Part shown: positions 1 through 57,850 of the stretch, piece after piece | How the letters are laid out: each line of letters begins with the position of its first letter | How positions within the stretch are numbered: position 1 is the stretch's first letter | Source: a virus | Taxonomy: Duplodnaviria; Caudoviricetes | Direction: 5' to 3' (one strand) | Length of the DNA: 57,850 bases | Virus record (IMG/VR): IMGVR_UViG_3300025655_000041 | Coordinates: 1-57,850 of that record | Notes under the pieces: model-generated | Seen by the model: only the letters and a program-made list of their open reading frames with translations | The model's database searches: none | What the model was told of the DNA's origin: nothing | Position numbers and translations under genes: made by a program

Positions 1-126
1 TACCCTTCGCTCGAGCTACCGCTACGCGTTTGAAGCTTTGTTTGTTGCATTGTTTCGCGGTTGGCGTTAAGCTTCCTTCCACTGGCGTCCGTGTGTTTTC
101 CCTTCACACGGGCGTCTTTTTTTTTT
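1..126. repeat. Terminal overlap identical to 57723-57848 (circular contig)
   Basis: Direct comparison. It starts inside an ORF and the T-run is 10 nt here versus 12 nt at the end, so it is probably an assembly overlap rather than the biological DTR. Confidence 0.92.
84..126 (+). terminator. Intrinsic terminator after the A-depleted first gene (copy at 57806-57850)
   Basis: Stem GGCGTCCGTGTG / CACACGGGCGTC followed by a 10-12 nt T run. Confidence 0.85.
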
Positions 127-194
127 GAATTATCCTTGTGGGTAGCTCTGTGGTTCTCCTCCCTTACACGTTGAGCTATCCTCAAGGACAATTC
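127..194 (+). promoter_or_regulatory. Long imperfect stem-loop, copy 1 (RNase III-site-like early leader)
   Basis: GAATTatCCTTgtGGGTAGC...GCTATCCtcAAGGacAATTC, matched by a second copy at 630-681. Confidence 0.6.
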
Positions 195-232
195 TGTCCT
201 ACAACGCTCACAGAGCAGAAAGGGTTTGCTTC

Positions 233-628
233 ATGGCTAACTCAAACACATTGACTTTTACTAATCTCCCAACTGTATCGGAGTTTGTTCCAACCAATGT
301 CTTCATCGGAGATCAACCAACGAAGATTGTTTGGCGTAATCGGCTTGGAGCTGTAAAGATTGTGGATGCTGGCTACGAAGACAGAGACAAAACAATACTT
401 GTTATTGTTCTTGACTCAGGGGTTCGTTATAAGTGCAAGGCAGCTACCTTTGCTAGAAGCGAATTTCCACAGTCTTTTATTAGCGCTATTACTACGCTTA
501 AGGCTTCTGGACAAGAAGTAGAATTATGTGTAGCTATTAGTCCTAGAACTGGTAAAGCTAAAGAAGGATTCTTTTGTGGATTCCGTCTTCCGCTTCCTAA
601 ATCAGATACAGGTCTGATTAGCCTGTAA
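233..628 (+). CDS. Early hypothetical protein
   Basis: 131 aa ORF with AAAGGG RBS. Confidence 0.8.
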   Translation: MANSNTLTFTNLPTVSEFVPTNVFIGDQPTKIVWRNRLGAVKIVDAGYEDRDKTILVIVLDSGVRYKCKAATFARSEFPQSFISAITTLKASGQEVELCVAISPRTGKAKEGFFCGFRLPLPKSDTGLISL

Positions 629-629
629 T

Positions 630-681
630 CAATTCGCCTTCTGGGTAGCACTCTACGGGGTGCTATCCTAAAGGATAATTG
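630..681 (+). promoter_or_regulatory. Long imperfect stem-loop, copy 2
   Basis: CAATTcgCCTTctGGGTAGC...GCTATCCtaAAGGatAATTG. Confidence 0.6.
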
Positions 682-710
682 TATCCTAACTAGCCACAAA
701 GGAGTTTATT

Positions 711-827
711 ATGTGGACAGGACAAGCAACGACTGCTCTTAAAGAATGGGCAGAAAAAGAAGCCAACAAGATACGTGTTGAAGAAAACAAGAAGCGTATC
801 GAACAGTACTCGAAAGGAACAAAGTGA
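711..827 (+). CDS. Small early protein (38 aa, not in ORF track)
   Basis: Strong AAAGGAG RBS; MWTGQATTALKEW...; stop overlaps the next start. Confidence 0.75.
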   Translation: MWTGQATTALKEWAEKEANKIRVEENKKRIEQYSKGTK

Positions 828-1114
828 TGATTATTCGTAATCTTAACATTAAGGATGCATCTTCGGCTGCATTGGAGGCACTCATGCAAGACATTTCTGT
901 CGAACTACAGGAGAGGCAACTTAGAGAAAACTGCGAGGATGCTCTAAATAATCATCTCTCTGTAGGAGAACTCCCAGAAGACTCTAGAATGCCATACATT
1001 GCGTACCTTGAATCTCGTTCTGATCTTCCACTAGCAGGAATACTACTAAGTGAATGGGAAGACGAACAAGCACAAGATGAGAGAGCACTCTCAATGCGCA
1101 CTACGGGGGCATGA
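824..1114 (+). CDS. Hypothetical protein
   Basis: Coupled ORF with AAAGGA RBS. Confidence 0.75.
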   Translation: MMIIRNLNIKDASSAALEALMQDISVELQERQLRENCEDALNNHLSVGELPEDSRMPYIAYLESRSDLPLAGILLSEWEDEQAQDERALSMRTTGA

Positions 1115-1191
1115 TTGTGGCATCACTCATAGGGTTAGTAGCATTTATCTGTCTAATACTATCTCTAATCAAAGCCTGGAGGGACACTTAA
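1111..1191 (+). CDS. Small membrane peptide (26 aa)
   Basis: ATGA overlap; MIVASLIGLVAFICLILSLIKAWRDT is a single hydrophobic helix. Confidence 0.5.
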   Translation: MIVASLIGLVAFICLILSLIKAWRDT

Positions 1192-1418
1192 GGTGTACTA
1201 AGAGTATATTACAGCGTTTCCAGTAGAAGCACTTGTAAGAACACTCTTAGTAACACTAAGAATGTCACTTTAATTGATACTAAAACCGCGACCTCTCACT
1301 GTCATTACCAGGAAACTCTTGAAATAGTACCACTTCGGGAGTATTTCTGGGTTTACGTGAAGTAAATTGCTGGTGAGTGTGTCCTTATGTGTGTAAATGT
1401 GAACCGAAAGAGATTAAA

Positions 1419-1523
1419 ATGAGACCAAAATGTGACAATTGTAACTCACCGTCAGACGCAACTAACTTTGCAACCTACTGGCTATGTGCTAAATGCTGGT
1501 TAAGGAGATTTAAATGTACTTAG
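1419..1523 (+). CDS. Zn-ribbon microprotein (34 aa)
   Basis: MRPKCDNC...LCAKCW, two CxxC pairs. Confidence 0.5.
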   Translation: MRPKCDNCNSPSDATNFATYWLCAKCWLRRFKCT

Positions 1524-1720
1524 ATAAAGAGTTCCAAGTAAAGCTTGCAAATGCAATGCTACATACTTCACTGCTTGCCTATTCAACTGCAGAAGACATT
1601 GAAAAAGATTACCCTGAAAGGGCTGAACAGCTAAAAGATATTAACGAACTTTGCGGTCAACTATTTAATATCTTTAATCCAAAAGAAGGAATTAAACTTG
1701 AAGTAGAGTTAGGAGAATAA
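1514..1720 (+). CDS. Hypothetical protein
   Basis: AAGGAG RBS. Confidence 0.75.
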   Translation: MYLDKEFQVKLANAMLHTSLLAYSTAEDIEKDYPERAEQLKDINELCGQLFNIFNPKEGIKLEVELGE

Positions 1721-1722
1721 CG

Positions 1723-1992
1723 ATGACTAAACAAGAGATGCAAACTACAATCGATGAACTAAACGATAAACTCTCTAATCAATCTAAAATGATTGCGGAG
1801 TTAGCAACACATGCCCAAGAAATTGAAACGTACCAAGAAATACAAGAATTAGCGGATAAGAAAATTGAAAGTCTAGAAAAGGAGCTAACTCATTACAAAG
1901 AACAGAATGATAGCCTATTCAAAATCATCAGTAGATTAGAAGACAAAATAGAAACCTACAAAGAAGTAGTGGTGGTGCTGAAAAATGCATAA
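1723..1992 (+). CDS. Coiled-coil hypothetical protein
   Basis: AGGAG RBS, heptad-rich sequence. Confidence 0.75.
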   Translation: MTKQEMQTTIDELNDKLSNQSKMIAELATHAQEIETYQEIQELADKKIESLEKELTHYKEQNDSLFKIISRLEDKIETYKEVVVVLKNA

Positions 1993-2356
1993 AGTTATAG
2001 TGAGAAATATAAAATTAAAATGGGATAACACTAGAAAAGAAGGGATATACGGTGGTTACTCAATCCAAATCGAATTTGATGGAAATCGATATGAAGAACT
2101 TTTTAGACTTGGAAGGGCAAAGCTCAGTAATGGCAAATGGATAATGAACTTACGTAGCCAAAAACCAATAAAAGTAATAGACTGCGAACAGAAGGAATTA
2201 CCAAATGAAACAAGAATAGGTAATCATTCAATTGGTAATATAATGTTAGCAGTACCTAAAGAACCAATATACTTTAAAGATAAAGAAATAAGAAAAGGTA
2301 TTCCAATAATAATTCAAGTTGTTGAATATGCAGATTACTTTACAGGAGATTTCTAG
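1985..2356 (+). CDS. Divergent gp2.5-like ssDNA-binding protein paralog 1
   Basis: Aligns by eye with 2997-3446: VIVRNI, IQIEF, L.NG...MN, VID, IGNHS, IQVV, C-terminal DF. Confidence 0.6.
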   Translation: MHKVIVRNIKLKWDNTRKEGIYGGYSIQIEFDGNRYEELFRLGRAKLSNGKWIMNLRSQKPIKVIDCEQKELPNETRIGNHSIGNIMLAVPKEPIYFKDKEIRKGIPIIIQVVEYADYFTGDF

Positions 2357-2698
2357 ATGAAACTAACCATTGATCCAATCTTAAACGAAAACCTAAGACG
2401 TGTACTAGGTTTAAAGAGAGACGCTGGCTACTTTGAAATACAAGATAGAAAATTCGAAAGCTACATCAGTGAAGGCTTCACTAAAAATATGTATGCTAAA
2501 GGTTCGTTTAAAGACAAACGAAAGTACATCTTCAAACACAATGTAACCGATGAAATCTTTGTTGGTACAATGAAAACAATCGCTACGATAAGCTTAGAAA
2601 ATGGTTGGCATCAAGGCTCGTGGTGTGGTACACAATTAGTTAAACGAATTGGCTCACAGAGATCCTTACTAACATTCCTCGGTGAAATTAAGGAGTAA
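2357..2698 (+). CDS. Hypothetical protein
   Basis: AGGAG RBS, packed ORF. Confidence 0.75.
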   Translation: MKLTIDPILNENLRRVLGLKRDAGYFEIQDRKFESYISEGFTKNMYAKGSFKDKRKYIFKHNVTDEIFVGTMKTIATISLENGWHQGSWCGTQLVKRIGSQRSLLTFLGEIKE

Positions 2699-2701
2699 CC
2701 A

Positions 2702-2920
2702 ATGTCTTATAATGAAATGCAAAGATATATCAACGAACTATTCGAAGAAAACAAAGCGCTTAAACGAGAACTTGATGAACTAAAACACAACCCTCAAAAG
2801 CTATTATATCAGCAAGCCTTTGATGCCGTAAACTACGACACCCGTTTCGCCAAAGCTATGATGAAAGAACTAACTGAAGTATTTAAATCCGCACTCGATA
2901 ACCAAATACAATATGAGTAG
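2702..2920 (+). CDS. Hypothetical protein
   Basis: AAGGAG RBS. Confidence 0.75.
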   Translation: MSYNEMQRYINELFEENKALKRELDELKHNPQKLLYQQAFDAVNYDTRFAKAMMKELTEVFKSALDNQIQYE

Positions 2921-2965
2921 CACCTAAGATAGTTCCACTTTGGGACTATCTTGCGAGACACTCAT
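2913..2965 (+). promoter_or_regulatory. Stem-loop upstream of SSB paralog 2
   Basis: AAGATAGTTCCA / TGGGACTATCTT inside an outer ATGAGT / ACTCAT pair. Confidence 0.45.
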
Positions 2966-2996
2966 GTCTCTAACCAAGCATGTAAAGGAGTTTATC

Positions 2997-3446
2997 ATGC
3001 AAACAATCATCCGTAACGTATCAGTTAACTACGCTAAAGTATACAAAGCTGAAGAGAATCCTTTCGGTGCAAAGCAATTCGATATCCAACTCGAGTTTGC
3101 TAAAGACCGTATCGATGAACTCAAAGGCTACGGTAAGATCCGTAAACTACCTAATGGTAACTTCGCAATGAATATCGCTCGTTCTGCCACTAATAAAGAA
3201 GGTAAAGAGAACTTTATTCGTGTAGTTGATATGGCTAAAGAACCATTTACCGCGCCAATCGGTAACGGTTCTACAGCTAATCTAATCGTGTACACCTATG
3301 CATCACCACGTGCATACAACGGCACTAAAACTGTACTAATGGCTGTACAAATCGTCAACCACATTCCATACGAACCTACTACTTCGGTTGACTTTGATCT
3401 TGTGGAAAGCAATAAGCCTACACCAGATAACAACGTAGACTTCTAA
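2997..3446 (+). CDS. gp2.5-like ssDNA-binding protein paralog 2
   Basis: Start moved to the ATG after AAAGGAG; YAKV, VVD, IGNGS, AVQIV motifs; acidic tail ending DF. Confidence 0.72.
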   Translation: MQTIIRNVSVNYAKVYKAEENPFGAKQFDIQLEFAKDRIDELKGYGKIRKLPNGNFAMNIARSATNKEGKENFIRVVDMAKEPFTAPIGNGSTANLIVYTYASPRAYNGTKTVLMAVQIVNHIPYEPTTSVDFDLVESNKPTPDNNVDF

Positions 3447-3453
3447 TACAACT

Positions 3454-3485
3454 AGAGGGGTAGTCAATACTGGCTACCTCTCTTT
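3454..3485 (+). terminator. Hairpin/terminator closing the early region
   Basis: AGAGGGGTAGTCA / TGGCTACCTCTCT plus a short T tract. Confidence 0.5.
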
Positions 3486-3507
3486 ACACTAAGAAAGGAA
3501 CACTGTT

Positions 3508-3873
3508 ATGATCGTATCATGGAAAAACATAAACACTACTGAAGTAAAAGTAAACGTACAACGTAGAGAGGTATACGAAGAAACTTTTTCTATAACATTC
3601 CTATTCGATGCTCTATCAGACGCTAGCTGGACAATTGAAGAACACGACAATGACAGCGTTACTCTCTCTACTAAAGACGCTGCAGCTATCCGTCATGCAC
3701 TCGAGGTCATGGAGTACACTGAGAGTGACACTATTACTGTATCGCTCAATGGTGACCGTGTTGAAGCTGAGGTCTCTATTATCAATGAACAAAGCAGAAT
3801 GTTGTTCTACCTAGACCTTGAAGTGTACGATATGGAGCTTATAGAAGACGAAACTACTATGGAACTCATATAA
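3508..3873 (+). CDS. Acidic hypothetical protein
   Basis: AAAGGA RBS. Confidence 0.75.
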   Translation: MIVSWKNINTTEVKVNVQRREVYEETFSITFLFDALSDASWTIEEHDNDSVTLSTKDAAAIRHALEVMEYTESDTITVSLNGDRVEAEVSIINEQSRMLFYLDLEVYDMELIEDETTMELI

Positions 3874-3891
3874 AACACCCTTATAGGGGGG
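3871..3891 (+). promoter_or_regulatory. Putative phage RNAP promoter (middle)
   Basis: TAAAACACCCTTATAGGGGGG; the motif recurs at 7993, 35269 and 57305. Confidence 0.6.
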
Positions 3892-3936
3892 TGGATTACT
3901 ATACTATAGGTATACTTAAAGGAAAGGAAGCCTAGC

Positions 3937-4248
3937 ATGACTAAAAGAACACCTGCAATGTATCACTTCTATAAGAACAAGATAGAAGAAGCAATAAGAA
4001 CTAACTCTTGGGGTCACTACGATGAGATAGTCGAGGATCTACCCGAAGACATCCGTAAGGCCTTAGTACTCTCAGGGGTACTAGAAGAATCCGTAGAGGA
4101 TAGCAGAGAAGAACGAACAGAGTTCATTATTGAGGACACACAATACGTCTTCATTTCTGCTTATAGTGAAGAGGAAGCCTTAGCGTTACATAGTGAGGGC
4201 TTCTTCAACAAGATCTTAACAGCTGAACCAAGGATACTACCACGATGA
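3937..4248 (+). CDS. Hypothetical protein
   Basis: AAGGA RBS. Confidence 0.75.
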   Translation: MTKRTPAMYHFYKNKIEEAIRTNSWGHYDEIVEDLPEDIRKALVLSGVLEESVEDSREERTEFIIEDTQYVFISAYSEEEALALHSEGFFNKILTAEPRILPR

Positions 4249-4356
4249 ATGAAGCACTATCAAGACTACAAATGTAGCTCATAGACATGACTGCAATATA
4301 AGAATTAACTGGGAATTATTTTACTATTACCTTGAAGGCTATAGAAAGGACTAACA

Positions 4357-4632
4357 ATGCATAACTACGAAGAACTTGTAAAGCGATGGAAGAAAAGTGA
4401 TAAGTTCCCGTTTAACTCTGTCGAAGATTACTTTAAAGAAATTGTTCCTGACCAACGAGAACGAGACCTAATAAGACTTGATTGGGCTTGGAATCATGTT
4501 TCAGATGCTTTTAGTCTTATAGATGGTCTTGAAGGCGATGAACTCTTTAAGCATCTTGAAGAGTACCACACAAAACTAGATTCAATGTCTAGTAATTTAC
4601 TAAACTTAACGGAAGGATTAAAAGATGCTTAA
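4357..4632 (+). CDS. Hypothetical protein
   Basis: AAAGGA RBS. Confidence 0.75.
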   Translation: MHNYEELVKRWKKSDKFPFNSVEDYFKEIVPDQRERDLIRLDWAWNHVSDAFSLIDGLEGDELFKHLEEYHTKLDSMSSNLLNLTEGLKDA

Positions 4633-4843
4633 ACGCATTCACATTAACCAACACATCATCAGAGCTAACGCTAAAACTGGTGAAAGAAATCCTGTTATCA
4701 CTGTAAAAGGCGGTGGTAAAAATAACTATGCACACACTGTTATCATCAATGATCATACCAAAGTAGTGTATAGCCCAGACAAGCCACTATCCTGTGGCGC
4801 AAAAGTATGGATCGAAACAACTGAAGAAGTGGAATTAGTATAA
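4625..4843 (+). CDS. Conserved phage hypothetical protein
   Basis: IHINQH...PVITVK...YSPDKPLSCGAKVWIET, a signature I recall from aquatic phages. Confidence 0.8.
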   Translation: MLKRIHINQHIIRANAKTGERNPVITVKGGGKNNYAHTVIINDHTKVVYSPDKPLSCGAKVWIETTEEVELV

Positions 4844-5082
4844 TGACTAAAAGAACCGTTATTAAAGAAGATCTTATTAAGGAACTCATGGTAGCACGTA
4901 GCAGTGCAGACGTAAAGTGTTATATGACACCTAGTGCTGCTTGGATTTACAATACTAGTCGTAGACTAGTTAAACTCGTTGTGTTAGACAGTGAAGGCAT
5001 GACTAACAAGGTTATCTACTACGATAGAGCCTGTAAGAACTTTTATAAACATGCTGAACGTATCTTAAGGCTTGCAGCATGA
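4843..5082 (+). CDS. Hypothetical protein
   Basis: TAATG coupling. Confidence 0.7.
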   Translation: MTKRTVIKEDLIKELMVARSSADVKCYMTPSAAWIYNTSRRLVKLVVLDSEGMTNKVIYYDRACKNFYKHAERILRLAA

Positions 5083-5240
5083 TAGAAGTAACTGATTATC
5101 AAGAAATGAAAGATGGTTCTGCAGTAGTAGAGCTATCTCTCAGTGAAGAAGCAATACAGTTACTGGTCAGGGAAGGACTTATAGCTGTACTGGAGAGGAC
5201 ACTCGATGAGACACGAAGCCTACATGAAAGAAAGGATTAG
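5079..5240 (+). CDS. Small hypothetical protein (53 aa)
   Basis: ATGA overlap; MIEVTDYQEMKDGSAVVEL... Confidence 0.6.
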   Translation: MIEVTDYQEMKDGSAVVELSLSEEAIQLLVREGLIAVLERTLDETRSLHERKD

Positions 5241-5481
5241 CATGGAAGAGCATAATGCAATTAGCCCAAAGCACTACAAGGAAATAGTTCCAGGGTATGA
5301 GTATATGGACATGATGTGTCATATGCTCAAGGACTATAACGGTGTTGAGGCACACCTAATGGGTCAGATCTACAAATACCTAATGCGGTATGGTAAGAAA
5401 GACTCTAAGATACAAGAACTAGGTAAAGCTAAGTGGTACTTAGACTACTTAATGGAAAGGCTAGAGAATGAGAAAGTATAG
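5206..5481 (+). CDS. DUF3310 / T7 gp1.7-like putative nucleotide kinase
   Basis: ISPKHY...KYLMRYGKKD...ELGKAKWYL signature; alternative start at 5242. Confidence 0.75.
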   Translation: MRHEAYMKERISMEEHNAISPKHYKEIVPGYEYMDMMCHMLKDYNGVEAHLMGQIYKYLMRYGKKDSKIQELGKAKWYLDYLMERLENEKV

Positions 5482-5632
5482 GTTAGTAATGGAAGGCTGG
5501 GTGACAGACACTGTGTTCGTCACTGCAGCTGACAAACCAGAAGCAGAACAATTAGCAACACAAGAGTTTATTAACCGTAAAGGATGCGAGAATGCTCGAG
5601 CATCTATTATTGAGGAGATTGAGAATGATTAA
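5468..5632 (+). CDS. Small hypothetical protein (54 aa)
   Basis: AAAGG RBS; fills the gap between neighbours. Confidence 0.6.
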   Translation: MRKYRLVMEGWVTDTVFVTAADKPEAEQLATQEFINRKGCENARASIIEEIEND

Positions 5633-6116
5633 TGAGAAACGTACAGTAATTATCCCTGAAGTAGAACTGCATTGGGCTAAGCTAGTTAAACCAGTAGAAC
5701 CCTTTGGTACACTACAGTGGGAACTTCAAATGCGTACCCGTGATAAGGCAAAGGCTAAGGCTTGGAAGGATGAGTACTATCTTCCTGTCAAGACAGAGTC
5801 AGATGATGACGGTACTTACTATAAGGCAAACGTTAAGCGTAAAGCACTCAACAAGGAAGGTGAACGTAACAAGGCACCAGAAGTAGTTGATGCTAACAAA
5901 CAAGTCATTGACGGTAACAACATTGGTAATGGCAGCATGGGTAACGTAATGCTATTCCAGTATCCGTATGATGTCGGTGGTCGTAAAGGCGTATCCTCTA
6001 TTATCTCTAAGGTACAAGTAACTGACCTTAAACTATACGAGAATAGCGGTGCTACTGACTTTGACGTTATTGGTAGTGATGATAATGCACCCGAAGAAAC
6101 CGTAACAGACTTCTAA
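5625..6116 (+). CDS. gp2.5-like ssDNA-binding protein paralog 3 (likely the replicative SSB)
   Basis: GAGGAG RBS; WAKL, PEVVD, IGNGS, VQV motifs; long acidic tail ending DF. Confidence 0.78.
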   Translation: MINEKRTVIIPEVELHWAKLVKPVEPFGTLQWELQMRTRDKAKAKAWKDEYYLPVKTESDDDGTYYKANVKRKALNKEGERNKAPEVVDANKQVIDGNNIGNGSMGNVMLFQYPYDVGGRKGVSSIISKVQVTDLKLYENSGATDFDVIGSDDNAPEETVTDF

Positions 6117-6457
6117 TGGCTGACATAATAGACTTTAAACCTAAGCGGAAAGAGCTTGAAATAGTCGTTGAGAAAGACGATGATCCTCAACTCTTTCTTG
6201 AGGTTGCTATTGTGCAGCTATGGAAGGACATTGGTGGCTTTAAACTAAAAGAGATGATGAAGGACGATACAGTCTATCATGTATTCTTTCTACAGTTCTC
6301 AGACACTTGCTTTCAAGCTATGGAAGACAAGACTATTGAGGTCTTTGAAGACGGTAATACTGAAATTGAAGCTGAGTTCATGGAGACTATACAAGCCACT
6401 ATGCGTCTACTAATAGAAGCGGAAGGAAGTAATGACAACATGCCCACTGAACACTGA
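6116..6457 (+). CDS. Hypothetical protein
   Basis: TAATG coupling; MADIIDF start. Confidence 0.75.
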   Translation: MADIIDFKPKRKELEIVVEKDDDPQLFLEVAIVQLWKDIGGFKLKEMMKDDTVYHVFFLQFSDTCFQAMEDKTIEVFEDGNTEIEAEFMETIQATMRLLIEAEGSNDNMPTEH

Positions 6458-6644
6458 TACTACTCAACTGGTCTGGGGTGAATGCTCACTTGGTCATGTA
6501 AATAACATACAGTGTAAAAACTTTCATGACCATGTTAAGTTCTTTGCTGGTAAAGATGAGTATGAACTGTTACACAGCTACCTATTCAATACAAAGGAGG
6601 TTAAGTACATTGTTGAGATTAAGCCTTCAACCAACGATAACTGA
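6432..6644 (+). CDS. Hypothetical protein
   Basis: AAGGA RBS. Confidence 0.6.
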   Translation: MTTCPLNTDTTQLVWGECSLGHVNNIQCKNFHDHVKFFAGKDEYELLHSYLFNTKEVKYIVEIKPSTNDN

Positions 6645-6915
6645 GTTACAGACTGCAATTGATTATTGGTCTGTAGTCGCCGTCAGACAAGACGGCATAC
6701 CACCTAATGAACACATCCACTATAATAAACTAGTGGGTGTAATAAAAGACTTGAAAGACTACATCATTGAACAAGAAAGGTATAGTGATGAAGAACTTTG
6801 TATATCTAGCGGGTCCAATGGAGGACTGCACGGAACGGAGAATGACAGCATGGAGACTTCTAGCAGCGGAGAAGCTGAAGAAGAACGATATCAATTCTCT
6901 CGATCCAACGCGTAG
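6526..6915 (+). CDS. Hypothetical protein (start probably a TTG just after the AAGGAGG near 6594-6600)
   Basis: Strong internal RBS; overlaps both neighbours. Confidence 0.45.
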   Translation: MTMLSSLLVKMSMNCYTATYSIQRRLSTLLRLSLQPTITELQTAIDYWSVVAVRQDGIPPNEHIHYNKLVGVIKDLKDYIIEQERYSDEELCISSGSNGGLHGTENDSMETSSSGEAEEERYQFSRSNA

Positions 6916-7222
6916 AGTTTCTTTCCATGATGAGTTATATCTTGGTGAGAAGCACAAGCCTGTTCAGTCTACCTGTAGACGTATATTCAAAATGGATATG
7001 CAGGATATCGCTAATAGCAATGTCGTATTAGCAGATATTAGACGTGATAGTGGAAGAGGCACTGGAACAGCAATGGAACTTATGTTTGCCCATATGAAGA
7101 ACAAGATCATTATCCTATGGGCAGATGAAGATGACCTCATTCATCCCTTCTACGAGAGCATCTACACAGAAAAATACTTTGAGCTAGATGATTGTCTTGA
7201 GGCAATCACTTATTATTATTGA
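6788..7222 (+). CDS. Nucleoside 2-deoxyribosyltransferase / nucleotide N-glycosidase family protein
   Basis: VYLAGPM...WR...LDP...D..DIANSNVVL...GTAMEL motif set. Confidence 0.8.
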   Translation: MKNFVYLAGPMEDCTERRMTAWRLLAAEKLKKNDINSLDPTRRVSFHDELYLGEKHKPVQSTCRRIFKMDMQDIANSNVVLADIRRDSGRGTGTAMELMFAHMKNKIIILWADEDDLIHPFYESIYTEKYFELDDCLEAITYYY

Positions 7223-7232
7223 GGAGAATAAA

Positions 7233-7451
7233 ATGAAAGTACGTTTTGATACATACACTAAGAGCCTTGACGCTGCAACTGAGACATACCATGATATCAT
7301 GTCTAAAGTAAAGTGTGATGACCTAAACCTACAGTATAATGAATACACCGAGTGCTATAACCTAATGGGGTCTATTAGCGATGCCTCAATTGAATACGTT
7401 GCTGGGCTTCTCAATGACGGTAACTGGAACGAAGACGCAAGAGAACTCTAG
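7233..7451 (+). CDS. Hypothetical protein
   Basis: GAGGAG RBS. Confidence 0.75.
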   Translation: MKVRFDTYTKSLDAATETYHDIMSKVKCDDLNLQYNEYTECYNLMGSISDASIEYVAGLLNDGNWNEDAREL

Positions 7452-7463
7452 AAAGGGGTCAAC

Positions 7464-7721
7464 ATGCCTTACATATCAGAACAAAATCGTAGAGAACTAA
7501 TGTGGGTTGATCGAGCATTAGAAGATCTTAATGAAAGTAGAAAGATGAGTGCTGGCGAGCTACAGTATGTCATTGCGCTAGCTATCAAACATATCGGACC
7601 TGAGAACTACCAAGATATGAATGACATTATGGGTGCCTTGGCTGGTGCTCAAATGGAATTCTATCGGCGTACGGTAGCACCATATGAGGACACTAAGATA
7701 GTGCTGAATGGCGATGTCTGA
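7464..7721 (+). CDS. Conserved phage protein (MPYI...EFYRR..APYED.K...NGDV family)
   Basis: Recognisable conserved signature. Confidence 0.8.
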   Translation: MPYISEQNRRELMWVDRALEDLNESRKMSAGELQYVIALAIKHIGPENYQDMNDIMGALAGAQMEFYRRTVAPYEDTKIVLNGDV

Positions 7722-7833
7722 TTGGCTAGCTTCACCGTTTACGCTAATGATGTATGTCAGCGCATGGTGTTCTGGCATGATCAGTGGTCGTATTATTATA
7801 ATAGCTATGGAAACAGATGATGATGGGGATTAG
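7714..7833 (+). CDS. Small membrane protein (39 aa)
   Basis: Hydrophobic ORF with overlapping start. Confidence 0.45.
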   Translation: MSDWLASPFTLMMYVSAWCSGMISGRIIIIAMETDDDGD

Positions 7834-7987
7834 ATATGCAGTATACAAACTCATATGGCAAGACGATTATCAGTCTGAAGCCGAAGCTTTTCGGGTAATC
7901 CAAGAGCATTACGCCAACGAGTCACGCTATCAGTACATGATACTGCCAGTAGACTATGACGAATTACAAGGAGATCTCTTTGATTAG
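7817..7987 (+). CDS. Small hypothetical protein (56 aa)
   Basis: Fills the gap on the coding strand. Confidence 0.5.
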   Translation: MMMGIRYAVYKLIWQDDYQSEAEAFRVIQEHYANESRYQYMILPVDYDELQGDLFD

Positions 7988-7992
7988 CTGGA

Positions 7993-8012
7993 TAAACGCC
8001 CTTATAGGGAGA
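7993..8012 (+). promoter_or_regulatory. Putative phage RNAP promoter for the replication genes
   Basis: TAAACGCCCTTATAGGGAGA; its 3' end matches the T7 TATAGGGAGA initiation region. Confidence 0.65.
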
Positions 8013-8024
8013 GGCAGTCGCCCA

Positions 8025-8189
8025 ATGAATGACAAGGTACCCAAGTATTTTACGGGTCGAAACAAAGACATTATTGTTTGTTCTCAATGCTATAACGAGC
8101 ATTGGGGCGGTGTCTTTGATTATAAAGAAAAAGAGTTTGTATGTCCTGCATGTGCAAACGGAAAGGATACTGATGAAACTAGTATTTGA
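8025..8189 (+). CDS. Zn-ribbon protein
   Basis: CSQC...CPAC. Confidence 0.6.
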   Translation: MNDKVPKYFTGRNKDIIVCSQCYNEHWGGVFDYKEKEFVCPACANGKDTDETSI

Positions 8190-9975
8190 CATTGAGACCG
8201 ATGGCATTGAAGCAACTAAAGTTTGGTGTATCGTAGCTCAAGACGTTGATACAAAGAAAATCTATAAGTGGAGACCGGATGATATCGAGTCTGGTCTTGC
8301 TTTCCTAATGAATGCAGAAGCATTGATAGGTCATAACATTATTGGATATGACTTAGCTGTACTCGAAGAGTTATATGGTGTTGATTTACTTAGTAAAAAG
8401 ACATATGACACTTGGATTATGAGTCAGGTATTGAACTATAAGAGATCACATAAGCATGGTCTCGGTGGCTGGGGTGAACACCTTGGTTACAACAAACTAG
8501 AGTTCGATAACTGGTCTGAGTTCAGTGAAGAGATGCTTACGTATTGTGTAAGAGACGTTGAGCTTAACACACGAGTGTATGAACTATTACTCGCTGAGTT
8601 CAAGGATCAGGTCTCGACTAAACCTATGCTGGCTAACGGCATGAGAGCAGAGCATGATGCAGCTGTATTCGAGTCTAAAGTAAGAATGAAAGGCTGGTTG
8701 TTTGATCTCGGCTCGGCTAGTAGACTACTTAAAGAAATGTCTAGTGAGCTGGCAGAGATTGAATCACGAATTCATCCTCAACTACCTGAGATGACTATCA
8801 TGGTAGACAAGCAGCCTAAGAAGGCTAAGTATACAAAGGCCGGTAAGTTTACTGCAGTGACTAAGCGATTGCTCACTGAGTATCTTGACGGAGAAGAACC
8901 AGACGAAATGGAGTGGCCACCTGAACAAGAATTTCAGCGTAGCTACGTCACTCAAGTAACTCTAAGCAACATGGAAGAGGTTAAGGAATGGCTGTATACA
9001 ATAGGCTGGAAGCCCGATGATTGGAACTACAAGAAGGTCGGATACGAGTTTCATAAGGTCAGCCCGAAACTCACATCAACGTCACTTGCTTTACTCGGTA
9101 AGGTCGGCAAAGATATCGATCGATACTACACAACACGCTCGAGACGGTCTATACTCGAAGGCTGGATTGCAACGGCTAAGGGCAATAGGCTACATGGACG
9201 AATGTGGGTTATCGGTACGCCAACCTACAGAGCTAGACACGAAGTAATTACTAACTTACCTAGTGTTGACGCTGCATGGGGCAAAGAGATGCGTAGTCTC
9301 TTTATCTGTGAGGACGGATACAAAGTAGTCGGTGCTGACTCAGCTGGTAATCAAATGAGAGCATTGTGTCACTACATAGGTGACGATGCCTTCACTAAGG
9401 AGGTTACGAGTGGTGACATTCATTCCTATAACGCCAACATTTTGGGATGTGACCGTGGTGCTGCTAAAAGGTGGCTTTACGCTTATCTTTTTGGTGGCGG
9501 CGGTAAGAAGCTTGGTACTATTCTTACAGGCAAGCCGAATGCTACGGCAGGGGATGCTTCCAAGAAGAAATACCAATCAGCAATTCCTGGACTTGGAAAG
9601 CTCAAATCGAAGCTGGATCAGATATATCAGCAGACTAACCACGGTTATGGTAATGCATTTATTCCTGGCCTTGATGGTCGCCGTGTGTATGTTGGTTCTG
9701 CTCATCAGGCTTTAAACTATCTACTACAATCAGCTGAGGCTATTACTTGTAAGGCAGCTGTTGGTTATGCCATGCATAAGATAAAGGAAGAAGGCTTGGA
9801 TGCCTATCCGGTTATCTTCTATCACGATGAGATGGCATGGGTTGCTAAAGAAAGTGACGCAGCTAGGGTACTAGAGATCTGTGTTGAGTCATTTAAAGAA
9901 GCACCTAAACAATTCAATGTGCAGTGTATGGATGGCGATGGTGTCATTGGTAGCTGCTACGCAGACGTTCATTAG
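8173..9975 (+). CDS. polA: DNA polymerase family A (T7 gp5-like) with 3'-5' exonuclease
   Basis: Exo motifs DIET, HNIIGYD, YCVRDV; motif A GADSAGNQMR, motif B RGAAKRWLYAYLFG, motif C YHDE. Confidence 0.95.
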   Translation: MKLVFDIETDGIEATKVWCIVAQDVDTKKIYKWRPDDIESGLAFLMNAEALIGHNIIGYDLAVLEELYGVDLLSKKTYDTWIMSQVLNYKRSHKHGLGGWGEHLGYNKLEFDNWSEFSEEMLTYCVRDVELNTRVYELLLAEFKDQVSTKPMLANGMRAEHDAAVFESKVRMKGWLFDLGSASRLLKEMSSELAEIESRIHPQLPEMTIMVDKQPKKAKYTKAGKFTAVTKRLLTEYLDGEEPDEMEWPPEQEFQRSYVTQVTLSNMEEVKEWLYTIGWKPDDWNYKKVGYEFHKVSPKLTSTSLALLGKVGKDIDRYYTTRSRRSILEGWIATAKGNRLHGRMWVIGTPTYRARHEVITNLPSVDAAWGKEMRSLFICEDGYKVVGADSAGNQMRALCHYIGDDAFTKEVTSGDIHSYNANILGCDRGAAKRWLYAYLFGGGGKKLGTILTGKPNATAGDASKKKYQSAIPGLGKLKSKLDQIYQQTNHGYGNAFIPGLDGRRVYVGSAHQALNYLLQSAEAITCKAAVGYAMHKIKEEGLDAYPVIFYHDEMAWVAKESDAARVLEICVESFKEAPKQFNVQCMDGDGVIGSCYADVH

Positions 9976-9987
9976 AAAGGAAACGTT

Positions 9988-10197
9988 ATGGGTAGAATGA
10001 AAGAATTGGTACTAGAAATGGAAGAAAGATTTTGGGATCATGCAATTGATCTTGTTTATGACTGTGAAGTTGTAGAAGATTTCTTATCTGAAGTCGCAGA
10101 GTATAGACATTTACTACCAATGTATAGCGACTCTGAATTCACTGAAGTAGTAGTAGATGCATGGAATGAATATTGGCAATCGAAAGGACATGAATGA
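9988..10197 (+). CDS. Hypothetical protein
   Basis: AAAGGA RBS; MGRMKE start. Confidence 0.75.
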   Translation: MGRMKELVLEMEERFWDHAIDLVYDCEVVEDFLSEVAEYRHLLPMYSDSEFTEVVVDAWNEYWQSKGHE

Positions 10198-10883
10198 TGT
10201 TAGCAATAGTAGACACTGACAGCTGCATTTATCAAGCAGCTTGGCAGCAAGAGTCTGTCGAATCAGCGTTAAGTAATTATAAACATTTAATAAATCAGAA
10301 CTGGATAACACCAGTTTGGGCTGATGAACACGTTGCTTATTGCGGAGGTAAAGATAACTTTCGCCATAAGCTTTGCCCTAACTATAAGGCTAATCGTAAG
10401 GATCCACCGGATGACGCTAAGTTCTTTCGTCCACTGATGGAGCGCATTATCGAAGAAGGCCTAGCTATACCAGCAGATGGTATGGAGGCTGACGACATGG
10501 TACGTATCAAAGCTACTGAGTGTGCATCACTCAACATAGACTTTACTATAGTCCATATCGATAAAGATCTTGATTGTATTCCAGGGAAACATTACAATCC
10601 CCACAAGGAGGCTTTCTATGAGATTGATGTTGACGCAGCTGATCTGTTTTATTGGACTCAAATGCTGAAGGGTGATCCAACCGATAACCTTCCAGGGATA
10701 CCTAAAGTAGGACCAAAGAAAGCAGAGAAGATGCTTAAGGGTGTACCGCTAGGTAGACGTAAACATAGAGTATTTGCTGCATACAGAGCTAAATACGGTC
10801 GAGTTGACTGGAAAGAAAAGCTATTGGAGACAGCAAACGGTATTCATATTCTAAGGAGTCATAATGACTACTTCTCGATTTAA
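10194..10883 (+). CDS. 5'-3' exonuclease / RNase H (T7 gp6-like)
   Basis: NFR..L...YKANR, EADD, DKDL, GDPTDNLPGIPKVGPKKA. Confidence 0.92.
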   Translation: MMLAIVDTDSCIYQAAWQQESVESALSNYKHLINQNWITPVWADEHVAYCGGKDNFRHKLCPNYKANRKDPPDDAKFFRPLMERIIEEGLAIPADGMEADDMVRIKATECASLNIDFTIVHIDKDLDCIPGKHYNPHKEAFYEIDVDAADLFYWTQMLKGDPTDNLPGIPKVGPKKAEKMLKGVPLGRRKHRVFAAYRAKYGRVDWKEKLLETANGIHILRSHNDYFSI

Positions 10884-11499
10884 CAACCATGAACGTTGGC
10901 ATAACGTACAGGTTGAACGTGTTACTCAGTTCGATAGTAACGACTGGTGTGGCATTATCACAAAAGAACACGGTGAAATACGGTGTAAGCGTAGAAATAA
11001 GAAACGCTTTAAGCTAAAGAAAGGATTTAAAGGTCCAATCACTGTTTTCTTTTATCAAGGTAAGACACCAACGATTGCTGACGATCCTCGTGGTCACATT
11101 GAAGTAGAAAGTCATTGGAATATTCTTAATCCAGAAGTCTTTGATGAGTCACATCATGGCTTTCTTTATATCATCACAGATAAACGTAATGATAAACGCT
11201 ATATCGGCGTTAAAACACTGCATACTAGTTGGAAGGGCTATACTAGTTCTTCCTCAGAACTCAACGAAGAAATAACTAAAGCAGGTAAAGAGAACTTTAC
11301 TTTCAATATCTTGTTCTCTTGCCCAATGAAAGGTGATCTTAGTTATATGGAAGCTTATATGATTATGATTACACATGCCCTATGCTCTGATGAGTGGTAT
11401 AATAAATGGGTGCATGAAATTAGGTTTAAACCCGCAATGAAGGACATGGAGAGACAAATTGAAATCGCCAAAGACTATTCGCAACCCTTACCACAATGA
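10864..11499 (+). CDS. GIY-YIG (Seg-like) endonuclease domain protein with an extra N-terminal region
   Basis: GFLYIITDKRNDKRYIGVK...WKGYTSSS...E...WYN. Confidence 0.65.
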   Translation: MTTSRFNNHERWHNVQVERVTQFDSNDWCGIITKEHGEIRCKRRNKKRFKLKKGFKGPITVFFYQGKTPTIADDPRGHIEVESHWNILNPEVFDESHHGFLYIITDKRNDKRYIGVKTLHTSWKGYTSSSSELNEEITKAGKENFTFNILFSCPMKGDLSYMEAYMIMITHALCSDEWYNKWVHEIRFKPAMKDMERQIEIAKDYSQPLPQ

Positions 11500-11686
11500 C
11501 ATTAGGAAGTATAAGGTTATTCCGAATGAACGTGCAGAGGTAACTGAAGAAGATTGGGATGAAGATCTAATCGATCTATTTAATAACAAGCAGCAGAAAG
11601 CTGAAAAGATTATGAAGTCAGATAGAGCTAGAAACCGAAGGAAGGAAGCTCGATATGCCAAAGAAGATAGAATATACGGAAAGTAA
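11459..11686 (+). CDS. Hypothetical protein
   Basis: GGAG RBS with TTG start. Confidence 0.55.
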   Translation: MKSPKTIRNPYHNDIRKYKVIPNERAEVTEEDWDEDLIDLFNNKQQKAEKIMKSDRARNRRKEARYAKEDRIYGK

Positions 11687-13316
11687 AGAAATAGGTAAGA
11701 CAGCTTGTCCCGCTTGTCCTTCAAGCGATGGCTTTGCTGTATACGATGATGGACACGGTTACTGCTATGTATGTAACCATTATGAAAAAGAAATCGGAAA
11801 GGAAGAGGAAATGCCTCTTGATACTAACACACCTAGCCTTGAGCTATTTGAAGCAAACCTCGGCGATTGTCGTGGTGTACAAGACCGTAGGATAACTAAG
11901 ACTATTGCAGAACACTACGGTGTTCGTGTTAACTATGATAGTAACCGCAACATTATTGCTTATAACTATCCTTACTATGCGGATACACACCACCCTATTG
12001 CCTACAAAACAAGAACATTACCTAAACAATTCAAGACAGTAGGAGACTTTAAAGATGTTTGGCCTTTCGGCGTTCACGCTTTTCATGCGGGAGGAAAGAG
12101 ACTTGTCATCACTGAAGGCGAGTTCGATGCGATGGCGGTCGCGCAAGCTTCGTATGACCACTATAATAAGATCTATCCTGTCATTTCAGTAGCAAGTGCT
12201 TCTAACCTTAAGAGTCTTCTTCATGCTCGGACATGGATTAGATCCTTTGAGGAAGTTGTTCTGTTCTTTGACAATGATACTGCAGGACAAAAGGCTATTA
12301 AAGATGCTGCTAATATTATCGGTATCGATAAAGTAAAGATAGCTTCTCTAGGTAGCGTAGCTAAAGATCCTTGCGAACTATACTTAGCTGCAGGACATCA
12401 AGGCGTTATGCGTGCTATATGGGATGCACAACCCTATAGTCCAGCGGGTATTGTCGTAGGGCATGAGCCTGTATGGGAGCAGTACTTAGCGCGACACGCA
12501 ACTGAGTCAGTGCCTTATCCAGATTGCTTTAACGGTATCAATGAGAAGACTAAAGGTATGCGCTTTGGTGAGATAACCTTGTTTACTTCTGGTACTGGCA
12601 GCGGAAAAAGTACTGTCATTAAAGAAATTGTACTTGACTTATTAGACAAAACTAGTTATAAAATAGGTATGATCTCTCTTGAAGAGAGTATTGGCGATAC
12701 CGCAGAAAAGTTTATTCAGATGAAACTTAAACAAAACCTGCAAGAGTTCGATGTACCCTTAGAAGTACAAGAAGCAGCATCAAAGGAGGTGTTCGGTAGT
12801 GAACGGCTTGTATTGCTTGATCACCAAGGTTCTGTTGGTGATGAGTCACTCATTGATAAGATTGAGTATATGGCTCTTATGGGTTGTAAGTATCTTATTC
12901 TCGATCACATTACAATTGCAGTATCAGAGGGTGCAGAAGGTTACTCTGGTAATGAGGCTATCGACAAGGTTATGTCAGACCTACTTAAGATTACTAAGAA
13001 GCATGACATCTGGCTTGGAGTTATATCTCATCTACGGAAAGTACAAGGCGGTGGTACCACATTCGAACAAGGTAAGCTGCCTAGCATGGATGATATCAAA
13101 GGCTCTGGATCCATCAAGCAAATCTCTTTCGATATTATCGGGTTCTCTAGAGATATGGCTAATGCAGATGAAGAAGTTAGAAACACTATTGAGTTCATCG
13201 TACTCAAGAGCCGCTTTTCTGGTAAGACAGGACCGGCGGGTTCGGTTAAATACAACCATAAGACTACGCGGTTAGAGTATAATAATAAAAACATTGACTT
13301 TGAGGTGTTACCATGA
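11655..13316 (+). CDS. Primase-helicase (T7 gp4-like)
   Basis: Zn finger CPAC...CYVC; TOPRIM ITEGEFD and FDND; Walker A GTGSGKST; LDHIT; GSGSIKQ. Confidence 0.95.
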   Translation: MPKKIEYTESKEIGKTACPACPSSDGFAVYDDGHGYCYVCNHYEKEIGKEEEMPLDTNTPSLELFEANLGDCRGVQDRRITKTIAEHYGVRVNYDSNRNIIAYNYPYYADTHHPIAYKTRTLPKQFKTVGDFKDVWPFGVHAFHAGGKRLVITEGEFDAMAVAQASYDHYNKIYPVISVASASNLKSLLHARTWIRSFEEVVLFFDNDTAGQKAIKDAANIIGIDKVKIASLGSVAKDPCELYLAAGHQGVMRAIWDAQPYSPAGIVVGHEPVWEQYLARHATESVPYPDCFNGINEKTKGMRFGEITLFTSGTGSGKSTVIKEIVLDLLDKTSYKIGMISLEESIGDTAEKFIQMKLKQNLQEFDVPLEVQEAASKEVFGSERLVLLDHQGSVGDESLIDKIEYMALMGCKYLILDHITIAVSEGAEGYSGNEAIDKVMSDLLKITKKHDIWLGVISHLRKVQGGGTTFEQGKLPSMDDIKGSGSIKQISFDIIGFSRDMANADEEVRNTIEFIVLKSRFSGKTGPAGSVKYNHKTTRLEYNNKNIDFEVLP

Positions 13317-13504
13317 GCGAGACTGCTTTATACCACCAAATAGGATTACTTCAACAAGAACTTGCTCATGCAAAACAAATCATTGAAGAGTTGACTATGG
13401 AACGGAATAAATTTCGTAGTCAAGCTCTCATGAGGGCAAATAAAATAGAGACATTATCAAATGAGATCAATAAACTTTATACGGAACAAGAGTATATCCC
13501 CTAG
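13313..13504 (+). CDS. Coiled-coil hypothetical protein
   Basis: GAGG RBS, ATGA overlap. Confidence 0.65.
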   Translation: MSETALYHQIGLLQQELAHAKQIIEELTMERNKFRSQALMRANKIETLSNEINKLYTEQEYIP

Positions 13505-13631
13505 CCTAGAGATTATTAAGCTATTAAATAATCTTAGGTCAAGGAACATTGAGCCTATTGACTGGCACTATGATAACAACTTCATAACCTTTAGAGTAGA
13601 GGATGAGGACCATGGCGAAGAAAGCAGATAA
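13461..13631 (+). CDS. Small hypothetical protein (56 aa)
   Basis: Fills the gap. Confidence 0.4.
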   Translation: MRSINFIRNKSISPSLEIIKLLNNLRSRNIEPIDWHYDNNFITFRVEDEDHGEESR

Positions 13632-13728
13632 GAGTAAGGATTACTTCCTTCTTAAACCACGCAAACAAAAAACTTTCACAGGAAAGAAATATGCAGAACG
13701 TAAAAAGTATCGAGGACAAGGTCGATAA
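13612..13728 (+). CDS. Small basic protein ending KKYRGQGR (38 aa)
   Basis: GAGGA RBS; C-terminal YRGQG motif that I recall from a widespread small phage protein. Confidence 0.75.
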   Translation: MAKKADKSKDYFLLKPRKQKTFTGKKYAERKKYRGQGR

Positions 13729-13747
13729 CAACAAAGGTTTTATTACC

Positions 13748-14182
13748 ATGACAACCAAGGAAGAACGATATGATACACTCTATATGGACATCGCTAAACG
13801 CGTTGCTGAAATGTCTTATGACATCGATACACAAGTTGGCGCAGTCATCGTCAAAGATGGCAACATTATCTCAATGGGCTGGAACGGTACTCCAAGCGGC
13901 TTTGACAATAGCTGTAAACACCCTGAAACGGGTATTACTTTATCTACTGTTATTCATGCTGAAGCTAACGCAATCTGTAAGCTCGCTCGTGCTAGCGGTT
14001 CTGGATTGGGTTCCACACTGTACACTACGCTCTCACCTTGTATCGAGTGTACTAAGCTTATCCTCCAATCTGGTATCAGCGAAGTTGTCGTTGAGAAAGC
14101 GTATGAGAAAGATCTAGAAGGATTTAAAATTCTTAATGAGAAAGGTATGCTAAGGGTATGCAAATCCATTACCAAAGAATAG
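13748..14182 (+). CDS. dCMP deaminase
   Basis: VGAVIV, GWNG, HAEANAI and SPCIEC zinc-deaminase motifs. Confidence 0.92.
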   Translation: MTTKEERYDTLYMDIAKRVAEMSYDIDTQVGAVIVKDGNIISMGWNGTPSGFDNSCKHPETGITLSTVIHAEANAICKLARASGSGLGSTLYTTLSPCIECTKLILQSGISEVVVEKAYEKDLEGFKILNEKGMLRVCKSITKE

Positions 14183-14427
14183 AGAATATGCCTGATTACA
14201 TTGCTTGGGTACAGTGTAATCCTGAAGATCGCAGTCAAGTAGAAGAAATGTTTCCTAAAGATGAATACACTTTATTGATTGCACTAAAGCCTAACTATGA
14301 CCCTATTACTTGTTCACAGCAAGTACTTTACAATCCACCCGCTCCAACTTGGGGCTTAGATGTATGGAAGAAAGAGGACGATGGAAGATATACGGAACTA
14401 TCTACTAGAGAGAATCCGCAGCGATAA
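14158..14427 (+). CDS. Hypothetical protein
   Basis: AAGG RBS, packed ORF. Confidence 0.6.
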   Translation: MQIHYQRIENMPDYIAWVQCNPEDRSQVEEMFPKDEYTLLIALKPNYDPITCSQQVLYNPPAPTWGLDVWKKEDDGRYTELSTRENPQR

Positions 14428-16498
14428 CATAGGTGTTAAGCCTAGACGCAGCCTACAACTTATGCGTATGATCGACACTGATGGTGTTGATATGCTCGAC
14501 TTCCTAATCGAAGATATGATTATCTACGGACGTAAGTTCATTCAGCGTTGTTTTAAGCGCAGCAAAGTAGAGGGTGAAACCCCTATTACGCAAGCTTCAA
14601 TGGCTATCGGCAAGTATATTGTTGAGGGCTGGGACAGTAACAACGTTAACTTTAGAGACCATGTTCGTGTTGGTGATCTTATCATTGAAGGCTTTGTTAT
14701 GTGTGGTTATCTTACTATATCGGTAGGACACATGAAGAGCCGTAAGCCAGTTACAATCCATGCCACTGAAAAGTGGGGTGAAATGGAAGTTGTAGCTGGC
14801 AAAACTACTTGTATGAGTGCAGAGCCAATCCCGCCTATCACTAAACTATTTCAAGACAATGGTAGGGCAGTGATTAAAACTTGGGATAAATCTAAAGAAC
14901 ACTTGTTTATGAAGTATATTAATGCACCTTTTGTAAAGGCAATCGATAGACTACAATCAACTAGATATCGTGTCAATACAGAAGTTAACCAAGCCATTAA
15001 AGAAAATATGTTTATGTTTATTAAGAACGAAACATTTAATGGTGAAGATAAAGAAGAAAACGCTAAACTGTATCAGCGTCAAGCCTCTAAAAATCGAGAG
15101 ATTAAAGAGGTAATGGCAATAGCAGACAAGTGGCTAGGTGAGTCATTTAGTTTTTATATTGATGCAGATTACCGTGGTCGGCTATACTATAGCGAACCCT
15201 TCTTTAACTTTCAAGGTGCTGACATTGCAAGAGGTCAATTACTATTTGACGAAGGTAAACGCTTTGATGAGTCTGCTAGCTTTTGGTTAGCCGTTCATAC
15301 TGCTTGTTGCTTTAACCAGTCATATGGTATTGATGAAATCCCTGAGTGGACTACAAGCGATTACCGTTCTGTACTCGAAGAAGAAAACTTGGACACTATC
15401 TCAGTAGATAAAATGACTTTAGAAGATCGCGCTCAGTGGACTCAAGAAAACATTGATGTCATTGTTGAGATGGGTGAAATGCGAATGATCGCAGAAGAGG
15501 CCGAGAAGGCTATCTCTTTCTTAGCCTGTTGCATCGAGTGGTACCGCTACAGCACTACGGATGGGGACTACTATACTCGACTTCCAATCCCCATAGACGG
15601 TGCTAATAACGGCTGGCAACACCTAGGTGCTATGTCTAAGGATGCACTAACGGGTAGACTTGTTGGTCTTGTTCCTACCGAAATCCAGAACGACTTCTAT
15701 GTACAGATAGCTAAGAGGCTATGCGACAGGATGCCTGAATGGTTTGAAGAAAGACAGATTCCAATGAAGCATATCCGTAAGGGCATTGCTAAACGTGCAG
15801 CCATGACTCGTGCTTATAGCTGTGGTCAAAAGAAAATGTCTGAGTCTATGTATAGCGACTGTTATCAGTACGGATTTACTAATGACTACAACATTTCTAC
15901 CTGGGATTGCGATGAGCTAAGTAATCAGGTTATTAGGGCTATCCAGGAAGTTTGCCCCGGTCCTTTAGATACTATGAAGTATCTGCAGCGGTTAGCTGAT
16001 CAGGAGATTACTAACTGGTATAAGCAGTATGGTACTGATAGAGGTAAAGGTATCGAGTGGACTACACCTTCAGGCTTTCCTGTGATATACGAATGTTATC
16101 GTACTAGACCTGTTAAGGTAGACTGTTACGGCTTCAATACTCCTGATGGAGAGATCCGCTTCAAGCACGTTATTAGGGAGCATACAGACATCCCTGATCG
16201 TAGAGGCTTTATGTGCGGTATTAGCCCTAACTTTGTACATAGTATGGATGCTAGTCATATGGCTCTTGTTATAGCAGACTGGGAAGGAGACTTCGCTGCT
16301 GTGCATGACTCTTATAGCGCTCACGCTGGTAACGTAGAAGATCTTATGGTTAAGACAAGACAAAAGTTTGTTAGTATCTACGACAAAGAAAACTTCTATG
16401 ATACAATACCCTTTGGTAAGGGCTTCGAAGGAGTAGTACCTACTATCGGTAAGCTATCTATTAAGGATGTTGCTGATTCTACTTACTTCTTTTGTTAA
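14381..16498 (+). CDS. T7-family single-subunit RNA polymerase (short, ~705 aa)
   Basis: DYRGR, FNFQG, motif A IDGANNGWQH, motif B RKGIAKRAAMTRAY, WTTPSGF, PNFVHSMDA, motif C VHDS. Confidence 0.95.
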   Translation: MEDIRNYLLERIRSDNIGVKPRRSLQLMRMIDTDGVDMLDFLIEDMIIYGRKFIQRCFKRSKVEGETPITQASMAIGKYIVEGWDSNNVNFRDHVRVGDLIIEGFVMCGYLTISVGHMKSRKPVTIHATEKWGEMEVVAGKTTCMSAEPIPPITKLFQDNGRAVIKTWDKSKEHLFMKYINAPFVKAIDRLQSTRYRVNTEVNQAIKENMFMFIKNETFNGEDKEENAKLYQRQASKNREIKEVMAIADKWLGESFSFYIDADYRGRLYYSEPFFNFQGADIARGQLLFDEGKRFDESASFWLAVHTACCFNQSYGIDEIPEWTTSDYRSVLEEENLDTISVDKMTLEDRAQWTQENIDVIVEMGEMRMIAEEAEKAISFLACCIEWYRYSTTDGDYYTRLPIPIDGANNGWQHLGAMSKDALTGRLVGLVPTEIQNDFYVQIAKRLCDRMPEWFEERQIPMKHIRKGIAKRAAMTRAYSCGQKKMSESMYSDCYQYGFTNDYNISTWDCDELSNQVIRAIQEVCPGPLDTMKYLQRLADQEITNWYKQYGTDRGKGIEWTTPSGFPVIYECYRTRPVKVDCYGFNTPDGEIRFKHVIREHTDIPDRRGFMCGISPNFVHSMDASHMALVIADWEGDFAAVHDSYSAHAGNVEDLMVKTRQKFVSIYDKENFYDTIPFGKGFEGVVPTIGKLSIKDVADSTYFFC

Positions 16499-16551
16499 AT
16501 AAAAAACCCCACAAGGTTTCCATTACGGATTCCCTGTGGGGTATTTTTATT
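16497..16551. terminator. Bidirectional intrinsic terminator between the convergent arms
   Basis: AAAAAACCCCACA...TGTGGGGTATTTTT with A and T tracts on both sides. Confidence 0.88.
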
Positions 16552-16812
16552 TTATGTTAGTAGTTTTTTAATTCCGTCTTTAGCTTGTTTACGGAGGCGA
16601 CCAGCTTCAACTTGAGCTTGTTTACGATCCATACCTTCGTTAATAAAGTTATCAACGTTTTTATTATATACTACGTCTAGTACTGCAAAGTTAAGTTTAG
16701 GGGTGTAAGCTAGTGATGGGTCAAGATTGTATTGCTTAACAAACTCCATGTCATCAAAATCTAATCCTTGTAGCGCTAGTTTATTATAGTTCTTTTTAGT
16801 ATTCACTTTCAT
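16552..16812 (-). CDS. Hypothetical protein, last late gene
   Basis: GAGGA RBS. Confidence 0.75.
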   Translation of the reverse strand: MKVNTKKNYNKLALQGLDFDDMEFVKQYNLDPSLAYTPKLNFAVLDVVYNKNVDNFINEGMDRKQAQVEAGRLRKQAKDGIKKLLT

Positions 16813-16824
16813 TTAACTGTCCTC

Positions 16825-19800
16825 TTAGTTATATTGGTAAATTACTTTTGAAATGAGCTTCCAGATTTTACTTTTTAAAGACTCATTTGCTTTATGCCGT
16901 TGTTCTAAATCTGAAATAATTAGCTTCTGAGCTGCAATATCGCTGATAAGACCTTCGTAAGCTTGCATAGAAATTTCACCCCCTTCAGGACGCCATCCAG
17001 CTTTAATAGCTCTATCTAATAGCTTTTGTGCTGGACCTCTTAAGTTTACTTTAGGTACAGCCTTACGCCCTTCTGTTGTTTCGAACTCAGCGGTAAGCTG
17101 GTCTAACCCTTGGCTTAGCATTACTAAATGATCGTGCAATGCTCGATACTCACTCTCATAGTTTACCGCAATTTTCATTCCAGGATTACGTGCAGCTTTA
17201 GCTCGCATACTTGCCATTGCCGCTTTAAGCCCATCGGTTATTGCTTTAGAAATAGAGTAATTCATATTCACTTGTTTGAATTGATTATTTATTTCTCGAT
17301 GGTAAGCCTTAACACTAGTTGCATCGGTAATAATTGCGTCATGTACCGGCATAACAAATGCTGCGCCTTCCTTACGTACTCTTGCCATGTCATTTACTTT
17401 CATAATAGTATTAGCCATTACTGCAGCATCTATTTGTTGGACTGTAAGAACAGGTAATTGATTAGCCACAAGTTGTCCGAATCTAGATCTATCGGCTAAA
17501 CGATACTTGCCTGTTTCAGGATCAAACACTCGCATCCTAGTACGTTTACCCGCGCTACCAGTAGCTCTAGCTTCTGTCATCTCTAAGTTAACAATACCTT
17601 CTTCTGTTTGAATAGGAATAGTTCTTCCTGTTCTAAAGTGTTCATTAGTTCCCATATAAATAGTTGTACCTAACGGACCCACTAACTCAGGAACCACACC
17701 TAGCATTGCCCATAGTTTACCTGCGTTTTTATACAACTGTTGTTGTTGTAGGTTAAGAATAGTAAGGCCTTGTCCAATTACGTTATTAAGATCGCTAATG
17801 CGATCCATTCTAGAGTAGTCAGAAAGGTTTTCATGTCGTGCAATTACTTTAGCAATAATGTCTTTACCTGCGTCATCAATAAACTCCTGTGCGGTTTCCA
17901 TATGGAATCTAGCTGGCATACCGTATGATGTTTCCATCAATGGAACTTTAGATAATGCTTTAACCATATCGCTGCGTTGGTCTGCTGGTAACTCATAAAT
18001 TTCAGTTAATACTTCTGACCAAAAGTTTTGCTTATCGGGGTTATGTGCAAAAGGAATACCTATTTGCTTCATAGCGGTATCTAAGAATTTATCACGAATA
18101 TCTCCTTGTGATAAAATATTTCCTTCGTCGCCAAAAATAACACCAACTCTTTTCATATCATCAGTATCACCATTTTGCAACGCTTGAATTGCAATACCGT
18201 TTTGCTTTCCATCATGTTGAACTTGTGCTTTAAGTTCTAATGAATTTAGTCCTTTAGTTTTTGCATCATGCCAATTAGCAAAGTCAATAAACGCTTGTAG
18301 CTTATAACCCCAATCATCATTCTTCTTAAGGGAGGATTGATGTAGTCTACCTGCATTTGTAGCTTGATTAAATGTATTCATATCCCCAGACTTAACTGCA
18401 GCTCGCAATGCCTGCCCTTGACGTAACCATGTTTGATATACCGGATCATTTGGATTTGACATAATTGATTTAGTAATATCAATTATATTATTCCAACCCA
18501 TGTCTTCTGTACGAAGACCATTAGTTGGGTTGTAGTTATTATCTAAATCTGGGTCTAATAAATTTTTACCAATTATATAAGTCCAATTTTCCATAATCTG
18601 TTTAGTAATTTTATCACCGGACTTTATATTAACTAAAACTTTTTTAGCACTGCCAACAATATTTCTTACTAACTTGTCTGTTTGGTAGTTAAGCACTGTA
18701 TTACGAACAAAGTAACGACCTACAGAGCTAGCGTGCATATATTTATTGTAATATACTTTACCTTGGTTAGCAGTTGCGTCATTCATTGTGCGTATTATCT
18801 TTCGGGCTTGCATACGCATTACTTTATTAGCTTGATCTTGAGCGTCTACTTCTCTTCCTTCACCAAATCTTTTCTTAGCATTAGAATATGCTTCTAACCA
18901 TTTAGCTTCATGTAGACCTAATGTTTTTGCCCACTTATTATTGCTAAAAAACAGGCCGCCTGGAGCTGCATTTATTAACGTAATACGATCTGCTTCCCCC
19001 GGACCAGCAGGTTCTAATTGAATTACTGAAGCGACAATCATTTTAGCATAAGCAAAACGATCGTCATCAACTCGCATAGGTATAGTAGAAAGCCTTAACT
19101 TTACCGCATCTTCAAAAGCAGTATTTTTAGATGTTTTATTTCGTTTAGAAAGAGGCTTAGCTTTTTCGCCTAGCTCTCGTTCACGCCCTGGAAATTGATT
19201 TACTGCAGGTGGCAAGTAAGCAACGTTAACTCGGCGATCCGGCTGGATATCTTCTAAGATGCCTCTGTTTGCTCTAAAGAAAGCTTCCCCTTCTTCAGTT
19301 AGAACTAGTCGTTCATCTTTTAAATCTGTATTAGGATCATTAGCATTCAAATCAATTGCTTGAAATAGATTTTGTTCTGGTGTTGTAAACATATCATAGA
19401 TTAAGACATCTAGTGCTGCCTTAACATCTGGATCTAATGCTGCACCAGCACCGCCATATCCCATTCTAATATTTGGATCACCCATTTCATTTGGATTAGG
19501 GAGAAGTTTATCTGCTAAAGAAGAAGCCATGCGTTCGCGAATAAGTTCAGGGTCAAAAATACCATCGCCTGCAGCTTGTTCGTCTCTCATAGAAGAAACA
19601 TCTAGTGACTCATCAGTCTTGTTAAATACATCTGCTGCAGTTTCTAAGAAAGTAATTGCTAATGCATTTCCTACACGGTCAGTCATACGACCAGAAGTTT
19701 GATCAAATAATTGTGTTGAAGCTAAAAACCCTTGAACCTTGCGAGACACAGGATCGTCTGCCATAAGCATTGGCGAAATTCGTTTACTTAAAGTATCATT

Positions 19801-20367
19801 AATAAACGAACCTCTAGCAATTATATTACCATAAACATCACGACCTTGTTGTGCTTGAGGTATTGTTGAACGCATTTCATCTGCACTCTGTGCAGCATAT
19901 GTTTCTGTTGTAGCACGAGTTGCTCTTTCAGTTTGACTTTTTATTTCTGATTCTATTTGCTTATTAATAAAGGCAGGATCGTTTGAGAAAGGAGTAGTCG
20001 CCATTGGTTGAAGATCAAAGCCTTCTGGCGCTTCTTCCCCTGGAGTTTCATCTAGTGCATCTGCAGTAGTAGCAACAATACTCGGATCAAATGCACCCGC
20101 TTCAATTAATGATTGTGTTAGCGGATCAAATGACTCTTCAGCTTTTACTCTTGCTTCTGCTGTTTCAGAAGTTTCGGTACTGCCTGGAGGTAACGCTTGA
20201 ATACGTGGCTCCTCACCTAAAGGTTGAGCAATATAATCCGGACGGGCTGCTTGATCTTTCTTTGAGAGTAAATCTAATGCCTGTTCGTCTTGCACTATTT
20301 TTCTAAATTCATCTTCTTGTGCTTCTCTTGCAATCTCAGCAGGAGTTTTTTTAAATGTTAGTTTCAT
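16825..20367 (-). CDS. Second, divergent single-subunit RNA polymerase; putative virion-encapsidated RNAP
   Basis: SSVGRYF..LNYQTDK (DxxGR-like), motif A QHDGKQNG, GDIR, motif B LSKVPLMETSYG, PVLTVQQIDA, motif C VHDA, all in canonical order; follows the internal virion genes. Confidence 0.82.
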   Translation of the reverse strand: MKLTFKKTPAEIAREAQEDEFRKIVQDEQALDLLSKKDQAARPDYIAQPLGEEPRIQALPPGSTETSETAEARVKAEESFDPLTQSLIEAGAFDPSIVATTADALDETPGEEAPEGFDLQPMATTPFSNDPAFINKQIESEIKSQTERATRATTETYAAQSADEMRSTIPQAQQGRDVYGNIIARGSFINDTLSKRISPMLMADDPVSRKVQGFLASTQLFDQTSGRMTDRVGNALAITFLETAADVFNKTDESLDVSSMRDEQAAGDGIFDPELIRERMASSLADKLLPNPNEMGDPNIRMGYGGAGAALDPDVKAALDVLIYDMFTTPEQNLFQAIDLNANDPNTDLKDERLVLTEEGEAFFRANRGILEDIQPDRRVNVAYLPPAVNQFPGRERELGEKAKPLSKRNKTSKNTAFEDAVKLRLSTIPMRVDDDRFAYAKMIVASVIQLEPAGPGEADRITLINAAPGGLFFSNNKWAKTLGLHEAKWLEAYSNAKKRFGEGREVDAQDQANKVMRMQARKIIRTMNDATANQGKVYYNKYMHASSVGRYFVRNTVLNYQTDKLVRNIVGSAKKVLVNIKSGDKITKQIMENWTYIIGKNLLDPDLDNNYNPTNGLRTEDMGWNNIIDITKSIMSNPNDPVYQTWLRQGQALRAAVKSGDMNTFNQATNAGRLHQSSLKKNDDWGYKLQAFIDFANWHDAKTKGLNSLELKAQVQHDGKQNGIAIQALQNGDTDDMKRVGVIFGDEGNILSQGDIRDKFLDTAMKQIGIPFAHNPDKQNFWSEVLTEIYELPADQRSDMVKALSKVPLMETSYGMPARFHMETAQEFIDDAGKDIIAKVIARHENLSDYSRMDRISDLNNVIGQGLTILNLQQQQLYKNAGKLWAMLGVVPELVGPLGTTIYMGTNEHFRTGRTIPIQTEEGIVNLEMTEARATGSAGKRTRMRVFDPETGKYRLADRSRFGQLVANQLPVLTVQQIDAAVMANTIMKVNDMARVRKEGAAFVMPVHDAIITDATSVKAYHREINNQFKQVNMNYSISKAITDGLKAAMASMRAKAARNPGMKIAVNYESEYRALHDHLVMLSQGLDQLTAEFETTEGRKAVPKVNLRGPAQKLLDRAIKAGWRPEGGEISMQAYEGLISDIAAQKLIISDLEQRHKANESLKSKIWKLISKVIYQYN

Positions 20368-20414
20368 ACTAATCTCCTAGTATGGACGGTACCTTTGGAG
20401 TACCGCCCGTAGGT

Positions 20415-23400
20415 TTATTTTAAAAGAATATCTCTTACTTCATTAGCCGTTGGTATATCAATATCAGGAAATGGGTTTTGCCCTGTTACACCTTTACCAA
20501 TTGAATGTCTTAGTCCTGTAAATGGTGCAATATAAGGAGCAGCACCAGCTAGTTTAGCTACTCCACGTTCACCTTCACCACTAAGCAAATCACCTGTTGC
20601 TTCAAATACTCTTTGAATATTTCTAGCAGAAGGCCCACTCTCGCCAAACAATATACTAAAGCTATTATCGCCACGAGTAGGATATAGCGGTTTAGCTGCG
20701 TCTAATACTTTTTCGTATTGACCTAGTACACCTGAAGAATACAATGCTCTTTGAGCATAGCCCATTTCATCTAAATAAGGGCTAGCTTGACCAAACTTAA
20801 TAATATCTTTTAAGTGTTGCGAGGCAGCGCCTAACGCTATCATTGTAACAATCATTGCAAAGGTATCGTACTTTACTTGAGGAGTACCTTTTCTTAGTTG
20901 TTTATTCCAAAGCTTAGGCACAATGTTTGCGGTAAAAGTACTAATAAATCCATTGAATTGAGTGAAGAGTTGATAGTGCGGATCCTGAAAAAACAAGGGT
21001 CTGTTAGCAGCCCCCGGTAATTGAACTCGTTCTTTAACAAAACGGTATACTGCTAGATCCATAATATCATTTAACTTGTCTTCTAGCTTAGCTGCAGCTT
21101 CAACAACACTTGCGTCACGCGGTACTGCATTATTTGATTGCATATTACGGATAGCTTTTCTTAAAGCCTTAACTCTTTTGCTAGGCGACTTAATATACAA
21201 TGCATCTGTTTTATCTACTGATGAGTCTGTCTTATCTAAAACATTAAAGACTTCATCACGGTAAACTTGATCTAAGTCAGATAACAATTCCATCATTTCA
21301 TCTGGATTGATACCTAAATCGAGAAGTTGATTATAAGTTCTTATTTCAATCTCTGACATTTTATCAAAGTCGAATCCACCTGTTTCAATACGGAAGCCAG
21401 ATGCTTTACCGGCAATAGTAATTGGTACTCTTATTTTCTTCCGTGGAGCTAAGTCTAATATATCAAATCCAGACTTAACAAAATCAACTGCTAATCCTGC
21501 TGCCATTCTTCGTTGTATTTGAGTTACCTTCGTAAGACCAATACCTTTAAAGAATGACTCATGTAATCGCATAAATGCGACATCACGCTCACCTGTTGCT
21601 AAACGATCTACCACTGAGCTGGTGTCAGCACTCTGGCCTACTTCCTTAAGCAGCTTTTCGGTTTTAGCAACTTCAGCAGCTAAGGCTTTATCGAACGCTT
21701 GCATTACCTGATTAGTTAGTTGTTTAGTTGCAGCTTTAAACTCAGCATCAGTCTTTAAGTTAAAAAATAACAACGCAGTTTCTGGTATAGAAGATAAAGC
21801 TGCTAGTGGGAGGCCAGCAAGCAATGACCAACTTGTTAAGAAAGAATTAATTGCTGCTGCTTTTTTGCTTTCAATACGATTAAAGTTACCATGAGTACTA
21901 TCGATAATTGAAGTCATATAGTAGGCAAATTTATCTATTTCTGCTTTACTTAAATCAGAGCCAGGTAGTGATTGTTCTTCCACTAATTGCTGAAACATCT
22001 TGTTTAACTTGCGACCGCCATGACCAAAGTAGTCTGTTACTGAAGAATACTTAGCAGCATCCATTCTGTTACGATGTAATGTTTCAAACATATTATCGCT
22101 AGACCAGTCACTAAAATTTGGTTTTTCAGTTATCTTAAAAAAGGCACGTTTCACTGAATTAGGTAAATAAGTAACGCCATTAATTAGTGATGCGTTAGTA
22201 TTAACTGTACCCTGTCCTTGACGAACAATACTTTCGTATAGCTCTTGTCTATCGTCTTCAGTTAATTGAGAACCAAGGTTAGTTTTAAGCCATTTCATAA
22301 AGCCTTCTTTATTTGCTTTAACTTTTTTCCAATCAAAACCTTGATGTTGCCACCAATAATCAGGATTATAACCTATCGTATCACCAGTCTCTCTTGTATA
22401 AGATCCACTAATTTTTTCATGTGCTTTATCATAAGAGTTTTTAACTTGTTTAGCTGCAATATAAAGCTTTTTCATTTCAACTTCTTGATCAACAGTTAAG
22501 TTAAGCTCGATCAATCCTGCGTTATTAATATTTGCTTTTGCAACATCTCTATAACGTTTGATTTGAGCAGGCTCAGTTAAACCTAATCCTGCCAACGCTT
22601 GTTTTGCAGCGGCGCGTTGTTGTGGCGTAGAGCGAACATCATAATAGATATTAACAAGCGGGTAAGCACCTAAACGGCTTAACGTATATGCTTCATACAA
22701 ATCAAATTGTCCAGATCTACCAAACTCTCTTAGCTTACGGCTAATGGCTTCTACATTTTTAGTTTTAAGCTTACCGAACCCTAATAACTTACCAATTCCA
22801 GGCTCATCAACTAACGCAGTCATTTCTCCCATTGTTAAGTCATGCGCCTCTTTAAAGTTTGCACCTGAGTGATATCTACCTGTAGTATCTGCACCAATTA
22901 ACGCAAAGATTTTCATAGCCATTGGACTCAGCACAAGCTTTTCCATATTGATAGCTGCTTTTTCAGAGGCTAAAACTAGTTTAGCTGCACCCTGTATAGC
23001 TGCATCTACAAAATCTTTAGGATCTTTAATGTTTCGAAGGGTATTCATTAATCCTTGTTGATCTACAATATAAGAATCGTGTGCTTGACGACGAGCTTCA
23101 GTCCCGTTATCCCGTAAACCTTCTGCTTCCTCAATAATGTTTTCAACATCTGGAATTATAACTCCGTTATTTGCATCTTCAATTCTTTTATTTTCAATAA
23201 CATTGTTTCGATCGGCACTATAAAGCCCACGATCTAACGCCATAAGCTTATTCTTACCTTGTTGATGGATATTGTTTGCCATTGATAGCGCACCACCAAC
23301 AGAACCCCCTGCTAATGCTGCGTTGATTGCTCGATCTAAGAGTTCTTCTTGAGTGTAAGTGGTTTCAGATACACTAGCAGCAACTGCTGTTTGAATAATA

Positions 23401-24713
23401 TCTTGTGCTACTTCGGTACTTGCTTCAGTTCCCATTCCTGTCAAGCCACGCCGCGCAATTTCACCTACACTAAATTTAGCAATGTCTTTAGGATTAAGTC
23501 GAAGAGCAAGTTCTTTAGTATATTTACCCACTTCTTGGCGGGTTACATTAAGTAGTTTATTTCTAGCTTGGTCAATTCCAATACCTTGTTTTTGAGAGAT
23601 ACTACGAGCTACTTTTTCAAAGCCTTGTTTACTGAGGACTTGTCCTGGCTTTACTAATCGTTCCAAACCAAAGCGTTCAAGTGCCGACATACCTACACCT
23701 GCCATTGAAGCAGCTATAAACTGTGTAACACCCTTTTCGCCTTCCATCTCATTCCAAGTTTGTCCAGCCATAGTCATAGCTAACGGTGTTGTAGATGCAG
23801 CTAATGCACCGCCTGCCCCAATAACGGGTGTAAAAGGCGCGGCAACTGCCATTGACCCAAAGGCTAACATGATCTGGGGAACCATCATTGCTGTGTTGTT
23901 AAGTACATATTGAAATCCAGTAGACACACTGTCAATATCTTTATAATCTAATACAACTTCAGGCGCATCCATCATCCGCTGCTTGGCACGTGAAACTCCT
24001 GCCTCACCGAAGCGTTCTAGTGATTCAATACCAAAGGTTTCACCGATTGCATCTGCATAACCAAACAACCCTTCTTTAAGCCCTTCAATACCTTGATCAA
24101 AGCTTACCCCCATAGAACCTATAAAACCAATTGCTTTGTTATCAATTGTTCTATCTGGATTACGGAATTGTACTCCTGTATGCAGATCAGGATCATAATA
24201 CCTTTCGTTTAAGGCAAGTGTTTTAAACTCTTTACCAAGCCGATCTACATAATCGTTATATTCATTTCCAATTTCTCTAAATGGAATTTTATCATCACCG
24301 TATATTGCTGCAATTAAATCAGCTTCTTGTTTAGCGATAATACCACGTTCAGGGGTGAATTCATTTATTTCTGCAATACCAGCGGCGTAAAGAGTTTCCA
24401 TGAGGTCTTGACCTTCTGGATTTGTACTTGTAATAAGTTCTCTTTCGCCTTCACTAGTATCGTAATTACCACTGTAATCAATGTTAGTAAAATTACCTTC
24501 ATTAATTACAGTAGCAATTGCTTCTTTTTGTTTGTTACCACCCTTCTCGCCAGGCTTATAGACAAATTTACCATCTTCTTCAACAACCTTTTCGGTTTCC
24601 CGACCATCAAAGCCTGAATACCTGTACCGTTTTCCTGACCGATCGGTAAGGGTATCCGGATCAATTAACAGTTTAGAGTTACCATCGCTGTCAATAAAAG
24701 AATTATCTGCCAT
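20415..24713 (-). CDS. Large internal virion / ejection protein (1432 aa)
   Basis: Size, position after the tail genes, Gly/Ala-rich hydrophobic segments. Confidence 0.65.
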   Translation of the reverse strand: MADNSFIDSDGNSKLLIDPDTLTDRSGKRYRYSGFDGRETEKVVEEDGKFVYKPGEKGGNKQKEAIATVINEGNFTNIDYSGNYDTSEGERELITSTNPEGQDLMETLYAAGIAEINEFTPERGIIAKQEADLIAAIYGDDKIPFREIGNEYNDYVDRLGKEFKTLALNERYYDPDLHTGVQFRNPDRTIDNKAIGFIGSMGVSFDQGIEGLKEGLFGYADAIGETFGIESLERFGEAGVSRAKQRMMDAPEVVLDYKDIDSVSTGFQYVLNNTAMMVPQIMLAFGSMAVAAPFTPVIGAGGALAASTTPLAMTMAGQTWNEMEGEKGVTQFIAASMAGVGMSALERFGLERLVKPGQVLSKQGFEKVARSISQKQGIGIDQARNKLLNVTRQEVGKYTKELALRLNPKDIAKFSVGEIARRGLTGMGTEASTEVAQDIIQTAVAASVSETTYTQEELLDRAINAALAGGSVGGALSMANNIHQQGKNKLMALDRGLYSADRNNVIENKRIEDANNGVIIPDVENIIEEAEGLRDNGTEARRQAHDSYIVDQQGLMNTLRNIKDPKDFVDAAIQGAAKLVLASEKAAINMEKLVLSPMAMKIFALIGADTTGRYHSGANFKEAHDLTMGEMTALVDEPGIGKLLGFGKLKTKNVEAISRKLREFGRSGQFDLYEAYTLSRLGAYPLVNIYYDVRSTPQQRAAAKQALAGLGLTEPAQIKRYRDVAKANINNAGLIELNLTVDQEVEMKKLYIAAKQVKNSYDKAHEKISGSYTRETGDTIGYNPDYWWQHQGFDWKKVKANKEGFMKWLKTNLGSQLTEDDRQELYESIVRQGQGTVNTNASLINGVTYLPNSVKRAFFKITEKPNFSDWSSDNMFETLHRNRMDAAKYSSVTDYFGHGGRKLNKMFQQLVEEQSLPGSDLSKAEIDKFAYYMTSIIDSTHGNFNRIESKKAAAINSFLTSWSLLAGLPLAALSSIPETALLFFNLKTDAEFKAATKQLTNQVMQAFDKALAAEVAKTEKLLKEVGQSADTSSVVDRLATGERDVAFMRLHESFFKGIGLTKVTQIQRRMAAGLAVDFVKSGFDILDLAPRKKIRVPITIAGKASGFRIETGGFDFDKMSEIEIRTYNQLLDLGINPDEMMELLSDLDQVYRDEVFNVLDKTDSSVDKTDALYIKSPSKRVKALRKAIRNMQSNNAVPRDASVVEAAAKLEDKLNDIMDLAVYRFVKERVQLPGAANRPLFFQDPHYQLFTQFNGFISTFTANIVPKLWNKQLRKGTPQVKYDTFAMIVTMIALGAASQHLKDIIKFGQASPYLDEMGYAQRALYSSGVLGQYEKVLDAAKPLYPTRGDNSFSILFGESGPSARNIQRVFEATGDLLSGEGERGVAKLAGAAPYIAPFTGLRHSIGKGVTGQNPFPDIDIPTANEVRDILLK

Positions 24714-24724
24714 TATTAGCTCCT

Positions 24725-27391
24725 TTATTTTTTGTTAAGAAGGGCCATTGCCTCTGCATGATGATCACCTTTTTGACGACCTTGTAGTCCATCCGCAAGT
24801 AATTGTGAAACCCAATAAGTGTAGTCGTTATGTTCTGAATCATCAGAAGGTTTCATGCCAATAAACTTAGTTCCTTTACTATGAGCATCCCACTGTTTAG
24901 ATGCTCTTTTCCAAAAGCCTTTATAGACCTTTGCTGCATCATCAGGGTTTCTAGTTTTCTTGCCAGCAAAATCTAGTACTTGATCATTCAACTCTAATAC
25001 TTTAGCAATGTCTGCACCCTTAAGATCATTAGCACTAACGGCACCTTCAGTATTAACAACCATTGCTCTCTTATTATAAAAAGAAAGAACACTATTTGGT
25101 TGTTTACCGCCAGTTGCATTTGCCTTTTTAACTGCATTCCAGTAATCATCTTGCGCACGAAGTGCTTCTGCACGAAGTTTTGCTTTAGCCTCTGGTCTAC
25201 CCTTAGCAAATGTTTTTACATCGCTTAGATAACGATTAGATAGCTCAGTAGCCTCGATTGCACCTTCAGTATCAATTCGTTTTCCATTTTGGTCTACAGC
25301 AGCATTGATATTACTAATTTTATCTTTAGCTCGCTTGGCAAAGTAGTCTTCAACTTCTTGAGCATTATCATACTTAGGATTATGCTTTTGAATTTGACCT
25401 TTCATTAAAGGAGAATCGAAAGAATAATACTGACCATTGTATTCAATGGCATACTTATCTTTTCCTACTTTAACTGTTTGGAGAGTACCAAGTGTATCAT
25501 GCTCGATTAAATCACCAAAGCCTTGAACCGTTGTTCCTGTTTTCCTTTCAATAAGATCATCACGATTACCAGTTTTAAGATATTTATCAAGTGATTCTTT
25601 GGTATACAGCTCCATAAAGTCTTTATCACGAACATCTTTTTGGCGCTGTTCAATAGCGCTGTCATATCGCTTAACAAACTGTTTAGCTGAATAACCTAAT
25701 GATGCATTATGATCATAACCTAAAGCTCTTGATCCCGCATACATAATTGCCATACGCGAAATTTCTTCTGGAGTAAACATGTCACTAAATATATCTTTAA
25801 ATCCAGTTATAATAGATTGCATAAAGCTAGGTTCTACCTTCTCACCTTTTTCTTCAATTTCTTTAGCCTTGGCTGCAGGAACTTTTTTATTATCAGGAAT
25901 ATTTTTAAGTAGATCATCAGCAAGAGTGTTTAACGCTGTAGCCTTCGAATCTGCTGGCTTTGGAGGCGCTTTATTTTCTTCAGGCACATAGCTTTGTGCT
26001 TCAGCAACAGCTTTTTCGTCGGCTACTTTAGTTGCAGCTCGATCACTTAACTCTTTTGCTTGAGTAGCTTTAGAGTCTGCTAATTTCTTAACGGCATCTT
26101 TATGCATTTGAACAAGTTCAGGAGTAACTGTTTCGTTATTAGCTTTCTTTTGATTAATAAGATTAGCTAACCTTGCTTCATTTTCAGTATCATTTTTAAC
26201 AATAGCTGCATTAACATTAGTCATTCCAGGATCTTCAGGAAGTACATCAAAAATATTAGGAACAGGAACACCAGGGGCATCTGCATCTACTGGTAAACCT
26301 GCAAATTCTAAGGGATACATTGCAAAACGCTTTGCTTGATCTGCAATACTAGAGAGGTCCGTAGGTTTTGCAGTTGTTGCTTCAGTTGCAAGCCTCTCAC
26401 CTAATGGCGTTGGCGGGACAGCTGCGATTTCAGGGACTTCTCTTGATACCATCTTAGCTTGATTATCATCAAGATAAACTTCACCTTCTGGTGTCATAAC
26501 GAATTCACCCAAGTCATCTGAGTAAACCTTTTGATCTCCAAGGGTGCCTATTACTGTTCCTGGTACTGTACTAACCTGTCTACGAGTAACACCAAACTTA
26601 TCTGGACCAGACATATTATCCATTATTTTACCAGCATAAGCTTGTCCACGTGGTCCAAGCGCTTCTGTTCCAGCCTTAGCTTTGCGAACATTACCTGCAC
26701 CAGAGTGATAAGCAGTAAGTACTTCTTCAGGAGTAAAGTCAGGATTAGCGCTAGCAATACCTGTTAAATAATTCCTAGCAAATTCTCTAGACTTAACAGG
26801 ATCACGGATATCTTCTACTGCAAGCGGAGGAACATTCATTCCAGGTTGTTGAGCTGTTGCTGGCATAATCTGATAAAGACCTTGCGCTCCTACCTCAGAA
26901 GTAGCCATAGGATCACCTGAAGATTCAACCATTTTAAGGCTGTCAAGTACTTCATCGGTTAACCAAGAAGGAACCTTACTACCTACAGCAGCATACATAG
27001 GCCCACCGTCTCTATCACCAAGCCGTTGACCAAGACTATTTAGCATCCCATCATAACGAGGTACTTCCATTCCACCAGCAGCATAAGTAGGAATAGGTCC
27101 ACCTTGTGCTTTTTGTATCATGCGACCTTGCTCATTCATTTCATCAATTTTTTCTTGATTACCAGGAAGACGAGATGCTTCAGCATTAACAACATTCTCT
27201 CCAGGGGTTAACCACGCAGGGACTGTATCAGTGCCCTTAGGCTCTCCAGGGTGTGTGCTAGAGTCTGCACCGTTATAACCGTCTACTTTAGGGATAATCA
27301 TCATCATAGGTACAGTAAGGTCTGGTTCGAAGAATTCGAAAGATGTCATGTTTCCATAACGGTCTTTCTGTGAAAAACTTTTTAGTTTCAT
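24725..27391 (-). CDS. Internal virion protein with lytic transglycosylase (SLT) domain
   Basis: VESSG...GAQGLYQIMPATA...AYHSG; N-terminal GTDTVPAWLTPGENVV motif. Confidence 0.85.
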   Translation of the reverse strand: MKLKSFSQKDRYGNMTSFEFFEPDLTVPMMMIIPKVDGYNGADSSTHPGEPKGTDTVPAWLTPGENVVNAEASRLPGNQEKIDEMNEQGRMIQKAQGGPIPTYAAGGMEVPRYDGMLNSLGQRLGDRDGGPMYAAVGSKVPSWLTDEVLDSLKMVESSGDPMATSEVGAQGLYQIMPATAQQPGMNVPPLAVEDIRDPVKSREFARNYLTGIASANPDFTPEEVLTAYHSGAGNVRKAKAGTEALGPRGQAYAGKIMDNMSGPDKFGVTRRQVSTVPGTVIGTLGDQKVYSDDLGEFVMTPEGEVYLDDNQAKMVSREVPEIAAVPPTPLGERLATEATTAKPTDLSSIADQAKRFAMYPLEFAGLPVDADAPGVPVPNIFDVLPEDPGMTNVNAAIVKNDTENEARLANLINQKKANNETVTPELVQMHKDAVKKLADSKATQAKELSDRAATKVADEKAVAEAQSYVPEENKAPPKPADSKATALNTLADDLLKNIPDNKKVPAAKAKEIEEKGEKVEPSFMQSIITGFKDIFSDMFTPEEISRMAIMYAGSRALGYDHNASLGYSAKQFVKRYDSAIEQRQKDVRDKDFMELYTKESLDKYLKTGNRDDLIERKTGTTVQGFGDLIEHDTLGTLQTVKVGKDKYAIEYNGQYYSFDSPLMKGQIQKHNPKYDNAQEVEDYFAKRAKDKISNINAAVDQNGKRIDTEGAIEATELSNRYLSDVKTFAKGRPEAKAKLRAEALRAQDDYWNAVKKANATGGKQPNSVLSFYNKRAMVVNTEGAVSANDLKGADIAKVLELNDQVLDFAGKKTRNPDDAAKVYKGFWKRASKQWDAHSKGTKFIGMKPSDDSEHNDYTYWVSQLLADGLQGRQKGDHHAEAMALLNKK

Positions 27392-27400
27392 TCTATTCTC

Positions 27401-28231
27401 CTATTTAGCAGACAAAGGTCCACCATACTTTACTGTGTAGGCTTCACCGCCAGCTGACTTATATTGTACTTGAGATATCGGTCCTTTACTTCCACTACTG
27501 AGCATTGAAGCTAGTCCCATTGGGATACCCTCTTCTTTTGCTTTATCCATAAGCATAGGCATTAAACCACCCATATTAGCGTATACTGCGCCGCCTTGTG
27601 AATAATAGTCTGAGTCAGGGTCATCGTAATCAAAAGATTCTCCAAATCTCATATTATCAATCTCTAATGGTTTTGGATTATCTAAATAATAATCGCTCAT
27701 ATCCCGACTTTTAAGTGTTTTTCCTTTATCACTTAATCGATAGGGTCTTACAATCCTGCCTCCGCTGCCGCCGCTAGCATACAGTGGTCCAACATGACCA
27801 CCCTTATTAAACAAACCAAAGGCTTTACCAGCAAGCATTGCAGCACCAATGTAAGGTACTGCTGTGCCTAGCGTTGCCATTAAACCTGTGCCTGCCCCTG
27901 TAGCTGCACTGCCACTTAATGCACCTGTAGTTAATTCAGCAGGAATACCCCCTGCAAGTAGTGATGCATCAGCTGTAATAGCTGCTTCTGCTGTTGGAGC
28001 AGCACTACTAAACATTCCTGTTAATGCTTCTCCTGCTGGAGCTATAACGTTTTCATTCATAAAAGTAGCACCTTTATCAACTGTAGCAGTCATAGCTCTA
28101 TTAGCTGCCATATCAGTCATCTGTTGTGCAGCTGATTTTTCTTGAGGAGCCATCGGTTGAGGAGTTGGTCTATAGAGTGGTCCTTGCCTAGGATCCTCTT
28201 CTCTTCGTAGTTTAGCTAGTTGAACAGCCAT
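27401..28231 (-). CDS. Internal virion / ejection protein
   Basis: Gly/Ala-rich, repeated xxGG motifs, position. Confidence 0.6.
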   Translation of the reverse strand: MAVQLAKLRREEDPRQGPLYRPTPQPMAPQEKSAAQQMTDMAANRAMTATVDKGATFMNENVIAPAGEALTGMFSSAAPTAEAAITADASLLAGGIPAELTTGALSGSAATGAGTGLMATLGTAVPYIGAAMLAGKAFGLFNKGGHVGPLYASGGSGGRIVRPYRLSDKGKTLKSRDMSDYYLDNPKPLEIDNMRFGESFDYDDPDSDYYSQGGAVYANMGGLMPMLMDKAKEEGIPMGLASMLSSGSKGPISQVQYKSAGGEAYTVKYGGPLSAK

Positions 28232-28878
28232 TACTTACCACCTCCGCTTTGAGTAGATGTTTGTTGTTGTGGTGCATTACCAAGGTATCCAAAGTAACGC
28301 GAAGCTACCGTGTGAGGTGCATCAAGCCGTTGTTGCTCATACTGTTGTTTGGTAGTTCCTACTTCACCAAGACCAGTAATGCCACGCTCCATTGTTGCTT
28401 GACGATCTTTTTGTAACTCTAATGAGCGATCAGCAACAGCTCCCATCATCGCTTTTTCACCACGAGCAGAACCAAGTCCACCGGCAGAAGCAGCTTGACC
28501 TGCGGCGCTACCCATAAGATTTTCTAAGTCACGTCTACGAGCTGCGCTAGTGTCATACGCGCCTGTGCCAGCCATAGCATCCTCAGCTGCTTTCTTTTGT
28601 GCTTCCAATGCTTGTAGCTGCTCAGGGGTCATCTTTGCAACAACAGCATCAGCGCCGCCAGCTACATCAGCATCGTATTTCGCAGTAACATCAGCTAATA
28701 CAGATTTAAGATATGGCTTAAATTCTGGGTCAATACCGCTAGTTGTTGTTGTAGTTTTAGCACCACCTTTATTACAAATATGATTATTGAAATGCTTATG
28801 TAGAGACTTTGGAGCGTCCTCCGGTACTTCTACTCGCATATCAAAGATTCCTAGATTTGGATTCGAATCTTCGAACAT
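28231..28878 (-). CDS. Putative internal virion protein
   Basis: KGG..TTTT N-terminal motif, Ala/Gln-rich. Confidence 0.55.
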   Translation of the reverse strand: MFEDSNPNLGIFDMRVEVPEDAPKSLHKHFNNHICNKGGAKTTTTTSGIDPEFKPYLKSVLADVTAKYDADVAGGADAVVAKMTPEQLQALEAQKKAAEDAMAGTGAYDTSAARRRDLENLMGSAAGQAASAGGLGSARGEKAMMGAVADRSLELQKDRQATMERGITGLGEVGTTKQQYEQQRLDAPHTVASRYFGYLGNAPQQQTSTQSGGGK

Positions 28879-29349
28879 TTAATTCTCCTGTATTACGCCT
28901 CTGACTGAGACATGAATTGCCGAATTATAACGGCGTTGCAAGAAACGACCATAATTCATAGCTTCTTGCTCGCTACGAATAGAGTCGGCTCGCCAATGTT
29001 TACCACCATACTCTTTAGTATGTGCAATCATGGCATCGAATAAACGATAGACTGTAAAGGCGTTATTGTAGTCATGATCAACAATACAATCCTTAACATC
29101 CATTATATATTCGTTAGTATAGTAGTTAGTAAAAGATTCAGCAGAAAGAAAACCCCTTAGCTGCCCGTCTACATAGTCGCCTATTACAAGCGCATGAGGG
29201 GTTTCTTTTTGTTTTTCTACCAGTCCAACAAAATACTTTATCCATACAGCTTCATTCCGCTTATAGCCAAAGTACTCATTGTCTTCTGTTGATTTATTCA
29301 TTAGCGTAATAGCTTCGAATACATCATTGTCCTCTAGTTTTTTTATCAT
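28879..29349 (-). CDS. GNAT-fold-like protein in the morphogenesis block
   Basis: Size, LRGFL strand pattern, position just before the ejection proteins. Confidence 0.45.
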   Translation of the reverse strand: MIKKLEDNDVFEAITLMNKSTEDNEYFGYKRNEAVWIKYFVGLVEKQKETPHALVIGDYVDGQLRGFLSAESFTNYYTNEYIMDVKDCIVDHDYNNAFTVYRLFDAMIAHTKEYGGKHWRADSIRSEQEAMNYGRFLQRRYNSAIHVSVRGVIQEN

Positions 29350-30032
29350 TATTGAATTCCTGCTATAAAACCACGTAATAATGGGCGATAATAAAGAGGG
29401 CTTGTTGTAAAATTAATATCATTATAGCCTATTACCGCGCTTTTTATTTTAAAAGAAGTGCTAGTATCTCTTAAAATTCCTGTAGTTATCCAAAACTGGT
29501 TGCCTGGACCGGCATAAACAGGTACTGGAAAACTTCCTTGGAATGAAAAGAAATTTGCTGTTGAAGGAATACTATAAGGCCCAGTTTCTACTAGAGTTGA
29601 ATAAGAACCAACTTGAGTATACACAGGCAAAGTATCTTTTACTGAAATTAATTTAGAAGTACTTGTAAAGGTAAAATCATCATTAGCATTTTTTACAGCA
29701 AAACCAAAAGGATTAGATCCAGTAATTGTTGGAGAGCCTGTAACATATTTAATATATCTAAGTGGTGTAATTTGAATTGGAGACCAAATTGTAACTCTAC
29801 CACCCCGACGCCACATTGTTATATGTGCATTTGTTGTATAATCACTTATATCTATAAACACTTCTTCATTTGATGCTAATCCTAATATATCAAAGTACCA
29901 CCAACTAAATGGGTGCTGTATCATTGTTGCAGTTTGAATAGTAGTTGTTGGTAAAAATTCAAGTGAAGGATATTCGCTATCAATAACAGTATTTCCACTA
30001 CTATTTTTTATAATTGTACCAAAAGACATCAA
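29349..30032 (-). CDS. Tail-associated protein
   Basis: Beta-rich; FG..IKN.SG..VIDS motif. Confidence 0.55.
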   Translation of the reverse strand: MMSFGTIIKNSSGNTVIDSEYPSLEFLPTTTIQTATMIQHPFSWWYFDILGLASNEEVFIDISDYTTNAHITMWRRGGRVTIWSPIQITPLRYIKYVTGSPTITGSNPFGFAVKNANDDFTFTSTSKLISVKDTLPVYTQVGSYSTLVETGPYSIPSTANFFSFQGSFPVPVYAGPGNQFWITTGILRDTSTSFKIKSAVIGYNDINFTTSPLYYRPLLRGFIAGIQ

Positions 30033-30322
30033 TCTACTCTAATAAACTTAACAATAAAATCATTAGTAAAGTCATTACTATTATTTGGAACGCTCCAAGA
30101 AAAATTTGTATCATTTGAAAAATTTAAATATGGAGCTCCCCTAGTATCTGTAATTATTCTTGGAGTTCCAAGTGCTATACCTTTAGAGTTTAAATAATTA
30201 GTAGGAGCAACTCCCGAACCCGAATAGCCGGTATAATTTACTTCTCCAATTACTCTTGCTGTTTTTAAATTTGCGACACTAACAAAGCCTTCGCTTGTTT
30301 CTACTAAAAAATCAAATGACAT
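30029..30322 (-). CDS. Tail-associated small protein
   Basis: Position and composition. Confidence 0.55.
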   Translation of the reverse strand: MSFDFLVETSEGFVSVANLKTARVIGEVNYTGYSGSGVAPTNYLNSKGIALGTPRIITDTRGAPYLNFSNDTNFSWSVPNNSNDFTNDFIVKFIRVD

Positions 30323-30331
30323 ATTTATATC

Positions 30332-31612
30332 CTATGGTAAAAAGTTTAAACCGCCTACGGCTACTCTAAGAGTTCCACTATCCCAAACTTCAATTCTATT
30401 GTGAATAGAATTAAAATACATTCCTGTTGCATTAGATGTAGGAGTACCAGCTGTTGAACTAGTTGGTAATGTAGTATAAATAGCTGAGCCATCTTTTGAT
30501 ATTTGTAACTGTTCAGCACTAATACTATTAGCTGAAATTGCAGCAGCTACCATACTATCTGCAATAACGCCACCTCTAACATTTACGTTGTTAAATTCTG
30601 CACTACCACTTGAACGAGCAATTTGCCAGCCACTATTTCCTGCAATATAATTATCTGATTGGATATTAGTTCCAAAGTTTACAGATGCAATCGGTGGGGA
30701 AAAAATTACAGTTGCAGTAGCTGCTCCTGCAACCTTAGTTATTCGATATCTAGAACTCCAAAATAAAGAAGTAGTAGAAGTAACATTAACTGTAACTGGC
30801 GTAGTTTGCCAATTGCTAGTTAAGCCTACAAATGTTCCTGTGGTAAAATTAAAATCAGTAGCAGAAGGGGTTGCTGGCGAGGAAGCTTGTGGAATTGTAT
30901 AATAGATTAATCCACTTTCAAGTTCTGCACCATCAATACCATTACTACCAGTCGCTCCATCTTCAACCATTTTTATAGGGCTAGACCAAGTTAATGTGCT
31001 ATCAACTCCTTGTGATCCTGCAATACTTGCAGTTGCTGTTGAGATATAAACTGGGTCTGAACCACTAGGTAGAAAATTATACCAAGTATCTGAAGGTGGA
31101 TTGCCTGTTGGTGGTGTTAAAGTAGTTGTAGTAAAGTTATAAGAACCGCCTGTTGGCGTACTAGGCTGACTTGCTTTCCTAATATACGCTTCACAAACAA
31201 AAAAACTTTGTCCATTAACAGAAAGAATTGAAGGTGTTGACCAACTTGAACTTGCAATTATTTCTGATCCTGTATTCGAAGAAATATTAGTTGTTGTTAC
31301 CCAGAGGTAGTCACCATTGATAACGCCAGGAGGTGATCTTTCCCAATTAGAAGTTCCAAAAGGAGCAGCAGGTGTAAATACATTTGTTGCATAATTAAAA
31401 GTAACATCTACATCCATTGCAGTTGGGGTAGCCCCTGTTGTTCTTGTATAAAGAAATAGTGTAGCTGCACTAACAGCATCAACAGATACAACAGCAGACG
31501 CTGCTGGGTTTATACTTGGTCCAAGCAACCCCTTGTTAATTGCCTCAGTAACTTGATTCATCCACGAATCTTGAGGACTATCACCAGATATAGGTGGACG
31601 AATAATTGCCAT
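30332..31612 (-). CDS. Tail fibre/tip protein
   Basis: S/T-rich repeats; IQSDNY..G.SGWQI...GSAEFNNV.VRG tail-tip-like motif. Confidence 0.7.
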   Translation of the reverse strand: MAIIRPPISGDSPQDSWMNQVTEAINKGLLGPSINPAASAVVSVDAVSAATLFLYTRTTGATPTAMDVDVTFNYATNVFTPAAPFGTSNWERSPPGVINGDYLWVTTTNISSNTGSEIIASSSWSTPSILSVNGQSFFVCEAYIRKASQPSTPTGGSYNFTTTTLTPPTGNPPSDTWYNFLPSGSDPVYISTATASIAGSQGVDSTLTWSSPIKMVEDGATGSNGIDGAELESGLIYYTIPQASSPATPSATDFNFTTGTFVGLTSNWQTTPVTVNVTSTTSLFWSSRYRITKVAGAATATVIFSPPIASVNFGTNIQSDNYIAGNSGWQIARSSGSAEFNNVNVRGGVIADSMVAAAISANSISAEQLQISKDGSAIYTTLPTSSTAGTPTSNATGMYFNSIHNRIEVWDSGTLRVAVGGLNFLP

Positions 31613-33480
31613 TATCTAGTTCCCCCTTTAAGGATTTCATATTGCAATCCAGAAACATTCCATTCATTAGTAGCTGTTTCGGTTAACTTATAGTTTAGAA
31701 ATCGCCCTGATTCCTTAATATCTATTTTATAATCACTTGCAACTACAAAGTTATTAGTGACACCTGTTGTTGGATTAACATTATCTCCGGGGTAATTACT
31801 ACCTTTAACGTACATTGTTAGTGTAGCATTAGCGCCTTCTACCTTCATTGCAATAGTAGACAATGTTTCAGTATCAAACTCAGGACTCATAGCAAGCCTT
31901 CTACGTTCTACAAATGATTCATAGGCAGTAGAGTCTACTAAAGAATAAGTTTTATCACCGTACATTAACTCTGTTCCGTAGGCAAACAAAGGAACTCTTT
32001 CATTAGGGTTATTATCATAAGGTGCAATATCACCTGAAGTAATAGTGCTATTCATTCTCCGAATAGTCCAATTATTTAACCTATAATTCCAAATAAGACA
32101 TTCATTAATTGTTGTGCTGCTACCTTTAGGGTAGCAAATCCATAGCTCATCTTTAGACTGATAACGTAGAATAAAAAGTTTTTGTTCTTGTGCTTTATTT
32201 AGGTTATCGATAAGATAACGCCGAACCCTGCCATCAGCTACTGATTTAATAGACCCTGGATGCCCTCCAAACACATAAATATCATTACTACCAACAACAA
32301 AGTGTTGACCATCGTACTCTTGAATTGCTTCAATTGTTTGAGCGCCATAACTATCTGTTACTGTAGAAAAAGAAAACGGTACAGCAGTACTACCTGTCTG
32401 CTCTAATGAATGAATAGAATTATTTGTATAAATATACATTCTACCCTGTAGCTCTGCCATGTCTTGAACAGTCCCAGTTGAAGATAGAGTAAACTCATCT
32501 GCTGTGTTAGTGCCAGCTGCAAAAGGATTCCAGTTAGCTGGTACTGCTCCTGGGGCAGCAACATCAGATGTCCTTACTACACCAGCAAGCCGTCTTATAA
32601 TTACTGTATTTGTACTATCATATTCCGTTAAGTTACCAGCAACTAACAAATTTTTATAAGATCTAATAACACCACAACGTACTCTTACAATATTAGCCGA
32701 TCTCACTTTACAAATAACAGTATCACCGTTTTGTATCATAGCAATACTAGGTGTTATAATTGTTGTATTAGTTGAAGCCTGATTAGAACAAGTAAACGTA
32801 GTTTGATTATTACCATCTGCATCAACTGAATTACTTCCTAATGCACTAAACTTAGCATAATTTCTAATTGTATTAGTAGCACTATTAATAATAGTAATTG
32901 TTGCTTCTTGTTTACTAAAGTCTACTAGCTGCCCTAAGTTAAAGTCTAGTGTTTGATTAGCAGAATCCCATACAGCAGAAGATATTTCTTCATTAGCATA
33001 GTAAGAATCCCAGCCTGGAAGTTCATACATATCTAAGTTAGCAATGTTAGTATTTCCAGGAATATCCTGAACATACAGTGGTCTTTCAACTCCATTATTA
33101 ATAATAAAAGTAAAACCACCATTAAATAAAGTATGTTGCCAAACACCGCCTTGGGCAATCCCTGACTTTAATACCTCAGTAGTTTGCACACCGTCATTCT
33201 TTAATGCGTGTATTGTATCTGTAGATCCATTGTTAGTTACTACAATATAATAACCAGTTCCAGGATTAAGGTTTGGGTTATCCCAAAACGCTACGTATAT
33301 AATAGGATCGGAGAAAGGCGTTGTTATTGCCTCCTCTCCTTCCATTTTTCTAACTGCACCATCTCTAAATCTAACATTAAGACAATCAGTAAAAATGTTT
33401 TGTGCAAGAGAAGCGGCAGGTAAATCTTTTACTACACCTGCAGATGCTATATCATTAATTGGTACGACTTGACCTGCCAT
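31612..33480 (-). CDS. Tail nozzle / tubular protein B (P22 gp10- or T7 gp12-like)
   Basis: 622 aa, beta-propeller-like, ELWICYP...LIWNY...WT. Confidence 0.7.
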   Translation of the reverse strand: MAGQVVPINDIASAGVVKDLPAASLAQNIFTDCLNVRFRDGAVRKMEGEEAITTPFSDPIIYVAFWDNPNLNPGTGYYIVVTNNGSTDTIHALKNDGVQTTEVLKSGIAQGGVWQHTLFNGGFTFIINNGVERPLYVQDIPGNTNIANLDMYELPGWDSYYANEEISSAVWDSANQTLDFNLGQLVDFSKQEATITIINSATNTIRNYAKFSALGSNSVDADGNNQTTFTCSNQASTNTTIITPSIAMIQNGDTVICKVRSANIVRVRCGVIRSYKNLLVAGNLTEYDSTNTVIIRRLAGVVRTSDVAAPGAVPANWNPFAAGTNTADEFTLSSTGTVQDMAELQGRMYIYTNNSIHSLEQTGSTAVPFSFSTVTDSYGAQTIEAIQEYDGQHFVVGSNDIYVFGGHPGSIKSVADGRVRRYLIDNLNKAQEQKLFILRYQSKDELWICYPKGSSTTINECLIWNYRLNNWTIRRMNSTITSGDIAPYDNNPNERVPLFAYGTELMYGDKTYSLVDSTAYESFVERRRLAMSPEFDTETLSTIAMKVEGANATLTMYVKGSNYPGDNVNPTTGVTNNFVVASDYKIDIKESGRFLNYKLTETATNEWNVSGLQYEILKGGTR

Positions 33481-33491
33481 TTATTTCTCCT

Positions 33492-35234
33492 TTAAGAACA
33501 CTCTTTTTGGCCAGTAAGCGGGTCGATAAAGCAAGCTTCAACCTTTCCTTCTTCTGTAGCCATTTCCTTAGTTTCGCCATGTATCGTCTTTTCTTCTTCC
33601 ACGGTTTCTTGATTAAAGATCCCGAACCTTTTACCACTAAGTCTGAACGTTGTGCATCCCTTCGCCCCGCCTTTCCAGGCATCAACATAGACCTGTTTGA
33701 ACTCATCATACGATACATCGTCTCCCACGTTACACGTTTTAGAACACGCTGAGTCAATGTATTTTTGTGCCATGAGTAAAACTTCGAGGTGATCTTGTAC
33801 ACTAATATCATTAGCAGACTTACCCTCAACTCCTTTAGAGTAGGCATAATCTTCTACACGCTCAACAATTGGACCATTAAAAGTTTGAATAGTTCTGTCA
33901 TAATAATGACTAAACACTGGCTCAATACCACCACTTACGTTATCTGCACAGAGACTAATAGTTCCTGTAGGTGCAATTGAAGTAAGGTGGCTATTGCGAA
34001 TACCGTTCTTTTCAATAAGGTTAATAACGTCTTCACTCAGTGTTTGAATAAATTTACCTGCTAGGTGTTTTTCTGCGTTATACAGCGGAAACGTTCCCTT
34101 TTCTCCTGCAAGTTCAGCTGAGGTTCTATAGGTTTCGTCTCGAAGCGTCTCGAAGACGGTAGCCATCCAAGTAAGGAAATCAGCTGAACCGTATTCGAAT
34201 CCAAGCATTTCTCCTGCGTTTGCGAGACCAGTAACTCCCAATCCCATCCGTCGTTTATTTCTTGCTTCATCTTCTTGTTCCTTAAGTGGGTAAATAGTAC
34301 GATCAATAACGTTATCCATTGCACGAACTACTTCGTGAATATCAGCTTCAAACTGAGGATAATCAAATCCGTTTATTTCATTTACATACTTAGTAAGATT
34401 AAATGAACCAAGTAGACAAGCACCAAACGGTGGTAGTGGTTGTTCACCACAAGGATTAGTTGCTTCAATCTTTTCGCAATAATAAAGATTGTTCATTTCA
34501 TTAATACGGTCTAGGAACAATACTCCAGGCTCTGCCCAATCCCAAGTAGACTGCATAATCTCCTCCCATAGCTCTACAGGGTCAATCATGTTATAGACTC
34601 GACCTTCAAACTCTAATGGGAATAAACTACCTTCTTCTAGACACACCATAAACTTATCTGTGATACCTACAGAAATATTAAAGCCTGTTAGCTTATCGCT
34701 ATTTCTTTTAGCACGAATAAAGTCGTAGATGTCAGGATGATCTACCCGAAGAACACCCATTTGTGCGCCTCTGCGGTGTCCACTACTAGCAATTGTTTGA
34801 CAGATAGCGTCATAGATACCCATGAAAGAAACAGGACCACTTGACTGTGACTCAAGCGATTTAATAAGATCACCACGAGGTCTAATACGACTAAAGTCAT
34901 ACCCGATACCGCCGCCACGGCGCATAGTTTCTGCTGCCTGTGTAGCTCGTAGCATAATGCTATCCATCGAGTCATCGATAATACCACTAACAAAACAATT
35001 ATAAGCAGTAGTAATCCGAGGACTACCCATTGCATTTTGTACGCGACCCGCTGGAAGGAACCTCATGTTACCAAGAATATCTTCTAGTTTATATTGATGC
35101 TCAATGCCATCGCTGAGTGCCTTTGCTATTCGTTTTACTTTCCCATCGAAGGTTTCACCTTCTAGTCGGTACTTCATGCGATCAATTTCTTCTGAAATAG
35201 GCATTGATGGGCCTACATACTCTGTGTTTCTCAT
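33492..35234 (-). CDS. nrdJ: Class II (B12-dependent) ribonucleotide reductase
   Basis: AYNCFV, GGGIG, RRGAQM, TNPCGEQ, IAPTGT, C-terminal Cys pair; no nrdB present. Confidence 0.9.
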   Translation of the reverse strand: MRNTEYVGPSMPISEEIDRMKYRLEGETFDGKVKRIAKALSDGIEHQYKLEDILGNMRFLPAGRVQNAMGSPRITTAYNCFVSGIIDDSMDSIMLRATQAAETMRRGGGIGYDFSRIRPRGDLIKSLESQSSGPVSFMGIYDAICQTIASSGHRRGAQMGVLRVDHPDIYDFIRAKRNSDKLTGFNISVGITDKFMVCLEEGSLFPLEFEGRVYNMIDPVELWEEIMQSTWDWAEPGVLFLDRINEMNNLYYCEKIEATNPCGEQPLPPFGACLLGSFNLTKYVNEINGFDYPQFEADIHEVVRAMDNVIDRTIYPLKEQEDEARNKRRMGLGVTGLANAGEMLGFEYGSADFLTWMATVFETLRDETYRTSAELAGEKGTFPLYNAEKHLAGKFIQTLSEDVINLIEKNGIRNSHLTSIAPTGTISLCADNVSGGIEPVFSHYYDRTIQTFNGPIVERVEDYAYSKGVEGKSANDISVQDHLEVLLMAQKYIDSACSKTCNVGDDVSYDEFKQVYVDAWKGGAKGCTTFRLSGKRFGIFNQETVEEEKTIHGETKEMATEEGKVEACFIDPLTGQKECS

Positions 35235-35268
35235 GTGATATCATCCTATATTTATAGTGAACGTTTTT

Positions 35269-35288
35269 CCCCTTATAGGGCGTTTTTT
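35269..35288 (-). promoter_or_regulatory. Variant of the phage promoter motif upstream of nrdJ
   Basis: Minus strand AAAAAACGCCCTATAAGGGG. Confidence 0.4.
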
Positions 35289-35725
35289 ACACTACGCATA
35301 CGGGCGACAAGTCTTTCTGCTCTGTTAGTTACTTGCTGATACCATCTACTATCAACCATTTCTACTGCTGCTCGATGCCAATCACCAGCGTCTACAGCTG
35401 TCTTCATTCCTTTAAACTTACTTAGCCGAGGATAACCCATATTAAACATCATATTAGCAATAATTAATTGGACTTCTTCGGGCAAAAGCTCAAAGTTTGA
35501 GTATAGTTTTTTGCAATCTTCGAGCACAATTCGGGTGTCGCTAGCGAAACACTCATTAACTCTATCTGCTGAGACAGGTGTGCCAGGTGCCTGTCCATAC
35601 TCAGGATCGCTATCGAGAATAAGATGACCAATACCAAAAGTAGGGAGGTTAAGGTGATCCAAGTAGATTTCATACTTACATCCTTCATCGATTTTAAGTT
35701 CCTCTCTAAGCTGCTCTATATTCAT
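35273..35725 (-). CDS. Lysozyme / endolysin (T4-like GH24)
   Basis: DEG...YLD...PTFGIGH, MFNMG, SRWYQQV..RA. Confidence 0.9.
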   Translation of the reverse strand: MNIEQLREELKIDEGCKYEIYLDHLNLPTFGIGHLILDSDPEYGQAPGTPVSADRVNECFASDTRIVLEDCKKLYSNFELLPEEVQLIIANMMFNMGYPRLSKFKGMKTAVDAGDWHRAAVEMVDSRWYQQVTNRAERLVARMRSVKNAL

Positions 35726-35997
35726 GTTGTCCTCACTGTAGCTGCTTTGGTATTCTTAACATACTGCTTACCTTGTTTAATACCCTTACGTTTCTTTTTA
35801 GTTGTTGCAGCATATTCTTTATCAGTAAGACTAGCAAGTTTAGCTTTAGGTAAGTACCTCTCCCCTGTAGCATCTTTCCCTACAATAGAATTCTTACCGC
35901 TTTTAGTACCCCAATCTTGACCAGTCCATTTAATCATTGAAATGGCTTCTTCTGAGAGTGGTCCTTTTCTTTTAGGTTTTCTTTTTGGAGACCTCAT
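35722..35997 (-). CDS. Small basic conserved phage protein
   Basis: KWTGQDWGTKSGK...TGERYLPKA. Confidence 0.7.
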   Translation of the reverse strand: MRSPKRKPKRKGPLSEEAISMIKWTGQDWGTKSGKNSIVGKDATGERYLPKAKLASLTDKEYAATTKKKRKGIKQGKQYVKNTKAATVRTT

Positions 35998-36200
35998 GTT
36001 TTATAGCCTCCACCCTTAGCCTTATATTCTCTTGCCACCATTTGCATTTTCCTAGCACTGTTTTGTCCAGGCTTGCCGCCTTTACTACCTGCAAGAATTC
36101 GTTCATAGATACTCTTACGTAATGCTGGCTTAGTATAATTACCTGCACTATTAACAGTGCTTTTCTTTTTCTTTGCTAGTGGACCTGGTCGTTTCATCAT
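35994..36200 (-). CDS. Small basic conserved phage protein
   Basis: GNYTKP.LRK...GSKGGKPGQ.SARK.Q...YK.KGGGYK. Confidence 0.7.
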   Translation of the reverse strand: MMKRPGPLAKKKKSTVNSAGNYTKPALRKSIYERILAGSKGGKPGQNSARKMQMVAREYKAKGGGYKT

Positions 36201-36592
36201 TTAGCTTTCCCCTTAACCTTTTCAAATGTTCTAAGTCCACCAAGACCAAGCATACCCATAAGTACTGTCATAAGTGTTTCCATTTCAAATTCAGGCAAAG
36301 TAGGAATTTCTACAGCAAACCAACTAACAAAGAATAGGGTTATAGGTAATCCTACAAAGTGCCAGAATAGTGCAATGCCACATGTCCACCCGATAAAAGG
36401 TCTCCAACCCGCTACAAACATATTACGGCTAGCCGCTTCTGCTTTGTTTATTTCTAGTTGTCCTTTAGCTAACTCTTGAGCATGTCGCTCACCCATAGTA
36501 GCTAGCTCATGAGCAATCCTAGCCTTCTCATCTGCATCAGGAATAAACTTATCTAGTAGTCCTGTTACTGGACCAATTAAAGCTTGTATCAT
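36197..36592 (-). CDS. Holin (3TM, GTA-holin-like family)
   Basis: EINKAEA...FVAGWRPFIGW...MLGLGGLRTFEK. Confidence 0.8.
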   Translation of the reverse strand: MIQALIGPVTGLLDKFIPDADEKARIAHELATMGERHAQELAKGQLEINKAEAASRNMFVAGWRPFIGWTCGIALFWHFVGLPITLFFVSWFAVEIPTLPEFEMETLMTVLMGMLGLGGLRTFEKVKGKAK

Positions 36593-36789
36593 ATACCAGT
36601 GCCTCCTTCTGATAGCCTACATTTAAATGCCTGTGGATTAAAATCAGGCATAGTTAAGATTGAGTCTCTCATTTCTTCTGTTCTTTTAATACAACTACTG
36701 CGAGTCATATACGGTCCTCTTGTATCTACAAACTCATAACATTCGCTAGGGTTTGAGATAAGACACGCCAATACTAGTGCTTCAAACAT
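36589..36789 (-). CDS. Small Cys-containing secreted-like protein
   Basis: MFEALVLAC...D.RGPY...C. Confidence 0.65.
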   Translation of the reverse strand: MFEALVLACLISNPSECYEFVDTRGPYMTRSSCIKRTEEMRDSILTMPDFNPQAFKCRLSEGGTGI

Positions 36790-36791
36790 AA

Positions 36792-36992
36792 TTAACTCTT
36801 ATGTTCGTGTCCCATCCAAATTCCAAAGACACCTGTCATAACTCCCATAACTACAGATACGAAAGCTGATTGAGCACCAGTTGGATTATCTAATAGCATG
36901 AACCACTCAGCACAACGCCAAGACATTATTGTTGATGCAAGCATCATAAGACGTGGAAGTATTTTCCACTTAAGAAAAGTTTCTACTGTCAT
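36792..36992 (-). CDS. Small membrane protein
   Basis: WKILPRLMM...WFM.L..PT..QSAFVSVV. Confidence 0.7.
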   Translation of the reverse strand: MTVETFLKWKILPRLMMLASTIMSWRCAEWFMLLDNPTGAQSAFVSVVMGVMTGVFGIWMGHEHKS

Positions 36993-37472
36993 TTAGAGTA
37001 CCACCGTAAATAAGAAAATAAATAATCCTATTGTAGCAATAATAACTGTTCCTATTAGAGCTACCTGTTGTATGGCTTCAAACATTTCAGATTGTCTTTG
37101 TAGCGCTTCTCTACGCGCTTTTGCTGCAGCCTCTTTAGCTTCTTGAATACGTCTTGCTCGTTCATCCACAATACCTTTCCAGGTACCAGGACCAAACCGC
37201 ATATCTATCATAGTAGCTATTTCCTGCATTTTCTCTTGAGCAATACGAGCATCTATTACTTCTCTAGCTACGTTATCAACTCCGAATTGATCACCTAGCC
37301 CTGCAGAAGATGCCTTCCTGTTTCTAGTTTGTTGTACTTGTTTTTCACCAGCAAAGAGGTTATCAATGTGTCCTGCAATATCACTAATATCGTTTGCGGT
37401 ATTGATCGCGCTTTTAATGCCATCTACGGCACTTTTAACAAGCGCAATTCCTGCTAGTGTTTCTGCTATCAT
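36993..37472 (-). CDS. Hypothetical protein with C-terminal TM helix
   Basis: 159 aa ORF. Confidence 0.75.
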   Translation of the reverse strand: MIAETLAGIALVKSAVDGIKSAINTANDISDIAGHIDNLFAGEKQVQQTRNRKASSAGLGDQFGVDNVAREVIDARIAQEKMQEIATMIDMRFGPGTWKGIVDERARRIQEAKEAAAKARREALQRQSEMFEAIQQVALIGTVIIATIGLFIFLFTVVL

Positions 37473-37699
37473 TAGTACACTTCTACACTCCTGGGATCAA
37501 CCCGTTTAGGAATACAGTATACCGTAACTCTGTCTTTAGGGTCGGTAAACTGACTACTGACATAGTTACCATATCGTTTAGCTAGTTGGGAGGCGAAGTA
37601 GTTACACCTATCAATAGAGTAAAAGTACATATCGTTACTGATAAGTGTTCTACTATCGCCAGTTCCCAAGTACGCCATTAATAAAAAGGCGTGTATCAT
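37472..37699 (-). CDS. Hypothetical protein
   Basis: Start MIHAFLL overlaps the upstream stop. Confidence 0.65.
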   Translation of the reverse strand: MIHAFLLMAYLGTGDSRTLISNDMYFYSIDRCNYFASQLAKRYGNYVSSQFTDPKDRVTVYCIPKRVDPRSVEVY

Positions 37700-37905
37700 A
37701 ACTTCATTAGTAATGAAGCTGCTAGTCCAACCATTACTATGGTTGAACCCATTATCATTGCTTCTAAACGCCACATACGTTTGTCTAATGACTCAAGTTT
37801 ACCGTGAACCATCTCATAACGTACTGCACATTCTTTTTCGTGAGCGTTTAATTCTAATTGAACACGCAGTTCAGGGGTGATTTCTTGAGACTGTTCTAGT
37901 TTCAT
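37696..37905 (-). CDS. Small coiled-coil membrane protein
   Basis: HEKECAVRY...RMWRLE plus a TM segment. Confidence 0.7.
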   Translation of the reverse strand: MKLEQSQEITPELRVQLELNAHEKECAVRYEMVHGKLESLDKRMWRLEAMIMGSTIVMVGLAASLLMKL

Positions 37906-37907
37906 GG

Positions 37908-38150
37908 TTATGCTGAGTATGCTTGACCAGCAGTAATAGCCGCATTAGCCGCAGTCATATCCTCTGTAGTCCAAAAGTCCTTAGCAACCATAATCTCAAG
38001 ATGCTCAACATTCCTGTTTACACAGTCCTGTTTATCTGCGGCATCATCGTCTGCCATAGCCTCGCCAGCAATGATAGCATTGATGAGGTCAACGCTGTGA
38101 CCCATCGCTGTGTAGTGTTGTGCGATTTGTTCTGCTGTTAGTTCGTCCAT
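37908..38150 (-). CDS. Tail-fibre-associated small protein
   Basis: IAQHYTAMGHSVDLIN...RNVEHL..M..KDFWT, directly after a fibre gene. Confidence 0.7.
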   Translation of the reverse strand: MDELTAEQIAQHYTAMGHSVDLINAIIAGEAMADDDAADKQDCVNRNVEHLEIMVAKDFWTTEDMTAANAAITAGQAYSA

Positions 38151-40714
38151 TAGTTTGTCTCCAGTGCTACAATGCGTGTTTCTAATTGGTCAATCTTGGT
38201 TAGTGCTTCCTGCAACGCTGCTGTTAGCAGTGGCACAAGTTTGCTATAATCCATCTGCATATAAACAGGGTTGCCTTCTGCATCTACTTCGTCTTGTGTG
38301 CCAGATGTTGCCATTGGCACAACACTTTGCGCCTCATGAGCAAGAAAACCGTCTTGGTCAGCAGTATCACGGTTCTCGTTAATCCAACTATACCGTTTTG
38401 GTTTTAGAAGTTTAAGGCGAGTAACGGCATCCGTTATGTCTGCAATATTTTCTTTCAACCGTGCATCTGAAGTCGTGTTGTATTGAATAGAGGCATCATT
38501 TACACGCACTATGGAACCAACATCACTAGTGTCGCTGTTATTTCTAAAGCGAACTTGACTAAAAAACCCGCTAGTTCCAGCACTATTAAAAGTAACTAGT
38601 GGAGTTAAAGTATCTCTTAACTTTAATCGTGCGCCGCCATTATTATCATCACCAATGGCAAAACGACCATTAGCATCACACCACATCCTAGGATTACCAT
38701 TGCCATCCGACAGCACGATGTTGTTGCTGGATGTGCGGATGTCTAGGCCGTTTTCATTGCCGTTAAAGCGTCCAACAATAGTATTCTGTGAACCAGTTGT
38801 CATAAGATAACCAGAGTTGTGACCAAGAAAGGTGTTGTAACTTCCAGTAGTATCACGCCCAGCTAATCTTCCAAAAAGAGCGTTTGCTGCTCCTGTTGTT
38901 AAAGTATTTCCGGCTTGATACCCAACAGCGGTGTTTTCATTACCAACTGTAACGGAATCTAAAGCAAGTGCGCCAACAGCGGTGCTTTGTGCTGCTGCTG
39001 TTTGTGAATACAGAGCCTGATAACCCATAGCAGTGTTGTAGCTTGCGGTGGTGTTGGAAGCAAGTGCAGAATTGCCTACGGCAGTATTGGCTGCTCCCGA
39101 GGAGTTATTCCTAAAAGTGCCAGCCCCCAAAGAGGTGTTAAAATTTCCTGTGGTGTTGCCGGTTCCTGAAAATCCTCCAAAAAACGAATTATCAATACCC
39201 GTGGTAACGGAAGAACCCGCTTGATAACCAACAAATGTAGACAGAAAGTTTTCTGTCAGTGCAGGGACGGCATACGCATAACCCGCCCTATAACCAACAG
39301 CGGTCAAACCATTTGCCGCAGTGTTGGTATATGCAGCCTGATAGCCCACAGCGGTGTTGTAGTTTGCGGTGGTGTTGGAGTAGAGGGCTTGACGACCAAC
39401 GGCTACGTTAGAATTGCCCGTAGTTGTCGAATACAAAGCAATAGAACCTAAAGCAGTATTCTCACTGCCTGTTGTTAAGGAGTATGCCGCTTGTCTGCCA
39501 ATTGCTACTAATTCTGCACCAGTTGTATTTGTATACCCCGCCTGATAACCCACTGCGGTGTTGTTGCTTGCGGTGGTGTTGGAGTATAAAGCTTGACTGC
39601 CAAGAGAAGTATTGTTTCCACCAGTGGTGTTAGAATTTTGTGACCTATATCCAACAGCGGTATTTAATGACGCTGTAGTGTTAGCTTGCAGTGAGCCTTC
39701 ACCTACGGCTGTGTTCCAGTTTCCTGTAGAATTACTTACTAAAGAAATTGCACCAAGCGCAGTATTTGCACCGCCTGTATTAGAATAACCTGCTGTATAG
39801 CCAACAAACAAATTATTTGTTCCAGTAGTATTACTATACCCAGTCTGATACCCCACTGCCGTGTTGTAGCTGGCGGTGGTGTTGGAACGTAAGGCATCTA
39901 CTCCTAATGCCGTGTTTTTACTGGCGGTAGTGTTGGTACTAAGTGCGGTACGTCCCACTGCTGTATTATAATTCCCTGTTGTGTTTGCCACTAAACTAGC
40001 GTAACCCAAGCCAGTATTGTCAATGCCAGTAGAGTTATTGGCTAAAGACAAAGCACCAACGCCAGTTATTTGTGCGCCAGAAGTATTGCTGTAAAGGGCT
40101 TGGTCGCCTATTGCCGTATTGTTACCGCCTGACAAGCTGCCACTAGAAAGCGCAGTATCACCCAACGCTACGTTGCCTGTGCCAGTAGGATAATTCCCAT
40201 CTAGTTTGATTGTGCCAGCGTCAACAGAGAGGTTGCCAGATATTGTTAGATTTCCAGTAATGTCACCATTACCATCAATGTCTAAACTATCAGCTTGCAA
40301 TTCACCCGTAATGTCTACACCATCAGACTTTGTTGTTAGCTTTAAATTGTTGTCATAACGCAGTGCTACTGGACCGTTCTCAGTAGCAGTAATCATAAAC
40401 TCACCAGTTGAGCCGTTGATAGCTACTGTGCTTCCGGTAATAGCATTGCCATTAACATCAAGGTTGCCACCAAGCTGCGGAGTAGTATCATTAACTACCA
40501 CTGTAACTGCTTGAGTATCTACGTATGCCTTAATAGCTTGTTGGGTGGATAGCGCCGTAGCACTATTACTTCCCATGTTGTCTTCATCCAGGATAGTCGT
40601 TACAGTAGCACCTGTTGCAAACTGTAAGTCCGTATCTACAACAATATTATCTACCGTAACGGTTCCTGCAAAGTCCTTATCAGCGGAATCCGCTAATTCT
40701 CTTGCTCTAGTCAT
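38150..40714 (-). CDS. Tail fibre with NTAVG..AL..NTT repeats and C-terminal intramolecular chaperone (S74)
   Basis: About 14-aa repeats; SDARLKENI...GFLAHE...DYSKLVPLL. Confidence 0.88.
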   Translation of the reverse strand: MTRARELADSADKDFAGTVTVDNIVVDTDLQFATGATVTTILDEDNMGSNSATALSTQQAIKAYVDTQAVTVVVNDTTPQLGGNLDVNGNAITGSTVAINGSTGEFMITATENGPVALRYDNNLKLTTKSDGVDITGELQADSLDIDGNGDITGNLTISGNLSVDAGTIKLDGNYPTGTGNVALGDTALSSGSLSGGNNTAIGDQALYSNTSGAQITGVGALSLANNSTGIDNTGLGYASLVANTTGNYNTAVGRTALSTNTTASKNTALGVDALRSNTTASYNTAVGYQTGYSNTTGTNNLFVGYTAGYSNTGGANTALGAISLVSNSTGNWNTAVGEGSLQANTTASLNTAVGYRSQNSNTTGGNNTSLGSQALYSNTTASNNTAVGYQAGYTNTTGAELVAIGRQAAYSLTTGSENTALGSIALYSTTTGNSNVAVGRQALYSNTTANYNTAVGYQAAYTNTAANGLTAVGYRAGYAYAVPALTENFLSTFVGYQAGSSVTTGIDNSFFGGFSGTGNTTGNFNTSLGAGTFRNNSSGAANTAVGNSALASNTTASYNTAMGYQALYSQTAAAQSTAVGALALDSVTVGNENTAVGYQAGNTLTTGAANALFGRLAGRDTTGSYNTFLGHNSGYLMTTGSQNTIVGRFNGNENGLDIRTSSNNIVLSDGNGNPRMWCDANGRFAIGDDNNGGARLKLRDTLTPLVTFNSAGTSGFFSQVRFRNNSDTSDVGSIVRVNDASIQYNTTSDARLKENIADITDAVTRLKLLKPKRYSWINENRDTADQDGFLAHEAQSVVPMATSGTQDEVDAEGNPVYMQMDYSKLVPLLTAALQEALTKIDQLETRIVALETN

Positions 40715-42996
40715 TATGCAGTCTCCAATGCCGTAATACGGGCTTCAAGTTCTTGTATTGTTTTAACTAGTAATGGTACTAGCTTTGATTGGTCAATGCC
40801 TTGATAATCCGGCACTGAACGTGTACCCATAACCGCAGGGGTAACTACGTTGCCGTCCTCATCAAGCACCGCTGGTGTGACCTCGTATTCCTCGTCACGC
40901 ATAGCGTCTTTAGTGCCGGTGATGGCCTCCGGCACGATGTCCTGCACCTCGTGGGCAAGGAAGCCATCGACTGTCGTGTCAGGGTCAGCGATAAAGTTAA
41001 AGCGAACAGGGTTGAGTTGCTTAAGGCGTGTGGTTGCATCCCAGTCTGCTACCACGTTTTCTTTTAGACGGTAGTCTGAGGTGGTATTGTAAGAGGTTGT
41101 TGAGCCGTTTGTGCTGATACTTCCAACACCTGTATTTGCCCAACGGAACTGCAAATATCTGTTGTATACGCCGCTAGTGTGAATATTTAAGATAGGGTAA
41201 TCATTTCCTCCGTGATTAGTCTGAAAAGTTCCGTATACAGCACTTATATTCATTCCACTGTTGGTGCCGCTTGTATCAGGTGTTCCGTTTGAAGAAATTT
41301 GAACATCGCCTGCTGATGTGATGCGCATACGTTCTGCTGAAGTTCCATTGCCCGTATAAAACACAACTGACCTAGCATCGCTTGTGCGTGGGGCAAGCAC
41401 TAGGTCGCCGTTGCCGCCTGTAAGAGAACTTGTAGAAACGCCAACGTAGGCCGCTGTTTGGCTAGTTGGGGCTGCGGAAATATCGCCCATATGAATGGGT
41501 ATGCCGTTTGCGTCATTTACTGACAATTTAGCAGATGGCGAAGTCCCAATGCCCAACGCTTCCGCACTCGCGTCCCAGAAGAACTTAGGCGTAGTGCCTG
41601 TGTCCTCGTAGAAGCTGATGTCGCCGTTAATCCCAAAAAAAGCACGAGTAACATCTGCTGCCGCATCTTTACTTTGTATTTGCAGCCCACCAGTTGAAAC
41701 ATTATCTCTACTTATATTCCAGTTATATGCACTAGAAGCACCAACTCTAAGCTGGCTTGTTCCTGAAGATTGATAAAACCCAGCATCATCGCTGGTCAAA
41801 GTGCCAGTGACATCCACGCCTGTGGCGGTGGTGGCGAGTTTTTCAGAATTATTATACCTAAGACCAACAGCACCGCCATCAGTCATAGTTATATATGCCA
41901 AGCCACCATCTGTTTGCAGATACATATTAGATGAGCTTTGTATCCTTAACCCACCAGCACCTTGTTCACTAATATAACTATTCAACCCATCGTGATAAAT
42001 CTGCAAGTCAGACCCAGCACCGAAAATGGCCTTGTCGTTGTCGCCAAAAGAAATATTATTACCATTAGTAGTATTACCATTAGTAAGAATTTCAGATAAC
42101 TCGTTATTACTTCCTATTTGGCTATCAACATAAGCCTTAATAGACTGCTGAGTAGCTAGTGCAGTTGCACTATCGCTAGTCATAGTGTCCTCATCTAGAA
42201 CACTATCTACAGTAGTGGTACTACTTAGGTTTATAGAGTTAGTTATAATAGCGTTAGGAACATCGTTACTACGTCCTGCACCCATAATAAATAATTGACC
42301 ATTAGTTGGATGACTACGAATAACCTTAGCTACTTTTTGTACTTCAGTATTACTTGCATTAGGTCGTGTAGCAGTAAGAGTTCCCGTAGTAGATACATAT
42401 AACTCATCGTTTACACTAAAGGCAGCTGTATTAAACCCAATTAACTTTCCAAACGTAACAATATTACCTTGTGTATTATCATTAAAGTCTTCTGTTGCAA
42501 CACCAATAGCTGGCATCTTAGCTGGGTCATCAGCATCTGCCACATTTACTTCTGGAATATTTCCACTATGTCCTGAAATATATACAGGAGTACCTTTAAT
42601 GATTGTACCTCCAGAAGTATTCTTTACAATAAAGTTTACAGCACCGTCAAGTTCCCCTGTTACATTTCCTGTAAGTGGACCCACAAACTGATTAGCAGTA
42701 AGGGTGCCTTGGAAAGTTCCTCCAAAGACAGAAAAAGTATCGTATACAACTATCTCTACAATGTCTAAGGCAGTTAGAGCAGCAAGCCCAGCAATTGTAT
42801 TAACAGTATTAACATTGTAGTCTGAACCAGCAACTAACAGCACACCGTTTAGGTATACATCTACGTAGTTACCATCAGCGAAAATTAAAGTATCGCCGTT
42901 ATCATCTGCCCCTGATAGAGATGTTTCACCGCCAGTTGCAGTGTAGAAGTATCTGCTTCTTACTGCCTGGGAAGGTGTTTTACCTATATATGCCAT
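40714..42996 (-). CDS. Tail fibre with C-terminal intramolecular chaperone (S74)
   Basis: MAYIG start; SDYRLKENV...GFLAHEVQ...DQSKLVPLL. Confidence 0.88.
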   Translation of the reverse strand: MAYIGKTPSQAVRSRYFYTATGGETSLSGADDNGDTLIFADGNYVDVYLNGVLLVAGSDYNVNTVNTIAGLAALTALDIVEIVVYDTFSVFGGTFQGTLTANQFVGPLTGNVTGELDGAVNFIVKNTSGGTIIKGTPVYISGHSGNIPEVNVADADDPAKMPAIGVATEDFNDNTQGNIVTFGKLIGFNTAAFSVNDELYVSTTGTLTATRPNASNTEVQKVAKVIRSHPTNGQLFIMGAGRSNDVPNAIITNSINLSSTTTVDSVLDEDTMTSDSATALATQQSIKAYVDSQIGSNNELSEILTNGNTTNGNNISFGDNDKAIFGAGSDLQIYHDGLNSYISEQGAGGLRIQSSSNMYLQTDGGLAYITMTDGGAVGLRYNNSEKLATTATGVDVTGTLTSDDAGFYQSSGTSQLRVGASSAYNWNISRDNVSTGGLQIQSKDAAADVTRAFFGINGDISFYEDTGTTPKFFWDASAEALGIGTSPSAKLSVNDANGIPIHMGDISAAPTSQTAAYVGVSTSSLTGGNGDLVLAPRTSDARSVVFYTGNGTSAERMRITSAGDVQISSNGTPDTSGTNSGMNISAVYGTFQTNHGGNDYPILNIHTSGVYNRYLQFRWANTGVGSISTNGSTTSYNTTSDYRLKENVVADWDATTRLKQLNPVRFNFIADPDTTVDGFLAHEVQDIVPEAITGTKDAMRDEEYEVTPAVLDEDGNVVTPAVMGTRSVPDYQGIDQSKLVPLLVKTIQELEARITALETA

Positions 42997-43014
42997 TTAT
43001 GTTACTCCGTTAAG

Positions 43015-43233
43015 TTAAGCAACTTCAGTTTCTTCTTCTTCTTTAGTTTCAACTGATGCAATAAGTGCATTTGTGAATGCATCTTGCGCTGCTTGTACTT
43101 GATCTAGTTCAAAGCGAATGTTAGCTACTTTTTGTTGACAAGCCTTTACTTGATTAATAAAATAGGTTTGTTGTTCATTAAAGTCTTCTGGTTTATATTC
43201 TTCACCGTTGATAGTGATTACATTGTCAGTCAT
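43015..43233 (-). CDS. Small tail-fibre-associated protein
   Basis: ITINGEEY followed by a coiled coil. Confidence 0.7.
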   Translation of the reverse strand: MTDNVITINGEEYKPEDFNEQQTYFINQVKACQQKVANIRFELDQVQAAQDAFTNALIASVETKEEEETEVA

Positions 43234-43243
43234 TTTATTCTCC

Positions 43244-43489
43244 TCACTGTTCTTCTAAGTGTGCTGCATAAGCATCCTTAACAGCCTGTGTGTGTACCGC
43301 TGCACAGATAGCTTGCACCTCTGCGCTTTCATTTGTGATGTCAGCGTCAGGTGCTACAACGTGCCGTGAAAAGCTACGGCTAATTTCAACACCATCACGC
43401 TTGATAACTGTTGCGGTGCGTACTTGGACGTGCTTGTAGTCGCCTACGATTTCAATTTTGTCTTGTACTATTTCTTCTGTTAATGCCAT
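43244..43489 (-). CDS. Small tail-fibre-associated (chaperone-like) protein
   Basis: MALTEE..QDKIEIVG...QVRTATVI.RDG.EISRSF.RHV. Confidence 0.75.
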   Translation of the reverse strand: MALTEEIVQDKIEIVGDYKHVQVRTATVIKRDGVEISRSFSRHVVAPDADITNESAEVQAICAAVHTQAVKDAYAAHLEEQ

Positions 43490-43508
43490 CGTTTATCTCC
43501 TTTATGGC

Positions 43509-43537
43509 TGGACTGTCCGACCTGATGTCCAATCAGG
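43509..43537 (-). promoter_or_regulatory. Putative H-type pseudoknot between the fibre stop codon and the next RBS
   Basis: Minus strand CCTGAT-TGGAC-ATCAGG-tcggaca-GTCCA. Confidence 0.45.
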
Positions 43538-45487
43538 TTATGGTGTTGTGTAAGTAATTGACCCTATAAAAACATAATTAACGGCTACGGAACTTTGGTT
43601 ATCATAACGTCTTAACAGTGCGTTAGTAGAATTGTTATTCATTCTAACGTGCCACTGGTATCCTGTTTGTGAATTTTCACGAACACTTCCAACACCTGCC
43701 CAAGTGCCAGAGTTCTCTTGAACAAAAGGGAAGTTTGCTACAGAATTAACTGTTGGACTGCTGGCAGCGGCTGTAAATTGAGCATAAAAAGTAGCATAAA
43801 CGGTCATTCCAGTTTTTACGTATCTACCATAAGCAGAAACTGTGCTGGTTCCACTATCCATTAAGATAACAGGCGTCCAAGTCCCCTCCTCATAGTCATT
43901 TAGATTTGAACTAGCCGCACCAAACTCTATGCCATCGCCTACTATGCGAACTTGATTTGCTGATGGTGCATTTCCATTAGGAGCGAAAGCAATATAGCCG
44001 CCACTACTATTAGTCGCATACACAGTAGGATAACCTGAACTGTAACTTCCACCCCAAGAAAGGTTATACCCATTGCCTAATTGAGCGTTGCCGGAGAGGT
44101 AGAGGTCTTTGAAGCGACCGCCAGAATATCCTAAGTCAATTGCCGCATCCCTTGTGGTCAAAGAATCGTTAACAGGGATAATGTGATTATTTGAGCCATC
44201 CATTCGGAAGCCCACATTGTTACTTGTAAGGCATAAATCACTTGCAGTAGTCCCAATACTACCCACAGTGGTGTTGTCTTTGCGGAACTGCACAATTTCG
44301 CCGTCATTAGTGTTACGGTTCATTATTGCAGAAAGTGAGCCATTATTTGATGTTGTAGTAATGCCACCTTGATATGTAAAACCTGCATTTCCAGTTAGGG
44401 TTGTACTCGTAGTACCCACCAGCAAGTTGCCGCTGCTGTCGATGCGGAGGCGTTCTGCGGAGTTGAACTCGTCAGTAATTGCTAAAAACCCATTAGCACC
44501 ATTACAAGTAATACTGTAAGCGTCTGTAGAGCTTTCAGTTAAATAATATCCACCCGCTGTTTGCGCCTTTATTTTGCCGCTGCTGTCGATGCGCATACGT
44601 TCGCCGTTTACACCACTAAAGACATATCCAGTGTAACCACTTTGATTACCATAAAAGTACAATAGTCCATCTGAACCGTTTCTGCCTATTTGATAGTTTT
44701 GACCAGCTGAGCTAAGACGCAATTGATAGTTTGAATTATTAGAAACTTCTAAAGTATCCGATGGAGAACTCGTGCCAATGCCCACGTTGCCATTATAGTT
44801 TAATCTAAGCACCTCACGAGTTTCACCATCATCTTTGAAGCGAAATTCCATCCACGGTTGAACCGTGTCCATATCCTCGCCAGATGCCATAGTGTTTGTG
44901 ACTGAAACAACTCTAGTACCGTAGGATATATCACCAAACCGACTAACATCGGTATCTTGTAAGCGTAAATTAGGCGAACCATCGTTTAGTGTCACATCCC
45001 CATCCACAGTTAGCCCATCAGCCGTTACCGTACCTGTAACATCTACACCAGTGCTAGTTATTTCTAACTTATCAGCACCAGCAAGTTGCATTTTAAAGTT
45101 ACCAGCACCAACATCATCAAGAATACTGTTGCTACCATTATGGTATATTTCTAGGCTTGGTGATGTACCAAAGATAGCCTTACTGTTATTAGTAAAGCTC
45201 ATATCACCAGTTGAAACAAAAGATGTTCCTGTGATAGAACCAGTAACATTTATATTACCAGTTCCAATAATGTTACTAGTGTTAAGGTCTAGGTTTCCAC
45301 CGAGTTGAGGTGTTGTATCCTCTGAAAGATTTGCAATTGCATTTGCAGCAATAGTATCTAGCTTAGTACCGTCAGTTGCTACATCACGACCATCTACGGT
45401 TCCACCAACCGTAATGTTACCTGCTACATCAAGGGTTGTTGCTGTGTTAAAGGTTACAACCTCAACACCTTTGCCAATATATGACAT
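43538..45487 (-). CDS. Tail fibre protein
   Basis: MSYIG start, ERMRIDSSG modules, C-terminal LNDYEEGTWTP domain. Confidence 0.85.
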   Translation of the reverse strand: MSYIGKGVEVVTFNTATTLDVAGNITVGGTVDGRDVATDGTKLDTIAANAIANLSEDTTPQLGGNLDLNTSNIIGTGNINVTGSITGTSFVSTGDMSFTNNSKAIFGTSPSLEIYHNGSNSILDDVGAGNFKMQLAGADKLEITSTGVDVTGTVTADGLTVDGDVTLNDGSPNLRLQDTDVSRFGDISYGTRVVSVTNTMASGEDMDTVQPWMEFRFKDDGETREVLRLNYNGNVGIGTSSPSDTLEVSNNSNYQLRLSSAGQNYQIGRNGSDGLLYFYGNQSGYTGYVFSGVNGERMRIDSSGKIKAQTAGGYYLTESSTDAYSITCNGANGFLAITDEFNSAERLRIDSSGNLLVGTTSTTLTGNAGFTYQGGITTTSNNGSLSAIMNRNTNDGEIVQFRKDNTTVGSIGTTASDLCLTSNNVGFRMDGSNNHIIPVNDSLTTRDAAIDLGYSGGRFKDLYLSGNAQLGNGYNLSWGGSYSSGYPTVYATNSSGGYIAFAPNGNAPSANQVRIVGDGIEFGAASSNLNDYEEGTWTPVILMDSGTSTVSAYGRYVKTGMTVYATFYAQFTAAASSPTVNSVANFPFVQENSGTWAGVGSVRENSQTGYQWHVRMNNNSTNALLRRYDNQSSVAVNYVFIGSITYTTP

Positions 45488-45499
45488 ATTAAACCTCCC

Positions 45500-45844
45500 T
45501 TATGTGATTTCTAGAAGTGACGCAATAGCATCTGCTGAAGATAAAACATTACTAGTTACCTTCAAGGTATCTCCTGGTTCCATTACTACTTTTTGTTCTC
45601 CACCAACTACAACAAGGCTACTGCCTACAGGAATTGGTGCATCTTTAATAATATAAACGCTATCTTCAGCGCCGCTTGTTCTTGTACTAGCGTCTAACTC
45701 TACATCAATAACAATCTGACTAGCTACAATGTTAGCTACTGTAAGTCCAATAATTGTTGTTTGTGTAGCAGCCGGACAAGTGTAAAGCGTAGCAGCAGAA
45801 GTTCCAATAGCGGTATCTGTTTTACTTTTAAAACTATTAGCCAT
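45500..45844 (-). CDS. Virion structural protein (fibre-associated)
   Basis: MANSFK...YTCP..T.T.IIG...AN...K.V...GD. Confidence 0.7.
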   Translation of the reverse strand: MANSFKSKTDTAIGTSAATLYTCPAATQTTIIGLTVANIVASQIVIDVELDASTRTSGAEDSVYIIKDAPIPVGSSLVVVGGEQKVVMEPGDTLKVTSNVLSSADAIASLLEIT

Positions 45845-45856
45845 AGTTATCTCCTA

Positions 45857-47140
45857 TTATCCTAGTGCAATAGCCATAGCTACCGCTGCATTATTTGCTT
45901 CTGTTACTGCAAAGGCAGTTGTTGAAATACTAGTGTTATTAGTTCCGCTCGCTTGTGTAGTGCCTGTTACAGTACTTGCAAGTACACCATCGATACTTGG
46001 TGCTGAAATAGCACCTGTGAAAGTAGCACCAGAAAGCAATGCAAAACCAGCACCTGAGACATAGGCTGCAACCCAAGCACTACCTGTATAAACTTTCATT
46101 ACGTCATCAGTTGTGTTATAGTATAACATACCTGATTGTAGTGGATCACCATCATTATCAGTAGTAGGATCTGCTGCTTTAGCACCGAGGTATTTATCAT
46201 CAAAGTTATCAAAGGCTGCTAAGGCTTGATCTCTTGCTGCTTCTGCTGCTGTCTGTGCACTACTTGCTGAAGTAGCCGAGTTAGCCGCATTAGTCTCGCT
46301 AGTAGCCGCATTAGTCTCTGAAGTTGCTGCGTTAGTCTCGCTAGTCGCTGCATTAGTTTCAGAAACAAGAGCTGCCGCTGCTGATGCTGCAGCATTGGTC
46401 TCGCTAGTTGCCGCATTAGTTTCACTAGTAGCCGCATTGTTTTCCGAGGTAAGGGCTGCTGCTGCAGAAGCTGCTGCATTTATTTCAGAGGTACTTGCGT
46501 TTCCTGCTGAAGTAGCCGCATTGGTAGCACTTCCTGCTGCTTGTGTAGCACTTAAGGCTGCTGCAGTTTCACTAGAGGCTGCATTAGTTGCACTAGTTGA
46601 AGCTTTTGCAGCATAGTGTAATGCTGAAAATTCAGTTCCATCAACAGTAACATCTTCTGCTTTTGTTGCCCAATCTTTTGCTGGACCTCTATTAGCAGTG
46701 TTTGTAACCCCAGTACCACCAATTGCCCAAGCCTTAGATGAGTAGTCTGTACTTTCAACAATTCCATTTGTTTTAACTGCCCAGTCTTCTGCGTTTGTTT
46801 CGCTAGTAGCTGCGTTTGTTTCACTTGTAGCCGCATTAGTTTCACTTGTAGCGGCATTAGTTTCAGATACTAGTGCGGCGGCAGCTGATGCTGCTGCAGC
46901 AGTTACTGAATTTCCAATTGCGGCTAAAGAGGCTGCTGCCGAGGTTGCACTAGCTGCAGCTGAAGTTGAAGAAACCCCAGCATTAGTAGCTGCTGTTTGT
47001 GCATCTTCAACTAGTCCAGCAAGAGAGCTGGCTAATGTAGTTATTACACTACCATCACCTGAATTGAAAAGTCCACCAAGAGAACCATCGTCAGTTGCTC
47101 CAGTGGTATTAGTGGTATCTGGACTTGCAGGTGTAGCCAT
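45857..47140 (-). CDS. Tail fibre / fibre adaptor with SETNAAT repeats
   Basis: Heptad repeats; FDDKYLGAK..DPTTDNDGD; ends AMAIALG. Confidence 0.8.
   Translation of the reverse strand: MATPASPDTTNTTGATDDGSLGGLFNSGDGSVITTLASSLAGLVEDAQTAATNAGVSSTSAAASATSAAASLAAIGNSVTAAAASAAAALVSETNAATSETNAATSETNAATSETNAEDWAVKTNGIVESTDYSSKAWAIGGTGVTNTANRGPAKDWATKAEDVTVDGTEFSALHYAAKASTSATNAASSETAAALSATQAAGSATNAATSAGNASTSEINAAASAAAALTSENNAATSETNAATSETNAAASAAAALVSETNAATSETNAATSETNAATSETNAANSATSASSAQTAAEAARDQALAAFDNFDDKYLGAKAADPTTDNDGDPLQSGMLYYNTTDDVMKVYTGSAWVAAYVSGAGFALLSGATFTGAISAPSIDGVLASTVTGTTQASGTNNTSISTTAFAVTEANNAAVAMAIALG
46280..46880 (-). repeat. Degenerate 21-nt coding repeats (SETNAAT), in clusters
   Basis: Recurring gc(c/t)gcattagt(t/c)tc units; boundaries approximate. 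Confidence 0.8.
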
Positions 47141-48018
47141 TAGATTAACCCTCCTGCATTATAACTCATTTGAATATTACCACCAGATGCTCCTCGTTTG
47201 TTATCTTCATCATTCAATTCATCTATTTCTTGAGCAAACATAGCAAAGTATTTTTGTGCCTGTTCATCATCCTGAAGATAAGCAAATAGTTCGCCTAGCG
47301 AACCCATAAGAAGAATTCTTTCATTATCATCACGTAGCCAATTATAGGCAAGCTGTCCAATATAGTATGCACTTGTAACTGTACCACCTGCTGCGGTTGC
47401 TGCAGCTTGTGTTGCATAAGGAGTTGCTACACCCCCAATAGTAGAAAACCAAAGTTCAACGGCACCCGTTACACCTTGAGAAGACGGATTAAGTAATCCT
47501 GCAGTGTAATTAGTTGGTGTTACATTATATAATGCATCTAATGCTGGAAGTCTGCGGTAATAGTGTAATTCAATTTTAGTAGCCGTACCACTAGTTCCCC
47601 CATCTTGAAAAGCAGGAGATAGTATTACTGTATTTCCTCGTCTAGACCAAAAAGCAGAATAATTATATTTACTTGCTGTCCAATCATTAAATGTTCTTAA
47701 GTCTGTCTTTTCATTAAAAACTCGTGTAGATTGATTTGCTGCATCTACCTCTCGAATTTCAATAAATTCGATAAGGTCAGACGGTACTGTAATTTCTGTC
47801 TTACTAGGAACAAGGTTGTTTCCAGCTGTTGTTGCAGCAATCAAGTCAGTTGAATTGTAACTAATAGTGTTTTCAAGCGCAATAACCCTTAGTTTACGAT
47901 ATGCTTTGTCTGCGGCATACCTTAAACAGTCTTTGATTATATCATCGCTAAGAACTGCTGAGTCTTTATTAGACCAGTTCCTCACTAAGTCAACGAACTG
48001 TGTATAAGTTCTTGCCAT
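47140..48018 (-). CDS. Head-tail adaptor / tail tubular protein A
   Basis: TY..F...VRNW...PSD..E, YYRRLPAL, NWL; position. Confidence 0.65.
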   Translation of the reverse strand: MARTYTQFVDLVRNWSNKDSAVLSDDIIKDCLRYAADKAYRKLRVIALENTISYNSTDLIAATTAGNNLVPSKTEITVPSDLIEFIEIREVDAANQSTRVFNEKTDLRTFNDWTASKYNYSAFWSRRGNTVILSPAFQDGGTSGTATKIELHYYRRLPALDALYNVTPTNYTAGLLNPSSQGVTGAVELWFSTIGGVATPYATQAAATAAGGTVTSAYYIGQLAYNWLRDDNERILLMGSLGELFAYLQDDEQAQKYFAMFAQEIDELNDEDNKRGASGGNIQMSYNAGGLI

Positions 48019-48032
48019 CCTTGGCCTCCTAA

Positions 48033-48374
48033 TTAAGTATTGATTACCAAATCGGAGTATTCTGTAATTAAGATCTTTTTAAGTTTCTTAAGGTTATTAG
48101 AATCTTGCATAAAGGCAGGATCATGTAGATCTAGTTTATGGTCTTCAAGAATCTTAATAGCTACAATGTCAGGGATAGTTGCCATCTTACGGTATCCACT
48201 TTTTGTTTTACCATAATATGATTCTTTATCTCGCTGAAGCTTTGCTGCTTCCTTATACTTTGAAATATCTTGTACTGCTTGCCAATCTCCACTCTGAAGA
48301 TCAAAGCCAGCTTGAATACCTTCATTGGCTCCTACAGTTGCACTATAGAATTTAAAATCTGTTTCTTTACTCAT
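48033..48374 (-). CDS. Conserved hypothetical protein downstream of the capsid gene
   Basis: QDIS...RKMATIP motif. Confidence 0.7.
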   Translation of the reverse strand: MSKETDFKFYSATVGANEGIQAGFDLQSGDWQAVQDISKYKEAAKLQRDKESYYGKTKSGYRKMATIPDIVAIKILEDHKLDLHDPAFMQDSNNLKKLKKILITEYSDLVINT

Positions 48375-48390
48375 GTCCTCTCCTACTTAA

Positions 48391-48612
48391 TTAGGCGGGT
48401 TCTGTATACGATACAAAACGACCTGACTTTCCAATATATCCTAATTGAGCACCTGCCGGGGCTGCAGCTGGAGCCGCGCCGACCGCAATTGTTGGTGATC
48501 CAATAGTTAAGTGTGTTAGCTTATAACCGTTACCGCCGCTTACAGCAGCAGTGCGCCATACACATGTTTCAGCGGGGTAAGTATTCCCGTTAGCAGTTTG
48601 AATAACTAGCAT
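48391..48612 (-). CDS. Small late protein (possible decoration protein)
   Basis: AGGAG RBS. Confidence 0.65.
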   Translation of the reverse strand: MLVIQTANGNTYPAETCVWRTAAVSGGNGYKLTHLTIGSPTIAVGAAPAAAPAGAQLGYIGKSGRFVSYTEPA

Positions 48613-48634
48613 TTACTTTACTCCTATTTGTTTA

Positions 48635-49045
48635 TTAACGTCTGTTTTTACGACTAGCTGCATACTTTTTAGCACGTTCACGCAATTGTGAAGGGCTTTC
48701 AGTATGTGAAGCCTTACGCAATGTTTCTTCAGTTTTTGATTTAGTAGGACTGGTTTTAGAACCACCATACTTACCTTGTATTTGCATACTACGGGTAGCT
48801 ACTTCTTGAGCAGTCTTATCTTTATTTTTTACATCCATTAAAGCCATTTGTGTACGCGTCATACCGGCATATGGATTATCGCTAGCTGAGCCAGCTTGCA
48901 TAGCCTTAGGCGGAATTGTAATAGTTTGACCTACACGAATTTGATTAGCGTTTTTAATTTGTGGATTAGCAGCAAGTAAAGCTTTGAGCGTCATACCTTT
49001 ACTTTTAGCAATTTGTGATAATGTATCACCTGATTTAATTTTCAT
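48635..49045 (-). CDS. LysM domain protein
   Basis: IKSGDTLSQIA...LLAANPQIKNANQIRVGQTITIP. Confidence 0.88.
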   Translation of the reverse strand: MKIKSGDTLSQIAKSKGMTLKALLAANPQIKNANQIRVGQTITIPPKAMQAGSASDNPYAGMTRTQMALMDVKNKDKTAQEVATRSMQIQGKYGGSKTSPTKSKTEETLRKASHTESPSQLRERAKKYAASRKNRR

Positions 49046-49047
49046 CT

Positions 49048-49185
49048 TTAACGCCCCTTAAAAACAGTACCGCCAGCAGATTTATACTGAGGATCCATCT
49101 TCATATCTTTATTAGTTTCTTTATTTAAGCATTTACCCATTGCCATGCATTTTTTAGGTGTTGGACACCCCGGACAAGTTTTCAT
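49048..49185 (-). CDS. Small late protein (45 aa) with four Cys and a DPQYKSAGG tail
   Basis: GGAG RBS; MKTCPGCPTPKKCMAMGKC...DPQYKSAGGTVFKGR. Confidence 0.7.
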   Translation of the reverse strand: MKTCPGCPTPKKCMAMGKCLNKETNKDMKMDPQYKSAGGTVFKGR

Positions 49186-49235
49186 ACCTATCTCCCCTTA
49201 TAAACTATGCCACCAGCAGATTTATACTGAGGATC
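49073..49235. repeat. Exact 23-nt direct repeat (49073-49095 and 49213-49235)
   Basis: CCAGCAGATTTATACTGAGGATC twice, 140 nt apart. Confidence 0.9.
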
Positions 49236-49364
49236 TACTTTAAGACCAGTAGTTTTTTCAGTATTCATTGGATGATTAGGCCGAGCATTTTTAGGTGGTT
49301 TAGGTTTAGGAAGTGGACCTTTATAATTTTTTTCTTGTTCAAGCATTTTAATTTTTATTGGCAT
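49188..49364 (-). CDS. Small basic late protein (58 aa) with a DPQYKSAGG tail
   Basis: AGGAG RBS; ends DPQYKSAGGIVYKGR. Confidence 0.7.
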   Translation of the reverse strand: MPIKIKMLEQEKNYKGPLPKPKPPKNARPNHPMNTEKTTGLKVDPQYKSAGGIVYKGR

Positions 49365-49380
49365 TAGTCTCTCCTATAGT

Positions 49381-49411
49381 AAAAAGAGGGGAAGCCCGAA
49401 AGCCTCCCCTC
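49381..49411 (-). terminator. Intrinsic terminator after the major capsid gene
   Basis: GAGGGGAGGC-TTTCGG-GCTTCCCCTC-TTTTT. Confidence 0.85.
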
Positions 49412-49419
49412 AATAAAAC

Positions 49420-50589
49420 CTACTCTAGGCCGTAGATAGCACCACAACCCAATGGGTTACGGACTTCCAAGGTTGATTCTTCAACCATCATGCCTTTAGT
49501 TGAGTCGCCTTGCTGGCCTACATCAACTTCTGCAAGAGGACGCAGAGTTGCTACAGCAAACCACATTGGATCATAAATCAATGCAGAGAAGTTAGCAAGG
49601 TTGGTAACACCAGCGCCTGAGTGAGCAACGTTGTTGTCACCAGTAAACGCGAAGTTGTTTGTGAGACCCATGATGTAGTTAGGAACTACCATCAGATCAC
49701 CGAAGTCTGACATATAGATGTCAACTGACTGACGCAGTTTGCCTGAGTCGTCAATGTTACGCTGTACGCCTGTGTCGCCAACCATCAGGTCAGAGAAGTC
49801 ACGGCGAAGCTTTGGTGACAGCATGATCTTTGAGGCTTTACCGCCTTGCTCATAGATCTTCTGCATGACTGAGTCAATGTTAGTCAAAGCAATTGGGTCA
49901 CGATCAGGTGCAGTTGTTGAACCAGCAATGGTTGAACGCGCTACGGCTGTACCGTCTGCATCTGTACCAGCACCAGTTGTTGCTGCTGAAGGAGCCTGGA
50001 ATTCACCAACGTAGTCAACTGTTGAAGCTGAGTTGATGAAAGACTGATAACCACCAGCTGAACGAGCGTTAGCGTTCTGTGTACCTACAGCGTTTGAAAC
50101 ATTCATTGAGTGAACCATGTCAAACTCAACGTCACGGCGCAGTTCAGTACCACGCTTCTTCAACTGATAGGCATACTCATCAGCTACACCAGCCTGATCT
50201 ACTGCACGGCGTGTGCCTGATACAGCAATTGTCTTACCGTTGATCTGAGTGTAGTTACCCAGACGAGTACGGTATGGACCTGAAATAGCAAACTTGTTGC
50301 CAGTTGCAGGTGTTGCACCTGTGCCGCCTGAACCAGTTGTGTCTGGTGCAATCCAGTCTGTACCTTCGCCAATGCGAGAGTTGCCTGGTGCTTCCAGCTG
50401 GTCTGTCTGCCACTCATGGTAGATAGCTGTTGCTTTTGCTTTGCCAATAGATGACATGAAAGGGGTTTCATCACGAGTAATCATCGTGATAAAGTTGGCA
50501 AGATCCTCACGCTGTGAGACGTCTTTGCCGGTTCCGCGAGCTGGTCCTCCTGGACCTCCGGTGCCGCGAACACCAAGATTATTAGCCAT
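49420..50589 (-). CDS. Major capsid protein (DUF5309 / SU10-like)
   Basis: REDL...TPF, HEWQTD, NYTQI, ELRRDVE, E.TLEVRN; biased codon use; terminator downstream. Confidence 0.9.
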   Translation of the reverse strand: MANNLGVRGTGGPGGPARGTGKDVSQREDLANFITMITRDETPFMSSIGKAKATAIYHEWQTDQLEAPGNSRIGEGTDWIAPDTTGSGGTGATPATGNKFAISGPYRTRLGNYTQINGKTIAVSGTRRAVDQAGVADEYAYQLKKRGTELRRDVEFDMVHSMNVSNAVGTQNANARSAGGYQSFINSASTVDYVGEFQAPSAATTGAGTDADGTAVARSTIAGSTTAPDRDPIALTNIDSVMQKIYEQGGKASKIMLSPKLRRDFSDLMVGDTGVQRNIDDSGKLRQSVDIYMSDFGDLMVVPNYIMGLTNNFAFTGDNNVAHSGAGVTNLANFSALIYDPMWFAVATLRPLAEVDVGQQGDSTKGMMVEESTLEVRNPLGCGAIYGLE

Positions 50590-50610
50590 TATTCATATAC
50601 CTCCGAGGTA

Positions 50611-51711
50611 TTATAAGTTAAGTGAGCGTTGTGCTAAACTCCTAAGGAAATCTTGTTGTTCATCAGCTGAAGCATTACCACTTAAAGCCTTCTGCCTTAA
50701 TCGTTCTGCATTACTTGTTTCCTTCTGGGAACGAGTTTTAGCTTTACGAATAGGCGCTTTTTTAACTACAGTAGTTTTACGTTTAGCTTGGCCTTTAGAA
50801 ACACCTTGTTTTAAACGACGATAGTCATCAACAAACTTAACGATAATAGGATCTGCAATAGTATCTAGTATTTCAGGTGCAATTCCTTCTCCAATAGCAA
50901 ATTCACGAATTGCCATTGCAGTATCTTCATTAAAGTCAGGGATTAGAGTTGGAATTGTTTCATTGAAATAATTCAATTGCTCTGACCATTGTTGTTCTAT
51001 CTTTGCTTCTTCTTGTTTCTGAACTGTCTCTACTAGTGTTTCACGTTTTTTGCGTGCTTCCCAGTATTGCTTTTGAGATTGCTCTCGCTTATCTTTCAGT
51101 TCATTAACTTCATAGGTGTCGCCATCGGCACGAGCTTGTTCAATTGCTGCTTCAATCTCATGGTATTCCTTAGCGAGTTCTTGTTCTTGACTATAGAGCA
51201 CAGCAGCAGAAGCTTGAGCCATTGAGTTAATCTCTTGGATTTTACTCTGATATTCCTCTTCCATTGCTTTTCGTGCTTCGCCAAGTTCACGACCCTTGTT
51301 AGAAAGATGTTGTTCAGTAGAATAACCTTTGATAAGGTCATTAAAGGTAACAGCTACTTCTTTCCCGTCAATTTTAACGAGTACAGCAGCATCCAAATCG
51401 AGGTCATCAGTAGTGTAGACATCAGCTTCTTGGGTAGACGTATCATCCTCATCCTCTGCTTCCACTTCTTCTTCTTCGATTTCTTCTTCATCATCAACGT
51501 TATCGGCTTCGTCTGATTCTTCTGGGTCTTCGTCATCAGAGTCTTCCGCGTCTAACTGTGGTACTTGCTCATCGGGTAGAGATTCATCGTCTCTGAGAAA
51601 CTCAGTATTACGAAGAATGTCAGCCAGCATAGCCTCTTCAGTTCGACTTTCACCCGTTGCTACAGAGTCATCCAATTGGGTAGAGTCTGTTATTGCATTG
51701 GTATTTTCCAT
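50611..51711 (-). CDS. Capsid scaffolding protein
   Basis: Acidic N-terminus, VKIDGKE..VT..DLIKGY, coiled coil; upstream of the capsid gene. Confidence 0.85.
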   Translation of the reverse strand: MENTNAITDSTQLDDSVATGESRTEEAMLADILRNTEFLRDDESLPDEQVPQLDAEDSDDEDPEESDEADNVDDEEEIEEEEVEAEDEDDTSTQEADVYTTDDLDLDAAVLVKIDGKEVAVTFNDLIKGYSTEQHLSNKGRELGEARKAMEEEYQSKIQEINSMAQASAAVLYSQEQELAKEYHEIEAAIEQARADGDTYEVNELKDKREQSQKQYWEARKKRETLVETVQKQEEAKIEQQWSEQLNYFNETIPTLIPDFNEDTAMAIREFAIGEGIAPEILDTIADPIIVKFVDDYRRLKQGVSKGQAKRKTTVVKKAPIRKAKTRSQKETSNAERLRQKALSGNASADEQQDFLRSLAQRSLNL

Positions 51712-51713
51712 TT

Positions 51714-51920
51714 CTAATTACCTCCCTTCTTGGTAACAGGTGCTACCGCAGGTTTAGGTTGTTTAGAACTATAACGATCTTTAAGCTCGTGCATATAATA
51801 AAGTACTTCAGCGTTAAGCTTTGCTTTACCTGCACTGCGCATAGAGTCATACTCTAGCGTATCAATCATAGTTTCATAATTCTTAATAAGTTGGGCGTAA
51901 TCAATTAGTCGCTTCGCCAT
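51714..51920 (-). CDS. Hypothetical protein
   Basis: GGAGG RBS. Confidence 0.65.
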   Translation of the reverse strand: MAKRLIDYAQLIKNYETMIDTLEYDSMRSAGKAKLNAEVLYYMHELKDRYSSKQPKPAVAPVTKKGGN

Positions 51921-52242
51921 TAGTGTCCTCCATCATATGCGGAATATTCTTCCCATACATTTCAAAGCCTATCATTTTTTCTTTAACACTTCCTAGTGCC
52001 ATAGCAGAGCTATAGAGAAACTCACGAGACTTTGTTTCATGCGGCTCCGTCTTGAGCCATTCAATAAAGAGGTCGATTAGAACCTCACCGTATACTTCAT
52101 CAAAGAATTCATCCCGTTCCTTGGCAGCGAAGTGACCCTTAACATGAGCCCTTCGCGCCAATTCTTCAGGATGAACTTTATGATTACCGTATGACTTAGT
52201 ATTACCTAGCTTCGTCTCAGCTGTCTTGCGGTATTTGTCCAT
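51901..52242 (-). CDS. Hypothetical head-assembly-region protein
   Basis: W..TEP.E...RE.LY motif, directly after the portal gene. Confidence 0.7.
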   Translation of the reverse strand: MDKYRKTAETKLGNTKSYGNHKVHPEELARRAHVKGHFAAKERDEFFDEVYGEVLIDLFIEWLKTEPHETKSREFLYSSAMALGSVKEKMIGFEMYGKNIPHMMEDTNGEATN

Positions 52243-54391
52243 CTTGTTGTGTTATTTCCTGTTGTTGCGGTTCTGGCTGTCCCATAATAATTTGCCGGGC
52301 TAGCATAAGAACCTGATCATAGGAAGGATGTTCCGGTATAATAGCACCTTCCTTAGTTGCTTTAATTGCGATATCTGCCCACTCTTGGAAGTGTTTATCA
52401 ATAGACACTGCAAGTTGTCGAGCATTATCATCCATAGTATTTTTAGCTTGAGCATGAGTATAACTAACGTTAGCTTCTGCTAGTGCAGCATCAGCTTCCT
52501 TCTTACGTTGTTCAATGGCTTGATTAGCCTGAGCGTCTTTACTCTGTTGCTCAATCGCCTGAGCTGCTTTCTGCTTAAATTCTTCTTGAGTATAATCTTC
52601 AAGAAAATCATTACTATCAATTCCCATAGCTTCAATTAGTTTAGTTGCTAGTACAGCAGGAGCTGTTGGTTTAATTACCATACCTGCACCCTGTTGATTT
52701 AGACCCGGTAGAATCTCTGCTCCTACCTTGCTAAGTTTATTGATAATGGTAGCATTAGAGTTTTCACCGATATCGAGGAAAATCTCTACGTCCATCTTTG
52801 AAGGTAACTCACTCATGTTAACAATACCATAGACTCCGTCTAGAGAATAAGGTTGCTTACCTTTCATATTAGCATACATGGTTTGATAGATGCCAGCAAT
52901 AAGTCGCTTAAATCCAGTCTCCGCAAATCTACGCGCGATATGCTGGATCCTCTTCTGAGCAGCTGATTGTACAGCTGAAAGCTTCTGTTCAGAGTTACCC
53001 GATACATAAAGAGTATCGTTTAGACCCTGTGCAGCTTTTGACATACCTGTTGCTTGTTCTTTAATCATCTGTAGATGTTCAAGCAATGGTACGGTACCTG
53101 TTGAAATAGTTTCTGGTGCTAGTGCTGCTACTGCGCCCTGTGGATTACCGTTAGTTGGAATAATCTGCTTAGGCTTCATGTTTTGTAGCGCACTAAAGTC
53201 TACTACGTTTGGATCAGCTAGCTTAGGAGAATAGTTGGTTAAATAAGTATTCTCTACAAATCCACGAAGGATTGCTGTGCTAGCAAGAGTAGAAGACCTG
53301 GTAAAGTCTGCCATTGATAAACCAAAGAATTCGTGTGGGATATCAATTGGTACGATACTAGCTAGCGGAACATACTCAGCGTCTTCTTCATAGAGAATAT
53401 GATTCCCTACTGTAATAAAGTGCTTAAGCTCTGCAATACCGTCTCCGTCTCTATCTACCCGAATCCAAGACTCAGTTAGTGTAACTTCACGGCTGGCTTC
53501 TGCAGGATAAGTATTTTTACCTTCGTATCCTTGCCAGTATCTCTGACCAGTAATTTCTTTTCTAGCAGCAACGTCTTCACTGTAGTTACCACTACCTAGC
53601 CAATCTTCGTCACTTCCTAGAGATTGCCACTCTTGTTCTGTTAACCCCTCTGCCCACTCAGGGTAGAACTTACGGAGGTCTGAACGTGTCATCTCTGACT
53701 GAATACCAACAAAGTTAGCGTCTTCAATGTCTTTAGCTTCGTTACTAATTCTGAAAGACTCAGGTGGAATAACCTCTAGCTTAATGCGGCTCTTATCGAT
53801 CTTCTTGCGTAGTCGTACATCAATATAAGAAATAGTCTCTGATGTAGGATTGAGCGTTAGCTCGTTGACAATTTCAATGTTTTCATCTGAGAGAATCTCA
53901 TCGAGTTTAGCCTCATCGATCTCCTCATATTCTTCCATTACGTAGTCGAAGTCTTCGATATAGTCCCAGCGAATAACGCTATTCTTCCAGAGAAGAGAAG
54001 CCTTCATCCAAGTCTGTAGGATTTCCCATCCTTTATTCTTTTTAAAGATGCAGTAGTTAACTAGGTTAGCTGCATCTTTAGCGGCTTTAAAAGCCCCTGG
54101 AGTGTCATCGTAGGGTATAAACCTAGCGATTTTATTATTAGACAAAAATAGGTCGGAGAGTACGGCTGTATAAGCCTCCACTACTTCAGTAGTACTCGTA
54201 TCTACAATTGTACTTACGCCTTGAGGAGCAAGATGTGCTGCTGCAACTCCGGCATACTCATAAGTAGACTTAAGCCTCTCCCTTGTTAGATCTGAACTGT
54301 TTAACCAGTCACCTGAAGAACTCTGAACTCCTGCCTCAATAATGTTAACTAGTTCTTCATCCGATACGGCTTCTTTATAACGATATCCCAT
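52217..54391 (-). CDS. Portal protein
   Basis: 724 aa; IPPESF, DRDGDGIAEL, PHEFFGLS.AD; lies between terminase and scaffold. Confidence 0.9.
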   Translation of the reverse strand: MGYRYKEAVSDEELVNIIEAGVQSSSGDWLNSSDLTRERLKSTYEYAGVAAAHLAPQGVSTIVDTSTTEVVEAYTAVLSDLFLSNNKIARFIPYDDTPGAFKAAKDAANLVNYCIFKKNKGWEILQTWMKASLLWKNSVIRWDYIEDFDYVMEEYEEIDEAKLDEILSDENIEIVNELTLNPTSETISYIDVRLRKKIDKSRIKLEVIPPESFRISNEAKDIEDANFVGIQSEMTRSDLRKFYPEWAEGLTEQEWQSLGSDEDWLGSGNYSEDVAARKEITGQRYWQGYEGKNTYPAEASREVTLTESWIRVDRDGDGIAELKHFITVGNHILYEEDAEYVPLASIVPIDIPHEFFGLSMADFTRSSTLASTAILRGFVENTYLTNYSPKLADPNVVDFSALQNMKPKQIIPTNGNPQGAVAALAPETISTGTVPLLEHLQMIKEQATGMSKAAQGLNDTLYVSGNSEQKLSAVQSAAQKRIQHIARRFAETGFKRLIAGIYQTMYANMKGKQPYSLDGVYGIVNMSELPSKMDVEIFLDIGENSNATIINKLSKVGAEILPGLNQQGAGMVIKPTAPAVLATKLIEAMGIDSNDFLEDYTQEEFKQKAAQAIEQQSKDAQANQAIEQRKKEADAALAEANVSYTHAQAKNTMDDNARQLAVSIDKHFQEWADIAIKATKEGAIIPEHPSYDQVLMLARQIIMGQPEPQQQEITQQDGQIPQDS

Positions 54392-54552
54392 TAGAGTTTA
54401 CCGCCCGTACCACTATAGACAGGCTTACTGCCTTCCATAGTCTTTTGGTTATAACCTTTAGATCCTGGTTGAGAAAGAGGAACCTTACGTTCCGTTGGTT
54501 TCTTAACCGAAGATATAGGCTTAACCTGTTGATATCTTCCTACTTGTGTCAT
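54391..54552 (-). CDS. Small basic protein (53 aa)
   Basis: AGGAG RBS; TAATG coupling to the portal gene. Confidence 0.6.
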   Translation of the reverse strand: MTQVGRYQQVKPISSVKKPTERKVPLSQPGSKGYNQKTMEGSKPVYSGTGGKL

Positions 54553-54567
54553 TTACCGCTCCTGGGT

Positions 54568-54843
54568 TTACCACTTAACTTTATTAGCCCAATAAGCTGC
54601 ACTCATTGGACCTTTTTTAATATTTGTTGCATGGCGAGCCTTCCAGCCCTGCCTACGCTTACGATAGCTTTCGCTTTCGCCTTGTTTCTTTGGACTTCCA
54701 GATACACCTTGAGAACCAAATCTAATTAGCTTTTCTTTACCGCCACTACGAGCTAAAACTGCATGAGACTTGGTAGGGTGGCTAGGGGTTCTTTTAGGTT
54801 TATTGTAACCACTGAAGGTTTCATTACCTTTTTCTATTGTCAT
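54568..54843 (-). CDS. Conserved basic phage protein (DUF6321-like)
   Basis: GYNKPKRTP.HPTKSH.V...KLIRFG.QG...ARH...SAAYWA. Confidence 0.75.
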   Translation of the reverse strand: MTIEKGNETFSGYNKPKRTPSHPTKSHAVLARSGGKEKLIRFGSQGVSGSPKKQGESESYRKRRQGWKARHATNIKKGPMSAAYWANKVKW

Positions 54844-54943
54844 TTCTACCCGCCTCCTCTATTTGCTTAAGAGTTCTACCGCATCCAATACAGTACTTAC
54901 CCATTGCATCTAGCTTACATACTTTCACGCAGGGGCTTTTCAT
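54824..54943 (-). CDS. DUF1289-like Cys-rich microprotein (39 aa)
   Basis: SPCVKVCKLD...CIGCGRTL.QI; ATGA overlap. Confidence 0.7.
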   Translation of the reverse strand: MKSPCVKVCKLDAMGKYCIGCGRTLKQIEEAGRNDNRKR

Positions 54944-55137
54944 GCAACTTCTTTTTCTAACGCCTCTATTTCTTCTTTAAGAAGTCTTAGACGTTTTTTC
55001 TTTTGAATCTGTTCGCGTTCCTCTGGAGAGACATGACGCTCAAGGTGCATACGCCCAAAGCCATCGTGATAAATATCAATAGACTCTCCTGCCTTATAAT
55101 CTTCTTCTAATACCCAAGTTTTTTTAAATAACAACAT
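54940..55137 (-). CDS. Hypothetical protein
   Basis: AGGAG RBS. Confidence 0.7.
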   Translation of the reverse strand: MLLFKKTWVLEEDYKAGESIDIYHDGFGRMHLERHVSPEEREQIQKKKRLRLLKEEIEALEKEVA

Positions 55138-55146
55138 AGTTTTCTC

Positions 55147-55290
55147 CTATTTGTTTAGCTTTTCTTGCTTTACTATTGGACACTTATATTTTTTATGTCT
55201 ATTCTTTTTAAATCTTTTAAAGTCAAAACGAGATGGGCTTTTCCTACCCCTAGCAGCCCAGACTAGGTGAGGACAATGGTAGTTTTTCAT
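55147..55290 (-). CDS. Possible small basic ORF (47 aa)
   Basis: ATGA overlap with the TerS stop but no clear RBS. Confidence 0.3.
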   Translation of the reverse strand: MKNYHCPHLVWAARGRKSPSRFDFKRFKKNRHKKYKCPIVKQEKLNK

Positions 55291-55670
55291 TGTAGCGTAA
55301 GCCGATCTAGCTCCGCTTGTAACTCTTCGTCCGTGAGGTCTGAAGCGTCTAGGTTTGTCTGTGTAACATCCTGTCTACTTAGCTTCGGTGCTTGATATTC
55401 TGCTAGAATACTAGCAACCTTAATGATTTGATCTGTATCTCCCTCTTCCATTGCCTGTACTAGCACATAGTTTAGTGCCGATATAGCGTCAGGTGCCTCA
55501 TCTCCGAGGGATTTCATAGCAAGAATAGTCTGTTTAGCCAGTTCTCGCTTCTCTTTATTCTTTCGTCTTACCTCAAGTCCTCTTTTGCGCCATTCTTCAG
55601 CCATCTCGCTGTCTTTAATAGACACTAGGTTCTTGAGTCCTGGATGATTATCATCACCTCTTATAGCCAT
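55287..55670 (-). CDS. Putative terminase small subunit
   Basis: GGAGGAG RBS; adjacent to TerL; AEY.APKL...DLTDEEL C-terminus. Confidence 0.6.
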   Translation of the reverse strand: MAIRGDDNHPGLKNLVSIKDSEMAEEWRKRGLEVRRKNKEKRELAKQTILAMKSLGDEAPDAISALNYVLVQAMEEGDTDQIIKVASILAEYQAPKLSRQDVTQTNLDASDLTDEELQAELDRLTLQ

Positions 55671-57286
55671 TGTGTATTCTCCTCCACTAAGTGGCCTACC
55701 TTGTCTCTCCACGAGACATTATCATCAGTTAACCTATGCTGGTGTGTTCTATAGGCTTCAAATGCGATTGCAAGAGCCATAACAGTATCATCATAGTTTC
55801 CTGGGAGGGCATTAGTTGACCCGTTTTCTGCTGAGACATAGGTTCTTAACTCCCCAACCATTACGTCTGAGGGAATCCATACGTCTTCTTCCTCAATTGC
55901 TCGCTTAAGGTTTCCTATTACCATAGGTTTTGTAGAGACAGTAGTCCTAAAGCCAGGTTTTCCACCTTCATCGTTAAGAAGATTAGCTGCTTTAGTCTGA
56001 TAGTATAGGTTCACATAGTTCATTTGCTTTAAACGGTTAAGTGTAGCAATTCCTAAACTATTACTCTCCACTGCTAGTAAGGCATTATTGTAGTATCTAC
56101 CCAAATAGAATAGAATATCACCAAAGTTACTAGGATCCGTGAAGTTATCTCTAAACAGCGCACAGACTTGTCTCTCCTTATTAAGAATAACTGCTGTACT
56201 GTAGTCTTGACCTACGCCAAGTGCTACATCAGCACCAATAATAAACCTACCTTCGAATGAGGGGGGTACCCATATTTCCAAGTGACCTTCTTTAGCATCT
56301 TCAAAGTAACTACTTTTATCGTCATACTCTCTAACGTAGTCAGGAGCAATAACCTGTATACCGTTAATAACCTCTTGGTCAAAAACACTGTTACCTGAGA
56401 CAAGAAAAGCCTCTTCAGGACTAGCAGGGTACTCTTGACGGAACTTTCGCTCCCCTGACTCTGCTATCTTTAGCCTTCTCCAGTAGAGCTGGTCGTTATC
56501 CAGTTCATACTTTTCCACTAGATCCCATTCTTCTACTGTTAACTCTAGATCTTCCGGTGCTTTCCTACGATATTCATTTGTAATAAACCAAGGTAGGAAG
56601 ATAGGAATGTATTCATTCTCACCTTTCATAGCCCCCTGGTATAACCGATAGAACTCTCCACTGGCTCCATTAGCGGTACTTTCCAGTAATACCTCAGTAC
56701 CGTCTTCTTGAGAGATTCCCTGGAAGAGTCCTGCGAGTATCTGCTCGTCAAACTGCCAAAAGCCTACCTCTGATAGATGAGCGATAGTAGGGGTAGTTCC
56801 TCGTCCTGCTTCTTTAGCACCCGCCGTGTAGAGCCTATAGCCACTTTTGTTATGTTCGAATAGAATCTCCTTAGCGTTAGACTTGTTTAGCGCAGGTGGC
56901 TCTTCCATGTTATCGATAATGTTTCTCGACATATTGAAAAGAGCATCACTGGTAGCGCTATCATGCGCCATCACAACTGACCTGGTGTAAGGAGTGAAGA
57001 ATGTCTTCCAGAAGACTCTAGCAGCGCAGTAGGTACTGATGCCTTGTTGACGTGCCTTTAGAATAATTGCGCGTACCTTTCCGGTAGCCTCTAGTTGTTC
57101 TTCAATCTTTTTATTTACGATAGACTGAGCCTCGTTAAACTCAAACGGAACGAAGCCTTGTGAAGCATTCTTTGTAATAATCCTAATTTGTTCTTTTGAA
57201 AAAAGAGCAAAGTCTTTTTTGTATGCCCCTAGCTTTTCTCTACGTTTGGCTTCTTTGAGAAGCTCTAGTTTACGCTTATTGTTCAT
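55661..57286 (-). CDS. terL: Terminase large subunit
   Basis: LKARQQGIST, HLSE, ESTANG, FRQEYP, IGADVA.G...DYS, DDTVMA. Confidence 0.95.
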   Translation of the reverse strand: MNNKRKLELLKEAKRREKLGAYKKDFALFSKEQIRIITKNASQGFVPFEFNEAQSIVNKKIEEQLEATGKVRAIILKARQQGISTYCAARVFWKTFFTPYTRSVVMAHDSATSDALFNMSRNIIDNMEEPPALNKSNAKEILFEHNKSGYRLYTAGAKEAGRGTTPTIAHLSEVGFWQFDEQILAGLFQGISQEDGTEVLLESTANGASGEFYRLYQGAMKGENEYIPIFLPWFITNEYRRKAPEDLELTVEEWDLVEKYELDNDQLYWRRLKIAESGERKFRQEYPASPEEAFLVSGNSVFDQEVINGIQVIAPDYVREYDDKSSYFEDAKEGHLEIWVPPSFEGRFIIGADVALGVGQDYSTAVILNKERQVCALFRDNFTDPSNFGDILFYLGRYYNNALLAVESNSLGIATLNRLKQMNYVNLYYQTKAANLLNDEGGKPGFRTTVSTKPMVIGNLKRAIEEEDVWIPSDVMVGELRTYVSAENGSTNALPGNYDDTVMALAIAFEAYRTHQHRLTDDNVSWRDKVGHLVEENTQWL

Positions 57287-57304
57287 TTAGTTGTCCTCTA
57301 AATA

Positions 57305-57325
57305 TCTCCTATAAGGGGGTGTTTA
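57305..57325 (-). promoter_or_regulatory. Putative phage late promoter driving the structural arm
   Basis: Minus strand TAAACACCCCCTTATAGGAGA, ending about 20 nt before the TerL start. Confidence 0.6.
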
Positions 57326-57468
57326 GGTCCAAAGTGGTACTAATGGTTTTTCTTTGTGTCTAAAAAAGATGTAAGTGTGGTTTGGGTTCCCCCGTCTGCT
57401 TTCGGGTCCCCCCCTGTTTCTCTGTGCGTGTCGGGCGCTTTCCCGTCTTTGCTGCTGTGGAGGCTGCT

Positions 57469-57792
57469 ATGTCTTTTCTTTCTTTTGCTTACCGCCCGCT
57501 TCTTTGGGCTTGTGTTCTCTCTGGTCGTGTTGGCTCTGTTCCCGACGGTAACTGGGTTCTTGCTTGGGACTTGTTTGGTGATCGTTGGTCTTCTTTGCCT
57601 TGTATCGACTTTCCTTATGGGCCTGTAACTGTTCGTGGTTTGTCTTTGCGTCAAAGGCTTGCCTTGTGGTCTTTTCTTCTTGATCACTTGCTGCCCAATG
57701 GTTGTTATGAGCTTTCTTGGTCTACCCTTCGCTCGAGCTACCGCTACGCGTTTGAAGCTTTGTTTGTTGCATTGTTTCGCGGTTGGCGTTAA
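57469..57792 (+). CDS. A-depleted, lysine-free first early protein (107 aa)
   Basis: GGAGG RBS plus ATG, then a strong terminator; MSFLSFAYRPLLW...FRGWR. Confidence 0.65.
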   Translation: MSFLSFAYRPLLWACVLSGRVGSVPDGNWVLAWDLFGDRWSSLPCIDFPYGPVTVRGLSLRQRLALWSFLLDHLLPNGCYELSWSTLRSSYRYAFEALFVALFRGWR

Positions 57793-57848
57793 GCTTCCTT
57801 CCACTGGCGTCCGTGTGTTTTCCCTTCACACGGGCGTCTTTTTTTTTT
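57723..57848. repeat. Copy of bases 1-126
   Basis: Direct comparison. Confidence 0.92.
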
Positions 57849-57850
57849 TT

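Follow-up and report, generated by a model that had tools for sequence, protein, structure and literature searches.

A compact, stand-alone homolog of the N4 virion RNA polymerase encoded among the DNA-ejection proteins of a marine short-tailed phage

The virion RNA polymerase (vRNAP) gp50 of phage N4 (Schitoviridae) is a giant protein of about 3500 aa, in which a central 'mini-vRNAP' domain (aa 998-2103, 1106 aa) is flanked by N- and C-terminal domains; gp50-type proteins as a group span ~2800-3800 aa. Transcription in N4 proceeds from the vRNAP to the T7-like RNAPII (gp15/gp16) and then to the host RNAP. The N4 vRNAP has been described by Hardies et al. as embedded in a homolog of the internal virion protein IVP-D, the Schitoviridae literature proposes the vRNAP domain as an ejection motor, and cysteine suppression is described as a feature of the Schitoviridae ejection operon. 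The enzyme has been treated as a hallmark confined to Schitoviridae; an ExDGxxxG motif has been used as a family filter (PMC10654107), and one metagenome survey explicitly discarded vRNAP-related proteins shorter than 2500 aa. The multisubunit virion RNAPs of phiKZ-like phages and the giant crAss-like virion RNAP follow the same idea of a packaged polymerase that starts infection independently of host RNAP, but are two-barrel enzymes of unrelated fold. Here we describe a compact homolog of the N4 enzyme in a ~58-kb marine podovirus of the CRP-7 type, which is not a ~70-kb schitovirus. The window analysed is the whole stretch of 57,850 nucleotides.

An earlier note, made from the sequence alone, had pointed to a second, highly divergent T7/N4-family RNAP at 16825-20367 (-), and this observation holds. 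The ATG-started ORF encodes 1180 aa and carries the T/DxxGR, A, B and C motifs of single-subunit RNAPs in the order that the note had given and at matching coordinates. The T/DxxGR motif SSVGR (aa 547-551, nt 18715-18729) is followed by LNYQ, and its R551 aligns with N4 R424 and T7 R425. Motif A, QHDGKQNG (aa 717-724, nt 18196-18219; ~18197-18217 in the note) within QVQHDGKQNG, contains the catalytic D719, aligned with N4 D559 and T7 D537. Motif B (K-VPLMETS-YG, aa 807-816, nt 17920-17949; ~17921-17949 in the note) lies within KALSKVPLMETSYG (17920-17961), and K807 and Y815 align with N4 K670/Y678 and T7 K631/Y639. PVLTVQQIDA (aa 972-981, nt 17425-17454) is the counterpart of PNFVHSxD in T7-like RNAPs, with D980 invariant within the alignment designated A1. 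Motif C, PVHDA (aa 1007-1011, nt 17335-17349; 17335-17346 in the note), contains the catalytic D1010, aligned with N4 D951 and T7 D812. In a 40-sequence alignment at about 18% identity, R551, D719, K807 and D1010 are among 11 invariant columns, and Y815 and G816 are at least 90% conserved.

Profile-profile comparison with hhalign places the family closer to the N4 vRNAP core than to T7-like RNAPs. A 150-sequence family profile matched N4-type cores with Prob 99.1 and E 9.6e-19 over 463 columns (residues 537-1054 aligned to mini-vRNAP 411-994) and the T7-like family with Prob 94.8 and E 5.2e-8, with the motifs in register in both cases. For scale, N4 against T7 gave E 5.2e-9, whereas reversed-template controls gave E 0.87 and 0.59. 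The A1 profile extends the N4 match to residues 175-1087 against mini-vRNAP 85-1017 (E 9.8e-15). In PHROGs, 12 of 38 members hit 'virion RNA polymerase' (best E 4.1e-11) and 14 of 38 hit the T7-like RNAP family. By tblastn, a distant member hits 17 Schitoviridae records, over their vRNAP genes where annotated (E 2e-5 to 2e-4). The 1180-aa protein itself hits no Pfam or NCBIfam RNAP model (no PF00940 hit at E <= 1, against a gathering cut-off of 22 bits), and PDB sequence and profile searches found no RNAP; however, 3 of 40 distant members hit PF00940 at E <= 0.01 and one passes the cut-off at 26.7 bits. The family is large, with 340 representatives at 50% identity, and every database name we saw for it is blank or 'hypothetical protein'. 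Among cultured phages it was found only as the 'hypothetical' gp33 of roseophage CRP-7.

The protein consists of about 880 aa of RNAP flanked by two extensions. Residues 1-175 (19843-20367) form an acidic, low-complexity N-terminal extension (D+E 19%; over aa 61-130, D+E 23% against 3% K+R), in agreement with the acidic N-terminus described in the note, and aa 1055-1180 (16828-17205) form a C-terminal extension of about 125 aa; neither has a detectable homolog by hhalign, and neither shows similarity to the gp50 terminal domains. Residues 176-536 (18760-19842) are a probable RNAP N-terminal, promoter-binding-type region: they are covered by the A1 match to mini-vRNAP, and language-model neighbours carry PF14700 RPOL_N (0.94-0.92), which is a lead only, but on its own this region gives no significant hhalign hit. 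Residues 537-1054 (17206-18759) correspond, by profile alignment, to the polymerase core (palm and fingers), homologous to N4 mini-vRNAP and T7-like RNAP. In size the protein resembles mini-vRNAP but is one third of gp50, and no fused form is longer than 1464 aa among the 150 best of the 340 representatives. None of the four Pfam vRNAP domain models that N4 mini-vRNAP hits (PF21867, PF21624, PF21894, PF21769) is hit at E <= 1. The K-x-P-L start of motif B is shared with N4; in motif A the protein has Q, not E (QHDGKQNG), while the consensus of the distant family members is AExDGNSNG, an ExDGxxxG-type motif. The T7-like enzymes belong to the same superfamily but are much more distant than N4. 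The phage's own, canonical one-piece T7-like RNAP lies on the opposite strand, as the note had stated (14360/14381-16498 (+); PF00940, E 2.6e-55), and the N4-type protein is about 470 aa longer and encoded on the late arm among virion genes.

The gene lies at the end of an ejection-protein operon. Upstream of it are genes for a 276-aa protein (27401-28231 (-)), an 888-aa protein with an SLT lytic transglycosylase domain (24725-27391 (-); PF01464, E 1.4e-17; phrog_342, internal virion protein with endolysin domain, E 3.1e-10) and a 1432-aa internal/ejection-type protein (20415-24713 (-); phrog_6958, virion structural protein). The gaps are 9-47 nt, with 11 nt between the 888-aa and 1432-aa genes and 47 nt before the RNAP gene. 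The operon recalls the podovirus internal virion proteins (T7 gp14-gp16; IVP-D) in its SLT domain, cysteine suppression and strong mosaic divergence, but here the RNAP is a separate polypeptide and not a domain of an IVP; the 888-aa and 1432-aa proteins did not match gp50 or phrog_2206 either. In 42 of 42 related loci the gene is the last large gene of an SLT / ~1300-aa / RNAP operon, and in 34 of the 34 loci that hold the upstream region it is downstream of the ~1300-1430-aa protein. It converges on a T7-like RNAP arm in 40 of 42 loci, the other 2 ending too early to show it, and the T7-like RNAP is split in 2 of 25 distant loci. N4 gp50 is likewise the last gene of the minus-strand arm, convergent with the plus arm.

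Composition and inheritance also link the RNAP to the ejection proteins. There is no cysteine in its 1180 residues or in the three upstream proteins; the probability of 0 Cys in 1180 aa at the frequency of the other genes is 1e-4. Of 149 family members 134 have none and none has more than 2, and 118 N4-like gp50 proteins have a median of 0 and a maximum of 1. By contrast, the T7-like RNAPs of these phages have a median of 11 and a minimum of 6 (16 in this phage), and cytoplasmic enzymes of the same genome have 1.4-2.3% Cys. The RNAP gene belongs to a hypervariable cassette of five genes (16552-28231), of which the 276-aa gene is the first. The cassette diverges to 22-45% identity between phages whose replication genes stay 75-98% identical, and in two loci its genes fall to 22-57% identity while their flanks stay 89-98% identical. 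The RNAP is therefore inherited together with the ejection proteins.

Two distinct promoter-like classes were found. Composite elements at the left end, each with an upstream motif, a hairpin H1, 3 nt and a hairpin H2, occur only before the first ORFs, at 128-201 (+) before the first and 629-688 (+) before the second, and are candidate early promoters or 5' leaders. H1 carries G.T wobbles on the coding strand in 13 of 16 copies, which fits an RNA 5' structure better than an N4-style template-strand DNA hairpin. The H2 pattern is absent from 5 of 5 records carrying the most divergent RNAP types, although a variant copy was then found by eye in one of them. The second class is a T7-like CCCTTATAGGG motif before the DNAP and TerL genes. 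A candidate phage-type promoter, ...AAACGCCCTTATAGGGAGAGG, lies at 7987-8013 (+) before the DNA polymerase gene, with similar copies at 3866-3892 (+) and at 57304-57330 (-), the latter before the large terminase gene. Since T7-type promoter-like motifs precede a late gene, TerL, host RNAP may not be needed at all, in contrast to the N4 programme, but its use for early genes is not excluded: a scan for sigma-70 sites was uninformative, with 42 sites against 42.5 expected.

We consider it more likely than not that the gene encodes a catalytically competent DNA-dependent RNAP of the N4 vRNAP lineage, in effect a natural mini-vRNAP. In this view, it would be made late, as the last large product of the ejection-protein operon, packaged in the capsid with the other products and passed unfolded through the tail and ejectosome into the cell, which would explain the absence of cysteine. 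It would then transcribe the left-end early genes, helping to draw in the genome and leading to expression of the T7-like RNAP, which would serve promoters of the CCCTTATAGGGAGA type for middle and late genes. A polymerase made only from the late operon would be of use at the next infection only if it is packaged. The homology, the conserved active site, the operon position, the composition and the behaviour of the cassette rest on the data presented here, while packaging, ejection, RNA synthesis, template and timing are inferred, packaging with indirect support from expression in the late operon, the absence of cysteine as in Schitoviridae ejection proteins and the shared cassette, but without virion proteomics for this phage or for CRP-7 in the literature read. 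Exchange of the cassette between backbones with similar early regions is awkward for a strictly sequence-specific early polymerase. The interpretation in the earlier note, of a stand-alone mini-vRNAP that is ejected with the core proteins, transcribes the early arm and may pull the genome into the cell, is partly supported: its N4-like identity, compact stand-alone form and place in the ejection operon are borne out, whereas its proposed functions remain inferences. The note had also called the pairing of a T7-like replication module with two single-subunit RNAPs an unusual architecture, but N4 itself pairs its vRNAP with RNAPII, and shares with this phage an N4-type RNAP encoded on the late arm plus a T7-like RNAP encoded on the early/middle arm; what is unusual is a compact stand-alone vRNAP beside a full-length one-piece T7-like RNAP on a CRP-7-type backbone. 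If the protein is packaged, the RNAP module can be separated from the ejection-protein scaffolds to which it is fused in N4, the protein is a natural minimal vRNAP for biochemistry, and host-RNAP-independent early transcription would extend to a phage group described in the CRP-7 paper as abundant and widespread in marine viromes, with a cultured member in which this can be tested directly. More tentatively, CRP-7-type podoviruses may run their whole infection without host RNAP, an ejected mini-vRNAP starting at the structured left-end elements and the T7-like RNAP reading CCCTTATAGGGAGA-type promoters through the late genes. As the cassette is swapped or diversified between otherwise near-identical phages, early-promoter recognition would then have to be either cassette-independent (structure-based) or co-evolving.

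Among the alternatives, it is possible, although unlikely, that the protein is an active RNAP that is not packaged and works in the cytoplasm late in infection as a second intracellular polymerase, for example on a subset of late genes, in replication priming or in transcription-coupled packaging. The homology and the conserved active site fit this reading equally well, and no packaging domain like the gp50 C-terminal domain was found, but the position within the ejection operon, the joint inheritance and the absence of cysteine, as in gp50 and the structural proteins, argue against it. Slightly less likely, the protein could be packaged and ejected but act mainly as a DNA-translocating or ejectosome component, with host RNAP making the early transcripts. 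This agrees with the proposed motor role of the vRNAP domain, and cassette exchange is easier to accept if strict promoter specificity is not needed; however, no enrichment of sigma-70-like sites and no strong site at the left end were seen, in what is a weak test, and full conservation of the NTP-binding and catalytic residues, including the ribose-discriminating Tyr, indicates that RNA synthesis is selected for. A catalytically dead, RNAP-derived structural protein is very unlikely: the divergence is extreme, with no Pfam hit and 22-45% identity between near-identical phages, but dead enzymes lose the catalytic residues that are invariant here. A chance resemblance of short motifs in an unrelated large protein, for which only the lack of hits in PDB sequence searches speaks, is in practice refuted by the hhalign matches and their reversed controls, together with the PHROG, Pfam and tblastn links through family members.

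Only an 86-aa ORF (16552-16812 (-)) follows the RNAP gene at the end of the late arm; it is conserved, and is inverted in the distant group of relatives. Between the convergent arms, at 16499-16551, lies a bidirectional terminator-like hairpin with A and T runs (z -5.4 and -5.9). The window is a complete genome, with a direct terminal repeat at 1-126 that is identical to 57723-57848.

The window is a complete phage genome of about 57.7 kb bounded by a 126-bp exact direct terminal repeat (1-126, identical to 57723-57848). The repeat ends in a terminator-like hairpin followed by ten T residues at about 88-126 (z -3.4), which may insulate the early arm from read-through around concatemers. A plus-strand arm (1-16498) carries small early ORFs, two Gp2.5-like SSBs, a family A DNA polymerase, an exonuclease, a primase/helicase, a dCMP deaminase and, as its last gene, a T7-like RNAP (14381-16498), which matches PF00940 at E 2.6e-55. 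The minus-strand arm runs from the right end inward and carries the large terminase, portal, scaffold, major capsid, tail fibre genes, RNR and tail proteins, followed by proteins of 276 aa, 888 aa (SLT, PF01464, E 1.4e-17) and 1432 aa (phrog_6958), the 1180-aa ORF 16825-20367 (P0001) and an 86-aa ORF. The two arms meet at a bidirectional terminator-like hairpin at 16499-16551 (z -5.4 and -5.9). The closest cultured phage is roseophage CRP-7, whose T7-like RNAP is 33% identical over 99% of the query. CRP-7 has the same layout, and its gp33, gp34 and gp35 (1235, 1368 and 1223 aa) are all annotated as 'hypothetical protein'.

The observation made in the earlier note, that the 1180-aa protein carries the ordered motifs of a single-subunit RNAP behind an acidic N-terminus, is confirmed, and every element it listed is present to within a codon of the place it gave. 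The N-terminus is acidic: over aa 61-130 D+E amounts to 23% against 3% K+R. Direct searches with the single protein are nearly blind. The only Pfam match to P0001 was to Globin at E 0.088, no RNAP was found in NCBIfam or by phmmer in the PDB, and profile searches of the PDB gave no RNAP either; an AVR3a4 hit at E 0.0038 covers a 50-aa helical stretch and is regarded as spurious. Similarly, tblastn against 50,697 phage records gave no hit for P0001 or for a further query, P0075, and CRP-7 gp33 hit only itself. The only direct signal is a match to phrog_2206, 'virion RNA polymerase', at E 4.4e-6 over aa 973-1076.

The protein does, however, belong to a large family. A word-index search found 41 proteins at E <= 0.001 among 8000 scored candidates, none named beyond 'hypothetical', and an exhaustive search found 340 representatives at E <= 0.001, of which 252 are at <= 1e-10 and 90 at <= 1e-30. 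The full-length proteins among the 150 representatives listed are about 1000-1464 aa. Of 38 close members, 14 hit the T7-like RNAP PHROG and 12 the virion-RNAP PHROG (best E 4.1e-11), whereas of 40 distant members 3 hit PF00940 at E <= 0.01, one of which passes Pfam's own cut-off. A distant member, P0099, hits 17 Schitoviridae records by plain tblastn, over their vRNAP genes where these are annotated, and the language-model neighbours include clusters in which 65-91% of members carry PF00940 (score 0.95).

Profile-profile comparison required family profiles on both sides, as the family profile compared by hhalign with the single T7 sequence gave only E 0.56. The family profile (150 sequences, P0001 first) matched a T7-like family profile (80 sequences, headed by P0002) with Prob 94.8 and E 5.2e-8 over 393 columns. 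It matched an N4-type core set of 15 sequences (N4, ten Schitoviridae from different genera and four close N4 relatives) with Prob 99.1 and E 9.6e-19 over 463 columns, aligning P0001 537-1054 to mini-vRNAP 411-994. For scale, the N4 set against the T7-like set gave Prob 95.9 and E 5.2e-9, and the family profile against reversed N4 and T7-like templates gave E 0.87 and 0.59, respectively; all of these E-values are for a single template. The close members alone (A1) matched the N4 set with Prob 98.4 and E 9.8e-15, aligning P0001 175-1087 to mini-vRNAP 85-1017, and the distant members (A2) with Prob 99.2 and E 2.8e-19, aligning P0001 264-830 to mini-vRNAP 195-694. Because an unrooted tree of three groups without a usable outgroup cannot show which two are sisters, kinship was judged from these profile scores.

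In the alignments R551, D719, K807, Y815 and D1010 pair with N4 R424, D559, K670, Y678 and D951, and the equivalent residues of T7, checked against its sequence, are R425, D537, K631, Y639 and D812. Across members that are only about 18% identical just 11 columns are invariant, which include R551, D719, K807 and D1010, while Y815 and G816 are at least 90% conserved. A second alignment started from another member gives the same set. The protein is therefore an RNAP of the T7/N4 superfamily, nearer to the N4 vRNAP, with an active site under selection. The region aa 176-536 probably corresponds to the RNAP N-terminal domain, based on the extended A1 alignment and, as a lead only, on language-model neighbours that carry PF14700 (0.94-0.92). 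The first 175 and last 125 residues match nothing: aa 1-536 alone and aa 1036-1180 alone gave no significant match to N4 gp50, mini-vRNAP or T7-like profiles, the best being E 0.0048 with Prob 7%.

That the protein is carried in the virion is inferred from four indirect lines that agree. First, the gene closes the ejection-protein operon, with gaps of 9, 11, 47 and 12 nt between genes. In 17 IMG/VR loci found with the close family and 25 found with the distant family, the gene is present in 42 of 42. A homolog of the 1432-aa protein, of ~1240-1800 aa, lies directly upstream in 34 of the 34 loci that hold that region, and a T7-like RNAP lies on the opposite strand downstream in 40 of 42, the other two loci ending too early. 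N4 gp50 occupies the same position, as the last gene of the minus-strand late arm converging on the plus arm. Second, by inference, an RNAP expressed only with late structural genes would be of use mainly if it is carried into the next cell.

Third, P0001 and the three proteins upstream have no cysteine in 3776 residues, for which the probability at the frequency of the remaining genes is 1.7e-13 (1e-4 for P0001 alone). In contrast, the cytoplasmic enzymes of the genome have 1.4-2.3% Cys and its T7-like RNAP has 16 Cys. Of 149 family members, 134 have no Cys and none has more than 2, and 118 N4-like gp50 proteins have a median of 0 and a maximum of 1, whereas 80 T7-like RNAPs of these phages have a median of 11 and a minimum of 6. 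Cysteine suppression has been described in the DEV paper as a conserved feature of the Schitoviridae ejection operon and linked to passage through the periplasm.

Fourth, the five consecutive genes at 16552-28231 behave as one hypervariable or exchangeable unit with sharp borders. In the related locus L028, identity to the proteins of the window is 98% for the T7-like RNAP, 98% for the 156-aa and 92% for the 215-aa protein, but 58% for the 276-aa, 53% for the SLT, 43% for the 1432-aa, 37% for the RNAP-like and 56% for the 86-aa protein; the DNA polymerase is also 96% identical and the primase/helicase 97%. In a second locus, L052, the corresponding values are 89%, 97% and 94%, and then 56%, 44%, 29%, 24% and 38%. 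The cassette thus drops to 24-58% identity while both flanks stay 89-98% identical, which ties the RNAP to the ejection proteins, and at least three deeply divergent cassette types exist on similar backbones. Ejection proteins are reported to be mosaic [PMC8954989]. The conserved ~85-aa ORF at the convergence point (16552-16812, minus strand, in the window) lies on the strand of the RNAP-like gene in the close group (13 of 17 loci) but on the opposite strand, behind the T7-like RNAP arm, in the distant group (23 of 25 loci); the gene has been inverted. In 2 of 25 distant loci (L069, 14902-17836, and L070, 5110-8042) the T7-like RNAP is split into ORFs of about 440 aa and 300 aa with about 700 nt between them, which recalls the two-subunit N4 RNAPII or may be an insertion.

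By analogy with N4, the enzyme would be ejected and would transcribe the left end of the genome, and matching signals were sought. The first two ORFs are each preceded by a composite element (128-201 and 629-688), consisting of an upstream motif (consensus TAGCCTTCT in relatives), a hairpin H1, three bases, a 16-nt hairpin H2 (AGGRYA-N4-TRYCCT) and an A, followed 17-47 nt later by the start codon. The 27-nt core occurs twice in the window against 0 expected by chance, and as RNA the two elements fold into two adjacent hairpins (z -4.3 and -5.9). Sixteen copies were collected from the window and five related records, always before early ORFs next to the terminase-proximal genome end; copies occur in loci L037, L039, L040, L041, L042, L043 and L074, and the elements lie only before the first early ORFs. 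In 12 of 16 copies an H1 of at least 8 bp ends exactly 3 nt before H2, which happens 2.6% of the time in shuffled sequences. H1 sequences differ widely (GGGTAGC..., GGGAGA..., CTACGCA..., GACTACA...), and in the first-gene copies the H1 loop holds a CUCCUCCC-like (anti-Shine-Dalgarno-like) run. H2 shows changes on both sides in 3 of 6 pairs and its covariation score was matched by 0 of 500 shuffles; however, the copies were collected with a scan that required at least 5 of 6 pairs, so that their 95% pairing is biased and only the changes on both sides of a pair carry weight. When co-variation of promoter and polymerase was examined, the H2 pattern was absent from 5 of 5 records with the most divergent RNAP types, although a variant copy (CGTCCT 3' arm) was seen by eye in one of them (L074).

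A different, T7-promoter-like motif (AAACACCCTTATAGGGAGA) lies before the gene at 3937, before the DNA polymerase gene and before the large terminase gene. The CCCTTATAGGGAGA sites are at 3866-3892 (+), 7987-8013 (+) and 57304-57330 (-), with a variant near 49340 (-), and the conserved form, AAACACCCTTATAGGG(A/G)(G/A), recurs in the relatives L037-L040; these are candidate promoters of the T7-like RNAP before middle genes, the DNA polymerase gene and the large terminase gene. Two promoter-like classes for two phage RNAPs is an attractive but not established reading. H1 usually starts with GGG or GGA and carries G.T wobbles on the coding strand in 13 of 16 copies, which looks more like a 5'-terminal RNA stem-loop than an N4-type template-strand DNA hairpin. 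If so, the promoter would be the TAGCCTTCT motif and recognition need not resemble that of N4. A sigma-70 scan of 1-17000 gave 42 sites against 42.5 expected, which neither supports nor excludes use of the host RNAP. Among RNA libraries, 21 metatranscriptome runs contain at most 0.20 of the sampled words of 1-9000, and contigs of 4 runs compared with 1-20000 cover 3336-20000, including the RNAP gene, some with no differences, with next to no cover of 1-3335; as these libraries may contain DNA, they support no conclusion on expression, transcript ends or the uncovered part. The two Gp2.5-like ssDNA-binding protein paralogues (2940-3446 and 5592-6116, plus strand; E 5.8e-5 and 5.6e-13) are candidates for a cofactor, since N4 vRNAP needs an SSB at its promoters.

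The protein is homologous to the RNAP domain of N4 gp50 and would work like it, but it is not a member of the gp50 family as that family is defined: it is a third of the size, lacks the terminal domains, fails the four Pfam vRNAP models that mini-vRNAP hits and sits in a non-schitovirus backbone. Hardies et al. described the N4 vRNAP as a cytoplasm-destined domain embedded in an IVP-D homolog, whereas here the same kind of domain exists as a free-standing gene next to the large internal proteins. The three large cassette proteins (16825-27391) add up to 888 + 1432 + 1180 = 3500 aa, exactly the length of N4 gp50, which raised the idea of a split gp50. However, the 1432-aa and 888-aa families did not match full-length N4-like gp50 (E 0.29-0.39), using a profile that was shallow because all its sequences are more than 70% identical, and neither protein hit phrog_2206. 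Hence this idea is not supported, but it is not excluded. A metagenomic survey of N4-like viruses removed vRNAP-related proteins under 2500 aa as 'T7-like', which would have hidden this family. The CRP-7 paper [PMC6918029] reports only ORF30 as an RNAP, and we found no paper, subscription journals not being covered, that describes a second RNAP in CRP-7-type phages [PMC6918029, PMC12629253, PMC4819975, PMC11705849, PMC10654107, PMC11445570, PMC10747016, PMC4496689, PMC10386132, PMC13434306].

Taken together, the interpretation in the earlier note, of a compact virion RNAP that is ejected and transcribes the early arm, is supported in part. The RNAP identity is nearly certain and the N4-type kinship highly likely, and these rest, as do operon position, composition and cassette behaviour, on what the sequence comparisons demonstrate. 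Polymerase activity, packaging in the virion, ejection and transcription of the left end are inferred, and packaging with an early role is considered somewhat more likely than not. What is new is a large uncharacterised family of stand-alone N4-type RNAPs, in a phage group reported as abundant in marine viromes and with a cultured representative, whereas the homologous RNAP domain of N4 gp50 is already known.

Elsewhere in these genomes, one relative (L073, record G006) has on the reverse strand, at about 8660-9275 of the locus, an ~600-nt leader at its left end that is almost free of A on the coding strand and is followed by an A-poor first ORF; the first 200 nt of the window are also A-poor (10-15% A). 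An ORF at 10864-11499 (+), between the exonuclease and primase/helicase genes, has hits to homing-endonuclease PHROG families and a stronger hit to a family labelled 'NAD synthetase'. In-frame 21-nt and 42-nt tandem repeats and longer internal repeats are present in tail fibre genes, at 46256-46940 (-) in the 427-aa tail fibre gene and at 38900-39900 in the 854-aa gene.

Follow-up and report, generated by a model that had tools for sequence, protein, structure and literature searches.

Near-absence of sense-strand adenine from the probable first early transcription unit of CRP-7-type marine podoviruses

Introduction

Why should several hundred nucleotides of a phage genome be almost devoid of adenine on one strand, when the genes further on are rich in it? 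The stretch of DNA analysed here (the window, 57,850 nt) ends in such a region, at 57375–57850 on the + strand. The initial annotation ascribed it to strong selection on the first DNA to enter the cell, and offered three hypotheses: (a) that an A-free strand shields the DNA from restriction; (b) that a T-free template or a nearly ATP-independent transcript suits a virion RNA polymerase (RNAP); and (c) that a modified template base, or defences of the PrrC type that cleave tRNA-Lys, are avoided. A full-text literature search, together with the available text of the CRP-7 paper, produced no natural transcription unit in print that excludes a whole nucleotide.

Results

Adenine content of the region

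The 476 nt at 57375–57850 comprise 34 A, 120 C, 122 G and 200 T. The exact A content of 7.1% agrees with the earlier manual estimate, and T is the most enriched base (42%). Across the window, segments of 476 nt contain a mean of 136 A (sd 21.7), and the sliding-window count suggested by the initial annotation gives 90 A for the poorest non-overlapping segment elsewhere. The two longest A-free runs in the window are found here, 86 nt from 57375 (to 57460, as had been described) and 53 nt from 57492, the next longest of the whole window having 30 nt. As stated initially, the first A lies in the GGAGG ribosome-binding site (57461, within 57459–57463) and the second in the ATG (57469). AT has the lowest odds ratio of the A-containing dinucleotides (0.56), such that the residual A residues avoid a following T. 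The + strand genes downstream of the unit have 28–44% A, as expected from the earlier description of A-rich early genes, and the ∼75 nt that separate the region from the terminase gene TerL are of ordinary composition.

Within the 107-aa gene of the region, the A residues are distributed 8/16/4 over the three codon positions (stop excluded), giving 3.7% A at third positions compared with 27–31% in the other genes. These data support strong directional selection against A in the unit; the selection claimed at the outset is borne out by the third-codon values and by the conservation in relatives described below.

Layout of the unit and its flanks

The region is a single unit consisting of a conserved promoter-like motif, an A-free leader, the 107-aa gene and a strong terminator (Table 1).

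Table 1. Features of the A-poor unit, its flanks and the two RNA polymerase genes
Feature	Position	Strand	Remarks
Second copy of 57723–57848	1..126	+	100% identity; assembly overlap, covers the final 126 nt of the unit as far as the T-run
Intergenic element past the terminator	127..232	+	CCTCCC-containing motif at 152–164, found once in the window (exact match)
First gene past the terminator (131 aa)	233..628	+	28% A; normal-composition member of family 2
712-aa T7-type RNAP	14360..16498	+	Last gene of the rightward early/middle operon; matches Pfam PF00940 (RNA_pol, E 2.6e-55)
1180-aa single-subunit RNAP	16825..20367	−	Last gene of the structural (leftward) operon; candidate virion RNAP
Promoter-like motif	57306..57322	−	20–36 nt upstream of the TerL ATG (57286); heads the leftward late operon
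Early promoter-like element	57347..57377	+	T-rich block, A6-GA, TGT; directly 5′ of the A-free zone; conserved
A-free leader	57375..57468	+	1 A in 94 nt, that of GGAGG
107-aa protein gene (family 1)	57469..57792	+	No Lys; small family
Intrinsic-terminator-like hairpin and T12	57806..57850	+	57806–57817 pairs with 57827–57838; closes the A-poor unit

The early promoter-like element is unique in the genome (one match in the window at ≤2 mismatches), and AAAAA(A)GATGT is near-invariant among the relatives listed. Judging from the position of this motif, transcription probably starts just after it. The 17-nt motif on the TerL side, which we take to resemble T7-class promoters, is likewise kept upstream of TerL in relatives; it has two matches in the window at ≤3 mismatches (57306..57322 on the − strand and 3873–3889 on the + strand) where 0.10 would be expected.

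The leader contains two conserved motifs, GGGTTCCCCC at 57384–57393, which in most relatives reads GGGTACCC, and a C-run motif at 57404–57420. No consensus RNA structure was found by RNAalifold in 45 leaders, the single folds of which had a mean z of −0.75, with 12 of the 45 below −1.5. Nothing in Rfam matched at the gathering score, the two matches seen being at chance level (19.4 bits where 60 is required, and 16.4 where 55.5 is). The strong terminator and the absence of Lys reported earlier for the 107-aa gene were both confirmed. Its hairpin (57806..57838) has a 12-bp stem and a folding energy of −21.1 kcal/mol (z −7.78), with none of 200 shuffled sequences folding as well; the G+C-rich hairpin is followed by a U-run, as in intrinsic terminators, and the same architecture closes the first unit in relatives. 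Blocks similar to the intergenic element that follows were recognized by eye after the early terminators of four relatives (L023, L027, L035 and L044).

A 154-aa ORF on the − strand (57340–57804) was considered as a gene and rejected. It is open because a stop codon is impossible on a T-free strand, as are the start codons ATG, GTG and TTG. The annotation of CRP-7 gp72 on the T-free strand appears to be a mis-annotation.

The end of the window is an assembly junction within a T homopolymer and no demonstrated physical end, since 1–126 repeats 57723–57848 and since a DNA contig (contig 8 of run X1) bridges the junction, continuing for 2720 letters past 57850. RNA contigs from three metatranscriptome runs (X15–X17) cover TerL and the portal gene and nothing at 57374–57850; all runs had been kept as contigs, and the lack of RNA coverage therefore says nothing on expression, starts or ends.

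The phage and its two RNA polymerases

Among phages, the best TerL match is the cultured Roseobacter phage CRP-7 (62% over 96% of the query), the sole record above 60%; the DNA polymerases (DNAP) are 35% identical. The genomes are of similar size (58.1 kb for CRP-7, 57.9 kb here) with matching operon layouts, and in both an A-free unit precedes the first early gene. On these sequence relationships, the window phage can be assigned to the CRP-7-type roseophage group (Zhang et al. 2019, PMC6918029).

The presence of two RNAPs, as proposed in the initial annotation, was upheld, one by its Pfam match (Table 1) and the other by fold. The 1180-aa protein matches the PHROG virion RNAP family (E 4.4e-6). 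Searches of the PDB with its sequence and profile gave no match to the N4 virion RNAP (vRNAP), only spurious short hits to AVR3a, and it was the fold search that settled its identity. With its AF2 model (pLDDT 80.9, pTM 0.80), Foldseek gave matches to mitochondrial, T7 and N4 virion RNAPs with E values of 1e-17 to 1e-13 (8c5u, 1.6e-17; T7 RNAP 3e2e, 1.8e-14; N4 mini-vRNAP 3c3l, 1.8e-14). The gene adjoins those of a virion-structural PHROG protein and a transglycosylase-domain protein; a single-subunit RNAP is thus encoded among virion or ejection genes, as in the N4-like scheme. Going by position and size, its counterpart in CRP-7 is gp33.

The likeness to N4 (Schitoviridae) extends to the rightward early and middle genes, the leftward late genes with an RNAP gene as the last of them, the second, T7-type RNAP among the earlier genes, and a promoter, putative here, that is reserved for the early region and placed at its beginning. 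N4 is described as using transcription to bring its genome into the cell (PMC4496689). This gene order is what makes a place for the A-poor unit at the first-injected end plausible. The two phages differ in that the RNAP here has 1180 aa rather than ∼3500 and lies beside separate proteins of 1432 and 888 aa, and neither TerL nor DNAP is N4-like. No N4-type early promoter (a hairpin with a 5–7-bp stem and a 3-nt loop) was recognized; the conserved motif and the GGGTACCC palindrome are present, with no consensus fold. Membership of the Schitoviridae was rejected given the size of the RNAP and the closest TerL and DNAP relatives, which are CRP-7, pelagiphage Kolga and the DSS3 phages. The first 3 kb of N4 are of ordinary composition (19–44% A per 100 nt), and A depletion as an N4-wide trait was rejected on this ground.

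Conservation of the depletion in relatives

The initial annotation had suggested looking for the depletion in relatives. It was found in all 12 loci that encode a homologue of the 107-aa protein (family 1), with 5.6–10.5% A over the match, and in CRP-7, which has A-free runs of 224, 168 and 104 nt. For loci beside a related TerL, 80 of 143 confirmed loci were kept; 19 were then dropped because the N-terminus of TerL was truncated or because little sequence lay upstream (at most ∼209 nt, in L093), and removal of 4 duplicates from the remaining 61 left 57 distinct loci. A-depletion was observed in 52 of the 57, although the family 1 gene occupies the slot in just three. Units of 85–139 nt appear to hold no ORF; the T-run rule used to set unit limits missed many terminators, and it is cited here for such short units only. 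By contrast, the depleted region is absent from the outgroups DSS3_VP1, pelagiphage Kolga and MW202692 and from the first 3 kb of N4, and a blastn search with the region against 50,697 phage records gave no match.

The depletion begins just past the A-rich promoter-like motif and stops at the terminator T-run. Between these limits A is avoided in the leader, ribosome-binding site, start codon, coding sequence and terminator stem. Non-coding leaders, at 1–3% A, are even more A-free than the coding part; an A within GGGTACCC, ∼19 nt from the start of the leader, is conserved in most relatives, as is that of GGAGG. The most extreme units have GTG or TTG starts and G-only Shine–Dalgarno-like sequences, and the terminator stems of relatives use T-G pairs where A-T would do.

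Could such a region arise without any function, either by local mutational bias, in the form of a strand asymmetry associated with transcription, or as an artefact of assembly or sequencing? A skew of T over A on the coding strand is a known direction of transcription-linked bias. However, levels of 0.2–3% A are far beyond known skews, the depletion has sharp limits, conserved functional positions retain their A and homologues a few hundred nucleotides further on have 18–29% A. That the feature occurs in >50 independent contigs as well as in a cultured isolate speaks against the artefact that the initial annotation had allowed for. We regard an origin without function as highly improbable.

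Taken together, we put a probability of roughly 0.85 on the following reading: this is a marine podovirus of the CRP-7 type, and the unit is its first early transcription unit, lying between a conserved promoter-like motif and the first intrinsic terminator and diverging from the TerL late operon; across the clade its contents carry almost no sense-strand A, and the rule follows position, not protein.

Proteins encoded in A-poor units

The genes in A-poor units are real, as excess synonymous change is seen in frame only. Comparison of the window gene with its homologue in L003 gave 26 synonymous and 24 non-synonymous codon changes in frame, against 11/41 and 7/45 out of frame; for a second pair (L035 and L027) the values were 31/12 in frame and 6/39 and 3/41 out of frame. 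Close homologues of family 1 share 70–83% identity, and the distant ones include a member of normal composition. The AF2 model of the 107-aa protein has a pLDDT of 89.2 and a pTM of 0.80; the protein has no Pfam or PHROG match, no PDB or BFVD fold match at E ≤0.001 and no usable Atlas match. A DNA mimic of the Ocr type was considered and rejected, as the protein is net basic rather than acidic (D5 E2 R10 K0) and lacks such a fold match.

Family 2 allows the same protein to be followed in both settings. In CRP-7 and many relatives the first unit contains an A-free member, and members in this position have 0.2–6.8% A, with 0–0.8% at third codon positions. Past the first terminator the values are 17.7–28.6%, as for the window gene at 233–628, the product of which matches the CRP-7 A-poor ORF by BLASTP (E 3e-6 over 110 aa) and by jackhmmer. 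The nearly A-free members are built from ten residues (ACFGLPRSVW) and are under purifying selection.

The loss of Lys is a by-product, because the non-coding leaders are even more A-free and synonymous sites have been purged as well. The proposed escape from tRNA-Lys cleavage is not sustained for the same reasons.

Discussion

What, then, does the depletion protect against? Hypothesis (a) is sound as sequence logic: palindromes that include A/T, sigma-70 −10 elements, inverted pairs of type III sites and type I sites, which have A on both strands, are all impossible on an A-less strand. Palindromes of 4 bp occur at 29/kb in the unit and 55/kb elsewhere, and in 52 A-poor segments GC-only palindromes are scarce, tetramers reaching 0.47–0.76 of expectation and hexamers being present 0–3 times against a mean of 9.3. 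However, the avoidance of GC palindromes is equally genome-wide (0.36–0.84), and 6-bp palindromes are nearly as frequent in the unit (10.5/kb) as elsewhere (12.8/kb). Site depletion, the check proposed for this hypothesis, thus does not favour it, and the ordinary ∼75 nt next to TerL speak against it. Since a single A seldom creates a site, shielding of the DNA cannot explain the full loss of A from ORF-less units of 85–140 nt or the recoding of proteins, and we consider it improbable.

A T-free template could instead ensure that T-directed damage does not block the first transcription, the candidates being uracil excision of dU DNA, UV pyrimidine dimers, ADP-ribosylation of T and hypermodified T. 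The cost would be per T and strand-specific. DSS3_VP1, the DNA of which is reported to carry dU (PMC8323127), has DNAP, primase-helicase, exonuclease, SSB-like protein, dCMP deaminase, RNAP and RNR in common with the window phage at 24–44% identity. The window has a dCMP deaminase and an ORF of the nucleoside 2-deoxyribosyltransferase family, and no thymidylate synthase was found among the 49 ORFs scanned. DSS3_VP1 itself, however, has neither an A-free nor a T-free region, no homologue of its proposed dTTP-removing enzyme was found, and the CRP-7 record lists no deaminase yet CRP-7 has the strongest depletion. The promoter-like motif places ∼8 T on the template strand; the contents of the slot vary, so there is no conserved inhibitor gene. 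The UV variant is disfavoured because GG is not avoided (odds ratio 1.08), and hence neither are template CC dimers. The modified base of hypothesis (c) found no evidence in its favour in these comparisons, and template damage seems to us an unlikely cause. The likeness of DSS3_VP1 and DSS3_PM1 (Naomviridae, dU-DNA roseophages) to the present phage is in the replication module and the marine Roseobacter hosts; they differ in having siphovirus structural genes and no base-free region, and there is no evidence here for dU.

Another possibility is that the constraint acts on RNA synthesis, with a virion RNAP reading the first unit on the just-entered, topologically free end of the DNA. Host SSB would bind well to a non-template strand and RNA that are A-free and T-rich, and poorly to a template that is T-free and A-rich; alternatively, a smaller number of steps that need ATP would allow the polymerase to melt the duplex, release its RNA and pull the DNA in. 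SSB prefers dT far above dA. In N4, the available text of one study describes the entry of the first 500 bp followed by vRNAP transcription that brings in the genome, with SSB melting the non-template strand and binding the exiting RNA of a vRNAP that has no RNA-separation domain (PMC4496689). The RNAP of the structural operon and the N4-like gene order accord with such a scheme, which would also explain the ORF-less units (85–139 nt), the unique promoter, the 42% T and the restriction to the first unit. Strict independence from ATP, as in hypothesis (b), is refuted by the conserved leader A residues; the weaker, polymerase-level form is retained as a rival. Yet 1 A in 65 nt should hardly alter SSB binding while whole proteins have been recoded, N4 manages without depletion, the A-rich downstream early genes must also be transcribed from incoming DNA, and virion packaging of the 1180-aa RNAP remains a prediction. 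On balance, we think a constraint on synthesis rather unlikely.

Our preferred explanation, held tentatively, is that an A-less first RNA escapes A-dependent cleavage. The first transcripts would be made from a single incoming genome, probably by a few injected polymerase molecules. The constraint would act on the RNA, which without A would offer no targets to A-dependent endoribonucleases such as the AU-preferring RNase E of a Rhodobacterales host, or A-specific toxins or HEPN-type RNases. With a G/C-rich 5′ end, a strong Shine–Dalgarno sequence and a strong 3′ hairpin, each rare early transcript may last and be translated; later genes, transcribed in bulk, would have no need to avoid A. That the promoter is itself A-rich suits a constraint that acts on the product and not on the DNA. 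Enrichment of AU at Rhodobacter RNase E sites is described in the accessible part of one study (PMC6238624).

Escape from cleavage would accommodate a depletion that is unit-wide, positional, conserved and independent of content, the compositional shift of family 2 and the low AT odds ratio. Against it, RNase E does not strictly require A, we know of no A-specific nuclease of the host, and the left end of N4 is without depletion. In phages with an ORF-less first unit, such as L022, A-rich early genes follow directly; A-containing early mRNAs are hence not lethal, and any benefit would have to be quantitative. A constraint on the synthesis of RNA, or one on the T-free template, would account for these observations too. 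For a broader formulation, an ‘adenine-free entry transcript’ rule, we see even odds: everything between the single early promoter and the first terminator would be recoded to U, G and C, including whole proteins that fold and work with a 10-residue alphabet, because the phage would pay at entry for any A in its first RNA or any T in the template of that RNA.

Several known systems share parts of this picture. The first-entering anti-defence genes, T7 gene 0.3/ocr and the T5 first-step-transfer genes, likewise go with a short, separately terminated first unit of hypervariable gene content, as is typical of arms races. Those regions, however, are not known to be depleted of any base. Some relatives here have no gene in the unit, and the 107-aa protein is net basic and matches no known fold. 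ACA-less mRNAs escape MazF in single-protein production, and G-less or U-less cassettes are transcribed in vitro free of one NTP; these are engineered, concerning one motif or a short cassette, while the present units are natural, conserved, 0.1–1.7 kb long and without a whole base, and their proteins are recoded to ten residues. ALREX is a natural parallel of a 5′ coding region with few A: eukaryotic signal-sequence coding regions are described as A-depleted, with a proposed role at the RNA level (PMC2100149). According to the available text of that study, it differs in being eukaryotic, spanning tens of nucleotides, encoding hydrophobic signal peptides and serving nuclear export.

A rule that an abundant marine phage group has kept, and that takes precedence over protein sequence, start codons and ribosome-binding sites, must have a large cost behind it. 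For practical purposes, base-free runs could serve as markers of the start of the early region in uncultured phage genomes, and can flag mis-annotation, as in CRP-7 gp72. The units also provide natural proteins with a 10-letter alphabet under purifying selection, with full-alphabet homologues nearby, which is relevant to protein evolution and design. The depletion points to a rule or hazard at the very start of infection, and offers a handle on its least understood minutes: what the incoming DNA and the first RNA meet. If true, it would mean either that marine bacteria possess an unrecognized A-directed barrier of RNA immunity or decay, or that injected single-subunit RNA polymerases can operate in a new mode.

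An adenine-poor first transcription unit

Base counts bore out the depletion described in the initial annotation, far beyond chance: the + strand of 57375–57850 holds 34 A, 120 C, 122 G and 200 T, where 476-nt windows average 136 A (sd 21.7) and the poorest one outside the region has 90. It also contains the two longest stretches without A in the genome, 86 nt from 57375 and 53 nt from 57492; no other exceeds 30 nt. As had also been noted, GGAGG and the ATG supply the first A residues, the 107-codon ORF has no lysine, and a strong terminator follows (12-bp hairpin and T12, −21.1 kcal/mol, z −7.8).

The A-free zone begins immediately after a T-rich block and AAAAAAGATGT, which are nearly invariant among relatives. 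The 94-nt leader contains one A and two conserved motifs: GGGTTCCCCC in the window (GGGTACCC in most relatives) and a C-run motif. No consensus RNA fold was found in the leaders. The gene, the terminator, an intergenic element and gene 233–628 then follow in that order. The block at 127–232 contains repeats of a word resembling TCCTCGTGGG and another word that resembles GGTTTCCTCCCT and is anti-Shine-Dalgarno-like; it recurs after early terminators, also in relatives' loci L023, L027, L035 and L044, and may be a second promoter or regulatory site.

The proposed location at a first-injected physical end gains no support from the window end. The first 126 nt of the window repeat 57723–57848, and a DNA contig of public run X1 extends 2720 letters beyond the window end, which is therefore an assembly junction at a T homopolymer, not a mapped terminus. 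Ten of 80 relatives' contigs (L019, L024, L034, L037, L039, L055, L056, L073, L074 and L078) stop at scattered points 10–85 nt before the TerL start; rather than one fixed end, these suggest broken assembly at the edge of the hypervariable slot.

Coordinates of features in the window and in relatives' loci
Feature	Position	Strand	Remarks
Promoter-like motif	57306–57322	−	upstream of TerL
T-rich block, then AAAAAAGATGT	57347–57372	+	opposite to TerL motif; single occurrence in genome
107-aa gene (family 1)	57469–57792	+
SSBs (two, gp2.5-like), family A DNAP, 5′-3′ exonuclease, primase-helicase		+	early and replication genes, as are the GIY-YIG endonuclease, dCMP deaminase and T7-type RNAP below
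Nucleoside 2-deoxyribosyltransferase-family ORF	6767–7222	+	PF05014, 35.1 bits
SegE-like GIY-YIG endonuclease	10864–11499	+	between exonuclease and primase-helicase genes; counterpart in DSS3_VP1
dCMP deaminase	13691–14182	+
T7-type RNAP	14360–16498	+
TerL, portal, structural, lysis and RNR genes		−
888-aa transglycosylase, 1432-aa and 1180-aa proteins	16825–27391	−	final genes; 1432-aa protein matches virion-structural PHROG
Basic 91-aa protein	54568–54843	−
Reduced-alphabet ORFs	L035:1663–2082, L027:4465–4884, L043:2080–2508	−	~100–140 residues
CRP-7 gp72	L001:141–836 (MK613349 57271–57966)	+
CRP-7 family-2 ORF	MK613349 57608–57994		opposite gp72

Conservation among relatives

All 12 loci found via the family-1 protein (the 107-aa protein and its homologues) were A-poor over the match (5.6–10.5% A), with 16–31% A in the remaining contig or an entire short contig that was A-poor. 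In distant family-1 loci (37–44% identity) the A-poor tract spans 1.05–1.64 kb at 4.0–4.7% A, and the leader 5′ of the gene 654–1008 nt at 2.1–2.8% A. We also kept 80 of 143 confirmed TerL-adjacent loci; of these, 61 had enough upstream flank to be used, 57 of them distinct. Among the 57, 52 carry an A-poor domain that reaches at least 80 nt; in 24 it reaches at least 300 nt and in 3 at least 800 nt. It starts 55–110 nt from the TerL ATG, or ~260–376 nt in a 64%-identity group. In the other five it was absent or shorter than 80 nt, two of them having flanks of just ~300 nt. The cultured Roseobacter phage CRP-7 has A-free runs of 224, 168 and 104 nt at 57384–57896. The agreement of a cultured isolate with dozens of independent contigs rules out an artefact, and a complete lack of function is scarcely credible. 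The region was absent from four outgroups (DSS3_VP1, Kolga, MW202692 and the left 3 kb of N4).

Full-text literature searches and the examined passages of the CRP-7 paper turned up no description of a comparable transcription unit. Its nearest natural analogue among the papers retrieved comes from eukaryotic mRNAs, whose signal-sequence coding regions can be poor in adenine (PMC2100149).

Depletion follows position

The 107-aa gene is real. Six metagenome proteins match it at 70–83% identity, none with lysine, and a profile search adds distant members, one of 179 aa with ordinary composition. Between the window and L003, differences by codon position number 22/14/36, with 26/24 synonymous/non-synonymous codon changes in frame and 11/41 and 7/45 in shifted frames. 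The AlphaFold model has pLDDT 89.2 and pTM 0.80; there was no match in Pfam, PHROGs, PDB or BFVD. Excluding the stop, A falls 8/16/4 by codon position, giving 3.7% third-position A compared with 27.3% in other + strand genes and 30.9% in − strand genes. Residues needing A in their codons are scarce (K 0; N, I, M, T, Q and E all low), and those with A-less codons (L, S, R, W, F) are enriched.

Of the 57 slots, just three encode family 1: the window's, that of L071 and, weakly, that of L026. Locus L022 (TerL 98% identical) has a unit made up solely of the motif, ~50 nt of conserved leader sequence and the terminator, with A-rich genes directly after; units of 85–139 nt occur in seven loci. The decisive case is family 2 (gene 233–628 and homologues), which includes the A-poor CRP-7 ORF (BLASTP E 3e-6, 25% over 110 residues; also linked by jackhmmer). 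Fourteen members lying 10–372 nt from the motif with no intervening terminator have 0.2–6.8% A and 0–0.8% third-position A; those after a first terminator or first gene (L061, L071, L072, L076, L007, L009, L075 and the window) have 17.7–28.6% A. Depletion is positional.

The most extreme units have no ATG, G-only SD-like sequences and nearly their sole A in the stop codon. ORFs of L035, L027 and L043 use the residues A, C, F, G, L, P, R, S, V and W only. L035 and L027 differ 11/6/36 by codon position, with 31/12 synonymous/non-synonymous changes in frame compared with 6/39 and 3/41 in the shifted frames; across the three ORFs synonymous changes are 2–3-fold in excess. This pattern indicates that they are under purifying selection, and thus natural reduced-alphabet proteins. 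In CRP-7 the annotation places gp72 on the A-poor unit's T-free strand, opposite the family-2 ORF; this is probably a spurious call, because a T-free strand can carry no ATG, GTG, TTG or stop codon.

Genome layout and two RNA polymerases

The window, at 57,850 bp, comprises a complete virus record. Its closest described phage, and the sole phage record above 60%, is CRP-7 (TerL 62% identical). The model of the 1180-aa protein (pLDDT 80.9, pTM 0.80; alignment of 30 sequences) has single-subunit RNA polymerases as its top PDB matches (yeast mitochondrial 1.6e-17, T7 1.8e-14, N4 mini-vRNAP 1.8e-14). With the T7-type RNAP, this upholds the dual-RNAP genome proposed initially. The 1180-aa protein's invariant residues D719, K...YG (807–816) and HD (1009–1010) we take to resemble polymerase motifs A, B and C; 41 metagenome homologues have 1153–1438 aa. 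As in N4, early genes run rightward, late genes leftward, and an RNAP is the last late gene. The stand-alone polymerase, with 1432-aa and 888-aa proteins encoded separately beside it, resembles the giant N4 vRNAP in a split and compact form.

Elsewhere, at 54566–54615, a ~35-nt stretch alone is matched by many contigs of four runs that diverge on both sides (depth 100 versus ~20 in X1). It encodes the C-terminal ...MSAAYWANKVKW of the 91-aa protein, a motif that seems common to many different phages.

Constraint on the transcript, its synthesis or its template

The depletion covers everything from the early motif to the first terminator, on the sense strand only, but spares the motif, which is rich in A. 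What is constrained is therefore the transcript, its synthesis or its template rather than the protein or double-stranded sites. Avoidance of tRNA-Lys-cleaving (PrrC-type) defences, suggested initially, was abandoned because the leaders are the most depleted part and A is purged at synonymous sites too. Restriction shielding fared no better in site-depletion statistics: 6-bp palindromes are as dense in the unit as elsewhere (10.5 versus 12.8 per kb), GC-only palindromes are avoided equally genome-wide, and a single A seldom creates a site. Shielding at the DNA level is thus very improbable. GGCC, CCGG and CGCG stand at 0.36–0.62 of Markov-2 expectation, both genome-wide and in 286 kb of relatives' flanks, which is general palindrome avoidance.

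We tentatively favour, at a probability of about one in three, the reading that A-less RNA would withstand A-dependent cleavage at a time when the first transcripts would be few. Among residual A, AT is the rarest A-containing dinucleotide (odds 0.56), and Rhodobacter RNase E sites are AU-enriched according to excerpts of PMC6238624; both count for this reading. The unit is also built like a stabilised mRNA, its 5′ end being rich in G/C and its SD and 3′ hairpin strong. A point against this reading is that ORF-less first units run straight into A-rich genes, so any gain from A-less RNA would be quantitative.

Second, at longer odds, is a polymerase-level constraint modelled on N4. SSB has a base preference, and its loading would be biased by an A-rich template together with T-rich, A-free sequence in the non-template strand and the RNA. 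In N4, the first 500 bp enter and vRNAP transcription draws in the remainder, host SSB opening the non-template strand and stripping the RNA (PMC4496689, PMC13434306). A strictly ATP-independent transcript, as first suggested, is contradicted by conserved A residues at ~+19 and in GGAGG.

Protection of the template, the remaining level, is improbable. UV damage was set aside on a GG odds ratio of 1.08. dU is disfavoured: the dU phage DSS3_VP1 itself lacks an A-poor region, no homologue of its proposed dTTP-removing enzyme was found in the window, and a deaminase is missing from the CRP-7 record. A scan of 49 window ORFs showed no thymidylate synthase. The PF05014 ORF, the dCMP deaminase and a replication module shared with DSS3_VP1 make the DNA chemistry of this phage group worth checking.
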